Shown: positions 1 to 64,000 of the stretch, piece by piece
Layout: each line of letters begins with the position of its first letter
Position numbering within the stretch: the stretch's first letter is position 1
Assembly (NCBI RefSeq): GCF_963921235.1
Contig: NC_086111.1
Location: 29,636,001 to 29,700,000 of the forward strand
DNA length: 64,000 nucleotides
Source of the DNA: Mobula hypostoma
Lineage: Eukaryota
Direction of reading: 5' to 3'
Notes under the pieces: model-generated
The model's database searches: none
Told to the model about the DNA's origin: nothing
The model's input: only the letters and a program-made list of their open reading frames with translations
Made by a program: the position numbers and the translations under genes

Positions 1-522
1 GTACCCCCTGTGCCAAATAAAGTGGCCACTGAGTGTACCTTCATGGTCCTCTGGTGCTGTAGCCCATCCCCCCACTTCAACATTCGGCATTTTGTGCATT
101 CAGAGACGCTCTTCTACACACCACTGTTGTAAAGGGTGGTTATTTGAGTTACAGTCTCTTTCTTGTCAACACGAACCAGTCAGCCATTCTTCTCTGACCT
201 CTCGAACTAACAAAGTATTTTTACCCACAGAACTGCTGCTCACTGATTGTTTTTTGATAATCGCACCACTCTCTATAAACTCTAGAGACTAGCAGTTTCT
301 GAGATACTCAAACCACCCTGTCTGGCACCAGAAATCATTCCAGGGTGAAAGTCACTGAGATTACATTTCTTCCTCATTCTGATGTTCTGTCTGAACAATA
401 ATTGAACCTCTTGATCATGTCTGCATGCTTTTATGCATTGAGTTGCAGTCACATGATTGGTTGATTAGATATTAGCATTTACGAAGTGTGCAGGTGTACT
501 TAATAAAGTAGCTACCAAGTGT
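1..522 (-). mobile_element. Non-autonomous Tc1/mariner-derived element
   Basis: AATAAAGTGGCCACTGAGTGTA-type terminal motif near 17-37 and near 500-522; the body is the reverse complement of the copy at 54620-55072. Confidence 0.6.
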
Positions 523-769
523 ATTTCTGTACTAAAATCATACATTGACAAGCTTCTCTCATTTAATGAAAATACCATTCAGGCCATAACATCCTGTAGT
601 ACAACGGCAGAGGTACTGTAGTTGGTAGTGGGGTACTCCTCTGTAGACTTCATTGTGCAGATTTCACCTCTGAACCCATCCTACAGTTGTACATCTGAAT
701 GTCTTTCAAACAGTTTTCATGGAAGCAGCAAAGAATCTCAAAGTGGAAAGAAATAGACTTTAGACTAAA

Positions 770-2810
770 TGAACAGCTCAAGGAAATGAGCACTGATAAA
801 ACATTAGTTTTGGAGAAATTCATGGGCTAAAAGTTGAGATTCCCCAGGACATGATGATCTGCGTCCTTGTGTTTGTAAGACAGCAGCAATGGAGGTTGTG
901 GACACTATTGTCATATGCCAAAATTCCAGAGATTCTAGAACAGTACCCATAGACTGGAAGTAGCAAATGCAACTCCACTATTTAAAATAGAAAACAAGAA
1001 CTATAATCAAGACATCTGCAGTACTTGTACAGTAACCAATTTTTGAGGAAACATGAAGGAATGGTAGCAATTAGAAGAAAATGGGAAAATTTTGTAATAT
1101 GGATAACTTAAGTATCAAATAAATTAGAAAGCAATGATGGGAAAAGAGACCAATAGTGGAGATGGATTATAAGTCACTGAATAGAAACAAGCTACCACTA
1201 AGAGCAGAGAAGTGTCTAGATTACAGGACACAGCTGGCTGGAGCAGAGATAAATGGAGATTAGAATGTAGTTTAAGTGCTGGACAATTGATGGTGAGATA
1301 AACTAAGTCAGGAGAGGAGGACAAGACCACTTAAATCAGAGTACCCAATTGCAGGGAGAATAGGGGAAACTCCTGTCTGGCAAACGAAGCAAAGTCCTAT
1401 TTGTCAGGTAGCTAGAAGCAACCACTACAAAGATAAAACAAAGATCAAATACTACAAGGAGAAGTGAGTTATTGATAAAATTGTATAATGCAAATACTAT
1501 AAATTGCTGGAAGTCTCTTTAGATCAGTTGCATATCTTTAAACTCTCAAAGTGCATAGGCTGTAACAGACCTGAATAAAACAACTTGTTTGAGAAACTGA
1601 CGATTGCTGTGTACAAGATTTTCACTGTGTGCTGTCCTGATCTGCACTGTAATTAGGAGGGTGACTGTGCCAACGTGAAAGCCAGATTCAGGATGTAGGT
1701 TAAACACACAAATTCCTCCAACACAGTAACAAAGCACTGGAAAATAATAATACAAGTGGATATGAGATTAATGAAAGGGAATTCACGGTTGACAGAGCAA
1801 TTGGAATTTTGGAGGTTTTGCTAAAACAGATAACAAAACACTTCTGTCTTTGGACTCTAGAAGGCCTTTGATAAGGCTCGTGTTAGGAAATATTGACCAA
1901 CATTAGCTCATAAGGTATTCAGGGTACAGAAATAAATTGAGAACTGGACAACAGAAATTAAAAATAGATAGTTCATTTTCAGTTTGTAAGGCTATGACTA
2001 ATTTGCTGATAATACAATGCTGAGAGACAGAGGAAGGTATGAAGAGGATGCAGTAAGCCTTCAGGAAGATTTAGACAAACTAAATAAATAAACAAAAACC
2101 TGGGAAATGAGAGGGCAATCACTTTGATAAAAGAAATAGAAAGGCAGTAACTTTTAAATGTTAAGAGATTAAATGGTGTTGCCATTCCGGTGTTGTCCTT
2201 TTAAATTAATCATTGAAAGTTAACATGCAGTTTCAGCAAGCAATTAGGAAGGCAATTTGTATGTTAGTCTTTATTCTCAAGAGACATCTTGCTTCAATTA
2301 AATACAGACCTTATAACAACAGCACTTAGAATATGGTATATAGATCTGGTCCACCTACTCAAGGAAGGATATTGAGGAAGTGCAGCTGATAGATTCCTGA
2401 GATATGTGTATACACCGTATGCACAAAAACTGGACAAAGTCTATTTTCTCAAATTTAAAAGAATAAGCAGTGATCTTACTGAGAAGTAAAATGATTCTTA
2501 GAGCTTCACAAGTAGAAGTGGAATTAATATTTCATTGACTGGGTTGTTTTAGAAGTTGTGGTCAAATCAGTTTTTCTTTACCAAATGATAATGGATCTCT
2601 GGAGTTCAGTACACAAAAAGATTGTGGAGGCCAAGTCATTAAATATATTCAATATAGATTATAGATTTTTAGATGTAATGGAATTGTGAGTTACGAGTCG
2701 AGTACAGGGAAATAGCACTGAGGAAAAAGACCAACCATGATCCCAGTGAATTGCACAAAAGGCACTCAGACTTGAATGGCTTAGTTGTGCTCCCCTTTTT
2801 GTCCTTATGG
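770..2810 (+). mobile_element. Degenerate CR1 LINE fragments (RT to 3' end)
   Basis: Decayed CR1 motifs (PIDWKVANATPL, KAFDK, KANCMLVF) and a CR1-like 3' tail; an unrelated stretch lies at about 1050-1750. Confidence 0.55.
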
Positions 2811-3234
2811 TAGTTCCTTCTGTTAGAAAGTATGAAGATTCTTGGCTGACCACAGGCACTATTTCACTGTTGATATTACTGAATTGGGTCTCCTTTCATT
2901 TGTAAACACACTCACCACTGTGCCAAAGTATCAGCCACATCCTGTGTTCGACTTTTTAGGAGACGGGTATGAAGTAATGATCTCCAGCAAAGGCAAAGCT
3001 AACTATGCTTGCATATTAATGCCATGCTATATGATGGATCACAGTGATATAGCACAGAACTTAATACTACCAGCACAGCACCTCCACTGGGGGCAGACCA
3101 GTATATGGAAAATCTGAACACTAACTAGACCTCAATAAGCTGATGCTTGTTCTGAATTACTGAGTCACATGGGACCAGTGTTCATAGCTTAAAAAGAATC
3201 AATAAAAGAGCATCTCACCCTAAGTTGAGGCTTA

Positions 3235-3845
3235 TACCATAAGATATAGGAGCAGAATTAGGCCATTTGGCCCACCAGGTCAGCTCTGTTATTTCATCAT
3301 GGCTTATCCATTTTCCCTCTCAACCTCAATCTACTGCCTTCTCCATATATCCTTTCATGTCCTGACTAATCAAGAATCCACCTTAAATATACTCAATGAC
3401 TTGTCCTCCATAGCCAGTTGTGGCAACAAATTCCACAGATTTACCACTCTATGGCTAAATAAATTCCTCATCTCCATTCTGAAAGGATACCCCTCTATTC
3501 TGAGGCTGTATTCTCTGGTCTTAGACCCCCCCCCCCCCGCAACCTTAGGAAACATCCTCTCCACATCCACTCTATCGAGGCCTTTCAAAATTCAAAAGCT
3601 TTCAATGAAGTCACCCCTCATTCTTCTGAATTCCAGTGAGTAGAGGCCCAGAGACATCAAATGCTCATGTGACAAGCCTTTCAATTCCAGAATCGTTTTT
3701 GTGAACCTCCTTTGAACCCTCTCCAATGTCAGCCATCTTTTCTTAGATAAGGGGCCCAAAACTGCTCACAATAATCCAAGTGAGGCCTCACCAGTGCTTT
3801 ATACAGCCTCAACATTACATCCTTGCTTTTATATTCTAGTCCTAC
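3235..3845 (-). mobile_element. CR1 LINE 3' fragment
   Basis: MKGLDRVDVERMFP...FRMEMRNLFSHRVVNLWNLLP is the CR1 ORF2 C-terminus, followed by 3' UTR. Confidence 0.85.
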
Positions 3846-3899
3846 CAAGCCAATGAGATTGACCACAAGTCATCTCTGGGCTGTTTCAAAATTTAAGAA

Positions 3900-4355
3900 T
3901 CAAGATTTTTTTTATTGTCATACTTCAGAACATGAATGAAAAGGAGAACAAAATTATTTTTTTACTCCAGATCTGATGCAGCATAAAAAGCACAATAGGT
4001 AGAAAGAACATAATTAAAAATGATAAATTAAATATAAATCCTATAAGATACGAAGTACAACTGTTCTATACATAGACTGTCTGCATGTACATGAAGGGAT
4101 GTGAGGTGATGTGCAAGTTGTGGTGGTGGGTCAATGGGTAGAGGTGTTGATCAGCATGATAGCTTGGGGAAAATAACTTTTTGAGTCTTGTGTTCCTGGC
4201 ATGGATGCTATGTAGCCTCTTCTCTGATGGGAGTGGGACAAATTGTACATGAGTAGGATGGGTAGGATCCTTCATGATATTGCTGGTCTTTTCTCTGCCA
4301 CATTTCTAGAAACTGTATATAATTAATCCTTAACGGTGGGTAGGCTAGTGCTGGT
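3900..4355 (-). mobile_element. Rex1/Babar-type LINE 3' fragment
   Basis: KDPTHPTHVQFVPLPSEKRLHSIHARNTRLKK resembles the family's HP..F.LLPSGRRYRS C-terminal motif. Confidence 0.7.
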
Positions 4356-4884
4356 GTTGCATTTAGAGCTTCCTCTGCTCTCCACACTCCGAACAGAAGT
4401 TTCAGGATGCGAGAAACCTTTATGATAAATACACAAACACCAAATATTGAAACACTAATGCCTCTCAGCATCTAGGAACCTTAACACAGCTTGTGCTGAT
4501 ATTACCTACACTATAACCTGTAGGCTTGATATGACCTATGACTGTTCTCAGATATTCTGATTGAGGCTCAAGGCTTCAGTGAGTCACTGGCTTACATTTG
4601 CTCTGCTGCCAATGCAACCAGTACAGCCTACAGATAAAGTATTGGGAATGAGTCACTCACAGATTGGGTATGGAAATTAATTTGAATAGAAGATAAAATC
4701 TGGTAAGAATTGAGATTGCAGAAGGGTTTGAGGGGTGACTGAAGCTGCCTTAAAACAACAGCAACAAAATGAATTGGATTAAAATTAATCCCATAAAAGG
4801 ATAAAAATTTAAGGCCCTAAATGCATAAATCTTTCAAGGATTTATCTATCACCTTTTAATTACATCGAATATTATGAAGGAACT

Positions 4885-5105
4885 CACACACACAAAATTA
4901 TGAAGGAACTCATCAAGTCAGGCAGCATCTATAAACAGTCAATGATTTGGGCCAAGACCTGCTCCCTTCATTTACAGCACTGATGAAGGGTCTCAGCCCA
5001 AACTGTTGACTCTTTATTCCTCTCCATAGATGCTACCTAACTTGCTGAGCTCCTCCAGCATTTTGTGTGGGTTTCTCAAGATTTCCAGCACCTGTAGAAT
5101 GTTTT
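4885..5105. mobile_element. Short fold-back Penelope-derived element with degenerate hammerhead
   Basis: Inverted pair of PLE tails; CTGATGAAGGGTCTCAGCCCAAAA near 4980-5003. Confidence 0.6.
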
Positions 5106-5884
5106 GTTTTAATGAACTTGTAAGGTAATTTCAAGTAATTTAATCTTCAAGTGGTCCAGCACAAAAAATTGCGAGTACTCCATTGAAATGCAAGACATCA
5201 AAATTTTAAAGTATGTTTCAAATACTAAAATATCAACAGAGCATATAGTTAAGTAGGTGACATTTACTTTCATTCAACTGATTATCACTCATCTACGAAG
5301 CATGCATAATTATTGAACACTTGACAACTGGAATTAAAATTCACCCACTTTCAATCATTCTGTTGCAGGCCTGTGAAAGTTACTCAGAATGCAGAGCCCT
5401 TCCCTCTTGTATCCGTGGTGCTAAGCATCGTGTATGGTTACAGCCATGATGCGTTATATATTTGAGCTAATTATGAGAGGACTCAAGTACTCAAATCTAC
5501 CTCTAATCATTCATTGCTCGACAGTTACCTACAGAGGTTTCTCTTCCTACTCCTAATCTCCCCTCTAGATTCTTGAAAGAGAATGTCTTTGCTTGCTCCT
5601 GTTTCTCATCTAAACATAGTGACCCAATGAAATCAACCAAAAGCATGTCAGAATCCGCTTGTATGCCAACCTCCAATTCACCAGCAGCTCGCAATTCTTC
5701 TGTTGCCTCTGGGTACTTTTTTAAATTCTCTAATCATAGACTCATCTGCTTTCCAGTCTGTTTGCAAGCTTGACATCTATTTTCACATGTAGCCAAGCTT
5801 CTGAGCCTTCCGAAGCTGATATTCTTAACAATGATTCTCTAATCTCATTATCACCCATCCTTCAACCCCAACGCTCAAACTCTT

Positions 5885-8800
5885 ACTGAACATAAAAGAC
5901 TGCAGTGCAGTGCAAGCCCTACTGCTCCTGATGTGTAACGACTTTATAATCTACGCGAAGATCAATTTAACCTTTCTCTCCCACACAGCTCTACAGATTT
6001 CCTTCATCCATGTGCCTACGAGAGCCCTAAATGTCCCTAATGTATCTACCTCTACCACCACTGCTGGTAGTGTGTTCCACACACACATCTGCAATCCCTC
6101 TATACTTTCCTCCAAAACCTTAAAATTATGCCCCCTTGTACTATGCATTGGCTGTCCAGTCTATTTATAACTTTTATCATCTTACACACCTCCAGTAAAT
6201 CAGCTCTCATCATCCTTCACTCCAGAGAGAAAGAAAAAACCCGAGCCTCGCTTGACCTTTCCTCACTCACAACACGCTGGAGGAACTCAGCAGGTCGGGC
6301 AGCATCCGTGGGAACAATCAGTTGATGTTTCGGGCCAGAATCCTTCATCAGGACTGTAGAGGGAAGGGGCAGAGGCCCTATAAAGAAGGTGGGGGGAGGG
6401 TGGGAAGGAGAAGCTGGTAGGTTCCAGGTGAAAAACCAGTAAGGGGAAAGATAAAGGGATGGGGGAGGGGAAGCAGGGAAGTGATAGGCAGGAAAGGTGA
6501 AGGAGGAATAGGGGAAAACACAATGGGTAGTAGAAGGAGGCCGAACCATGAGGAAGGTGATAGGCAGCTGGGGGAGGGGGCAGACACCACAACAGGGACA
6601 GAGATCCCCTTGTCCTCACCTACCACCCCACCAGCCTCCGGATCCAGCACATTATCCTCCGCAACTTCCCCCACCTTCAACAGGACCCCACCACTAAGCA
6701 CATCTTTCCCTCTCCACCCCTCTCCAGTTTCCGCAGGGATCGATCCCTCCGCGACTCCCTGATCCACATGTCCCTCCCCACGGATCTCCCACCCGGCACT
6801 TATCCCTGTAAGCACAAGTGCTACACCTATCCCTACACCTCCTCTCTTGCCACCATTCAGGGCCCTAAACAGTCCTTCCAGGTGAGGCAACACTTCACTT
6901 GTGAGTCTGTTGGGGTCATCTGTTGCATCCAGTGCTCCCGGTGCAGCCTCCTCTACATCGGTGAAACCCGACGCAGATTGGGGAACCGCTTCGTCGAGCA
7001 CCTCCACTCCGTCCGCCACAACAGACAGGATCTCCTAGTCGCCACCCACTTCAACTCTGCTTCCCATTCAGATATGTCCATACGTGGCCTCCTCTACTGC
7101 CATGATAAGGCTAAACTCAGTTTGGAGGAGCAACACCTCATATACCGTCTGGGTAGTCTCCAGCCCCTTGGTATGAACATAGAATTCTCCAACTTCCAGT
7201 AATTCCCTCCCCCTCCCTTCCTCTATCCCTATGTCACTCTGCCCCCTCCCCCAGCTGCCTATCACCTCCCTCATGGTTCCACCTCCTTCTACTACCCATT
7301 GTGTTTTCCCCTATTCCTTCTTCACCCTTCCTGCCTATCACCTCCCTGCTTCCCCTCCCCCATCCCTTTATCTTTCCCCTTACTGGTTTTTCACCTGGAA
7401 CCTACCAGCCTTCTCCTTCCCACCCTCCCTCCACCTTCTTTATAGGGCCTCTGCCCCTTCCCTCTGCAGTCCTAACGAAGGGTTCCGGCCCGAAACGTCG
7501 ACTGATCATTTCCATGGATGCTGCCCAACCTGCTGAGTTCCTCCAGCGTGTTTTGAGTGTTGCTTTGACCCCAGCATCTGCAGATTATTTTGCGTTAACC
7601 TTTCCTCAACCTTGCAAAGTCTTTCACTTTCCACTTTTCCACATTGAACACCATATGCTACTTCTTGGCCTAACTCTACATCCTATCAACATCGCTATTC
7701 TGAAGTATTCATAACACCGCCAAACTCCATGTCATCCGCAAATTCACTAACCCACCCTTCCACTTCATCGTCCAAGTCATTTATTTAAAAAAAAACACAA
7801 AGAGCAGGGGGTCTCAGAACAGATCCATTTGGAATACCACTGGTCAATGTACTCTAGGCAGAAAACACTCCATCTACAATCACATACTGCCTATAGTGGG
7901 TAAACCAAGTCTGAATCTATGCAGCCAAGTTTCCCTGGATCCCATGCCTCCTGACCTTCTGAATGAGTTTACCATGTGGAACCTTGTCAAATACCTTACT
8001 AAAATCCATATACACCACATCCACTGCTGTGCCTCAATCATTTTGTTTCGTAACTTCAAGACCTCAATCAGGCCCATGAGGCAAAACCTGCTCCTCACAA
8101 AGCCATGTTGATAATCCCTAATCAGATTATGCTTCTTCAAATGCTCATAAATCCTGTCTTTAAGAATTCTCTCCAATAGTTTGCCCACTGATGATGTAAG
8201 ACTCACTGGTTTATAGTTCCAAGGTTCTACCTGCTCTCTTTCTTGAACAAAGGAATAACATTTTCCACCCTTTAATTCTCTGGCACTACTCCTGCGGTCA
8301 GTGAGGATGTAAAGATCACCAAAGGCACAGCAATTTTTTCTTCCCTCATTAACCTGGGGTATATCTCTCCCAGTTCTGGGGACTTCTCAGTCATAAAGTT
8401 TTTCAAAACTTCCAGCGTATCCTCTTTCTTAATGTTGACATATTCCAACATATCAGGCCTGTTCACATTTGTCAAGGTCCCTCGCACTGGTGAATCCTGA
8501 AGCAAAATATTCATTAAGGACTTCCCTTACCTCTGTAACTCCAGGCATATTTCCTCCTTTATCCCTGACTGGACCTACCCTCACTCTAGTCACCTTCTGC
8601 TCTTCCTCTGGCTACCTTGTAACTCTCTGAAGCCCTATCTGACCCTTCCATTCTAATCCTTAAGTATGCTTCTTTCTTCCTCATGACTGGATATTCCACA
8701 TTTGTTGTCAACCATGGTTCCTTCACCCTACCATCTTTTCCCTGCTATAATGGGACAAACATAGCCAGAACCCCAAGCAGGTGTCTTCTAAACAACCTCC

Positions 8801-9030
8801 ACTTCCATTGTGCATGTCTCTGAGGATAGCTGTTCCAAATTTATGCTCTCAAATTACTGTCTAACAGCATCATCATTCATTCTTCCCTAATTAAATACTA
8901 CCCCATATCATCTGTTCTTATCCTTGTCCAAGGCTATGGTAAAGGTCAGGGAGTTGTGGTCACTGTCTCCAAAATGTTCACTCACGAAGAGACCTGTTAT
9001 CTAACCAGGTTCATTGCCTAGTACCACACC
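5885..9030 (-). mobile_element. Decayed CR1 LINE, interrupted by a Penelope insertion at 6266-7597
   Basis: ORFs SLTSSVGKLLERILKDRIYEHL...QHGFVRSR, KSPELGEIYPR and TRGHNFKV...WNTLPAVVVEVDTLGTF. Confidence 0.8.
6266..7597 (+). mobile_element. Penelope-like element (inverted tail + GIY-YIG endonuclease + tail)
   Basis: GIY-YIG ORF 6768-7202 (GVICCIQCSRCSLLYIGETRRRLGNRFVEH); 6266-6582 is the reverse complement of about 7240-7557; TSD ACCTTTCCTCA at 6255-6265 and 7598-7608. Confidence 0.92.
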
Positions 9031-10499
9031 ACCGAACCGGGATCCATTCTCATCATTGGACAAATAAAAAAAACCTGAGAAAAAGCTTAAACTACTAGCT
9101 TCTTCCTCACCTCACTGAAGCCTCTCGAGCCAAGGCCTCATTTCCCAAATCTAACCTTGTTCCATATCTCTGCACCAAGTCCAAATCATTTTTTATTTTG
9201 GCACTACATGAGTTTGTGGTAAAATCTAATCCTGGATTTTATACTCAGCCATGGCTTTCCCTTTACCTGATTGTGTACCCTCTTCCAATACCACAGAATC
9301 TCGTTTTAGTGATTATTAATTTCTGACATATTACATTTTCCTGGATTGCAGACCCTGCATCTAGCCTGTTGGTTCCTATTGAAGATACTTTGTCAGAACT
9401 GTAACCATTGTGGAAAGGTGGAAAATGAAGGCTTTCACAAAGCAAGATGTTGCTTTGTATTTTTGATCTTCAGTGACATTGAAGAACACGCTACTTTACC
9501 TCCCTGTTCAAACGGGAATTGCAATGAAACATACAGTAACTTCTAAGAACTTCACCAAAACTACTCTTATCGATTTCTACATTCAATCAACTTCTTAGGA
9601 ATGGGGCCAGAAAACTAAGCCATATCTCTTGCTGTGAATTACAACATTACTTATACGATTCCAGGGAATGGAAATCAATTGCTTCAACATAAAGTCTTTA
9701 CTCCTTTATCATTATTTTTCAGATATAGACCTCTGGAAATCTACATGCAACAGCCTCTTGATCATAATCTGTTACATAAAACAGTGAGTGGGGAAGAGAG
9801 AGAAAAAAACAGGCATTGTTACTACAAAAAGGCACAGCTGCCATAGCAACGTATCTTGACAATGTTACTTGAAGTATTAAAAAGAAAGGCTTGTCGAATA
9901 CTTTCCATATTGACACTGAATAAAAATCTACAAATGCTGAACATGAACTCAGCAGGATCCACAGCATCTGGGGCTTGTGAAAATAGATAATGATGAAATT
10001 GTTAGATATTTCCATCCTTTTTTAGTTTCCCTTCCAAATTTGTGTATTTTCTTGGCAATTTAGGGAGCTTTACAACATATGCCCCATCAATGAATCTGAA
10101 TGTCATTGACCTGAATTTTGTAGCTAGATCTTGAAATCAGTGAGCACAATGCATTTCATAGTTTATCATAAACATATTTTAATTTAGTGAATATGAGTTC
10201 TGTTCTTTCAAGTCTGATCTTAACTAAAATGCCTTCTACCCATCCTTTAAAATAACTTTTAAGTATTGGCTCAGTATACAACAAATCAGAGTATTTTTTC
10301 ATGTTTTGTTTTCTTACTCAAAAGACAGCCATTTAGCTTATCATGTCCTCTCACATCAATACTGTTCCCCTACTTATTTCCTTTTCACCTAGCCTCTTGA
10401 ACATGTCAATCAACATCTCAAACATCTTCCCCACCTTGCCCTGATTCTCCTCTCACTCAGCCATACTATGGATGAATTCTTGTGGTCTATTTATATATA

Positions 10500-10655
10500 T
10501 ATATATATGCGTTAGAATGTGATTGGACACTAGAACACCTGGGAGAAACTCACACTGTCACAAGCAGAATATGCTAACTTTTTGCAGAGAGCACCCACGG
10601 TCAGATTTGTCATCAAAGCAGCAGCACTACCTACTGCATCACTGTGCTGCCTCAT
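10500..10655 (-). mobile_element. Degenerate V-SINE/HE1-like SINE next to a (TA)n tract
   Basis: GAACACCTGGGAGAAACTCACACTGTCACA...AAACT V-domain-like motif. Confidence 0.45.
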
Positions 10656-11176
10656 ATCACTAACTGACTCATTTAAAATGTTATGATTTAATGCAGAGAT
10701 GAAGATGGTAGAATAACAGAACACTCTACTCCACGATATAATTTATCAGACACACTGCTACACAATATGTGATTGCATGTAGCCTTATTCATTGGCAACA
10801 GTGGAAGTAATATTGTTGAAGGATTTACTCCGAGTTACCGTAAAATAATTTTGTCACCAATCACTGTGAGAGACTTTACTCTGTCAGGGAACAGAAATAA
10901 AAAGACAGACCTCAGTATACTGTTAACCACTTGATTACATGGAGCCGTTGCCTTACGACTCCGACAATGTCAGGTTTCATCACAGATTTATACAGTAAAT
11001 TTTGGGCAATACGCAATATCTAAACATACTTGGTCAGCGATTTCCAAAGAACTTGTTAGCTATCTAAAGTTTACTAACATTCCTGCACGATGCACAAAAT
11101 TAGAGATTCGTGCCTACAGTTAGTTCTTCTATTTGCTACTTGCTAGACAATCTTTGGAAAAGGTTAACAATATGTT

Positions 11177-14100
11177 GGTTGATAAAATTAAAGAAGTCGA
11201 TAAAAAATATGCTATTCCTCCCAGTAAGGAGCTGTACAAACACAGAGTTGAACTTCAATTGGAACATAGCTTATTATTAACATCCTCGATTGAAAATCAA
11301 TTAATGAGAACCAGAAGTGATTTTTATATTCATAGCGATAAATCAGGTAAATTACTGGCTAACCAATTGAAATTTGATTCGGCTAAACGTCAAATTACTA
11401 AGATTCGTAAACAGGATGATACTTTCACAGTTGATCATGTTGGGATAAACCAAACCTTTCAAGAATTTTATACCTCTTTATATCACTCTGATTTTCCTCA
11501 TGATTCTAATTTCATGCATGATTTTTTAAGTAAATTGAGTTTTCCGAAACTATCACCCAAAGATTTCCTATCATTAGAAACTTCCATTTCAGAGGAAGAA
11601 ATAATAACTGCAATCTCATCATTGAATTCCGGTAAAGCACCCGGTCCGGATGGGTTTACAGTGGAATTTTTAAAATTTTTTTCCTCCATTCTTTCTTCTA
11701 AGTTGTCTAGAATATTCAAGGAAGCAATCAGCTTAGGTAAATTACCACAATCGTTTTATGAAGCCTCTATTTCCTTAATTCTTAAAAAGAATAAAGATCC
11801 TACTGATTGTGCATCATACAGACCAATATCTCTTCTGAATGTAGACTCTAAAATTTTTTCAAAAATTCTAGCAACTAGACTGGAGAAGGTGTTACCTCAA
11901 ATTATATCTATGGATCAAACCAGATTTATTAAAAATCGCTATTCATCCTTTAATATTAGGAGGTTAATGAATATTGTTTATACCCCCTCATTTACTACCC
12001 TGGAATGTATTATCTCATTAGATGCCGAGAAAGCCTTTGACAGAGTTGAATGGCCTTATTTATTTAATGTTCTTGAGAAATTTAATTTTAATTTGACATT
12101 TATATCTTGGATTAAATAGTTATATTACTCCCCGGTAGCCTCGCTTTGTACAAATAATTATAGATCTCCTTTTTTTCCTCTTTTTCGTGGTACTAGGCAA
12201 GGTTGCCCTCTTAGTCCTTTACTATTTAATATTGCTCTTGAACCTTTAGCAATTGCTATTCGTGACTCGCCAAATATTGTTGGTATTACCCGTGGAAATG
12301 AAATACATAAATTATCATTATATGAAGATGATTTGTTGTTATACATCTCTAACCCGGAGAAGTCAATTCCTGCTATCCTAGATCTGTTAGCTCAATTTAG
12401 TAACTTCTCTGGTTACAAATTGAATCTTAGTAAGAGTGAATTATTCCCTTTAAATAAGCATGTACCTATTTATGGACGTTTACCATTTAAATTGGTTACT
12501 GATTCATTTATATATTTAGGGATAACAATTACGAAAAAGTATAAAGATTTATTTAAAGCTAATTTTTTACCTTTAATTGATCAGATTAAACTTTTATTTA
12601 CCAAATGGTCCCCAATCTCTTTGTCTTTGATTGGTCAGATTAATGCTATTAAGATGATCATTTTGCCTAAATTTTGTATATATTCCAATTGGTTCCAATT
12701 TATATCCCAAAATCTTTTTTTGATAACGTAGATTCAAAAATTTCCTCTTATATTTGGCAGAATAAAAATCCTAGGTTAGGTAAAAGGTATCTACAGAAAT
12801 CTAAAAAGGGGGGCGGCTCACCCTCCCGAATTTTAGATTCTATTATTGGGCAATTAATATTCGATATTTAAAATTTTGGTTACAAGATTTGGACGCATCT
12901 TTAAACCCTCATTGGGTAAATCTTGAATCTAACTCATTACAAGGGTTCTCCTTGGGTTCGGTTTTAGGAACTTTACTTCCTTTTACTTCTTTTAAATCAT
13001 ATAAACAAATGAACAACCCAATAGTTAAGCATACTTTACGTATATGGTTTCAATTTCAAAGATTTTTTGGGTTTAATCAATTTATTCTAGCAAGTCCTAT
13101 TATATCAAATTTTCTTTTTCAACCTTCTACGATGGATCAAGCTTACTTTGATTGGAAAACCAAAGGTATAATATCTTTTCGCGATTTATTCTTGGATAAC
13201 TGTTTTATGTCTTTTGATCAACTCTCTAATAAATATAACTTACCCAGATCTCACTTTTTTAGACATCTACAGATTAGAAACTTTTTAATTACTGTCTCTC
13301 CTAATTTTCCACATCCATATCCAATGGACACTTTGGAAAAAAGCTTAGATTTAAATCTCTCTCAGAAAAGTGTAGTAGCAATTATATATAATTATGAATC
13401 TATGTCCTGATGCTTCTAATAAAATTAAAGCTGACTGGGAAAGAGAACTTGAGATTAACATACCGACTGAAAAATGGGAAAAAAATTCTTCAGTTGGTGA
13501 ATTCATCCTCTGTATGTGCTAAGCATAGGTTGATACAGTTTAAAGTAGTGCACAGGGCTCACATGTCCAAAGATAAACTATCTCGTTATTACTCTTATAC
13601 TAATCCAATATGTGACAGATGCCATTCCGAGATAGCTTCTCTAACTCACATGTTCTGGTCATGTCCCTTGTTAGAGAAATATTGGAAAGATATTTTCGAT
13701 ATTATTTCAACGGTCCTAAATATAGACTTACAACCTCACCCAATTACTGCTATCTTTGGACTACCAATGATAGACTTAAATAATTTAACCTCTTCATCAC
13801 GAAGGATGATTGCATTTCTTACTTTAATAGCTAGAAAGTCCATTTTGTTGAATTGGAAAGAGATCAACCCTCCTACTGTATTTCATTGGTTTTCACAAAC
13901 TATGGTGTGTTTGAATTTGGAGAAAATTAGAAGTGCAGTTTATGACCCTTCTATTAAGTTTGAAAAAACTTGGAGGCCATTCATTCAGCATTTTCATTTG
14001 ATGTAATTTGATCATTTCCAAACTTGTTTTATCTCCCTGTACTGTTGTTGGAGGGGATTGGAGTCGTCGACACTGAGGTTTTCTTCTTTTCCATTTATAA

Positions 14101-14394
14101 GTTGTTAGTTTTGCCCAAGTCTTTTAGCTTAGTTGATTAATTTTGTTTTTCTTTGGGGATGGGTTTTTTTTTTGTTTTGTTTTTTTTTTCTTTTTCATTT
14201 TTTTTCCCCAGTTTTTTTAAAATTTTGTATTATCCGTGGTTAGTTCTACATGTTTGGGAGCTTTGTTAATTTCCACTACTTGGTTTTGCAATTAATTTTT
14301 TTAAGTGTAACATTACATCTCCTTCTATTTGTATTATGGCTATGTTCTGTTTCTGTATTTTGAAATTAATAAAAAGATTGAAAAAGAAAGAAAG
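11177..14394 (+). mobile_element. 5'-truncated L1-clade LINE, ORF2 pseudogene
   Basis: KAPGPDGF, YRPISLLNVD, SLDAEKAFD, RGTRQGCPLSP, C-terminal CCHC (CDRC...HMFWSC); several frameshifts and stops; AATAAA plus A-rich tail; 11-bp TSD AACAATATGTT at 11166-11176 and 14395-14405. Confidence 0.95.
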
Positions 14395-15399
14395 AACAAT
14401 ATGTTTGGCTACAAGCAAGGCAGCGTCTGCTTCTTAGCCTGTCACCCTCATGACCCAGGTCTTAAACAACACCTAGCTCGTCAAGCTTGACAATAACATT
14501 TAATTCAAAACTTAATCTTAACGTTATCATTTTCTTCCACAAATATATTGAGCTAAGCATGTCTGGGTGGAGGGAAGGTCCATCAGGTAAAAGGCCTGGC
14601 AGGCCTTCTTTGACAGTTCCCTCAATTGATATTCAAGACTGCATTTCCCACTGGGTTTTCTACTTTGCTTCCATCAATTACAAGCATCTTTGAATGTTAA
14701 TTTGGGCAAGCTTTATTTTTATGTTTACCTTGGAAGAGATAATTTTTTCTCTGACAACCAGAAAGAAATTTAGGTGCTGCTTTAAACCATCATTTAGCCA
14801 AAATAGAATTTCATGTCTCTGTATTTATTGAACCATTTATTGATTTTGAACAGCTGTTTGCTTCATCATTGTAAATCTCCAATTCCATACACATATGCCT
14901 ATGAATCATTCAGTGTTGAATGCAACCCTTTAAGGATTATGTAAAAAAATAACTTCAACACCTGCCCATCTGAAAAAATATACTGCCAGACCAAAACCTT
15001 AAAGACACAAGGTGATCATCATTGGCTGTAAATCATTGTGTACGCCCTGACATTGTGACAACTTTTCATTTCACTTCCTTTTCCTCTGTCATTGAAATTG
15101 ATATCTTGAGCAAGCACTAACATGGCTGATTGCCCTGCCATTTTAGGAGGATTAACCAAATTGCAAAGATACTCTGCACCATGAGGACAATGGCTTATTA
15201 ACACAATGGAAGATGAGAGCAAGATTCTTGAAAAACTCCTCTTCAATAGTCAAATCTTACAGCATACAAAAAGAAAATTCCAGGTGATTTATGCTGTCAT
15301 CAAAAAGGAAACACTAACATCTGTGGTTGTAGATAAACTGATACATTTCAGAGCAGAACATAATGATAATCAAACTCTGATATCGCTACATCAGTTCAG

Positions 15400-15770
15400 A
15401 TAAAAATCCAATGGTTGGGCAAAGCAGGAGCAGATGGAATTTAATTATGCTAAATTAAATGATAAAGAGGCTGAGGGGTGACCTGATAGAAGCATACCTC
15501 TTCTAGGGGCATAGAGATGATAGATAATCAGTAAGTTTATCCCCCAAGGTAGGCATAGTAAAAACAAGGCAGCATAGTTTTAATATGAAAGAAAGGAGCT
15601 TTAGAGGATTTGGGTGAGAGGTTTTAAAGTAGACAGAATGGAACTCACTTAAATAGGTGAGCACAGAAAGAAATGGGCCTAGTACAAGCAAATGGTTTAG
15701 TGCAGATGCATAAAAAATTCAGCATGAATGCAGAGGCAAAAAAGGCTGGAAAGCTCTATGACTATAGTAT
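15400..15770 (+). mobile_element. Degenerate CR1 3' fragment
   Basis: RLRGDLIEAY and TRQHSF-like motifs; CR1-like tail. Confidence 0.5.
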
Positions 15771-17875
15771 TAATAGAGAGATAAAATATCATGGAGGCAC
15801 AGATGCTAGATCATTTATTTTGATAATAAAAGGCAAGGCCATGTTTCAGCTTTGAAGTTGGCACTGTCGCTGTTAGCTTCACAGTACTAACAGATTGTAA
15901 GCTTGGCGGTGGACTCCATTATCTATTTTCCAAAGATGCAGAGCTTTCAATAAGGAGTGGTCTTTCATGGCATGAACAATATTCATAGGTTGGACTATTA
16001 ACATGCACTCAACAATCATACTAGAGTTAATTGAAGTGTGGGTTTGGCAGACCACTTGAATAGACAGAATTCACGCCTTTGTGGCAGAAAAATGCACTGT
16101 TCCAGAAATATAATTCAAACTAATCAAATTTAGTCATTATAAATCACTAACAGTGATTTCACTCCAGAGATTGTGAGGCATTTCTCATACATCAGGTTTG
16201 CACTGCCTCCATACCAACAGATAAAACTATGAAATCACCTAAACAGAGCCGAAAATTTGGTGGTATTGTGGCTGCAAGAAAAATATCATAATGAGCTCTA
16301 CTCACAGTCACTCACAAACTGAGCATCGTTCATAAATGCAAGATTTTCATGCCACCAACATTAAGTTCTGAATGGAACCACAAGTGTCAATTTGGGGAAA
16401 CCACTAAATACATGCATGTTTTTGACCCTGACAGATTTATACTATGGAACAATGGAGGAAATTATTTCCCTGAAGCATAGAGCACTTGTTGCGTCATTTA
16501 TATCACTGTGAACAACAAATGAAATATGGCACATATCAGCCAGAAGTGTCTGGAATGATCTCAAGGCTATGAATCAGAATATGACAGTAACTTCAGCTAT
16601 AAGAGCAGCTCTGACAAGTGGAAGCTGAAACTCAGGCCACCAATTTTATATCAACCACTTTGTTAGACCTTAAACTTCAATAGTCACAGCTCCTCAGAGA
16701 GGTCTAAATAGGCCAATGGGTCCTTGCCGGATAGAGGGCTTTGGTCTTTTCTCATTAGGTTAAAGGCACTTGCTTCAGTTTCAGTTCTATCAGCAATAAC
16801 AGATGGAGTATGATGCATAAATTCTTTGTAGTGTTTCCAGATTCAGAAACCTCAGTTATGTTTGACAACAGAGTTTGGAATAATATATCAACCTCAGGTG
16901 CAGGGTGCCAAGTACAGAAGATACAAGTGAAATTGTGAATGTGTTTAGAATTTATACAACTCCACAGCAAGCAAGATGATGAAAACCTTAGTGGCTTATG
17001 ACTTGGAACATAATTGAATTTCATGTGGCTCTGCATGAGGATGTGTGGCACTGGAAATTCATAACATGTACCCCCATCCCCAAGTGCAAATCACTTCAGT
17101 GAATACCAGATAAATTTCCAGTCTAACATGCAATAACCCAGTATTGATTTTTAAAATTACGTTTTACTCTGGGACAAATTGATTTTCAATAGCATAAAGC
17201 TGAAGCAAAAGTGAATGCATTTCTAAGCCATTCTTATCTTGTGGTGGTTCTGCCTTAAACCAAAATCTACTCCAATTATAAACAATTCTACGTTGTTCAA
17301 TTATTCAGTGACTTAATTGGAGATTTAGTCAAATATGCTTGGTTGGTCAGTCTTGAAAAGATATTCAAACACATCAATGAATTTTTCAGGAAAAGAAGCA
17401 AATTATGTCACTACACGCACAAAAACATCTATACCAAATACAAAAATATAATTTTAAAACAAATGTGCAATATTTTCATATCACATACATTTCCAAATGT
17501 TTACACAAACTTGGCACATTTTCTAGTTGTCCTAGACTGCAGAGTGCAGTACAAAAAGACATACTAAATGCCAAAATCATTCATCAGTTATCAGGTTATC
17601 ATTTATCAGAAGAATAAAACTAAATGAAAAAACAAAATATTAAACTATTCAGAATCACTTCCCTCTCAATATTCTAAGTCTTTACCACAAAATCATCCAG
17701 GGAAAAAGAAACACAATTCCTTTCATCAACATCTCCAACTCCAGAAGTTGTCAACAATCTCAGACATTTTTAGAAAAAAAATTCTAATTGACAATATTAT
17801 ATCCCATTTTAGGTCCGTTTACAATTATAAAGAACAGCCCACTGTGGTGTTTATAGCTTTCTGAATAAGTCTTAC

Positions 17876-18754
17876 CTCTACTAGATGTGGAGTTGGATTA
17901 AAGCCACACATGTTGCACACTTGGACTTTGCATTCAGTACAATTGTTGAAGTTGGGAGGCTGATTCGATCCCACATTCAGTTCTGTTTTACATAATGGGC
18001 ACAATGCTTTGGGCTTGATGGCTTCTTTCTGTTGAGCAACTGGCTCTGGTTTTACTTGTTTAACTGAAGAAGCATTCCTAGTTTTCATTTGCATCCCTGG
18101 TATCGAACCCTGTAACTTTGAACTCATTTCGGTGCTTTGATCACTGAAAACTATTTTTGGAGCCTGTTTAGCAGCAGACCCTTTTGCAGGTGATTGCTGG
18201 CCTGGTGGAGTCTGTTCTGGCTGTGTGGATATAAGGTTTGTAGCCTGGTTTAAAAGGGAAGTTCCAAACCCAAACAGTTTACCAGTAATGCCCTCCTGCT
18301 CCTGGGATATACTGGTTGGACCAGCTTGTGTTCTTGCTGGTGAACTATCTGCTGCTCTCCTTTGTTCTGCAGGTGAAGGCTTCGTTTGCTGACTCTGACC
18401 CATAGGCCTGGTTGACTCTGATGGGCCAACAGGCTTTGGTTGGCCATGAAGGTGTGGTTGAGATTGATCAGTTGTTGACCCTTGCTTTTCACTCTGACTG
18501 GGTTGCATCTTGGTTTCAGGTCTGGTTTGCACAGCAGATGGGGTTTTAGGGAGTTCTCTTTTAACCGGAGTGGTCTTTCCTTTTTGGAGTCCATGATCTG
18601 ACTGAGAATGCCTCTGCACATTTGCTTGTGGTTCTGTTTGGGGCTGGTGTGATGGAGAGTGTAATTGCTGATGACTTTTGGAACGAGGTGCAGTGGTCAT
18701 GTCCATTCCCAACGCTCTTTGCATCTGACAGTTTAAGCACAACCATTCTTCTAC
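17876..18754 (-). CDS. BSN: Bassoon coding exon (equivalent to mammalian exon 3); C-half of ZnF1, P/Q/S-rich linker, N-half of ZnF2
   Basis: VEEWLCLNCQMQRALGMDMTTAPRSKS...QEGITGKLFGFG...CPLCKTELNVGS...CGFNPTPHLVE; MQRALGMDMTTAPRSKS is Bassoon-type. Acceptor TTATAG|GTA at 18754, donor GAG|GTAAG at 17876; 879 nt, phase 0-0, in frame with the upstream exon. Confidence 0.95.
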
Positions 18755-19574
18755 CTATAAAATAAATGATAGCTCAGTTAGGACATCTGAATCATTATTG
18801 GCTGTGGCACAAAAAAAGTACTTGAACTTTAGTACTCTAAATGTACAGCAAAACTACTCCAAAGTGGACCAGTTTATTCAGCTTCCAGTCAGAGGAAATT
18901 TGGTCAGATTAGAGGTGATGTCCCCGTTACACTATTAATGCAATGGGGACTCTATTTGAACAAGCAGTACTATTTCATCCAAAGGTTATTTCCAACAAAG
19001 CAGCACCAGCCTAGATATATTTGTCTAGAAAAATCAGAAATTAAGCATAGCTTAACACTCTAAATATCCTGAAGAATATATTCTCTAACTTTTTCAAAAC
19101 CAAAATGATTGCCATTTGGTATTAATTTCGACAAGTTCTTTGTCTTGCATCTTTTCTGTCAACAAGCCCGACATTTCAGAGCCAGCTATCATAAGAATGT
19201 CTCATGCAATAGGGTCATCCAAAGTTACCTGAGTCATTTAACAAGCATGATAAAAATAATGAGACAAGTATCCATATTTTAAAAAGTTGGATTAAATAGC
19301 TGAAAAATTTGGGAAGATATTATATTTACAGATGTTTAGGTAACAGTAAAGCAAGCCAGTTTAACAGCCAATAGAACTCCAACATCAATCACTTTATTGA
19401 CCAATCTGATTAATGAGGAAGTGTTTTCTTGGTGATTGTGATCTTTTTCTCCAGTATAGAATTGGAAACAGCAGAACTTGAGTAAAGCTTCAGACTCCGG
19501 AGAATTGAGTGTGTACCCATGGTTGCTGAGAGATAAGTGAACTGGGTTGCAAATGCTGGAATAAGTTTTAAAAA

Positions 19575-20186
19575 AGTGTTAGCTTTCATAAGTCGAGGGA
19601 TAGAGTTTAAGAGTCGCGATGTAATGATGCAGCTCTATAAAACTCTGGTTAGGCCACACTTGGAGTATTGTGTCCAGTTCTGGTCACCTCACTATAGGAA
19701 GGATGTGGAAGCATTGGAAAGGGTGCAGAGGAGATTTACCAGGATGCTGCCTGGTTTAAAAAGTATGCATTATGATCAGAGATTAAGGGAGCTAGGGCTT
19801 TACTCTTTGGAGAGAAGGAGGATGAGAGGAGACATAATAGAGGAGTACAAGATAATAAGAGGAATAGATAGAGTGGATAGCCAGCGCCTCTTCCCCAGGG
19901 CACCACTGCTCAATACAAGAGGACATGGCTTTAAGGTAAGGGGTGGGAAGTTCAAGGGGGACATTAGAGGAAGGTTTTTTTACTCAGAGAGTGGTTGGTG
20001 CGTGGAATGCACTGCCTGAGTCAGTGGTGGAGGCAGATACACTAGTGAAGTTTAAGAGACTACTAGACAGGTATATGGAGGAATCTAAGGTGGGGGCTTA
20101 TATGGGAGGCAGGGTTTGAGGGTCGGCACAACATTGTGGGCCGAAGGGCCTGTACTGTGCTGTACTATTCTATGTTCTATGTTCTA
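19575..20186 (+). mobile_element. Relatively young 5'-truncated CR1 LINE
   Basis: LAFISRGIEFKSRDVMMQLYKTLVRPHLEYCVQFWSPHYRKD...; (TTCTATG)n tail at about 20168-20186. Confidence 0.93.
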
Positions 20187-20479
20187 AGGAGAACAAATTG
20201 TCATTCTGCATCAGCACGTGGAAGGAAATACAAAAGTCAAAAACACATAAGATGTTGGAAATCAAAACTAAAAACAGAACATGTTTGAAAACCTGTGAAA
20301 AGAAAATTAATGTTTCAGTCCAAAACCTTTCATTAGAATTGAGAAAGAAGGAAATAAGTTCGACCAAGTAGCAAAAATATGTCAGACTAAGAATTTCTTT
20401 TTCAGGGATTAAAAACTAGGCAGTTAAAATAAGATTCAGCTTCTTGCCGGTACAACTTGTTAATCTTGTATGATCTCTG

Positions 20480-21131
20480 TGAAATCCCCTGGTTTCCTTG
20501 GCTCCGTAAGACTAGGGAAAACACTCTCCGGTCCCGTCAAACTCGTGAGATTGAGACGGCTCTCCCGTCCCCAAACCTCGGTTTGTGTGGATGCTGTGTA
20601 ATTTGTTACCGTTACAAATTAGTACCATGAAATAACAGACAGTGAACTGTATACGATTAAAGGAATTATGTTTATGAATCTTAACTTGATTAAAGGGTTA
20701 GTAAAGAAAAACAAAAAGGGCCCATTTTAATTAAACAGTCATATGTGCACAAGTTGCAGCTCATCTTGAATTTCTCTGTCACTCACGCGCTGGGCCCTCA
20801 GTCTACGTGAAAGCACACACCACCTTTCGAACGGTGCTCACAATCCATCTCAAACAAACAGGTCTCCCACTGGGTCATATCCTTCAACCGGCTCTCCCCA
20901 GCGTCTTCTCTCTCCATCTCCCGCCGAACAAAAAAACCTCTAAGACCACCTTAGTATCCCTCACCAATAAAACCTCTTAGTTGGATGGCACACATTCATG
21001 AATTGGATGGCACACATCCCTTATCATCAACAATAACCCAAACAGGCTGAAAGCAGAACAGACTGCCCTCACAGAACTGCTAAATGAAATACCTACAGCA
21101 CGACAGTAAAGATGTGAACCAAGGCATTACA
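20480..21131 (-). mobile_element. Probable solo LTR
   Basis: TG...CA termini with imperfect inverted ends (TGAAATCCC / GGCATTACA); near-match 4-bp flanks TCTG/TGTG; no coding content. Confidence 0.55.
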
Positions 21132-21981
21132 TGTGTAATATTGTATAGTTTGAATATATCAAAAAAAAATTCAGTAAGGTAGGCAAAACTGGCCAAAAAT
21201 AAAGAGCAAGTAATCTAAAGTTGGAAAATTTGACTGAGCCCTGCAGGTTACAATATGCCCAGGTAAGTGAGGTGCCATTTATTGAACTTGCATTGAGCCT
21301 TGTTGTACTAGTACAGGAGGCTACACACAAAGAGATCCAACTGGGAGAGGGATAGTATATTGAAGTGACAGGCAACAAAAAGCCCATGAGCTCAAAGTGA
21401 TCACCTGAACAAGGATTGTGCCACACTGGCCACTGAAAGACAAGTGACACGTGGATGCCCATAGCCACACTTTCAATCTGGAGAAAGAGAAACTGACAGC
21501 ATTAGTTAATATGAGGAACAGCCAGGCAAACAAGTGTTTGGAAGGAGGAGAACTGTACAAGGAAGCAGAAGCAAGGAAGCTAACAAAGATTCACATGATG
21601 TTACAGCCAATTCATTGACTTCTAACAGAATAAATGTTTTAATTGTAAACACTATTTGAATCTCATCAGTTACTGATATACAAAGTAATTGCTAAAAATA
21701 CATCAGTCAAAAGTTGAAACTGATCCAACCACTTTGACCTTAATTCTTCTACTTAGCAAATGCACTCATTAGTCAAATAGATTCTGATTTTGCTTAAGAA
21801 ATTTTATTGACGATCACGATGTTGGTACTGTTTCCAATTCAAAATAAACTTAGTTACGATTAAAATCGACCCTTTCTAAAAGGAGAATCTTGCATCAATA
21901 TAGCATATTTCATAAACTGAAGACCCTTACATACTCATGAAATTTAGCCAAAAGTAACAACAGATTTGCACTTAACATATC

Positions 21982-22484
21982 TTTCTTTTTAAATCTTTTT
22001 ATTAAATAAGTATACAAAAAGGTAAGCCATATAGACACTAATACATTGTTAGAATATAATAAAATTACAGAAGATATTAATACAAAAAAAAACTACAAAC
22101 AATGTAATTTAAACATAACATACCAAGGTAACATAATAGTATACTAATTTTATATATATATCAATGGAGAAAAAGAAAAAAAACCCCCAAAAAAAAACCC
22201 ACCGTGCAACTAACTAAAAGCAACGCAAAGCAATGGGCTAACTTGAAACCAAACAGAGTTAAACTTAAAATCACATCCTCAATCCCGACCTCCATTAAAA
22301 ACAGTGAAAAAAACAAGAAGGGTATATATTACATTAAATGAAAATATTGAATAAAAGATCTCCAAGTCTGTTCAAATTTAAATGAGGAGTCATAAAGATT
22401 GCTTCTAATTTTCTCCAAATTCAAGCATAATATCGTCTGAGAAAACCAAAAAAAGGTAGTTGGAGCATTAAGCTCTTTCCAATG
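21982..22484 (-). mobile_element. Short 5'-truncated L1 (different subfamily from 11177-14394)
   Basis: Minus strand encodes WKELNAPTTFFWFSQTILCLNLEKIR...FIQYFHLM*; polyA signal and tail; 8-bp TSD AACATATC at 21974-21981 and 22485-22492. Confidence 0.88.
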
Positions 22485-23039
22485 AACATATCGAAATCCA
22501 TCCTGTTAACTTCCACTGTACCTTTATCATCTTATTTAACTCTCATTTTTAATCTTACATTCTGTCTCTTGCCATTTTATTTCCATTGCATCTGAACAAT
22601 TGTTTTCAGATTTTATTATTGCACAAACAACCCATTTCCCACAAAGTGCTTATTTCTTGCACTAAAGAGATATTATCAATTAACTGAAAGGTTAAACTAG
22701 GCACTATTGATGAGGCTTTGAAAAATCTGACCATTCTGTACATCTTATAATTTATACCCACAATAAGCTGAATGAAGTGCTCATAAGAATTCGTGAAGAT
22801 GATGAGGAGTGAGCCACCTGGCCCATTGAGCCTGCTTCATGTTCATCAAGATCGTAGCCAATTTTCTACCACAGCTTGATTTTCCTGTGAAAACCACACA
22901 TCTTACTTTCCTTAATATTCAGAAATCTATTGACCAGTTTTACTGAACTCTCTAACAGATCCTCCAGAACATTCCAGAGTAGAGAATGCCAAAGATTTAC
23001 AGCAATCTGAGTGAAATAAATATTCCTCTAAACCAATAC

Positions 23040-23990
23040 TAAGCATTATTACTGACGGTGCATCTTCCTTTGTATTTTTCTAATGTCATTTGCACATTGA
23101 TTGTTTGTCCATTCTATTAGGTGCAGTCTTTCATTGATTCTATTGTGTTTCTTGGATTTACTGTGCATGCCTGCAAGAAAATGAATCTCAGGGTTGCATA
23201 TGGTAACATATACGGTATGTACTTCGATAATAATATATTTACTTTACTTTAAGAGACTGTACATCCTTCTCAACTGATTTCAACAAGTGTAGCAGCAGGA
23301 CCACAATGCCATGCGAGATGGCTTTTCAGAGGTCGCTCCTGGACCTCTTGCACTTTCCTGGGTCGCCACACTTGAACACCACCAATCTGGCCCTTAGCAG
23401 ATTGCAGCTCTCTTGGTTTATGCAGGGCTTCTGCTAGGGGAAGACTTTGAATAATTTCATAGGTACACATTAGTCCATGAGTGCCTTTATGAAGTCCTTA
23501 AATACCACAGTGTATACATTCAGATCCTCTGATGACTCGAAGCAATCCTATAGCTGCTTCTCTGCCTCCTGTAACCACATCTTACCTCTGGTGCCTTGCT
23601 CTTAAGCTTCTGCCTGCATGCAGGTAGTACAGCCAGATGATCAGATTTCTTGAAATGCAGTCTAGGGATTGGATGGTAGACATTCTTGATAGTAGTGCAA
23701 CAGTGATCCAGTAAGCTGTGACCCCTGGTGCTGCAGTTGATTTGCTGATGATAGTTGGGCACTGATTTCTCTAAGCAAGCTTGACTGATGTCCCTGGCAA
23801 GGACGAGAAAGGGGTCTTGGCAGACTGTTTTTTATTTGCTAATCACAACACTCAATATATTGAGTGCTTGCTTAATATCTGCCTTTGGCAGTATGTAAAC
23901 TGTGGTCAGGATCACTGAGGAATCTCTTTCGATAAGTAGAATGGTCAGAACTTAATCATTAGATGTTCATTCCACATTTTTCTCTGATGT
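23040..23990. mobile_element. Rex1/Babar-type LINE fragments, including minus-strand endonuclease region
   Basis: Minus ORF with TRGHSLLDHC...KSDHLAV (APE endonuclease SDH motif). Confidence 0.6.
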
Positions 23991-24699
23991 TATGCTGGGA
24001 AATTGGCTCACTGAACCTGTGCTAGATTAGGCATGGTGCCTTTGCTTTGGGTGTGTTTTAATGTATGGCTATCAGGAGCAGGACAAATAAAACTTCCTTT
24101 TCTGCCACATAAGAAACTACAGATGCTGGAATCTGGAAAATCAATCGATCTGCTGGAGGAACTCAGTGGATCGAGCAGCATCTGATGTGGTGGTCGGTAG
24201 GAGAAAGAATTGTCAATACTGAGAGCAGTCTTGCCGAGCATTGTCTGGGCGTCTGAAAACCTGCATTAGGACTGAGTGGAGAGGGGCGTGGTGAACCTGG
24301 GATGATTGGTAGGTTCAGGAGAGGTGAAGGAAATGGGTAGGTGGAGAATGGGTTGGGAAGTTAAGGGGTAGATTTGGGAGGTGGAAATAGGTGAATTATG
24401 GATGGCGGCAGAGGAGGAAAACAGCAGATGGAGTGAGGTGAGGGAAGAGGGTTTAATGTCCCCACTATCCAGGCCATGATCTCTGTTTTCTGCTACCACC
24501 AGGAAGGAGGTACAGGAGCCTTGGGTCCCATCCCACCAGGTTCGGGAATAGTTATTACCCTACAACCATCAGGCTCCTGAATCAGAATGGATAACTTCAT
24601 TCACCATAACACTAAACTGATTACTGAACACAAACTGTGAACACACTCTCAAGCATCCACAACTCATTCTCCATATTATTTATGTGTTATTATTTTTTT

Positions 24700-24959
24700 G
24701 CTGGCTGGTGGCGTAGTGGCATCAGCGCTGGACTTCGGGGCGAGAGGTCCCAAGTACGAATCCAGCCGGCTCCCTTGCACGCTCTCCATCTGTGCCTGGG
24801 TTGAGTGTCGAGCTAACGACTCGACCATGTAAAAAAAAACCTGGAGAGGGATGGGCTCCGCCAGGTTTCAGATGCCCAAGACATGCCATACGATGAGCAT
24901 AAAAGCTTGTCATGACAGCGCCCCGACGACTCCATCGGGAGTTAAGGGTGCACACACAC
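24700..24959 (+). mobile_element. tRNA-derived SINE with (CA)n tail
   Basis: A-box TGGCGTAGTGG and B-box-like GTACGAATCC; ends GCACACACAC; inserted in a LINE 3' UTR. Confidence 0.65.
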
Positions 24960-26549
24960 TGAGTTAGTCTTTACACATTGGTTGCTTGTCAGTCTTTGAT
25001 TGTGTGTAGTTTTTCAATGATTTTATTGCATTTCTTTGCTCTACTGCAAATGCCTGCATGAAAATTACTTTCAGGATAGTACTTGGTGACATATACATAC
25101 TTTAATAAGAAACTTACTTTGAACTTTTGAAAAATGCAGAAGTTGGCACTGCCTCGGTTGACTCCAAGTCATTCATGCATGTCCTGGTCATCAGTATACT
25201 GACCAGAAGGCTGCACTTCAGCTTAAATTTTGTAATAATTTCAGATATGGACTTGCTTGTTTGTGGACCACGGTGGAAATTCAAATGCATTAATTCAAAG
25301 AGAAAGGTCTAAGAACGCAATGTAATGAAATCAACTAATTTATTAAGTTAGAATTTAGAACAACTATTATAATTTAACCACATCAAGGCACAAATACAGT
25401 AGTTCAAATCAAATCAAATCAGGTTTAATTATCATTCAAACCATACAAAGATACAGCTGAATGAGACAGTGTTCCTCTGGGGCCGAGGTGCAAAACATTC
25501 AAAGTAGCAAGCAAACATTCAAAAATAGCGAGCAAAAACTGGTATAGTCCAAGACTCTACGCGAAAATATCCAGCAGTTAACGGTACAGTTCCTCCAGCA
25601 GTGTACAGAGGCACGCAATCCTGTCTGTCCGTCCACCACTTGAACACGGGATAGCAGCACTAATGGGCAAGTTCAGGCCCCAGCCAAGCTCAACCACGTT
25701 GTAGCACTTCTATGTCTCTCACCTGGACTGTAGCAGCAGGCACACCTGAGGCTTGAGGCCTAGTTCTTGCTTCAACTGAGGCTACACAGCTTCCAAGTCA
25801 ACTGTCCCTCTACCAGATAAGGGTAACAGACCCTTGGCAACATTATTGCTGTCCAACAGAGTCTTGCAATCACAAGTGAAATGTCCGAGACAATCTCCCA
25901 TGGTTATACTGCACCAGCTCCGATGCTTCCGAGTAGCAGCCACAACACGGTCTGCCCAGGTCAACTCTTCTGAACCCAAACCAACTCCTCAGATATCCTG
26001 ACCACCTTCTCGGTTATCCCAACTAGCTTCTCCAACATGTTGGCTGACTCTGCTGCCAACACCAGTCCAAGCTACTCCGATCAACAAGCAGCTCACTGAT
26101 GGAGTAGCCCTGCACTACCCAATGTTCTTGGAGTAGTTTTGTCTTCGGATTGTGGAAAAAAACCAAAATTTTACGAAGTAAAAAAACACTTTGGTTGGCC
26201 GGAGAGGCCTCCGTGCTCGCACGCGCCACCATCTTACCGGACACTGGATGTTTGTGTGGAATTCGGGTTTGATTACAACCTCTAACTCTGTCTGTATGGA
26301 GTTGCATGTTCTCCCTGTGATCACAAGGGTTTCCTCTGGGCTGTCCAGTATCCTTCCACATCCCAGACTAGTAGGCTATTTGGCCATCTTACGTTCCTGT
26401 TTGCGTGTGTGCACGTACAGTGTATATTTTGTTGCTGGGGAAATGGGGAAGCAAAAATAGGATCAGTGCAGGTTGTGTAAAAATGGGTGATTTTTTGGTC
26501 ACTTTGAACTTGGTGAGCCTATAGGCCTCTTTCTGTGCTATAACTAGAT

Positions 26550-27110
26550 ACATAGAAAGATACTTTACTGATCCCTAAGGAAATTACGGTGTCACAGTAG
26601 CATTACAAGTGCACAGATATACAGATATTAGAAGAGAAGAGAGAAAGAATAAAAATTAGGTTACCTCTGTCTAACAAGAGGGGGTCATCACTTCCCTGGC
26701 TATAGATTGACTCATTATAGAGCCTAATGGCGGAAGGTAAGAATGACCTCATATAGTGCTCTTTGGAGCAGCGCAGTTGTCTTAGTTCATTACTAAAATT
26801 GCTTTGTTAAGGCTGAGAAACATTGTCCAGAATTGCCAGGATTTTCTGTAGGGTCCTTTGTTCCACCACAGCTTCTAGTGTGTCCATTTTGACTCCTATA
26901 ACAGAACCAACCTTCCTAACCAGTTTACTAAACCTGTGTTGATGCCATTGCCTCAGTACATCACCGCACAGAAGATTGTACTGGTGACAACAGACTAGTA
27001 GAACATGTGAAGGAGACGCCTGCATACTCCAAAGGACTTCCATCTCCTCAGGAAGTGGAGGCGAGTCTGGCCCTTCTTGTACAAGCCTCTGTGTTGGTGC
27101 TCCACTTATG
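26550..27110 (-). mobile_element. Rex1/Babar-type LINE 3' fragment
   Basis: KLVRKVGSVIG...LEAVVEQRTLQKILAILDN C-terminal motif. Confidence 0.65.
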
Positions 27111-27371
27111 CCTGTCACCCAATTGTGACTATGAGACAAATGGCAAAATAAAATGCAAATATAACTTTCACTAATGGTGTAAAATGATACTGGACTGCTG
27201 TTTGCAACTTCAAATTGCACAGCGTAAGCCTACAAAATTATAGAAAGATTAAGTGTTTGAAAATGAGGTCAAGGAAGTGTGAATGGGAAACTTTAAAATG
27301 GTATGTGTAAGTACATTTTCATAACACTGCTCATTAGTTTTACTTAGACCAGGAATTGTTTTAAAGGCAAA

Positions 27372-27572
27372 AAAGAGAAAACCTGCAGATGCTGGAAATC
27401 CAAGTAACACACAAAATGCTGGAGGAATTCAGCAGGCCAGGCAGCATCTATGAAAGAGAGTACAGTCAACTTTTCAGTCCTGCTGAAGGGTCTCAGCCCA
27501 AAACATCGACTGTACTCTTTTTCCATAGAGGCTGCCTGGCCTGCTGAGTTCCTTCAGCATTTTATGTGTGTT
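27372..27572. mobile_element. Short fold-back Penelope-derived element
   Basis: CACACAAAATGCTGGAGGAA...TTCCTTCAGCATTTTATGTGTG inverted arms; degenerate hammerhead near 27477-27512. Confidence 0.7.
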
Positions 27573-29200
27573 AGTTTTAAAGAATACATTTGCATTATAT
27601 TAATCCTGTGCTTGAAGTATTTTATATGTTTAACAGGTTAGGAAAAGCTATTGACAATAAGGCACTATCAGCAAGTAGTAAAACTTAGTAGACAAACAAC
27701 ATTAATACACCTGTGTACATTTCCTACAATTACAAATTTCACATTTATGTAAATACACTTCTACCATTCAAAAGTAAAATTTTACACTAATTTAGAAATC
27801 TTCCCAATCAGATTTGTGAAGAATAATTATGAAATGTGAAGAATAAAATGGTTACAACCTTTATAAAATATGTTAAAACAGAATTATGGTATGACTGAGT
27901 GATATGGAACCCGATTAAATGCTAGATCAAAGCTGCTCATTTGTATACAAAAAAAATCAAGTCTGTTGTGCAAAGCAAGTATAAAGAAGTGTGTGTTAGC
28001 ATTTTAACCTGAATTGAGCCCAAGTTACAAATTTATATAACTTAAGCACAATTACCTGAAATAACTTCAGAGTCAAAAGATGGAAATACAACTCACTTAT
28101 GCACTAACAGTTAAATGAGTAAAGTAATATTTCAATAATTTTACTTTAATGTCATATTGATGCTCAAGTTGGACTCGGCTAATGAATCACCCAGCAAAAC
28201 CTTAATGAACCATTCACTTTCTTCATGCCATACAATAATTTAGCTTGTTTGTGCAGTAGTACTAAATGCTAAATTAGACTACATTTATTCAGAATCCAGA
28301 ATAAAATCATGGAAAGTGGAAGACTATCTGGATGACAAACCAAGCATTCTCATGTGGTTTAAGATTTCATATCCAGCTAGGTGCGTATTGTTAATACAGA
28401 TACTCCTTCCAAAAGCCCCAGTCCTTAAGAAGTACAGCGGGGAAAAAAAATCTACTTTTCAGGCAACCCATTTTTTAATAATTAACGGCTTCTCAAAGAT
28501 CTTTCCTTAGTGGAGTATATCAGAATTTCAATAAATCTATTGATGACGATATTCATCAGATTAAATTTAAATACATGCACAACAAAACAGCTCTGCAGAC
28601 AATGAAATCATGAAAATGGCCACATGAACAAGGCATCAAAGGAATGGTGACACCCATAAATAATTTACAGGAATTCTGGTGTAAAAAAGATATGAAATGT
28701 ATGGTCAAGATGGGGCCAATGAATAATGCTTCAACAAGAGACATCTTCCAGATAGTCCACAAAACTGTTTCTTTCACTTCTTTTACATCTGTTTCTTTTA
28801 AATGTGGCTCTGGTATTGTTGAAGCCTGTGATCTACTGTTCAATGGTGTGTTTTCAGGCTGACTGAGCAATCCTGTGCTTTGCTGTCTCCGAGAAGGTTC
28901 CAGGAGGCAAGTGGCCTCAAGGCCAAGAAGCTTAGAGACAGGGCATGAGCAAGGGAAAGCGTGAGAGTGAAAGGTGGTGTATGTCATGCTTGCTGTGCCA
29001 TATAACCTACTGTATAATATACAACAACTTTATGTTGTACCAATACATTGTATTGAGCATGCATTATTAGGCGCGTATGGATCTGTATATATGCGTGTTC
29101 AGTTTGGTTTTAGTTAGGAAAGAACCCTGTTGATTTAGCTCCCATCTCCAGCATTTTATTTACAGCTTTGTTGTGTAAACTGGCCACATACACAACAAAT

Positions 29201-29211
29201 TGGCAACGAGG
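29201..29211 (+). promoter_or_regulatory. Primer-binding site, tRNA-Ser(GCU)-like
   Basis: TGGCAACGAGG 3 nt after the LTR; one mismatch to TGGCGACGAGG, the recalled complement of the tRNA-Ser(GCU) 3' end. Confidence 0.7.
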
Positions 29212-30762
29212 TTAATGAACCTACATCTTACCGGAACGCCGGGTTTTAGTTGATAACAGCACTCGGAGGACAAGCACAAGGTATGAGCCAGGGAAGCGGG
29301 AGACACAGTCGGAGCCGCAAATCATCCAGCCAAGACCACAGCCAGAGCTGACCCCAGGGGCTGAGGGTCTGCAGCCCCAGAAGGGAGGGAAAAAAAGGAG
29401 CGACACACACATCTAGCCAGAGTACGCTTGCAACGCTAGCAAAAAAAAGGTCATGCAAGTCAAAAAGAAAACAAGGGACCGGGGCTAAATTGACAAGGGA
29501 TCGGGGCTAAGTTCACATAACAAGGATAAATTAACATAACAAGGATGGCGTTAATTGGCACCATTACAGCATTTGATAGTGGCATTTAAGACTGGGCTTA
29601 TATTGAAAGAATAAAGTTATATTGTGATGCTAACGATGTTAACGATAACCAATTTCCCCTGGGATCAATAAAGTATGACTATGACTATAATGAAGAAAAC
29701 AAAGCCAGCGTCTTACTTAGTTTAATGGACGCGAAAACATACGGCCTGCTACGGAGCTATTTAACCCCTGAAAAGCCAGCTGACAAAACATTCAAGCAAA
29801 TAGTAGACACTCTACAACAGCATTTAAACTCCAAACCATTGGTCATTGCTGAAAGATTTAAATTCCATAAACGGAATCAGAACAAAAATGAAAGCATTTC
29901 TGAATATTGTGCTAAATAGCGCAAATTATCAGAATGTCGTCAATTTGGAGCTGATCTATCAGATGCATTGAGGGACAGGTTAGTGTGTGGCATGCACTGT
30001 GAAATCACACAGAAGAAGCTTCTGTGTGAAAGAGACTTTACATTAGAGAAAGCTCTAAACATCACTATATCAATGGAAACAGCGGCACCGGGTGCTTCCG
30101 AGATACAATAAAAATCTCTGTTATACGCCACAAATAAAACGTCACTGAACAGAAATAAAGGGAAGAAATGTTATGGGAAATGTTACCGTTGTGGGAACAG
30201 GTCACATGACCCTGATGATTGTTGGTTTAAAGATAAAGAATGCAGAAACTGTAGCAAACAGGGCCACATTGGCAGAGTATGCAAAGCTAGTAAACAGCAG
30301 AAAAAGGACAAAATACAGAGAAACAAGAAACCCCAGAAAGGAAAATACAACAATGTGCACAAAATGAAAGAAAACAATGCTGTCACTTAGACAAAAGTGA
30401 ATTGTCTTGTCTGCGACTTCACAGTGTGAAAGACACAGATGATCGAAGAGTAATATGGATCACTCCACAAGTGGCAGGCGTGAGACTGAAAATGGAGTTG
30501 GACACTGACTCAGCTTTAACAGTAACCTCTGTCCACAACTGCAACTGACTGTTTCCTCACTTACCTCTGAAACGAACTAAACTACTGCTAAAGACTTACA
30601 CAGGGCAGAAAGTGCGTCCCAAAGGTAAAATTAAAGTGACAGTGACCTACGGAGACAAAACACAGCAGCTGAACCTCTATGTACTGAAAAATGGAGGACC
30701 ACCGTTGCTGGGACATGAATGGCTCAGGAAAATTCAGTTGGATTGGCACACCATCAACATGC

Positions 30763-32080
30763 ATAAATATTGACTTCTCAAACTTCCGCCCCACCTCCCC
30801 GTCGTACCCCATCCGTTATTTATTTATATACACACATTTTTTTCTCTTTCTCCTTTTTCTCCCTCTGTCCCTCTCACTATACCCCTTGTTCATCCTCTGG
30901 GCTTCCCCCCTCCCCCTTTCTTTCTCCCTGTGCCTCCTGTCCCATGATCCTCTCATATCCCTTTTGCCAATCAACTGTCCAGCTCTTCGCTCCATCCCTC
31001 CCCCTCCTGTCTTCTCCTATCATTTCGGATCTCACCCTCCCTCTCCCACTTTCAAATCTCTTACTAGCTTTTCTTTCAGTTAGTCCTGACAAAGGGACTC
31101 GGCCCAAAACGTCGACTGTACCTCTTCCTACAGATGCTGCCTAGCCTGCTGTGTTCACCAGCAACTTTTATGTGTGTTGCTTATATTACATGCTCAAGGA
31201 GATCTGCTTTTTTGTGAGAAGGATATAATGGTCTTTTGGAGGTCACCTGATGTGATTTCCCCACCGATGTGAGGTCACGTGATGACATGTGCCCCGTGAC
31301 TATACAAGGGTCGACTCCGGTGACGCAGTAGGGTTTTTGAGTTTGTAGATTTCCAGGTAGAACATGTTGTTCCTCTGTTTCTGTTGCGTGTTTGTTTTTG
31401 TGACGCAGTTTTATTTTTAAAACGGAAGGTATTGTATTTGGACTGCGAATCTGTGGCTGGAAGTGCCAATTTACTCAATTCCGACCGTTTTGAAGGGAGA
31501 GTGAAGAATTCATCGAAGTGAAGGATCAAGAGAAGTCGGCATCGTTTGGCAGTTTAATAAAGGATCGACCTTATTGAGTCTTCGTTGGAGAGAACCTGCA
31601 TCTAGATAACTCTTGCAAAAGGGGAATGAGTTCATGCAAAAAGGTGCTCTCTCTAAAAGGAATTTAAGGTCAGTCAATTTAAACTGTTTATTTTCGACAT
31701 CGGGAATCCTGTGGACAGAACCAGCAGTAAAGGTGCGTCTGTGAAGAAATCCTTCTCCAGAGAAGTCTCTCCCAATTGAATGTGTAAAATTGTTGGACTT
31801 TCGAAGTTATCGCTTTAAGAACTATATCTGACTGTATCGCTTTAAGAACTGTTTTTGCATTTAACGCTTTAAGAACCAGAGCCGAGTGGAGTTGGTGAAC
31901 GGCTGCGTACCTGTTAACCTCCGGTTAAAGTTTTCCTTTGTTTTTTTTCCTTATCGTTTATACGTGTTTAATAAATGTTGGGTTGTTTTTATATAACCTG
32001 TCTCGATTAATATTCATTGTTGCTGGCTACGTAACACTTAAAATTCCAGCATCTGCAGATTTCCTCGTGTTTGCGTTTTT
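30763..32080 (+). mobile_element. Penelope 3' tail inserted in the Gypsy pol, itself split by a solo LTR
   Basis: NIDFSNFR end of the PLE ORF, CT-rich tail and degenerate hammerhead at 31082-31117; the tail resumes at 32037. Confidence 0.85.
31184..32036 (+). mobile_element. Solo LTR (853 bp)
   Basis: Termini TATTAC(=TGTTAC)...GTAACA; exact 4-bp TSD CTTA (31180-31183, 32037-32040); AATAAA near 31970. Confidence 0.8.
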
Positions 32081-34419
32081 AAAACAAGTGCTCGCCAGGT
32101 CATGAGAATATGGGCTCAGAGCTAATCGACAGAAATGTGAGTTTTTCAAAAAGGAAATTTCATACTGTGGACATGTGATCAACAAGGATGGGTTACCCAT
32201 GTCTCAAGCCAAGATAGAAGTGGTACTCAAGGCACCACCACCTGAAAATGTGAGAGCATATCTTGGTCTAGTGAACCACTACCACAAGTTCTTGCCTAAC
32301 CTATCCACAGTTTACACCCACTAAATGCATTATTGCAGACAGGGACACAATGGAAGTGGACTAAGAGCTGTGAGAAAGTGTTTCAAGAAACTATAAGTCT
32401 CATAACTTCAGACGGGGTGTTCACGCACTTTGACCCTCCTTACCTATCCAACTAGCTTGTAATGCCTCGCCCCATGGGATAGGAGCTGAGTTATCGCACA
32501 AGTTTCCAGATGGATCCAAAAGACCAATAGCCTTTGCCTCAAGAACGCTAACTTCAGCTGAACGTAACTACGCACAGATTGACAGAGAGGCCCTAAGCCT
32601 CATGTGGGGTCAAGAAATTCAGTCACTACCTGTATGGCCAAAAGTTTACTCTGTTGACGGACCATCAGCCTCTCGTGTCAATCTTCAACCCAAGGAAAGG
32701 CGTTCTAGTGGTGACAGCACAAAGGCTACAGCGATGGTTCCTTTTCTTAGGAGGTCACAGGTATGACATTGAACACAAAGGGACCAAGCAACACGGCAAA
32801 GCAGATGGTTTGTCACATTTACCACTGCCCACTTCCGAGGTAATGACGCAAATGGATTCAGCAGAGGTCTTTCCCACAACAATAGTTGAACAATTACCAG
32901 TAACAAACAGCCTCATTGAAAAGGAAACACACAATGACCCTATGCTGTCAAAAGTGTATGACATCACGGTAAAGGGATGGCCAGAGTGTGATAAAACACT
33001 GTTTCCAGCCTTCTCAGCGAGGAAGAAGCAGTTGTCAGTGTGTCGGGGAACACTAATGTGTGGCTCTCGAGTTGGGATTCCTCCCAAGCTACGCACCAGA
33101 GTGCTGGAGGAACTGCACGAGGGGCACCTGGGTACCGTGAAGATGAAAAGTCTTGCCTGTGGCTATGTGCGATGGCCAGGAATCGATAAACAGATCGAGG
33201 ACTTGACCAAGAACTGCTCTGGATGTCAAAAGATCCAGAACACATCAACACAAGCCCCCCTCCATCCATGGGAGTGGCCCTCATCACCATGGCAATGAGT
33301 GCACATCGACTTTGCTGGACCATTCATGGACTCTATTTTTTTTTAATTGCCGTCAATGCACATTCCAAATGGCCAGCGGTCATCAAAATGAAGTCAACCA
33401 CGTCAGAAAAGACCATTACAGTTCTGAGGACCATGTTCGCCAGGAATGGCATACCAGAACAAATCTGCACAGACAATGGACGACAATTTATCTTTGAAGA
33501 ATTCCAAAATTTTATGAAGAGCAATGGAATCAAGCACTTTACATCTGCCCCTTATCATTCATCCACAAATGGCTTGGCAGAAAGTTTTGTACAGGCATTC
33601 AAGAAAGCCATCAAGGCAATGGACAGCAAAAATCGACCACTGCAACACAAGACAGACAACTTCCTCCTTGCCTATCGTAACGCAGTACATGTCACCACTA
33701 ATCAGACTCCAGAGATGGTGTTTCTGAACAGGAACCCGAGGTCCCACATGGATCTTCTCAAACCAGATGTACGGCGTGATGTGGAGAACGGACAGTTCAA
33801 ACACTTGAATGCTAAGTCAACACGGAGCTTCAGTGTGGGATAGTCAGTTCTTGCATGTGATTACCGGACTGAAAAGTGGCAGCCAGGTACAATTTCCGCC
33901 CTAGATGGACCACTGATGTATAGAGTACAGGTGGGAGAGAACATATGGAGATGTCATGTGGACTAAATCCCGGATGCTCAGGTGAAAAACTCAACAACAC
34001 CTTGCCTGGACTCCCATGACATGGAAGCACGTCATGTGGATCAAATCTCGAATGCTCAGGTGAAAAACACAACAACATCTTGTCCTGACTCCCTGGACAT
34101 AGAAACAAATGCTCCTGATGTGACCACATCAGCCTCATCCACAGATAAGCCTATTATCAGTTCTGAGGACCCACCTGATATACCTTTGGAGGCTGTTTCC
34201 CCAAAGCAAACGTTTCAGGACAGACATTACCCGGACAGGTAGAGAAGACCCCCCCCCCAAGACTTGATAATAACATTATAATAATTTTTATTATGTTACC
34301 TTATTATAATTTGATATTATTAAGTTACTAAGAAAATAATTGGTAAATGTTTGTATGTTAAGGGTATACATATTGTTTAGCATAATGCCCCCAGTAAAAA
34401 AAAAGTTGATACACTATTA

Positions 34420-34548
34420 NNNNNNNNNNNNNNNNNNNNNNNNNNNNNNNNNNNNNNNNNNNNNNNNNNNNNNNNNNNNNNNNNNNNNNNNNNNNNNNNN
34501 NNNNNNNNNNNNNNNNNNNNNNNNNNNNNNNNNNNNNNNNNNNNNNNN
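34420..34548. other. Assembly gap (129 N)
   Basis: Run of N covering the PPT and the start of the Gypsy 3' LTR. Confidence 1.
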
Positions 34549-34732
34549 CTACTGTATAGGACTACTTTATGTTGTACTAATACATCGTCTTGTGCAAGCG
34601 CTATTAGGCGCGTATGGATCTGTACACATGTGTTCATTTTGGTTTTAGTTAGTAAAGAACCCTGCTGATTTAGCTCCTGTCTCCAGCATTTTACTTACAG
34701 CTTTTTTGTGTAAACCGGCCACATACAAAACA

Positions 34733-35615
34733 CTTGCTTTCAATAGTCAAGAGTTAGGAAGCTATGTTGCAGCTTTCTAACACTCTGGTCATGCGATATC
34801 TGGAGAACTGCATTTACTTTTCATCTCCCAATTTTATTTTATTGAGATACAGCGCAGAGTAGCCCTTTAAGTAGTGCCACCCATGACTCCTAATTAAACG
34901 CTGGCCTAATCACAGGACAATTTACAATGACCAATTAACCTACCAACTGGAACGTCTTTTGACTGGAAGAGGAACCAGAACACCTGGAGGAAACCCATGA
35001 AGTAAAAAGGAAGAACGTACAAACTCCTTACAGACAGTGGCGGGAACTGAACCAGGGTCACTGGTACTATGAAGCGTTGTGCTAACCACTATGCTACCAT
35101 ACTGCCCCAATTATAGCAAGGGTGCTCATGGTTTGGAGATGGTGCAGAATAAGTTTACTTGGATGCTGCCTAAATTAGAGGGCTTGTGATGTAAGGAGAG
35201 GTTGGGCAATCTTGGGTTGTTTTCTCTTAAGTTATATAGGCCAAGAGGAGCCCCAGTACAGGTTTATAGTTATGAGAGACATAGGTGGAGTAGACTTCCA
35301 GTATTTTTCTCACCCAGGGTCTAAATGTCTAAGACTAACATATTTAAGGTGAGAGAGGCAAGTTCAAAGAACATGTGCAAGTAATTATTATATTTTTTTT
35401 AACACAGAGAATGGTGGTTCACTGGAATTTGTTGTCACGGTGATGGTGGAGGCAAATACAATGGAGACATTTAAGAGGCTTTTATATAGACACATGAATG
35501 TGCTGAAAATGGAGGAGTATGGACATTGTGTCGGCAGAAGGGATTAGTAAGGCATTTAATCACTAGTTTAATTAGTTTAGTGCAACATTATGGTCTCAAC
35601 AGCCAGTTCCAGGTG
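34733..35615 (+). mobile_element. CR1 fragment (host of the Gypsy insertion), with a minus-strand V-SINE at about 34833-35107
   Basis: GTGTATGTCATGCTTGC before the Gypsy joins TTTCAATAGTCAAGAG after it (CR1 YGMLAFISR motif); the SINE has V-domain GAACACCTGGAGGAAACCCA and is flanked by CCCCAATT repeats. Confidence 0.75.
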
Positions 35616-38556
35616 CTGTTGAGACATGACTTAAGTGACTCTGCTACTTGTTGAAATTAAGATCCAGTGAAGAACAATAAGGAGTGATCAGTGATACAAA
35701 TACTTATTTAAAACCATAATCTGTTGACGTTACTTGTAAGAACAATTGCAGGAAGTCACTCTTTCATATTATGCAATGAACTAACTCAACTCTCACAAGT
35801 CAAACTAGAAAATAGAAAGCCACTTGTTTGCTGGTGTTGTCCCTCTCCATCTTGCATGTGTTCAGATCAAAACCAGCTTTGTGTAAATTTGTTAACCTAG
35901 ATTACAAACAGTCATTGTGCATACTGTACATAAACTGATGAAAAAGTATTGCATCAGGATTTGGCAATTGGACTGCAGAATTGCTTTTATATCTAGAATC
36001 CTGGACATGCACAGTTATTCTGAATAAAGGAAATGTCAGAAGGATAAAATGTCAGAAAAGCAACTGCAATTCAATACCAGTAAATGTACATTTTGGTTAA
36101 TTTAAAGGTAGCAAACAATAATGAGAAACAGTGATGGATTAAGAACAAGAGGAATAACCTTGAGACAATATACAACTCATGTCCAAGTAATAAAAAAAAT
36201 GTCCACATCTCAATTTTGTTCTCAAGTCACAAAATACACACAAAAAAATCACTCATTATGGTAAACATATACCTGCACTATTTTCTTATTATAACTTGAA
36301 CTAACTTTTTTATACTGCTGCCACAAAACAAATTTCATGACACGTGTCAGTGATAATAAAACAAATTCAAAGCCAAAAGCTTTCAAAAGGCATCATGCAT
36401 CTACCAGTGAAATGCAAACACAACTTTATGACTGGGTTGAGAGATAAAATTTCTTGTGTTGGATCTATTATGCATTGTGCCAGCAGTAATGGATCATTTG
36501 AAGAAAACAGAAAAGGCACAAGATACTAAGATCAATTCTCCAAAACATTAAAACACTCAACAGGAAAAATAGCATGCACAAGTTGGTGAACTATAAGAAT
36601 ACCATTCAGGTTCAATCCAAGTACACCAAAGATGCAATTTGGAAATTGGTATTTGGTATAAATTTTGTGAAGAGTCAAACTTATGAGACGCTGGAGGAAA
36701 TTTTAATTGTCCATTATGTTCAAGAGCAAGTTACAGATGAAGAGCTTGAAAATTTAAAAAGTAAAATCCAATTAGTGAAACCTTGTATGTCCTCAAGAAA
36801 TCCCATATACACTCAAGAATGGGTGAACATAGATGGCAAGGTTAACTTTGCAAATCATTCAAAATATCATTAATCCTGAACATGTCACTATCAGATAAAT
36901 ATCCTCAGGAAGACAATAAGCTGTCTGATCAGACAAAGATATCCAGGGCAGATGGAATGACAGCAAAACTTCAATAATCAAGCATCCTCAGGGCTTTGAT
37001 AATCTCTACCAGCAAATTTTCCAGACCATTAAATGTTACTTCTATTAATACCCAAACACACAGATTTCACTGCAAAAAAAAACCAAACTGCAGATGCTTG
37101 AATGGGAAGAAGCCGAGTTCTGCCTACAGTCTCTTGTATGTACACTTGGGACTTTTTAAAACACACCTCTGGATAGTATAATAAATGTTTCTATAGACCC
37201 CACAACTTTCAAGGGAGCAGGAAGTGCGCTTCCGATTCATATCTAGGAACAAACATCCCATGTTCCTGACCCTCTGCGTCCAAAACAGGCACTTGACCTG
37301 CAATGCAGACTCCCAGCTCTGGCTACACTATTTACATTCTGGACCCTCTCCACACATTCCAGACTAATAAGTGAGCCAGATGCCAGATCATTTGGAGGTC
37401 TGTACAATCAGATGCCAGATTATCAGACTTTTAACTCCCGTCATCAAGTTGTGTGAGATAATCTCTGGTTATTCTGCTCAGGATGTAATGCAACTGTGTC
37501 ATCCACAAAAACAATTTGAAGAAAAGGCAACTTAGTAATATATTCAAGATTTACAACAAAATACTTTCACAGCATGAGTAAAATCTGCAGGCTCTGTATT
37601 TTCACTGTCTTGCAGATTCATCACCTGAAGCAGATGAGGGATCAAACATTAAATTATCATGTAAAATACTGTAGTGATAAGTGAAAATGAAAGTGTATCA
37701 CTGAAAGACAAATTATTGTCTATAGTGTTTATTTTGTGTCTAGAATTACAGTTCGATGTTACACTACAATAAATGGATTTCACCTCAGCAATAACACAAC
37801 ACTATATTTCATTTCCCTTATCCCGTAACCTTTTAACGCTCTTGACTAACAGGTACCCGCCATTCCCCATGCAAATGCTTACTGTATACAGTGACATCTG
37901 CTGGAAATGGGAATATGCAGACAGAATATAATCCCATTGTTTTTGTAAAATAATACATTATTCAAAATTTTGGCCATCTGAAATACTGGCACATGGATAC
38001 TTTACATGCAACCTACTAATACTGATTAATTTTAGCAACAGCTGCCTATTAAATTCAACCATATTTCTATTGTATTGATCAATCAGAAGCTAATTTCACT
38101 TTTATTTTATAGCTATTTACCAATTATGAGGTTTATGATACTACAGTCTTTTATAAAATGCAGTGTTAAGACCAAAACAAAGTTGTCCTCTTAAAAATTT
38201 ATCTGCAAGAAGATAGGTTTTAAAAGTGATTGCATTCACATCTAATTGGTAATATTGAGTACATTTTGGAGACCGTAAAGGTTTGAATAATTATTGACTG
38301 TCCTGTGGGGGTGTGCCTAATTTCAATTGTTGAAAGTTGCTTCCACTGTGATTGGTTAGTTTAGAAACTGCAGCTGCCTTTCCCATTGGATATGATTGGT
38401 AAGGTATACTCTGTGCACACTTTTAACTAAGCATGTTTGTTGATCAGCTTTCTAGTGTCTAACCTGGGGAACATGAATGTTTGGTCAAATTTTTACTGTT
38501 GGTGAATAAATGATTAACATACCCATTTGAAGTCAGTGCACTACCTGTCTCACTTG

Positions 38557-38946
38557 CATGTGCGAGCAAGGAGGCCTACAAACCTGACTCAGTTACACCA
38601 GTTCTGTCTGAAGGAATGGAACAAAATTAGAGCAACTTACTGTGAGAAGCTTGTGGAAGGCTATCCAAAACATTTGACCCAAGTTAAGCAATTTAAAGGC
38701 AATGCTACCAAATACTAACGAAGTGTAGGTAAACTTCTGACCCACTGGGAAAGTGATGAAAGAAATAAAAGCTGAAATAAATCGTTCTCTCTACTACTAT
38801 TCTGACATTTCACATTCTTAAAATAAAGTAGTGACCCTAACTGACCTAAGACAGGGAATGTTTTCTAGGATTAAATGTCAGGAAATGTGAAAAACTGAAT
38901 TTAAACTTATTTGGCTAAGGTGTATGTAAACTTCTGACTTCAACTG
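38557..38946 (+). mobile_element. Sleeping Beauty-family Tc1 transposon, 3' fragment with complete right IR/DR
   Basis: VRARRPTNLTQLHQFCLKEWNKIRATYCEKLVEGYPKHLTQVKQFKGNATKY*; inner DR GTAAACTTCTGACCCACTG; outer end GCTAAGGTGTATGTAAACTTCTGACTTCAACTG followed by TA. Confidence 0.93.
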
Positions 38947-38949
38947 TAT

Positions 38950-39555
38950 AAAGGCAGCAAGACAGCAACTATATTAGGAGCTTGAAGAGCTTTGGCATGT
39001 CAACAAATACACTCAAAACCTTCTATAGATGTACCGTGTCGAGCATTCTGACAGGCTGCATCGCTGTCCGTTATTGGGGGGGGGGGTGCTACTACATAGA
39101 ACGAAAAGAAGCTACAGAGGGTTGTAAATCTAGTCAGCTCCATCTTGGGTACTAGCCTAAAAAGTACACAGGACATCTTCAGGGAGCGGTGTCTGAGAAA
39201 GGCAGCGTCCATTATTAAGGACCTCCAGCACCCAGGGCATGTCCTTTTCTCACTGTTACCATCAGGTAGGAGGTACAGAAGCCTGAAGGCACACACTCAG
39301 CGATTCAGGGACAGTTTCTTCCCTTCTGCCATCCGATTCCCAAATGGACACGAGTGAACCCTTGGACACTAATGCACTTTTTTTAAATATACAGTATTTG
39401 CTTTTTGCACATTTTAAAATCTATTCAACATACATATACTGTAATTACTTATTTATTATCTTTTTTTCCTTTGCTATATTATGTATTACATTGAACCGCT
39501 GCTAAGTTAATAAATTTCACATCACATGGCGGTGATAATAAACCTGATTCTGATT
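38950..39555 (+). mobile_element. Rex1/Babar-type LINE 3' fragment inside the ERV
   Basis: RCLRKAASIIKDLQHPGHVLFSLLPSGRRYRSLKAHTQRFRDSFFPSAIR; AATAAACCTGATTCTGATT tail. Confidence 0.85.
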
Positions 39556-40026
39556 ACTGATGGGCTATGGAATGCCAGTAGATTGGCCAGGCCGGTTGGA
39601 TTTTGCCAGGATTGAAATAGGACATCACTTTGTTTCCATACTTAAATCATCGTGTTTTCCCAGCAGGAAATGCTTTCTGGCTGTTTGCAGTGTTTGTAAG
39701 ATATCCATGTAAAATTAAAGTGAGTCTTAAGAATGAATTGGAGGACTTCAGTCAGAGCTGTATTGTTCTGAGCAAATCACTCTTGATGGCTCAGAGTAGG
39801 ACTACAAGGTTAGGAGATAGGAATATACAGATAGCTTGTCAGCTGATGAATATACAGCGCTTAGGGGCCACACGCCGAGCTAATTAGCAATCAGATCCCG
39901 TTAAGGTTCAAGCCATAATGGGGTGGGGCAATGATCCTACTGTGGGGCTGGGAGATGGGAACGTCTGGCTGGATAATGAAAACAAGGGAGAGAGGGTAAT
40001 GAGGACCTCAGAGTTTAAACCTTGAG

Positions 40027-41041
40027 ATGATCGCCCTCTCCCTTGTGTCCAAAACCGTAGGAGCTGGGCCAGTGATCATTCATTCCCACACCTACCGTGG
40101 GGGCATCGATCTGCAGCTTCTTCCTCTCAGGACAGGGAGGGGGAGAAGGCTCAGGAATGTGTGCGGGATGGTGAAATGGACACCTTCGAGACAGATCAGA
40201 GAATTCTCCACTAAGGAATTAGTGACTTTATGGGATAGGTACTGACAAATGTCTGGGGAGTCTTTGGCTACCTGGTTACTGAGGATATAGGATGAGGGGG
40301 GCACCAAAGTGATCCTGTCTAAAAAGAGATGGGTGCTTGGGTGCTGTATCATCACAACACATAATCAATAATGCCCAGAGAACAACTCTTGCTTCCCCTG
40401 AGCATAATGCATCACTATGAAAATGAGTGGTGGCAGCAGTCAGGGTCAGATACTCTTCCCTCCTTGAACTGGATTTAAAATCCCAAGCAGAATGGAGCAA
40501 AGTAGAAGGGGGCACTAAAGTTCTATGCCAGTGGGCTCTTATCACAAAATTATACCACAATAGTGGTAGCCCACCAGACAATAGGACACTTGGTTACGGC
40601 TATGGTTTGCTCAGTAAAAGTGGTAGTGCTGTCTTTAATACCACCAACTGTTGATCTTCTTATAGCTACAGTGATTCAGTTATTACAAGGTTTCGAGTAT
40701 GTAGAAGAGGGTGTGCGTAGCCAGGTACAGAAGTTGGATAACCAGATGGGGAGTGAGGGATCCTGCGTATTCGTAAAGAAATGTTTTTAGTGTTGCTTAA
40801 AGCTGAGGTTCTGGAGGAGCAGCTAAATGGGGATCCCATCCCTACCCTCTCTGCAATGTGGAGGGAGTTCAGTATGGGGAAGCAAGATAGGGAGGTTGCT
40901 GAGGGAGAAGGGTCATTCTTCAAGTCCCCTGCAGATAAGGTTTCCTTCTATCCTCTGCCAGATTCCTTGCATTCCATCCAGGGTTTCCTGCAAAGGATAT
41001 TAGCAAACGCTTACCAGCAGTGGAAATCAGGGGTTGGTTAG
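40027..41041 (+). pseudogene. ERV-L/Fv1-like gag remnant
   Basis: Read through stops and frameshifts: REFSTKELVTLWDRY*QMSGESLATWLLRI*DEGGTKVIL ... SL*K*VVAAVRVRY...WSKVEGGTKVL ... RKEMFLVLLKAEVLEEQLNGDPIPTLSAMW. Collinear with recalled HERV-L gag blocks (KELLEFSNLYKQKSGEQAWEWILRVWDNGG; WFNVEEGIQRL; RVELWHWL...IDRKPT). Confidence 0.78.
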
Positions 41042-42049
41042 TGCCTCATCATTGTAGGGAGAGAGCAAATCAACTTGCAGCCCTCTTCCTGTAAATAGAG
41101 GTTGAACAATTTGCATGTGGAAATTGTGAGGTGTGCCCACATACGTCTGTAGGTGAGAGGCGGAGTGGCGGGATTTGACCTTTAAGAGACCGTAAATCTG
41201 TTCAGTTCACCCAGTTGCTTTCTCTTTCTCAGTGGTTTTCTGACAAGTGCTGTTTTTCTGTGAGAAATTAACTACCTGTTTTAAGTTTTTGTAGTTCCAC
41301 ACAAAGGTTTAAAGAAGAGGAGTGTAGCCTGGACTTTGGGCTTTGAGTTTTGTGTTTAATGTGTTACTTTGTTTCTTGCATTTGTTTAGTGACTTTGTTT
41401 CTCAGTTTTTAAAATCTGTTATGTGTTTATTGTGTCTGAATCTGTTACTTTGTTCCTAGTTTCCCCATGTAACTGGTTTTAGAGATGACCCATTTCATAC
41501 TGGCCATATGAAATAAAAGTTGAAATTTGGTAGAAATTTGGGCAACCTTATTCTGGATATGAGATGCCCACATTTCAGAGGGAATTGACCATTTGGGGAG
41601 CAATTCTAGCAGTTTTGTTGTTTTTGTGTTTTCTGAATACCCAGTGACTAATAAGGAGCAAGTGCATTTGTAACTTCCTGTATTACAGAATGGCAAAGTG
41701 GTAAATGCTGACTTGTGGTGGGTGATCTTCTGATACATTTCTGGGGATGGTGTTTGAATTTCCACACCGGAGCAATTGGTCTGATGGCTGAGTTTCTATG
41801 AGTATTATATAATACTTCTTATTATATCACAGAAGGGATGCCACTGATATTGATTGATCCCTTTGACGATAAAGAACGCTTGTTCGGGGAAATTATCTGG
41901 CTTGTCGGGTTTTGGCATTCTATTTTGGGGGGAGCAGAGAGAGTAGTCTATTCCAGCCTATCTTGACCCAGAGTATGGTAACAGCTTTAAGGGACGTGAG
42001 TCTTAATAGCCTTGGTAGAGTAAGTGTTTTAAGGGCTGGTATTTCCCAA

Positions 42050-42720
42050 TGTACCTTTATATAATTGGAATGTCCTGACTCTTACAGTGATTTCTTATTG
42101 ACAGAGTGTTAGTATAGCTGGTATGCTGAGTACAGGTGCAAGATGGATGGCAAGTGTGAGCAGAAACTGTATCCTGGGATGGCCATGTCTGTACCAAATG
42201 GTGTTGTGAATCTGGGCACTTGCTGGATGTGAATGGCACTTTCTGAATATGCAGTTCCTAGCCCAATCCGTGGCTCCCACAGGGCAGTGTGGTTGATGTG
42301 TGGTCCTGAATATATGCCAGCCCGGTGACCTGGATGAACACCTAGCCCATGTTTGTTGATAAGAGGGCTATTACAAAGGAAGGATGTTTCGAATGAAAGC
42401 CTTTCTCAGCACAGCGTGGCCAAACACTACTGGGAACTGCTTTCGAAGACCTGAGTTTACCTGCTCACAAAAGGAAGATGGCACATGTACTGTTATTGGT
42501 CAAAAATGCTGCACCTACACAACTGACAGGCAAGGTAATATCACTCACCTGCTTGATCATATCTCAGAGTCAGTGTATAAAATTAAGTGGGGGACCAGAT
42601 CATTGGCTATTCACTCCAGGATGGTGCACAGGGAGGCTGGCAGACTACTGCAGTATATGGGGAGATGACTATTGGGTTTACAGTACTGGGTATTTTACTT
42701 CAGTGTCTCAAGTGTAACTT
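42050..42720 (+). pseudogene. Retroviral env remnant (gamma-type TM)
   Basis: WLMCG SU-like motif; YLLTK remnant of the immunosuppressive domain; CTVIGQKCC (CX6CC) at 42486-42512 followed by TY..D..GNIT; Trp-rich HWLFTPGW; hydrophobic MTIGFTVLGILLQCLKC. Confidence 0.75.
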
Positions 42721-43316
42721 AGTTGGGTGTTCGTGAGAATCATACTAGTCCGAGGGTTGGATCATCACATTCACAACTTGAGCGCTGGAGTGTACTCTGG
42801 GGCATGCCTTATTCTGATTATCAAAAGTTGCTTCCATTGTAATTGGTTAATTTAGAAACTGCAGCTGTTTTTGCCATTGGATAGCTGCCTGGTTCCAGTT
42901 TCAAATACCTTAGGTAAATAAAATAGCACGTGGAAGGGGCTTGCTCTCCCTTCCATTGTTTGAGGCAAGGATGCACATGACAATTGGGAAGGTATGCTCT
43001 GCACACACTTTTAACCATTTATGTTTGTTCAATGTACATATCTTTGTTGAATATTCAGCTTTGTAGTGTCTTTAACTTTGGGAGCAAATGTTTGGTTGAA
43101 TGTTTACTATTTGTAAATAAATGATTAATATACCTATTTGAAGTCAGTGCATTTCTTGTCTCACTTGTTGGACCCACAAACCTGATTCAACATTAACTTA
43201 CCACATATTAGCTTTGTGATATTGTTTATTTAAGAAACTTCAAACTTTACAATTATGCCTACACTTATGCCAACCCTAACATGAGAAGTCCAATCCACTG
43301 GACATCGATAATGATA

Positions 43317-45787
43317 GTGAACGGAGCAGGCCAGGCAGCATCTCTAGGAAGAGGTACAGTCGACATTTCGGGCCGAGACCCTTCATCAGGACTAACTGAA
43401 AGAACAGCTAGTAAGAGATTTTAAAGTGGGAGGGGGAGGGGGAGATCCAAAATGATAGGAGAAGACAGGAGGGGGAGGGATGGAGCCAAGGGCTGGACAG
43501 TTGATTGGCAAAAGGGATATGAGAGGATCATGGGACAGGAGGCCCAGGGAGAAAGACAAGGGGGAGGGCGGGAAAGCCCAGAGGATGGGCAAGGGGTATA
43601 GTGAGAGGGACAGAGGGAGAAAAAGGAGAGAGGGAAAAAGAATGTGTGTATATAAATAAATAACAGATGGAGTATGAGGGGGAGGTGGGGCATTAACGGA
43701 AGTTAGAAAAGTTAATGTTCATGGCATCATGCTGGAGGCTACTCAGACGGAATAAAGAGTGTCGTTCCTCCAACCTGAGTGTGGCTTCATCTTTACAGTA
43801 GAGGAGGCCGTGGATGGACATATCAGAATGGGAATGGGACGTGGAATTAAAATGTGTGGCCATTGGGAGTTCCTGCTTTCTCTGGTGGACAGAGCATAGG
43901 AGTTTAGCAAAACAATCTCCCAGTCTGCGTCGGGTCTCGCCAATGTATAAAAGGTCACATCGGGAGCACCGGACGCAGTACATCACCCCAGCCGACTCAC
44001 AGGTGAAGTGTTGCCTCACCTGGAAGGACCGTCTGGGGCCCTGAACGGTGGTAAGGGAGGAAGTGTAAGGGCATGTGTAGCATTTGTTCCACTTACAAGG
44101 CTAAGTGCCAGGAGGGAGATCAGTGGGGAGGGACGGGGGGGGGGAAACGAATGGATAAGGGAGTCGTGTAGGGAGCGATCCCTGCAGAAAGCGGGGGGGG
44201 GAGGGAAAGATGTGCTGTGGGTGGGATCCCGTTGTAGGTGGCGGAAGTTACGGAGAATTATATGTTGGACCCGGCGGCTGGTGGGGTGGTAGGTGAGGAC
44301 AAGGGGAACCCTATTCCTAGTGGGGTGGCGGGAGGATGGAGTGAGAGCAGATGTGTGTGAAATGGGGGAGATGTGTTTGAGAGCAGAGTTGATGGCAGAG
44401 GAAGAGAAGCCCCTTTCTTTAAAAAAGGAGGACATTGCCCTCGTCCTGGAATGAAAAGCCTCATCCTGAGAGCAGATGCAGTGGAGACAGAGGAATTGTG
44501 AGAAGGGGATGGAATTTTTACAAGAGACAGGGTGAGAAGAGGAATAGTCCAGATAGCTGTGAGAGTCAGTAGGCTTATAGTAGACATCAGTAGATAAGCT
44601 GTCTCCAGAGATAGAGACAGAAAGATCTAGAAAGGGGAGGGAGGTATCGGAAATGGACCAGGTAAACTTGAGGGCAGGGTGAAAGTTGGAAGCAAAGTTA
44701 ATGAAGTCAATGAGCTCAGCATGCGTGCAGGAAGCAGCGCCAATGCAGTTGTCGATGTAGCGAAGGAAAAGTGGGGGACAGATGCCAGAATAGGTTTGGA
44801 ACATAAATTGTTTCACAAAGCCAACAAAAAGGCAGGCATAGCTAGGACCCATACAGGTGCCCATAGCTACACCTTTAGTTTGGAGGAAGTGGGCGGAGCC
44901 AAAGGAGAAATTATTAAGAGTAAGGACTAATTCCGCTAGACGGAGCAGAGTGGTGGTAGAGGGGAACTAATTAGGTCTGGAATCCAAAAAGAAGTGGACA
45001 GCTTTGAGACCTTCCTGATGGGGGATGGAAGTATATAGGGACTGGACATCCATGGTGAAAATAAAGCGGTGGGGGCCAGGGAACTTAAAATCATCGAAAA
45101 ATTTCAGAGTGTGAGAAGTGTCATGAACATAGGTAGGAAGGGATTGAACAAGGGGGGATAAAACCGTGTCCACCAGAGGAAGCAGGATCTCCCAGTGGCC
45201 ACACATTTTAATTCCACGTCCCACTGCCATTCTGATTATGTCTATCCACGGCCTCCTCTACTGTAAAGATGAAGCCACACTCAGGTTGGAGGAACAACAC
45301 CTTATATTCCATCTGGGTAGTCTCCAACCTGTTGGCATGAATATTGACTTCTCAAACTTCCGCTAATGCCCCACCTCCCCCTTGTACCCCATCTGTTATT
45401 TATTTATATACACACATTCTTTCTTTCTCTCTCCTTTTTCTCCCTCTGTCCCTCTCACTATACCCCTTGCCCATCCTCTTGGCTTTCCCCTCCCTCCCCC
45501 TTTTCTTTCTCCCTAGGCCTCCTGTCCCATGATCCTATCATACCCCTTTTGCCAATCAACTGTCCAGCTCTTGGCTCCATCCCTCCCCCTCCTGTCTTCT
45601 CCTATCATTTCAGATCTCCCCCTCCCCCTTTCAAATCTCTTACTAGCTCTTCTTTCAGTTAGTCCTGACGAAGCCCAAAACGTCAACTGTACCTCTTCCT
45701 AGAGATGCTGCCTGGCCTGCTACGTTCACCAGCAACTTTTATGTGTGTTGCTTGAAATTCCAGTATCTGCAGATTTCCTCGTGTTTG
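43317..45787 (-). mobile_element. Penelope-like element: minus-strand RT + GIY-YIG with an inverted plus-strand 3' copy
   Basis: RT motifs FTMDVQSLYTSIP, MGTCMGPSYA, FLRYIDN, LPFLD; GIY-YIG VMYCVRCSRCDLLYIGET; 45166-45728 is the inverted copy of about 43317-43895; exact 14-bp TSD CATCGATAATGATA (43303-43316, 45788-45801). Confidence 0.94.
43358..43393 (-). ncRNA. Minimal hammerhead ribozyme motif (PLE type), sense to the BSN pre-mRNA
   Basis: AGTC-CTGATGA-AGGGTCTCGGCCC-GAAA-TGTC-GACT; intact core, stem I AGTC/GACT, stem III palindrome altered (ACGT to ATGT). Confidence 0.65.
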
Positions 45788-46046
45788 CATCGATAATGAT
45801 ACATTATTTTCTCAACCATGAATTTGATGCCACCAAACAATTGAAACTCATCCTTTCATCAACTTGTGTACCTAAAAAAGTAAATTTCAGTGCCAAACAG
45901 ATTTTATCTGGCACTAATTCTACCGATTCTTCTGGAATCTAAATGAACATTTGGAAATAAACAGTAACAACTGTCTCAGGAGTAATAAGAGATTCTAATA
46001 ACGAAGCAATGAATGAGTGCTTCACTCTATTTACCACTGTAAATGT

Positions 46047-46350
46047 TGGCGCGTAGCCAAGTGGTTAAGGCATCAGTCTAGTGATCTGAAGGTCGCTAGT
46101 TCGAGCCCCAGCTGAGGCAGTATGTTGCGTTCTTGAGCAAGGCACTTAACCACACATTGCTCTGCGACGACATCAGTGCCAAGCTGTATTGGCCCTAGTA
46201 CCGTTCCCTTGGACAATATTGGTGGCGTAGAGAGGGAAGACTTGCAGCCTGGGCAACTGCTGGTCTTCGATACAACCTTGCCCAGGCTTGCGCCCTGGAA
46301 ACCTTCCAAGGCGCAAATCCATGGTCTCATGAGACTAACGGATGCCTATA
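46047..46350 (+). mobile_element. tRNA-derived CORE-like SINE
   Basis: A-box TAGCCAAGTGG, B-box GTTCGAGCCC, CORE-like TTGAGCAAGGCACTTAACC; flanking TAAATG direct repeats. Confidence 0.8.
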
Positions 46351-49059
46351 TAAATGATAAAAGTAACTGCAAAGAGACAAAGAAGCAGAATGTGTTTCCA
46401 GCATGTTCTGTTCTATTACTCAGATAATATCAGAACTCCACTTCACACAATTTCAAGTCCCAACAACATTAAAGACTAATATCTTGCCCAGAATCACTGG
46501 AGTTCTCACAGAAAGCCTCAGGAGAACCTTCAGCCAAATACCCAATGTCAGCAGATCAGTAGCTGGCAGACAATATTCCGAATTGGAGGAGAATTCATCC
46601 TGTCGGAGCAGTTCTCTTGTCCACCTCCACACGCAGAACATAAAATAACAATTGACTCAAGGGCCTACATTTATCTACCAGTGGCAGTGACACTTCAAAT
46701 AAGTATACTTACCTCCTTCACAGCCTTCAAAGCATCCCGACTATGCAAGTTATTTAGATCCACTGACGATCATACATGGAATTGCCATCAACCAGCACTT
46801 GATATTCAGGAGCACTGACTTGTCCAGGGATTCAAAGACTACACACAAACTACTGAACCAAATGGTGTAGCCTCAACTCCCAAAATCTAATACGTCCACA
46901 GATACAGAGTAAAAGTGTTAACTCTGCTTCTCTCGCCACACATGCTGGTAACTCAAATGTATTCTGAATTTTTTGTTTCAATTCAACTTCCCAGCAGTAG
47001 CTGTATTTTGAATTTAGATTAAATGGGACCCAAGTGGTTAATTTAATGAACAACACAGGAAGCTTAACTGATTAGTTTCCATCATTATCATGCTGGTTGG
47101 ATTTTTGATAACATTATCTAAAAGCCCAACTCCACAAATACATCAACAAAATATCAAAATAAATCAACTATTATCTTCCCAATGACTAATCTCACCAGAG
47201 AATGTGTTAACTCACACAGCTTTACCTTCATTATATTGTCCAATGTAGCATTTGTCAAAGCCACTTTTAAAAGCCACATATCATCAAAACTTGCCTACTT
47301 ATAGCTTAGCATGTCGAGAGAAACCATTTGGGCCAAACTAAATTAAGAATATGACACAACAGGGACAAATAAAGTCCACAATAAATTCATTTAATCCTAC
47401 AAATTAATAGCTTAGTGACATAGGAAACGAAGAGCAATGTTATGATAAAGAAAACCCCTTAACCAATCTGGCGGTTTTTAACACCTTGATTAAAAAGTAG
47501 TGAGATTGTATTCCATTCTACAAGCCTAGTATATTAAAGTTTGTTATTTATGCCCCTTTAACACATGAAAATGACAGGTAACCATTATTTAAATGAAAAA
47601 ATTATTAAGGCAGATTACAAATGGCGAGTGGAGGATTCATTGGCAAGCTACATTAAAGGCAACAGATCACTTTCAGAACTGAACTGTGATATTTAAATCT
47701 TTTTTATTTAGATACCAACTTCTCAAATAACATAGAAAATGAAATTAGACTGTCTTTCTAAATGGCTGTACACCAAGATTTATCTGCTGTTACAGATCTG
47801 ACATGTGTTTTCCCAAGGGGTTCTGGAAACAGTACAGTGGAAAATGTAAACCTTGTGACTCAGAAAAAAAATGAACTTAGTGTTTGCTGAGCTGCACGTA
47901 TCAACTTAAGGGCACCTGTGACCTGGCATGCAATGCGTGTGTTAGTAAAAATAAAAATTAGTGTACTTGTTTCATAAAATCAAATCTAAAGCAAACCTCA
48001 GCTGTAGCCAACACAAAAATATGTGGAAAGCATATTATGATGCAAAATTTGAAAACAGAAACTGTTGCTCAGAAGAACAAAGGTAAGGACGTATTACCTA
48101 TAATCATTTATTTCATTTCAACTCATCTGATTTCAGGTCAGCCAAAAAATGAAACATAACCTTTCAATATCAATCTCAATTCAACAGCTATATAATTATT
48201 CTTCTCCCCCATTTATTCCTTGTAATCAACTTTATGATAAACAAGTTTTCTGATAGAGAATGCTTCCATAGTTTTGGTTTCTAAGGAATTAATTTGGAAA
48301 AGTGATAACTGGAGTCTGCAGCAATTCACATCAGATAATGCTGCTTTTTCTTCCCTCAACAGAATAAACTGCAATACTAACCATTTCTCGGTAGTTTCAT
48401 CAATCCAGAAATTTAAAGAGGAACAAGTTAATTATACACCCTTAGAAAGGAACTTCTCATCAGGTCTCATGGAATGCCACTGTTCACGATGCAACACTAA
48501 TTTGGGGTTATTGCAGTGTTGCTCAGATCACAAAATGTCACTATTTTACTCTCTTACAACTTAAATATCTCCAGCACACTGCTACATTAGGACACAAGCC
48601 ATGCTACTTAATCTTTCAAACTCTTCACCCCAACCCTGTACCAAATCACTTCTATTTTCAATAATCCATTCCCTCTCTAAATCAACATTTGGTATAGCAG
48701 TATCAGTATCTCCAACACACATTTTCTGTCAGTGCCAGATCCCAACCCCCAACTATTAATTATGCAGTGTCCAGCTCTGGCACTCCTACCCTTATCAGCC
48801 ACAGATTTGCAACAGAACTTCATAGCTTGAATAGTCCAGCCATTTAGTAACTCCAAATTGATGGTCTTACTGACTGAACAACTGTTGTTTTCAGTTTTTC
48901 ATCTCTACCTCTTCTCGGCCTCAAGACACGAAGAAATGTCTATCAGATTGAAGCACTACAAAAGCATGATTTACATTGATAATACTTCCATAGCTAGATC
49001 ATTCATTTCACAACAATCAGGAAACAGTAAGGAATTAAATATTTTGTCTCTCTTCACAG

Positions 49060-50420
49060 GAGGTGCGAGCCTCCAGGAAATGGTAGAAAATAACAAATCT
49101 AGAATAAATGGGCAGAATAGGAAAAATAGTACTGTATTGGAGAAAGTAAATGGTACTTAAAGTCAAAAAATCACCTGGAGCTGTTTCCTAATTTAGTTGT
49201 TGTGCCAGTTGTCAGGTTCATGACTCTCAGTAACTGAAATATGGTAAGATGATCCCAATATTAAATGAGGGAGACCAGTTTAGTCCGCTATCAGATGTGA
49301 GAAAATACCAAAATCAATTATTAAGGAGGGAGCAGAACTAGAATCAGATTTGTTATGTCATGAATTCTGTTGTTTTGCAGCAGCAATACAGTGCAATACG
49401 TAATAAAAAAAACTATAAATTACTATTAGAAAATAGGACTTGGCAGAAGCAAATGGTTTGCAAAAGGGAAATCATCTTTAATAAATATGTTAAAAGTATT
49501 TTGAGATTATTACTAGTACAATAGGCAAGAGGCAGCTGTAGGCATGGTGCATAATACATAATATTTTAGAAGTCCTTTGATAACATGTTATACATCAGAT
49601 GCTTAAACAATCATAGCAGAGGACTGATTATTGAAAAAAATACTAAGAATCAAATATGTTGAGATTAATGTTGAGAAGCTGGAACCATTGGAGCGAAAAA
49701 GGGATTTGGGTTAAGAGGCCGATAGGCAAATTTCTATGTTTACTATTATTGAACTAAATGTCAATACAAGTTGCAATGAGAATTCAGAAATGTTTCAGAA
49801 GAATAAATATCAGACTTAGGGCAATGTGCATAGAATACAATTCAGACAAATTATAATCATTCTCTTTGATGGGAAAATTAAAAGGGGAATTTGATTGAAA
49901 TATTAGAGATGCAAAACTGTTCAAAGAGCCCCAAATATCTGCATTTCCTAAATACATAGGAAATAGCATACTTGCCATAGAGAGGATACAACAAAGGTTC
50001 GTCACAATGATTCTTAGTGGGCGAGTGATTAGCATCTTGGATCCATACACTCCAAGAATGAGAGGTGATTTTGAAACATTCAAAGTTCCATTGTGCTTGA
50101 CAGACAAAAAGACATACCCCCGGTTGACGTGCTTCGAACCAGAGCTCAGATTCTCAAAACCTGGATTTGGCCGTTCAGCATTGAAACAAGAAGATATTTC
50201 ATGAAAGGAGACTTTGGAATTCCCTACTCAGGAGGACCATAGGGGCTCTGCCTTGGATTTTATTCAAGGCAAATGAATAGATGTTTACAACAAGGAAATC
50301 AAAGAATATGGGGTTAGTACAGGTTAAGTAGCACTAACGCTGAGTGATCAGCTATGATCTTAATAAATGGGAAAGCACACGACTGGTTGATCAGATTCCT
50401 CCTGTTCGTATTCCTTTCAT
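49060..50420 (+). mobile_element. Old degenerate CR1 LINE
   Basis: Scattered remnants (KSPG, SPLIT, LAIERIQQRF) and a CR1-type tail. Confidence 0.5.
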
Positions 50421-53400
50421 TACATCCTTATAGTAGCTATAAATATAGCGGCAAACAGACTACTTTCCAAGTTTAAAAGTCTACAACTGAGACAAACTCA
50501 CAGTTCTATCAACCATTTTTTGAGAAAAATTATTTTGCTGTGATATGCAGGCAAGTAGCTTGAAATCAGTCAAGAACTAAATGGATTTAAATAGGAAGCA
50601 CAAATCGTTGAAATGAATGATAGCGGTGAAGACTGAAATAACTTTCACAAGCCTTATATCCTATCAATTTAGAGAATTGCATTACCCTCTATCAATCATT
50701 CACCTTTTCCTCTGAGGTACAGTTCATCACACAAGATAAACTCATTCAGCATCTGCAACAGAATTCTGTTCAGATGTTCAGTTGACAACAGTGTAATGGA
50801 ATAGCAGTGTAACAAATGCAATTTTAAAATATAGTTCTAAGGTGCTGTTCAGTGCCTACAATATGGAGGACATACCACTTCACTTCTGGTATTGTCTGCT
50901 GAAATAACTGGCATGTTTCATGCAATCACTGGGATAGATGAGAATTGCTCATACATTCTGAGATAAACCAAGGCGTTCTTTTAATTACGTACTCAAATCA
51001 ACCATTAGCATTCAGTTAAAACATGCCCCTCACACATTATATATAAAATCTCACAACAAAGTTTGCTATCACCAAAATGCAGAGTTTTATATAAAAAGTA
51101 CATCTGAAATATCTACTGTAAACAGTAAGCATCACAATTATTTGCTACTTCAACAATGCTTCCAAAAAATTCAAATTTCTACCACTGAGAACCATACGGG
51201 TAATGTCTGCATATACTCCTTCCAAGGTGTGCATCTTAACTTGGAAAATATAATAATTTCTTCATAGTTGGTAGGTTTAATACCAGAGGTTCCCTGTGCA
51301 AGATTGTGGTAAAAGTCTTGATGAGAAAGAGTGCCATGGTTCATGGGTGGCTATCACTGTCACCTTAAGGCAGTTAGGGATGACTATTAAATGCGGTAAG
51401 TAACTGTAAAAAGTACCATGTGGCGTGTGGCATTTATCAGCTAATTCTGGCCCACTTTAATGGCCATCACAAAATAATTTACTTTGGCCGCCAAAAGACA
51501 TTAGTTAAAGAATGATTAGCCAACAATCTTCATGTCTCAGCTGACTCCTCCATGCTCAGTTCTATCTATACTAAATTGTGAGGCTGGCATTTACCATAAA
51601 TCTTCTATCTCAATTTTTTTTTAATTAGCAGAAACACAGGTTGACAACAGGGACAATCTTTTCTTTAAAACTTTCTCATGTGGATCTGATGTTCAGAAAA
51701 CTCAGTTATGTTAATATTTTGATTTACACTACTTGAAAAGCTTAGCTATCACAAACCAGTTTCCTTGGTGCTAAACAGATGCCACTTATCTTGTGAGGCA
51801 GATTGATTAACAACAAAGCAACAGCTCACCTTTAAATTTTGTGCATCTATTCGCTGACATGATAACTTTGTAAGCAAAATTTCTAGCTGTGTGCCTCACT
51901 GATGTGAGGGGACACACAACACTCTTCAAAAATATATTTTTAAGAAAGCTTTTACAAGAAATAGGGTTCATTGGAAATTACTTGACTATTTTCCCCCCAG
52001 GCTTTTATCCGTATCACTTCTGCTCTTCCTGTATGGACCTCAGGAAGAAATATATCAATTTTGATACCTAAATTGACTTGCAGGGCAAATAAAAAAAATG
52101 CGCAATTGTCTGGACCATCCCCGTTTAAGAGCCAGTAGACTTGAGGCCTCCCACGCATGCAGGTGTGAAGAGTAAAGCCCCAAATTTCCTGACAGCTGAT
52201 TGGTGATTTCACTAATTTGCTACACTGGACTGACAGGGGACCACATTCCAAAGCTACCGAGTTCACTTACATGGAGAGAAACAGTTGCAAGAGTCTGGTG
52301 ATTTTAATGGAAATTGACTTGCCCAAAATGGTTCCTATTTTAAGTGCTTGAATGATACATTATTTAAATTTAACACTGATGTCTAAAACCTTTGAAAGTT
52401 ATGTGCAGGGCTTCATCAGATATTGACACAAGATTGGATTTATAACCAGTAGGCCTTGCACTACAGACACCACCCCTTAGAGGATAATGTTAATTTTAGC
52501 AAGGAAGTTGCTACATGAAAATTCAGAAATGACAAGTATGAGATCATTGGGCAACTAAACAGTTTAACACAGCCAGAAACTTCTGGGCCACTATTTCCAC
52601 AAACTCTCCTCCATCACAGACATACCCAACCATTGCTTTAAATTTCCAATACAGAATTAAGCAGAAATAAACATTAAATGGGCAAATGCTTAAGAAAATA
52701 AGACATTTGGAGGCATTCAAAATGAATTACTAATTTCAACTCTCCAGTACAAGGATTTGAAACATGTTTAGCAGGGTGTCAGGCTTGCCTGATGCAAAGA
52801 TGAAATATGCCTTTTGTTAATCATTAAAATACAAAACAAAAAAAATACTGATCATACCTAACTTTTCATTTCTTTGAAAGTTAAAATTTAACAAGACGGG
52901 GGAAGGAAACCAAAGATATCATACATAAAACTTACCATTTTTCATCAATTCATTATATATTTGTAATTTCAATACAGATTAAAATACAATACATTTTGCT
53001 GTGGAATGTATCTGTGAGCCTGCACATAGATAGCAACTTTATTAAATTCTACCAAAGCAACTCAGATCTTCCAGATAAATCTGCAATAAAATTCTTTCTG
53101 ATTTTCAATGGCACTGAAAAGAACAGGAATAAACAGTACTGACAATAGCTCAGTGAGAGAATTGATGATGTTTTGTAATAACTCCATTTACACAGTCAAC
53201 TGTGTAAATTATGATGCCATTTTACATTACAAAGAGGACACTGCACTTAGTTTTTAATATCTTGAAAAATAACAGCTCTGTTGAAAAAGCCCAAGAGAAT
53301 TGTCCCCAATGAACAAAATATAATGTCAGCTTCTTTCTCCCACCTATCCCCACCCCCAAATTTCAGTATGTGCAAAACACAACAGTAACTGATAGATATT

Positions 53401-54153
53401 TCAAACTCAAGCTTCTGAAAATATCTGAACTTTTAATGCATTCCAACACAGTAAACTGAGTGGCAAGATAAATAAAAGACACTTGGATTTTCTTTTAGCT
53501 TATACTCCAGGGATTTAGCCAGTGATATTTTGCATGATAACACTATCAACCATGATAAATTACTAAAGGAATAGTGTCCCTCCCCCCTGCCCTCCCCCCC
53601 CCCACACACAGTTTAAACTGGACATGTCTTTAGGATGTTGATCTGTTCACTACCCTTTCATATTCCAAGTACATTTTAATTACTCTTGAAGAGATCATTT
53701 CTTTTCAATTCGAAAATGATTAGCTGCTAAAATAGGTTAAGTCCTTAGCCAGCGGCACAATCATATTACATTTATAAACATTGAGATTCACAGATTTATA
53801 TCTTTATTTACCGTACACCCAAATTCATTTTCTGAATTGTCAAATATGCATAAAGTTCAAATGTTGTTTATTTTTATCAGTCCCAGTTCTCTAAATTTTC
53901 CTTTTGATATTTAATCTTTCCAGATAAAGAATACAAGATTTTTGAAGTCACTTGTACTGACTCTATAGCTTGAATATTGAAAGGGTCATGAAAGCAGATT
54001 CAATAGTTATTTCAAGGGAGAATTGAGATGAATTGAAACCTCTGTCACAAGCAAACAAAACTACAAAAAAATTCACATGAACCCAATCTGAACTACAAGA
54101 TCAAAGTTGCTGGTGAACACAGCAGGCCAGGCAGCATCTCTAGGAAGAGGTAC

Positions 54154-54189
54154 AGTCGACATTTCAGGCCGAGACCCTTCGTCAGGACT
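54154..54189 (-). ncRNA. Minimal hammerhead ribozyme motif
   Basis: AGTC-CTGACGA-AGGGTCTCGGCCT-GAAA-TGTC-GACT. Confidence 0.62.
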
Positions 54190-54236
54190 AACTGAAGGAA
54201 GAGTTAGTAAGCCTCTTACCAACTCTTCTTTCAGTT

Positions 54237-54272
54237 AGTCCTGACGAAGGGTCTCGGTCTGAAACGTCGACT
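54237..54272 (+). ncRNA. Minimal hammerhead ribozyme motif
   Basis: AGTC-CTGACGA-AGGGTCTCGGTCT-GAAA-CGTC-GACT; intact core, GUC cleavage triplet, ACGT palindrome. Confidence 0.72.
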
Positions 54273-54619
54273 GTACCTCTTCCTAGAGATGCTGCCTGGC
54301 CTGCTGCGTTCACCAGCAACTTTGATGTGTGTTGCTTGAATTTCCAGCATCTGCAGAATTCCTGTTGTCTGAACTACAAGAGACCATTTCTTTATCCAGA
54401 TAAATGACAGAAAATACAAAATATAAAGGAAGGGAAAGTAACCCATCAGTTCCACGCTTCGACATATTACATGCTATTGGAATGAACTTCAATCTTTAAT
54501 TGAGAAAGCTGATCTCAGTTGATGAGGTGGAAACCAAAATCAATTAAAGTAACTAAGAGTAAAATTTTAAAACATGCAGAACTTCCACTGAAATGTGGTC
54601 TACGTCCCTGCCTCTGGAT

Positions 54620-55072
54620 GTACATTTAATGGTCACTTTATTTGATGCACATGCTCATTAAAAGCATGCAGACATGGTCAAGAAGTTCAGTTGTTGTCAG
54701 ACCAAACATCAAAATGGGGAAGAAATGTCATCTAAGTGACATTGACTATGGAGTAATTGTTGGTGCCAGACAGGGTGGGTTGAGTATCTTAGAAACTAAT
54801 TTCTTGGGATCTTCTGTGATCAGTGAGCGGCAGTTCTGTGGATATAAGCACCTTGTTAATATGAGAGGTTGGGGAGAATGACCAGACTAATTCAAGCTGA
54901 CAAAAATATGTCAGTATCTCAAATAACCATGCATTCCAACAGTGCTGTGCAGAAGGGCATCAATGGATGCCCCACGCATCAAACCTTGAAGTGGATAGGC
55001 TGCACCAGCAGATCAACTCAGCGGCCACTTTATTAAGTACAGGAGGTACATAATAAAGTGACCTGAGTGCAG
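54620..55072 (+). mobile_element. Non-autonomous Tc1-like element with transposase N-terminal remnant
   Basis: MGKKCHLSDIDYGVIVGARQGGLSILET (Tc1 HTH start); GGCCACTTTATT / AATAAAGTGAC terminal motifs. Confidence 0.7.
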
Positions 55073-55699
55073 GTAGGTTGACTACCAAGTGAAGATATAA
55101 TTACCTAGTTTCTTTGTACTCAACGTGCAACTTCTAACATTTCTTATTGTCACAGAGAAAACTCACCCACTAATGACTGCTTGAGAAAATTAGCAGAGAG
55201 CTGCACAATCATATCCTGACTTAAAACACTACCTTGAGCAATGGATATAAAGAATCAAATTCAGATGTGGATAACATGCTTCTAATTTAAAAGAAATGTT
55301 TCAAAATATTTTTCAAATGAGACTAGTTGGCATTATGGAGATTGAGAGATTAAGATCATTTGATTTAATACGTACTGTAATTCTCTTTTTTTTCTCTATT
55401 ATGTATTGCATTATACTGCTGCTGCAAAGACAACAAATTTCATGACAAACTGTATGCTGATTTAAGCAAAATTCTGACTGTCTATCCATTAGATTCCGGA
55501 CATACAGTAATTGTGTTGCTCATCTTGGTGACCATGGAACTAGAAATGTACGTAATAAATAACAGCTCCATGTGACCACTAAGAAAAATCATACCTTTTG
55601 ACACAGCTTTTGTTTTTTTCTCTCTCCCCTCCTCCCATTTTCCTTAATAAAGGAAATCTGGTTTTGTTCTTGGCACATCAACCAGATAAACAACTACAT

Positions 55700-55940
55700 T
55701 TTAACCTAACAGCCTCAGGAGTTCATAATGCAATTCGTACAATAGTTTGAGTGCTCCGGTTTCTTCCCAAAGTCCAAAGATGTACCCGTTGGTAGGTTAA
55801 TTGGTCATTGTAAATTGTCCCATGATTAGGCTAGGATTAAATTGGGGAAATGCTGGGCAGCACAACTCGAAGAGCCAGAAGTGCTTACTCTGTGTTGTAT
55901 CACAATAAATAAATAAATATATATATACATACATACATAA
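55700..55940 (+). mobile_element. V-SINE/HE1-like SINE fragment
   Basis: GTGCTCCGGTTTCTTCCCAAAGTCCAAAGA V-domain; (AAAT)n and (TACA)n tail. Confidence 0.6.
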
Positions 55941-57011
55941 ATAATTTCACATAAGGAGCAGAAAGACTATTTAGGCCATTGAGCCTGCTCTACCATTCGT
56001 GGTCTATGACTTAACATAACACACTCTCCTCTAATTGATAACCCTTAATGATTTTCAATTCGCAATTTAAAATTAAAACTGCTTCAAAAAGTTCTGAACT
56101 TCCCATGAAGGGTGTTTTGTAAATTCATACCTGAAGTGGCTACTCCCAAATTTCCCAGAGGAAATAGTTTCTATCTTCCTTATTTCCCTTAATATATTCA
56201 AAAAGCCTTGGCCAAATTCATGAATTGGAAGTCTCATTTTGGTAATTACCTTTACCAACTTTTAGAAAGTCACAGCAAGAACATGTCTGCAACCAACGAT
56301 GGGCTTGATTTACATTGTAAAAAGCTGCCCCAAGCACATCGGAACACACTGCTTTTTCTAACATGTGGTAGTATATTTATAATTAAGTATTTTAAAAAAT
56401 CAACAAGTTTATTTAGCTTTTGTTACATCTCATCTAATTTCAGCATTTACGCAATTCAACACTCTACTGGAGCTATGAGGACTTTGGTATAACTCCCACA
56501 GAAGTCTCAACTCCTCTTAGCATTTGCTAATCACACCCTCAAGCCCCTGCTGTCTTCTTACTTTGGATACATCATGTCTCTTTACTGAATTGATTACATC
56601 CTTAATCACCAAGGCAACACCTCCCACATGTTCTCAATTTCCTTGCTAAATCCTTAACATCCGAGCTACAAATGGAACCAGTTTTCTGCAGTTCACTGCA
56701 CCTGTTAACCAACTTCTATTTCAAACATTGAAAAAGTTCATTTTAAACATTGTTACATTCTCTGTCTGTTAGGCAAAGCAGTCTAAATAGCTATAATTGA
56801 TCACAGAATATTGATTTTCATGTGATGATTGTTTGGAAGAAATTCTGGGTAGAACTTATGTTCTCTAATTCCATTACTATTTGAGTGAAGGTTTAAGACA
56901 AATGAGATTTAAATAATCAATTTCATAACTACATCTAGTAATCAATATTAAATAAGAATGCTTAAAGTGATTCTTATACAAATTAAAATAGTTCAAAGTA
57001 TTAAAACTCAC

Positions 57012-57402
57012 CTCTGTAATGTCAGGATTCGGGTTAAATCCACACTGTTTGCATACTACTGATCGACACTGAGTACAAGTATTGAAGTTTGGCTGATTTG
57101 GAGAAGAGTTCAGCTCTGTAGTTGCACATACTGGACACAGAGTACTGCTAGGCAGTGGAGCTATCTGTGGTACTGAATAAGGGGAGGTTGGAGCACTTCC
57201 TCTATCTGGGGATGCAGAATGGGATCTTTCTGTTCTTTTCATATTTGGGTCAACCTGAAGAGTCCTTATCTGTTCTTGTTGTAGTAGAGATTGTGTAGAA
57301 AGACCTTGATTTTGCATTCTTCGAGCACTTTCATTGTTGGGAATACTCTGCTGGAGGGTTTCAATTTTCCCATCAAGCTGACCAAGCTGACGTGGTCTTG
57401 CA
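57012..57402 (-). CDS. BSN: Bassoon presynaptic cytomatrix protein, coding exon (equivalent to mammalian exon 2); N-terminal half of zinc finger 1
   Basis: Translation ...RTLQVD...[67 protein letters not shown] closely matches recalled Bassoon ([29 protein letters not shown]). Acceptor TTTTATAG|T at 57402, donor GAG|GTGAG at 57012; 391 nt, ends in phase 0. Confidence 0.93.
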
Positions 57403-58109
57403 CTATAAAAAATGTAAGTCAAGTTTCAATCCAGTTATCATAATTGGTGAAGCCATAAGCAATTCAACAATAAAAAAAAATCTCCAACTTTGAGTGCCTG
57501 CCACCAGTGCCGGTATGCAGGTACAGCACAGATAATACCTGAAAACTGATTCAATGTATTTACGCCAATTGATCCAATTTTACTGCCTGCTTTGTGGTGG
57601 TTCATTTGAACTGAATAAAAATATCAACCTTAACTACTGATACTTCAGAGTCAAAAATAATTCAAGATCAAAAGTAAATTGATTACCTAGATGTTTTACA
57701 AACACTTGCATTATTGTGATATTGGCCTGGATATGCAGTTGTAATAGGACAGGTTAGTCATCACCATAAAGAAACTTTGTATGTAAAATAAGATGTGCAG
57801 TTAAATGGAAAAATTATGACAGTTATTAATAGAATTTTTTGCTTCTACGCAGAAAGTAGTATTGTATCTTTCTGCAGTATAATTTTCAGAAATCAATTTT
57901 CTGACAAAAAATTCAGAAAGTTACAAATTAATCTTAAAAATTATAAATACTTTCTAAATGGCACACTAAACCTTAAAAACCATTTAGCAACTCCTTTAAC
58001 TCTAAAAAAGTCAATTCACACCAATTCCAAAATATAAATTAAAATAATTTGGATTTTGCATTCAACTGGGTATTTATATCAATTTTTCCCATTTTGCACA
58101 CTAAAATGT

Positions 58110-58785
58110 TTGAAGTGTTTGGGACCTCCTTTACATTGGTGGGACACAATATAGATTGGGGGACTGTTTTGTCAAGCACCTTTTCTCCATTCAAAACAAG
58201 TAGGATTTCCTAGTGGCCAACCTTTTAAATTTCTATCCCCATTCCTGTTTTGACATGTCAGTCCTTTTCTGCCATGATGAGGCCTCTCGCAGGTTGGAGG
58301 TGCAACACCTCATATTCTGTCTAGGTAGCCTCCAACCTGATGGCATGAACACCGATTTCCCCAACTTCTGGTAATTTTTCTCTTCCTCTTTCCTCTCCAT
58401 TTTCCCCACTATGGCTTCTCAACTCTTCTCCTTGCTGACCTATCACCTCTCTCTGGTGACCCCCCCCCTTCCCTTTCTCCAACGACCCACTCTCCTCTCC
58501 TATCAGATTCCTTCTTCTCCAGCTCTTTGCTTTTTCCACTTAACACCTCCCAGCATCTTACTTTATCCCCCTCCCCCACGCACCTGGCTTCACCTATCAC
58601 TACTAACTTGTCCTCCTCCCCCTCACTTTCCTATTCTGGCAACTTCCCCTTCCTTTCCAGTCCTGATGAAGGGTCTTGGCGGAAAACATCGACTATTTCC
58701 ATAGATGTTGCCTGACCTATTGAGTTCCTCCAGCAATTTGAGAGAGTTGCTCTGGATTTCCAGCATCTGCATGATCTCTTGTTTA
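58110..58785 (+). mobile_element. Older Penelope 3' fragment
   Basis: LYIGGT, RLEVQHLIFCLGSLQPDGMN, CT-rich tail, degenerate hammerhead near 58659. Confidence 0.8.
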
Positions 58786-59394
58786 TTACCTACAAAGGAG
58801 TGACTTTGCTTTAAAGAGATGATTAAAGTCTATCTCCTCAAGCTAGAGAATGTAGAACATGGGTCATTGGCAGAAATCCATACATTTTGTGATACTCCAT
58901 AATAGAAAATATTTCTTGCATTCAACCTCATAATACAAGAGGAAATGCACTCTCACAGGAAGCTTTCCTCTCAACAGCATTGTCCCTGCACATGCACAGT
59001 CTGTAGACAAGGGAATTCTAATTGTTCCATTGGCAGAAGAGAAAGGGTTGTAGTCTTAATTACCTAGAAATGAATGTTGCATCATTATGCAAGTATCAAT
59101 AGAAGAGATCGCCATGTTCATTTCCAAAGCAAATAAAGTGGCCTTACCCATTCAAAACCTGGCTGGAAATGCAGACATGTTTGTGCTTTTGTGTTGTAGT
59201 TCAGTTCTCTGCATCAAGGAGCACTTAAAGTAATTTCTGTCAGAGTAACTTTTTATTGTGTCTCATATTTCAATATTGATTTGTGAATTCCAAAGAGGCA
59301 AATTTCCAATGCTCTATCTGCCATAACAGGGGGTAAATTCTGCAGCTGCATTTTCAACTATATTTTTCTTTTATATTTCCAGTAAGTCCTTTAC

Positions 59395-60735
59395 TCTTTG
59401 ACTGCTCTGCTACAGTCAGAGGTTTCCACCTGCTTCAAAAGGGCAACAATCATACCAGTGCCCAAAAGAGCAGGGTGAACAGCCTCAATGAGTATCACAG
59501 AGTGGCATTCACATCTGCTGAGAGGTTGGTCAGTGCTAGAATCAACTCCTGCCCAAGCAAGGATCTGCATCTGCTGCAATTTGCCCGTCACCACAATAGG
59601 TCTACAGTGGATGCAATCTCACTGGCTCTCCTCTCAGCCTTGGATTACTTGGACAATAGCAATACATATGCAAGGTTGTTGTTCATTGACTACAACTCAG
59701 CGATCAACACAATAATATCCTCAGTTCAAATCAACAAGCCCCAACCTGAGCCTCAGTATCTTTCTCTGCAACTTGATCTTTGACTTCCTCACCAGGAGAC
59801 CACAGTTTGTGCAGATTGGAACCAACATCTCCTCGCTGACAATCAACAATGTCGCACCTCAAGGATGCATGCTTAGCCCACTGCTCTACACCCATGATTG
59901 TGTAGCTAGGCACAGCTCAAATTCCATCTATAAATTTGCGAATGATATAACTATTGCTGGCAGAATTTCAGATGGGGATGAGGAGTACAGGAGTGAGATA
60001 AATCAGCTAGTTGCAACAGCCTTGCATTCAACGTCAGCAAGACCAAGTAACTGAAGTAGACTTCAAGAAGGAGAAGTTGAGAGAACACACACCAGTCCTC
60101 ATCGAGGAATCAGAAGTGGAAAGGGTGAGCAGTTTCAATTTCCTGGGTGTCAACATCTTTGAGGATCTATCCTGGGCCCAACATATTGATGGAATTATAA
60201 AAAAGGCATGATAGCGGCAGTACATCATTAGCAGTTTGAGGAGAATTGGTATGTCACCAAAGACACTCACAAATTTCTACAGTTGTACCTCGGAGAGAAC
60301 TCTAACTAGTTCCATCACCATCTAATATAGAGGGGTCACTGAACAAGATTGGGAAAAGCTGCATAAAATTGTAAACTATGCCAGCTCCATCATGAGCACT
60401 AGCATCCCATGCATCCAGGGGACCTTCCAAAGGCTGTGCCTCCTAAAGGCTATCCATCATTAAGGACCCCCAACACGCAGGACATTTCTTCTTCTCATTG
60501 CTACCATCAAGGAGGTACAGGAGCCTGAAGACACACACCCAACTTTTCAGAAACAGCTTTTTCCTGTCTGCCATCAGATTTCTGAATGGACAATGAACCC
60601 ATGAAATATCTTTTGCCTCATTTCCTCTCTTTTTGCACTAGTTAATTTTCTTTTTATATTCTTGTTATAATTCATAGATTTCATTGCTATGTATTGCTGC
60701 TGCAAAACAAATTTCATGACAGATGCCAGTGATAT
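59395..60735 (+). mobile_element. Rex1/Babar-type LINE, RT to 3' end, decayed
   Basis: NRSTVDAI, YARLLFIDYNSA, APQGCMLSPLLY, KFAND. Confidence 0.85.
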
Positions 60736-61281
60736 TAAACCCCATTCTGAATTTTGCTCTTTCATTTACATTTATGTTATTAATGCTTTAAAAGACCTGG
60801 AAGACCTTGACATTGATTGCACAAGTACTTGGCAGCTGTAGTCCAAGAGAATAATATCTATTTTCTTACACAGGAAAACCCAATGGTGTAAAAATAAGAC
60901 TCACATACACACATTTCTGTGTAGAACTCTGCATGTCATCAATCTGATTGTTTTCCTGAGCTACAGCTTAACCAGATCTCTACAATGATGTCTATTTTCT
61001 CATGGAATTGGTATGGTCTTTCATTGATTCTATTATGGTTATTATTCTACTGTGGATTTATTGAGTATGCATGCAATAAAATGAATCTCAGGGTTATACA
61101 TAGCGACATATGTACTTTGATAATAAATTCACTTTCAACTTTGAAATGTACTGAATTGCATTCTTATATCAGAATCTGATCATTCTATTTTGTTTTTAAT
61201 ACTGTTGTAAATAACTGCATCACAAAAGCACAACCACGTCTGCATTTCCAAACAGATTTCAAACAAGGATAATGCTCTTAC

Positions 61282-61412
61282 ACAAACTAGAGAAAATCTG
61301 CAGATGCTAGGAATCCTAGCAACACATAAAATGCTGGTGGAACTCAGCAGACCAGGCAGCATCTATGGAAAAGAATCCAGCTGATGTTTCGCGCTGAGAC
61401 CCTTCATCATGA
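61282..61412 (-). mobile_element. Penelope tail fragment with degenerate hammerhead
   Basis: GAAAATCTGCAGATGCT...GAGACCCTTCATCA. Confidence 0.7.
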
Positions 61413-62564
61413 TCTGCAGATTATAAAAACTAATAGCACTTTCTTGCAGTTCTTCAATACTCTGAATTTATCTCTTATCCTTACCTCCATACTTAAGCTA
61501 TTATATTCATCCTCTTCAAAAACTCACACAATCCATTTCCCTGCTTGCTCTTAAGCATCCCCTTGCATAATTCTGATCATTCTCATTCTGTGATTCCCAG
61601 ATTGCAAAAGAATTGGAATTTTTCTCCCCACAAAGCTATTCAGAAGTTGAAAATAATGCTCAAATTGTCCTCACACCATTCACTGTTTGTTCAAGAAAAG
61701 CCTTGATTGTCAAGCCTTTCTCAATTATATAATCCATATCAGTATAATTTCTTTATTGATTTATCACAAAATATTCCTTAGTATTGGTGATGAACCAATT
61801 TTTACCTTCTGTCTGGATGACCAATATGTACTAGAACTTCCCATATACACCTGCTTTCTTTGCTAGTTTGCCATGAACCTTTCTGTGAAATTAAAGAAGT
61901 TTTTGTCCAAATTATGAACAGAAATCAAATCACAATGGAGAGCATTAACAATGCTAGCAATACAGAGAAAAAAAAATCACCATTTACTTTAAGTATAAGC
62001 CAATCTATTGCTTTCAAATCCCTGTATCTTAGCTCCCTGCTTTGGTACGTAACATCTACTAAAGCAAAAAATTAACTAGTTCTCTTCACCCTTTTCATGA
62101 GAAAATCCTAAAAAAAAATAGAATAATTTAAGCATTGCTGCTGTGTTGAGGGAGCTCAATTTCTGTGTAGGAATAACAAGGTTAAAACAGTAAGTGATTT
62201 TAAAATCCCTATTATGACTAGGACTACCAAATTACTGTAGATGGAACATAAGATAAGTATATCCAGGAAAGTTTTCTGAAATAGTATTGTAAAGACCCTA
62301 CTATTCAATCTCCTTTTAGGACATGAGGTTGGACAACTGGTTGCTGCATCAGTGGGAGAATACTTTGGAACCAGTTACCAGAATGTTGTTAGTTTCAAGA
62401 TACAATATTCAGCCACCTACCTTTGTTCACATAAATAAGTATTACAACCAGGGATTTTGATCAATTTAACAGAGTATTTTGATTTGTGAATCACCTGCTG
62501 ATGTTTTCACAGTAGAGCCCCCCAAAAAGGGAAAATTGTTAAGCAAGAGAGACTAAAAATTCAA

Positions 62565-62965
62565 AAACTGAAATGTCAACAGTTCAAAAGTATTCATCCC
62601 CCTTTGTTCAGTACTTAGTTGAACCACCTCTCACTGCTATTACAGTATTACAGCCAGTAATCTTTTTGCACAAGTCTCTATTAGCTTTGCACAATATGAT
62701 GGAGTGAGATTTGTTAGGACTGCAACTGGAGATGAAGTTCATGACTCTACAATCTCTAAGGCCTTGCATAAAAGGGGTATTTATGGAAGAGTGGCAAGGA
62801 AGAAGCTGTAAAGATAAAGAAGGCGGCATTGAGGTTGGATGAGACTAAAGTGGAACTTTTTCGAGTAGATCTAATACTGCATATCAGCCAGGTAACACCA
62901 TGCCTACTGCAAAGTATGGTGGAGGTAGCACCATGCTGTGAGAATGTTAAAACAAGGCCAGGAGA
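62565..62965 (+). mobile_element. Internally deleted Tc1-like transposon fragment
   Basis: DETKVELF and PTAKYGGGSTML transposase motifs; AAAAGTATTCATCCCC DR-like motif. Confidence 0.65.
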
Positions 62966-62969
62966 AGCC

Positions 62970-63650
62970 TGGTAAATGTCAGATCCTTGGGAAATGTTGT
63001 TGAATAATGGGGTACAGAAAGACATAATTCTCCAAAAGTGGGAACACAGGTGGTGAGTTGATGAGGAAGGCATTTGGCTTGCTTGCTTCATAGGCCAAAG
63101 CAGGAAGTGTAACAGCAGAATGTTGTACAAACAATTGAATAGGCCACACTTGGAGTACTGTGTGCTGTTCTGGTCTCTACAGTTTGGAAAAGATGTGATG
63201 AAGCTTGAAGGGGTGCAGGAAAGAATTAACAATGTTACCTGAATTGGAGTGCTTGAGTTTTCAGATCAGCTGGGTATGTTTTCCCCGAAGGGAAGGATGT
63301 TGAGAGCTGACATGATAGGGATGTTTATAATTATGAGAGGCAGAGCCAGTACCTGATTCCAATGCTAGAGGTGGCTAAAATTACAGGGCAGTGGTTTAAA
63401 GTGAGAAGTGAAGCTTTTGGCATTAAAGGAGATCTCAGGGATAATTTTTTTCCCCACATAAAAATTTGTTGGTATTTGAAATCAGGTGCCAGAGGACAGA
63501 ATGGAGGAAGTAATAGTAACAGATCTTGGGGGCATCTTGACCGTGTCAATGATATGGAATTAATGCAGGTGGGATTTGTCCAGATAACCATGCTGATCAA
63601 CATGGACACAGTGAGCTAAAGAGCCTGTTTATATGCTGTATGGGGTTTTG
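62970..63650 (+). mobile_element. Degenerate CR1 3' fragment
   Basis: LYKQLNRPHLEYCVLFWS motif; CR1 tail. Confidence 0.7.
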
Positions 63651-63664
63651 ACATTTTCTAAATG

Positions 63665-64000
63665 TTCTACAGCTTTGAGAGGCTGGTCATGACTAGACTG
63701 AACTCCTGCCTCAGCAACGAGCTGGACCCATTGCAGTTTGCCTATTGTCACAATAGGTCAACTGCAGACACAATCTCTATGGCTCTTCACACAGCTTTAG
63801 ACCACCTAGACAACACAAGCACCTACGTCAGGATTCTGATCATCGACTATAGCCCAGCATTTAATACCATGATTCCCACAATCCCGATTGAGAAGTTGCA
63901 GAACCTGGGTCTCTGTACCTCCCTCTGTAACTGGATCCTCGACTTCCTAACTGGAAGACCACAGTCTGTGCAGATTGGTGATAACATATCCTCTTCGCTG
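63665..64000 (+). mobile_element. Rex1/Babar-type LINE RT fragment running off the window
   Basis: FERLVM...[14 protein letters not shown]...[15 protein letters not shown]...[13 protein letters not shown]. Confidence 0.85.

Follow-up and report, generated by a model that had tools for sequence, protein, structure and literature searches.

A decayed class III provirus with a gamma-type env and no pol in a ray genome

The window analysed here, a 64-kb stretch of a ray genome, holds a dead class III provirus in which the remains of gag and of a gamma-type env lie between two LTRs, with a short spacer where pro-pol would be. At a probability of about 0.6, we favour a history in which this XtERV-S/ERV-S-like element had already lost pro-pol when it integrated and was mobilised by the Pol of a helper. 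A parent type that joins class III gag-pol to a gamma-type env is already known, and the nearest described virus is the frog XtERV-S, which combines these parts, not the env-less ERV-L. The features of the element are as follows.

38294..38298, no strand: left target-site copy TTGAC, matching the right copy at 4 of 5 positions
38299..38556, plus strand: 5' LTR, starting TGT; 3' end gone, cut at about 38556
38557..38948, plus strand: later insertion, a Tc1 transposon of Sleeping Beauty type, right half; the transposase tail ends at 38718 and is followed by a terminal repeat with TA
38949..39560, plus strand: later insertion, 3' piece of a LINE with a short repeat tail; related copies within the window
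39569..41041, plus strand: decayed class III gag, interrupted along its whole length by stops and frameshifts and lacking about 35 codons at its N-terminus; major homology region (MHR) at 40246-40284
41042..41563, plus strand: spacer at the pro-pol site, 522 nt, T-rich, no pol homology
41218-41232, plus strand: polypyrimidine-AG splice-acceptor-like site, the single such site in the spacer
41564..42790, plus strand: decayed gamma-type env with a shortened TM ectodomain
41564-41644, plus strand: signal-peptide-like stretch (by eye)
42486-42512, plus strand: CX6CC (motif search)
about 42665-42712, plus strand: membrane-spanning stretch (by eye)
42780..42790, plus strand: PPT-like stretch, 8/11 purines; weak, position in favour
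42791..43192, plus strand: 3' LTR, 402 nt, TGT...ACA
43193..43197, no strand: right target-site copy TTAAC, pairing with TTGAC

Boundaries and later damage

The provirus is real. The two homologous LTRs of the preliminary description were recovered, with 214 of 255 aligned bases identical (blastn E 1e-29), and the K2P distance between them (0.185) makes the insertion old. Compared with the 3' LTR, the 5' copy has two gaps, of about 97 nt and 23 nt, and AATAAA lies at equivalent sites in both (38505 and 43116, respectively). The proposed 5-bp near-duplication of the target site also holds, since a match at four of five positions has a chance of about 0.019 at fixed register. A 5-bp target-site duplication and TGT...ACA LTR ends are class III features (PMC8278194), and their joint presence shows a true class III integration. 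The polypurine tract proposed earlier is supported by its location just 5' of the 3' LTR but weak in sequence. Neither a third LTR copy nor a second provirus copy was found by blastn elsewhere in the 64-kb window.

The stretch of about 1 kb that follows the 5' LTR, up to about 39560, consists of the transposon half and the LINE piece. The transposase tail matches 5cr4 (E 2e-24; a hand count gives 43 identities over 53 residues) and is followed by what we take to be the terminal-repeat end of the same Sleeping Beauty-type element; a Gag_p30 match (E 0.009) on this piece was discarded as spurious, since the piece is transposase. The LINE piece, presumably Rex1/Babar-like, has no significant Pfam match, and its relatives in the window lie at 24462-24587, 60467-60592, 36327-36368 and 60706-60747. 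Absent from the copy are the end of the 5' LTR, the primer binding site, the leader and the N-terminal gag codons, and at least one large post-insertion deletion has occurred, as it cuts the later-inserted transposon. The only Rfam match was a weak tRNA-like one, outside the element.

Gag and env

Because Pfam gave no gag match, the gag assignment rests on stingray homologues: no match below E 0.1 was obtained for the six full frames or for the gag blocks, and none of ten window pieces could be credibly assigned to a gag, pol or env family. The nearest gag relatives are two predicted gag-pol proteins of Hemitrygon akajei, P0005 and P0001 (XP_072911374.1), both with PR-RT-RH-IN. P0001 was the sole viral match among 1.84 billion representatives (E 7e-12), which is consistent with a ray as host; the second match of that search, P0002, a repetitive protein of bacterial type, was attributed to chance. 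The P0005 cluster has 13 members, known as a count alone. Of the three collinear gag blocks described before, the collinearity stands and the number becomes four against P0005 (sum E 1.7e-20), spanning its residues 38-547, i.e. almost the whole gag of this class III model, with 21-40% identity to the stingray relatives. Gag profiles scored 62.9, 23.5, 19.4 and 14.3 bits, and 0/100 shuffles reached any of these. The MHR pattern QX3EX4-phi-X2R occurs once in the three plus frames, at 40246-40284, and by hand count the 20 residues there share 8-12 identities with each of five class III rows, the highest being bullfrog at 12, versus 4/20 for PERV-C. A CCHC zinc knuckle was found neither in the plus frames of the window nor in intact P0005. 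On sequence grounds, the window gag is class III. The more specific 'ERV-L/Fv1-type' label is borne out at the class III level, by the MHR pattern and by a weak match in the homologue to DUF5535, an Fv1-associated Pfam family (E 0.004 in P0005, below the cut-off, corresponding to window 40772-40885); beyond that level, the RT signature of the relatives points to XtERV-S rather than MuERV-L, and the env to ERV-S/XtERV-S. Word-indexed protein searches gave 0/107 candidates for a window gag block and, for the P0001 gag region, P0001 itself alone among 2342. The single PDB match of the P0005 gag, a designed coiled coil (E 0.61), was rejected, and ESM Atlas feature scores, all below 0.9 (foamy Gag 0.89, Fv1 cluster 0.84), are leads only; a further comparison there gave nothing of use.

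The env had been described as carrying CX6CC and a membrane-spanning segment, and this is supported: of 43 PDB matches, 39 are to GP2 of viruses or to syncytin-1, the best at E 7e-4, and the TM pattern of ISD region, CX6CC and membrane anchor fits Fig. S7 of PMC8278194 by eye. From the furin-like site to CX6CC there are 39 codons here versus 88 in XtERV-S. The SU is decayed, with no convincing intact CXXC near its N-terminus. Judged by its TM, the env is gamma-type.

The missing pol and how it was lost

The gap between the gag end at 41041 and the env signal peptide at 41564 is 522 nt, not about 1 kb as previously given. That it holds no pol was confirmed by profile and shuffle tests, in which no protease, RT, RNase H, integrase or dUTPase signal was detected; by these tests the copy is without pol. 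In P0005 the protease begins at residue 547, where the aligned window gag ends, and pro-pol takes up 2916 nt, so that at least 2.4 kb has been lost. The 45-60 positions that follow the gag end score no better than shuffles as a protease remnant (297/300 and 255/300 reach the score). Natural fragments of 30 residues from a held-out relative showed that the test has power, as the null maximum was exceeded in 8/9 cases for PR, 17/17 for RT and 16/17 for IN; 20-residue protease pieces were detected in 6/10. Two window capsid blocks retain 87-89% of the score of the intact relative, and of the three capsid controls, one failed to reach significance (24/300 shuffles reach its score). To the eye, 41020-41150 resembles the start of a protease or the C-terminus of an integrase, but neither likeness survived score tests, and a dUTPase/IN score on the minus strand, reached by 4/100 shuffles, was dismissed as lying on the wrong strand. 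References beyond the integrase core were bird and caecilian C-termini, with none from a ray, and the spacer could therefore be what decay has left of the 3' end of pol. The P0005 model stops soon after the IN core and gave no dUTPase match.

The whole gag end, the splice acceptor and the env signal peptide are kept, which favours loss of pro-pol before integration; with the start of env and the spacer's one acceptor-like site preserved, the two breakpoints of the lost segment are confined to narrow zones in which neither gene is cut. Most likely, then, the RNA would have had the layout LTR-gag-spacer-env-LTR, with Gag translated from full-length RNA and Env from RNA spliced at the spacer acceptor, and reverse transcription and integration would have been carried out by the Pol of a related complete virus (trans-complementation). 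The element integrated antisense within an intron of a piccolo/bassoon gene. Subsequently the LINE and the transposon inserted near its 5' end, a deletion took away the end of the LTR, the primer site and the beginning of gag, and both genes were disabled by point decay. The existence of pol-bearing relatives in stingray was counted for the helper, although at 21-40% gag identity P0001 and P0005 are sister families rather than the window copy's own, and too distant for the helper role.

Loss of pol by deletion at this locus after integration is a possibility that we consider doubtful but still give some weight. The locus is deletion-prone, as seen in the loss from 5' LTR end to gag start, the LTR indels and the short TM, and this was counted against early pol loss; the insertion is old, and XtERV-S copies with internal deletions are frequent, 19 having been described (PMC8278194). 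Those copies mostly keep the leader and gag 5' end, whereas the window copy keeps gag and env. Random loss would more often leave pieces of pol or cut into gag or env, yet no protease remnant follows the intact gag end, and part of the spacer is 39-53% T, unlike the flanking gag. It is improbable that the element was put together from two proviruses, adjacent or recombined, one contributing 5' LTR and gag and the other env and 3' LTR, or that it reflects an assembly collapse. The LTR divergence of 16% with large indels and the imperfect target site could be read that way, but one mismatch is expected at such divergence, gene order and strand are those of a single provirus, and the sole N gap (34420-34548) lies outside the element. 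Co-option of gag or env by the host, in the manner of Fv1, Fv4 or syncytin, has precedents for both gene types (PMC8278194); here it is close to refuted, given longest stop-free stretches of about 116 codons, stops and frameshifts in both genes, a missing gag start and primer site, and CpG at about one quarter of expectation.

Relation to known elements

The copy may belong to a class III family of rays that amplified in the pol-less LTR-gag-env-LTR form, parasitic like MaLR but with a spliced gamma-type env, using an XtERV-S-like helper Pol and possibly lending Env back. Given the other deletions at the locus and the single copy, we regard this as tentative and rather unlikely. If true, the family would be a two-part retrovirus unseen by RT-based screens and a vertebrate equivalent of MaLR and Athila, with env, that pol-based surveys miss, and it would make a gene-level division of labour among ERVs testable from genome data. 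Mammalian MaLR elements are pol-less and without env, and chicken EAV-HP is a pol-less class II element. Both follow the same layout logic as Athila, with pol missing and mobilisation in trans. Athila, in which gag and env of the LTR-gag-env-LTR element are under purifying selection (PMC2410132), is a plant Ty3/gypsy element, whereas the window copy is vertebrate class III; amplification as a family is established for Athila, MaLR and EAV-HP, while the present element is known from one copy.

With XtERV-S and related frog ERVs (Yedavalli et al. 2021; PMC8278194), the window copy shares a class III gag with MHR and without CCHC knuckle, a gamma-type TM with CX6CC, a 5-bp target-site duplication and TGT...ACA ends. 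XtERV-S is intact and autonomous, with dUTPase, and the XtERV-S/ERV-S type has pro-pol in frame after gag; the window copy lacks pol, the primer site and a detectable SU CXXC. HERV-S/ERV-S likewise combines a class III gag (MHR 10/20 identical by hand count) with a gamma-type env, but has pol. Presence of env is the ERV-S/XtERV-S state.

ERV-L uses a leucine tRNA primer site, which is deleted in the window copy. MuERV-L, HERV-L and Fv1 share the class III MHR pattern (8 and 10/20 identical, hand count against Fig. S6), the 5-bp duplication and the weak DUF5535 match that lies in P0005. Mammalian ERV-L is env-less and its pol includes dUTPase, the reverse of the env-bearing, pol-less window copy.

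The pol of the stingray relatives carries an RT signature common to frog XtERV-S and not to MuERV-L, and nearer to XtERV-S than to ERV-S: YIDD, HX4HX28CX2C (P0005) and the RT motif AAPPLAAAVPD are shared with XtERV-S (Fig. S1, by eye), the last being present in 2/42 fetched proteins, both from ray. In an RT tree of 15 chosen rows of 49, which held no named ERV-L, ERV-S or SnRV sequences, P0001 and P0005 group with caecilian and turtle elements (95/95). The suggestion that the element extends its lineage deep into jawed vertebrates was largely anticipated, as most RT loci in Chondrichthyes have already been reported to belong to clade III (PMC11089739); if the family reading is correct, what would be added is an XtERV-S/ERV-S-like branch in cartilaginous fish, not just SnRV-like class III. 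As it stands, the locus is one decayed copy and a pointer to uncharacterised stingray gag-pol families near frog XtERV-S, which bear on whether a class III gag-pol with a gamma-type env was the ancestor of the env-less ERV-L from which Fv1 derives.

Boundaries and 5' end of the provirus

The element described here is a genuine, now dead class III provirus that has a gamma-type env and lacks pol:

38299-43192, plus strand: provirus, delimited by its LTR pair and the flanking target-site duplication (TSD)
38557-38948 (~390 nt): right half of a Sleeping Beauty-type Tc1 element (match to 5cr4, E 2e-24)
directly after the Tc1 half: LINE 3' piece, with related copies elsewhere in the window
41218-41232: acceptor-like polypyrimidine-AG site, the sole one in the gag-env spacer
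from 41564: signal-peptide-like stretch at the env 5' end
42486-42512: CX6CC motif of the env TM, with a hydrophobic anchor downstream

Both LTRs start with TGT and the 3' LTR ends in ACA, and the flanking 5-mers (TTGAC and TTAAC) match at four of five positions (chance ~0.019); the consulted text of PMC8278194 gives TGT...ACA ends and 5-bp TSDs as class III features. The LTRs are identical at 214 of 255 aligned bases (28 transitions, 13 transversions; K2P 0.185), and the insertion age is bounded just loosely, since two rates quoted in the part of PMC4422223 consulted span 42 to 420 million years. No further copies of the LTR or internal region were found by blastn within the 64-kb window.

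The preliminary description missed that LTR similarity in the 5' LTR ends at ~38556 and that foreign insertions come next. The Tc1 half, which shares 43 of 53 residues with SB100X, is followed by the LINE piece, presumably Rex1/Babar, and viral sequence restarts at ~39569, corresponding to residue 38 of the reference gag (P0005, a predicted stingray protein). In the simplest history, the LINE would have inserted into the gag start and the transposon after the LINE, and a single deletion would then have removed the LTR end, primer site, leader, gag start and the left half of the transposon. The 5' LTR seems complete, although it is not, because transposase coding sequence at 38575-38591 mimics the true LTR end (43173-43189) at 15/17 nt; this resemblance, 18 nt from the deletion junction, reflects either chance or a homology-guided deletion. 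As far as its consulted part goes, a survey records Sleeping Beauty and similar elements in no chondrichthyan (PMC9777934), and the half in this ray may represent an unreported horizontal transfer.

Gag and its stingray relatives

A Pfam search of the provirus gag gave no credible family. Exhaustive phmmer against 1.84 billion representatives returned two matches: P0001 (XP_072911374.1; E 7e-12), a Hemitrygon akajei model with a gag piece joined to RT, and a repetitive bacterial-type protein, which was discarded. The P0001 RT, used as query among long proteins, gave 47 matches in 3369 candidates, including P0005, an open stingray Gag-PR-RT-RH-IN model of 1520 residues with 13 cluster members. 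Four collinear blocks link residues 38-547 of P0005 to the window (E 1.7e-20), and matches of the P0005 capsid region to bird ERV gags reach E values as low as 1e-13. With profiles for the gag N-terminus, capsid and C-terminus, window scores far exceed all 100 shuffles. The MHR has a single match in the window (40246-40284), where no CCHC was found. Over a 20-residue MHR segment, counted by hand against Fig. S6 of PMC8278194, identities number 12 with a bullfrog ERV, 10 each with HERV-L and HERV-S, 8 each with MuERV-L and XtERV-S, and 4 with PERV-C. These counts make the gag class III by sequence without pointing to ERV-L alone. The ERV-L/Fv1-type gag proposed earlier holds at the class III level; the provirus is not an ERV-L member. 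The link to Fv1 is consistent, though weak: P0005 439-499 has a match at E 0.004, below the family cut-off, to DUF5535, to which the Atlas cluster named 'Friend virus susceptibility 1' belongs (Atlas score 0.84, a lead only).

YIDD is present in P0001 and P0005, and P0005 carries HX4HX28CX2C and DX57DX35E; PMC8278194 gives DX58DX35E for ERV-L and XtERV-S. In an RT tree of 15 rows, none a named reference element, the two ray proteins pair (94/92) and join turtle and caecilian elements (95/95), separate from bird elements; in the caecilian element a dUTPase follows integrase. Among the 42 pattern-matching of 49 fetched proteins, only the two ray proteins contain AAPPLAAAVPD. Compared by eye with Fig. 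S1 of PMC8278194, this motif is identical in XtERV-S and agrees at 10/11 positions with the bullfrog ERV and at 7/11 with both MuERV-L and chimp ERV-S. P0005 and P0001 are uncharacterised class III gag-pol models, and the open P0005 model with its 13 cluster members suggests a young, multi-copy XtERV-S-like stingray family.

Env and the missing pol

The CX6CC, the hydrophobic anchor and PDB matches corroborate the gamma-type env of the preliminary description: with breaks read as X, the TM gave 43 matches at E up to 1 (best E 7e-4), 39 of them viral GP2 or syncytin-1. A Pfam search of the TM gave no match, and env contains no clear surviving CXXC. The furin-like site lies ~39 codons from CX6CC vs. 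88 in XtERV-S, so the provirus TM is shortened.

The gag-env spacer (41042-41563), which also contains a T-rich tract, measures 522 nt rather than the ~1 kb first estimated, compared with a pro-pol of 2916 nt or more in P0005. Frameshift-aware alignments, six profiles over six frames and position-anchored tests all scored within shuffles for pol, in agreement with its reported absence. Held-out natural 30-residue pieces were detected in 8/9 (PR), 17/17 (RT) and 16/17 (IN core) cases, and 20-residue protease pieces in 6/10; no ray sequence represented the integrase tail. Decay lowers the score of the window capsid blocks by just 11-13%, and one of three capsid controls failed (24/300).

We favour, with a probability of about 0.6, loss of pol before integration, because the end of gag, the start of env and the acceptor-like site between them are all spared; the genome would have lost pol first, and a helper's Pol would have copied it. 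Removal of pol by a post-insertion deletion, which we consider less likely, is still a strong rival because other pieces are demonstrably missing from the same locus. Loss before integration could itself have been a one-off, and amplification of the pol-less layout as a family is a tentative proposition, somewhat short of even odds.

The provirus behaves as a defective XtERV-S-like genome mobilised in trans would. Class III gag-pol with gamma-type env is described for XtERV-S, the closest described virus, and noted for ERV-S (PMC8278194; review PMC10536682, both in part); the provirus differs from XtERV-S in lacking pol. LTR-gag-env-LTR is mentioned as one of the ordinary types of incomplete provirus (PMC1976444) and is, in Athila, an established non-autonomous layout like that of the provirus (PMC2410132), and trans-complemented defective ERVs predominate in cattle (PMC10924933). 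Clade III RT loci outnumber the others across six chondrichthyan genomes (2843 vs. 2018; PMC11089739), clade Huo, class III included, infects all major vertebrate lineages (PMC6001957), elephant shark lineages are SnRV- and epsilon-like (PMC4422223, PMC4977317), and a bioRxiv study (10.1101/2021.11.23.469661) found ERVs with gamma-type env in 6 cartilaginous fish and termed the class III pol SnRV-related. Within our partial literature coverage we found no report of a ray family of class III elements without pol; the supplements of the bioRxiv study may list ray elements of this type.

Host gene and neighbouring repeats

17828-18754, minus strand: zf-piccolo exon (E 4e-25)
56880-57425, minus strand: zf-piccolo exon (E 5e-17)

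These minus-strand zinc-finger exons place the window within a piccolo/bassoon gene, with the provirus intronic and antisense. A Gypsy-type LTR retrotransposon at ~29040-34732, with short LTRs (~160 nt) and RT-RNase H-integrase at 32058-33840, holds a nested repeat (30839-31217) and the sole N gap of the window (34420-34548). The plus-strand LINE ORF2 at 11124-14003 is relatively young, with RVT_1 and zf-RVT matches and four long open pieces of 331, 203, 201 and 202 codons. Immediately 3' of the 3' LTR lies a multi-copy repeat (~43300-45790; copies at 7073-7219, 30839-31217 and 54108-54372), which we take to be Penelope-like, and a weak tRNA-like Rfam match at 46052-46114 (30.8 bits) is probably a SINE head.
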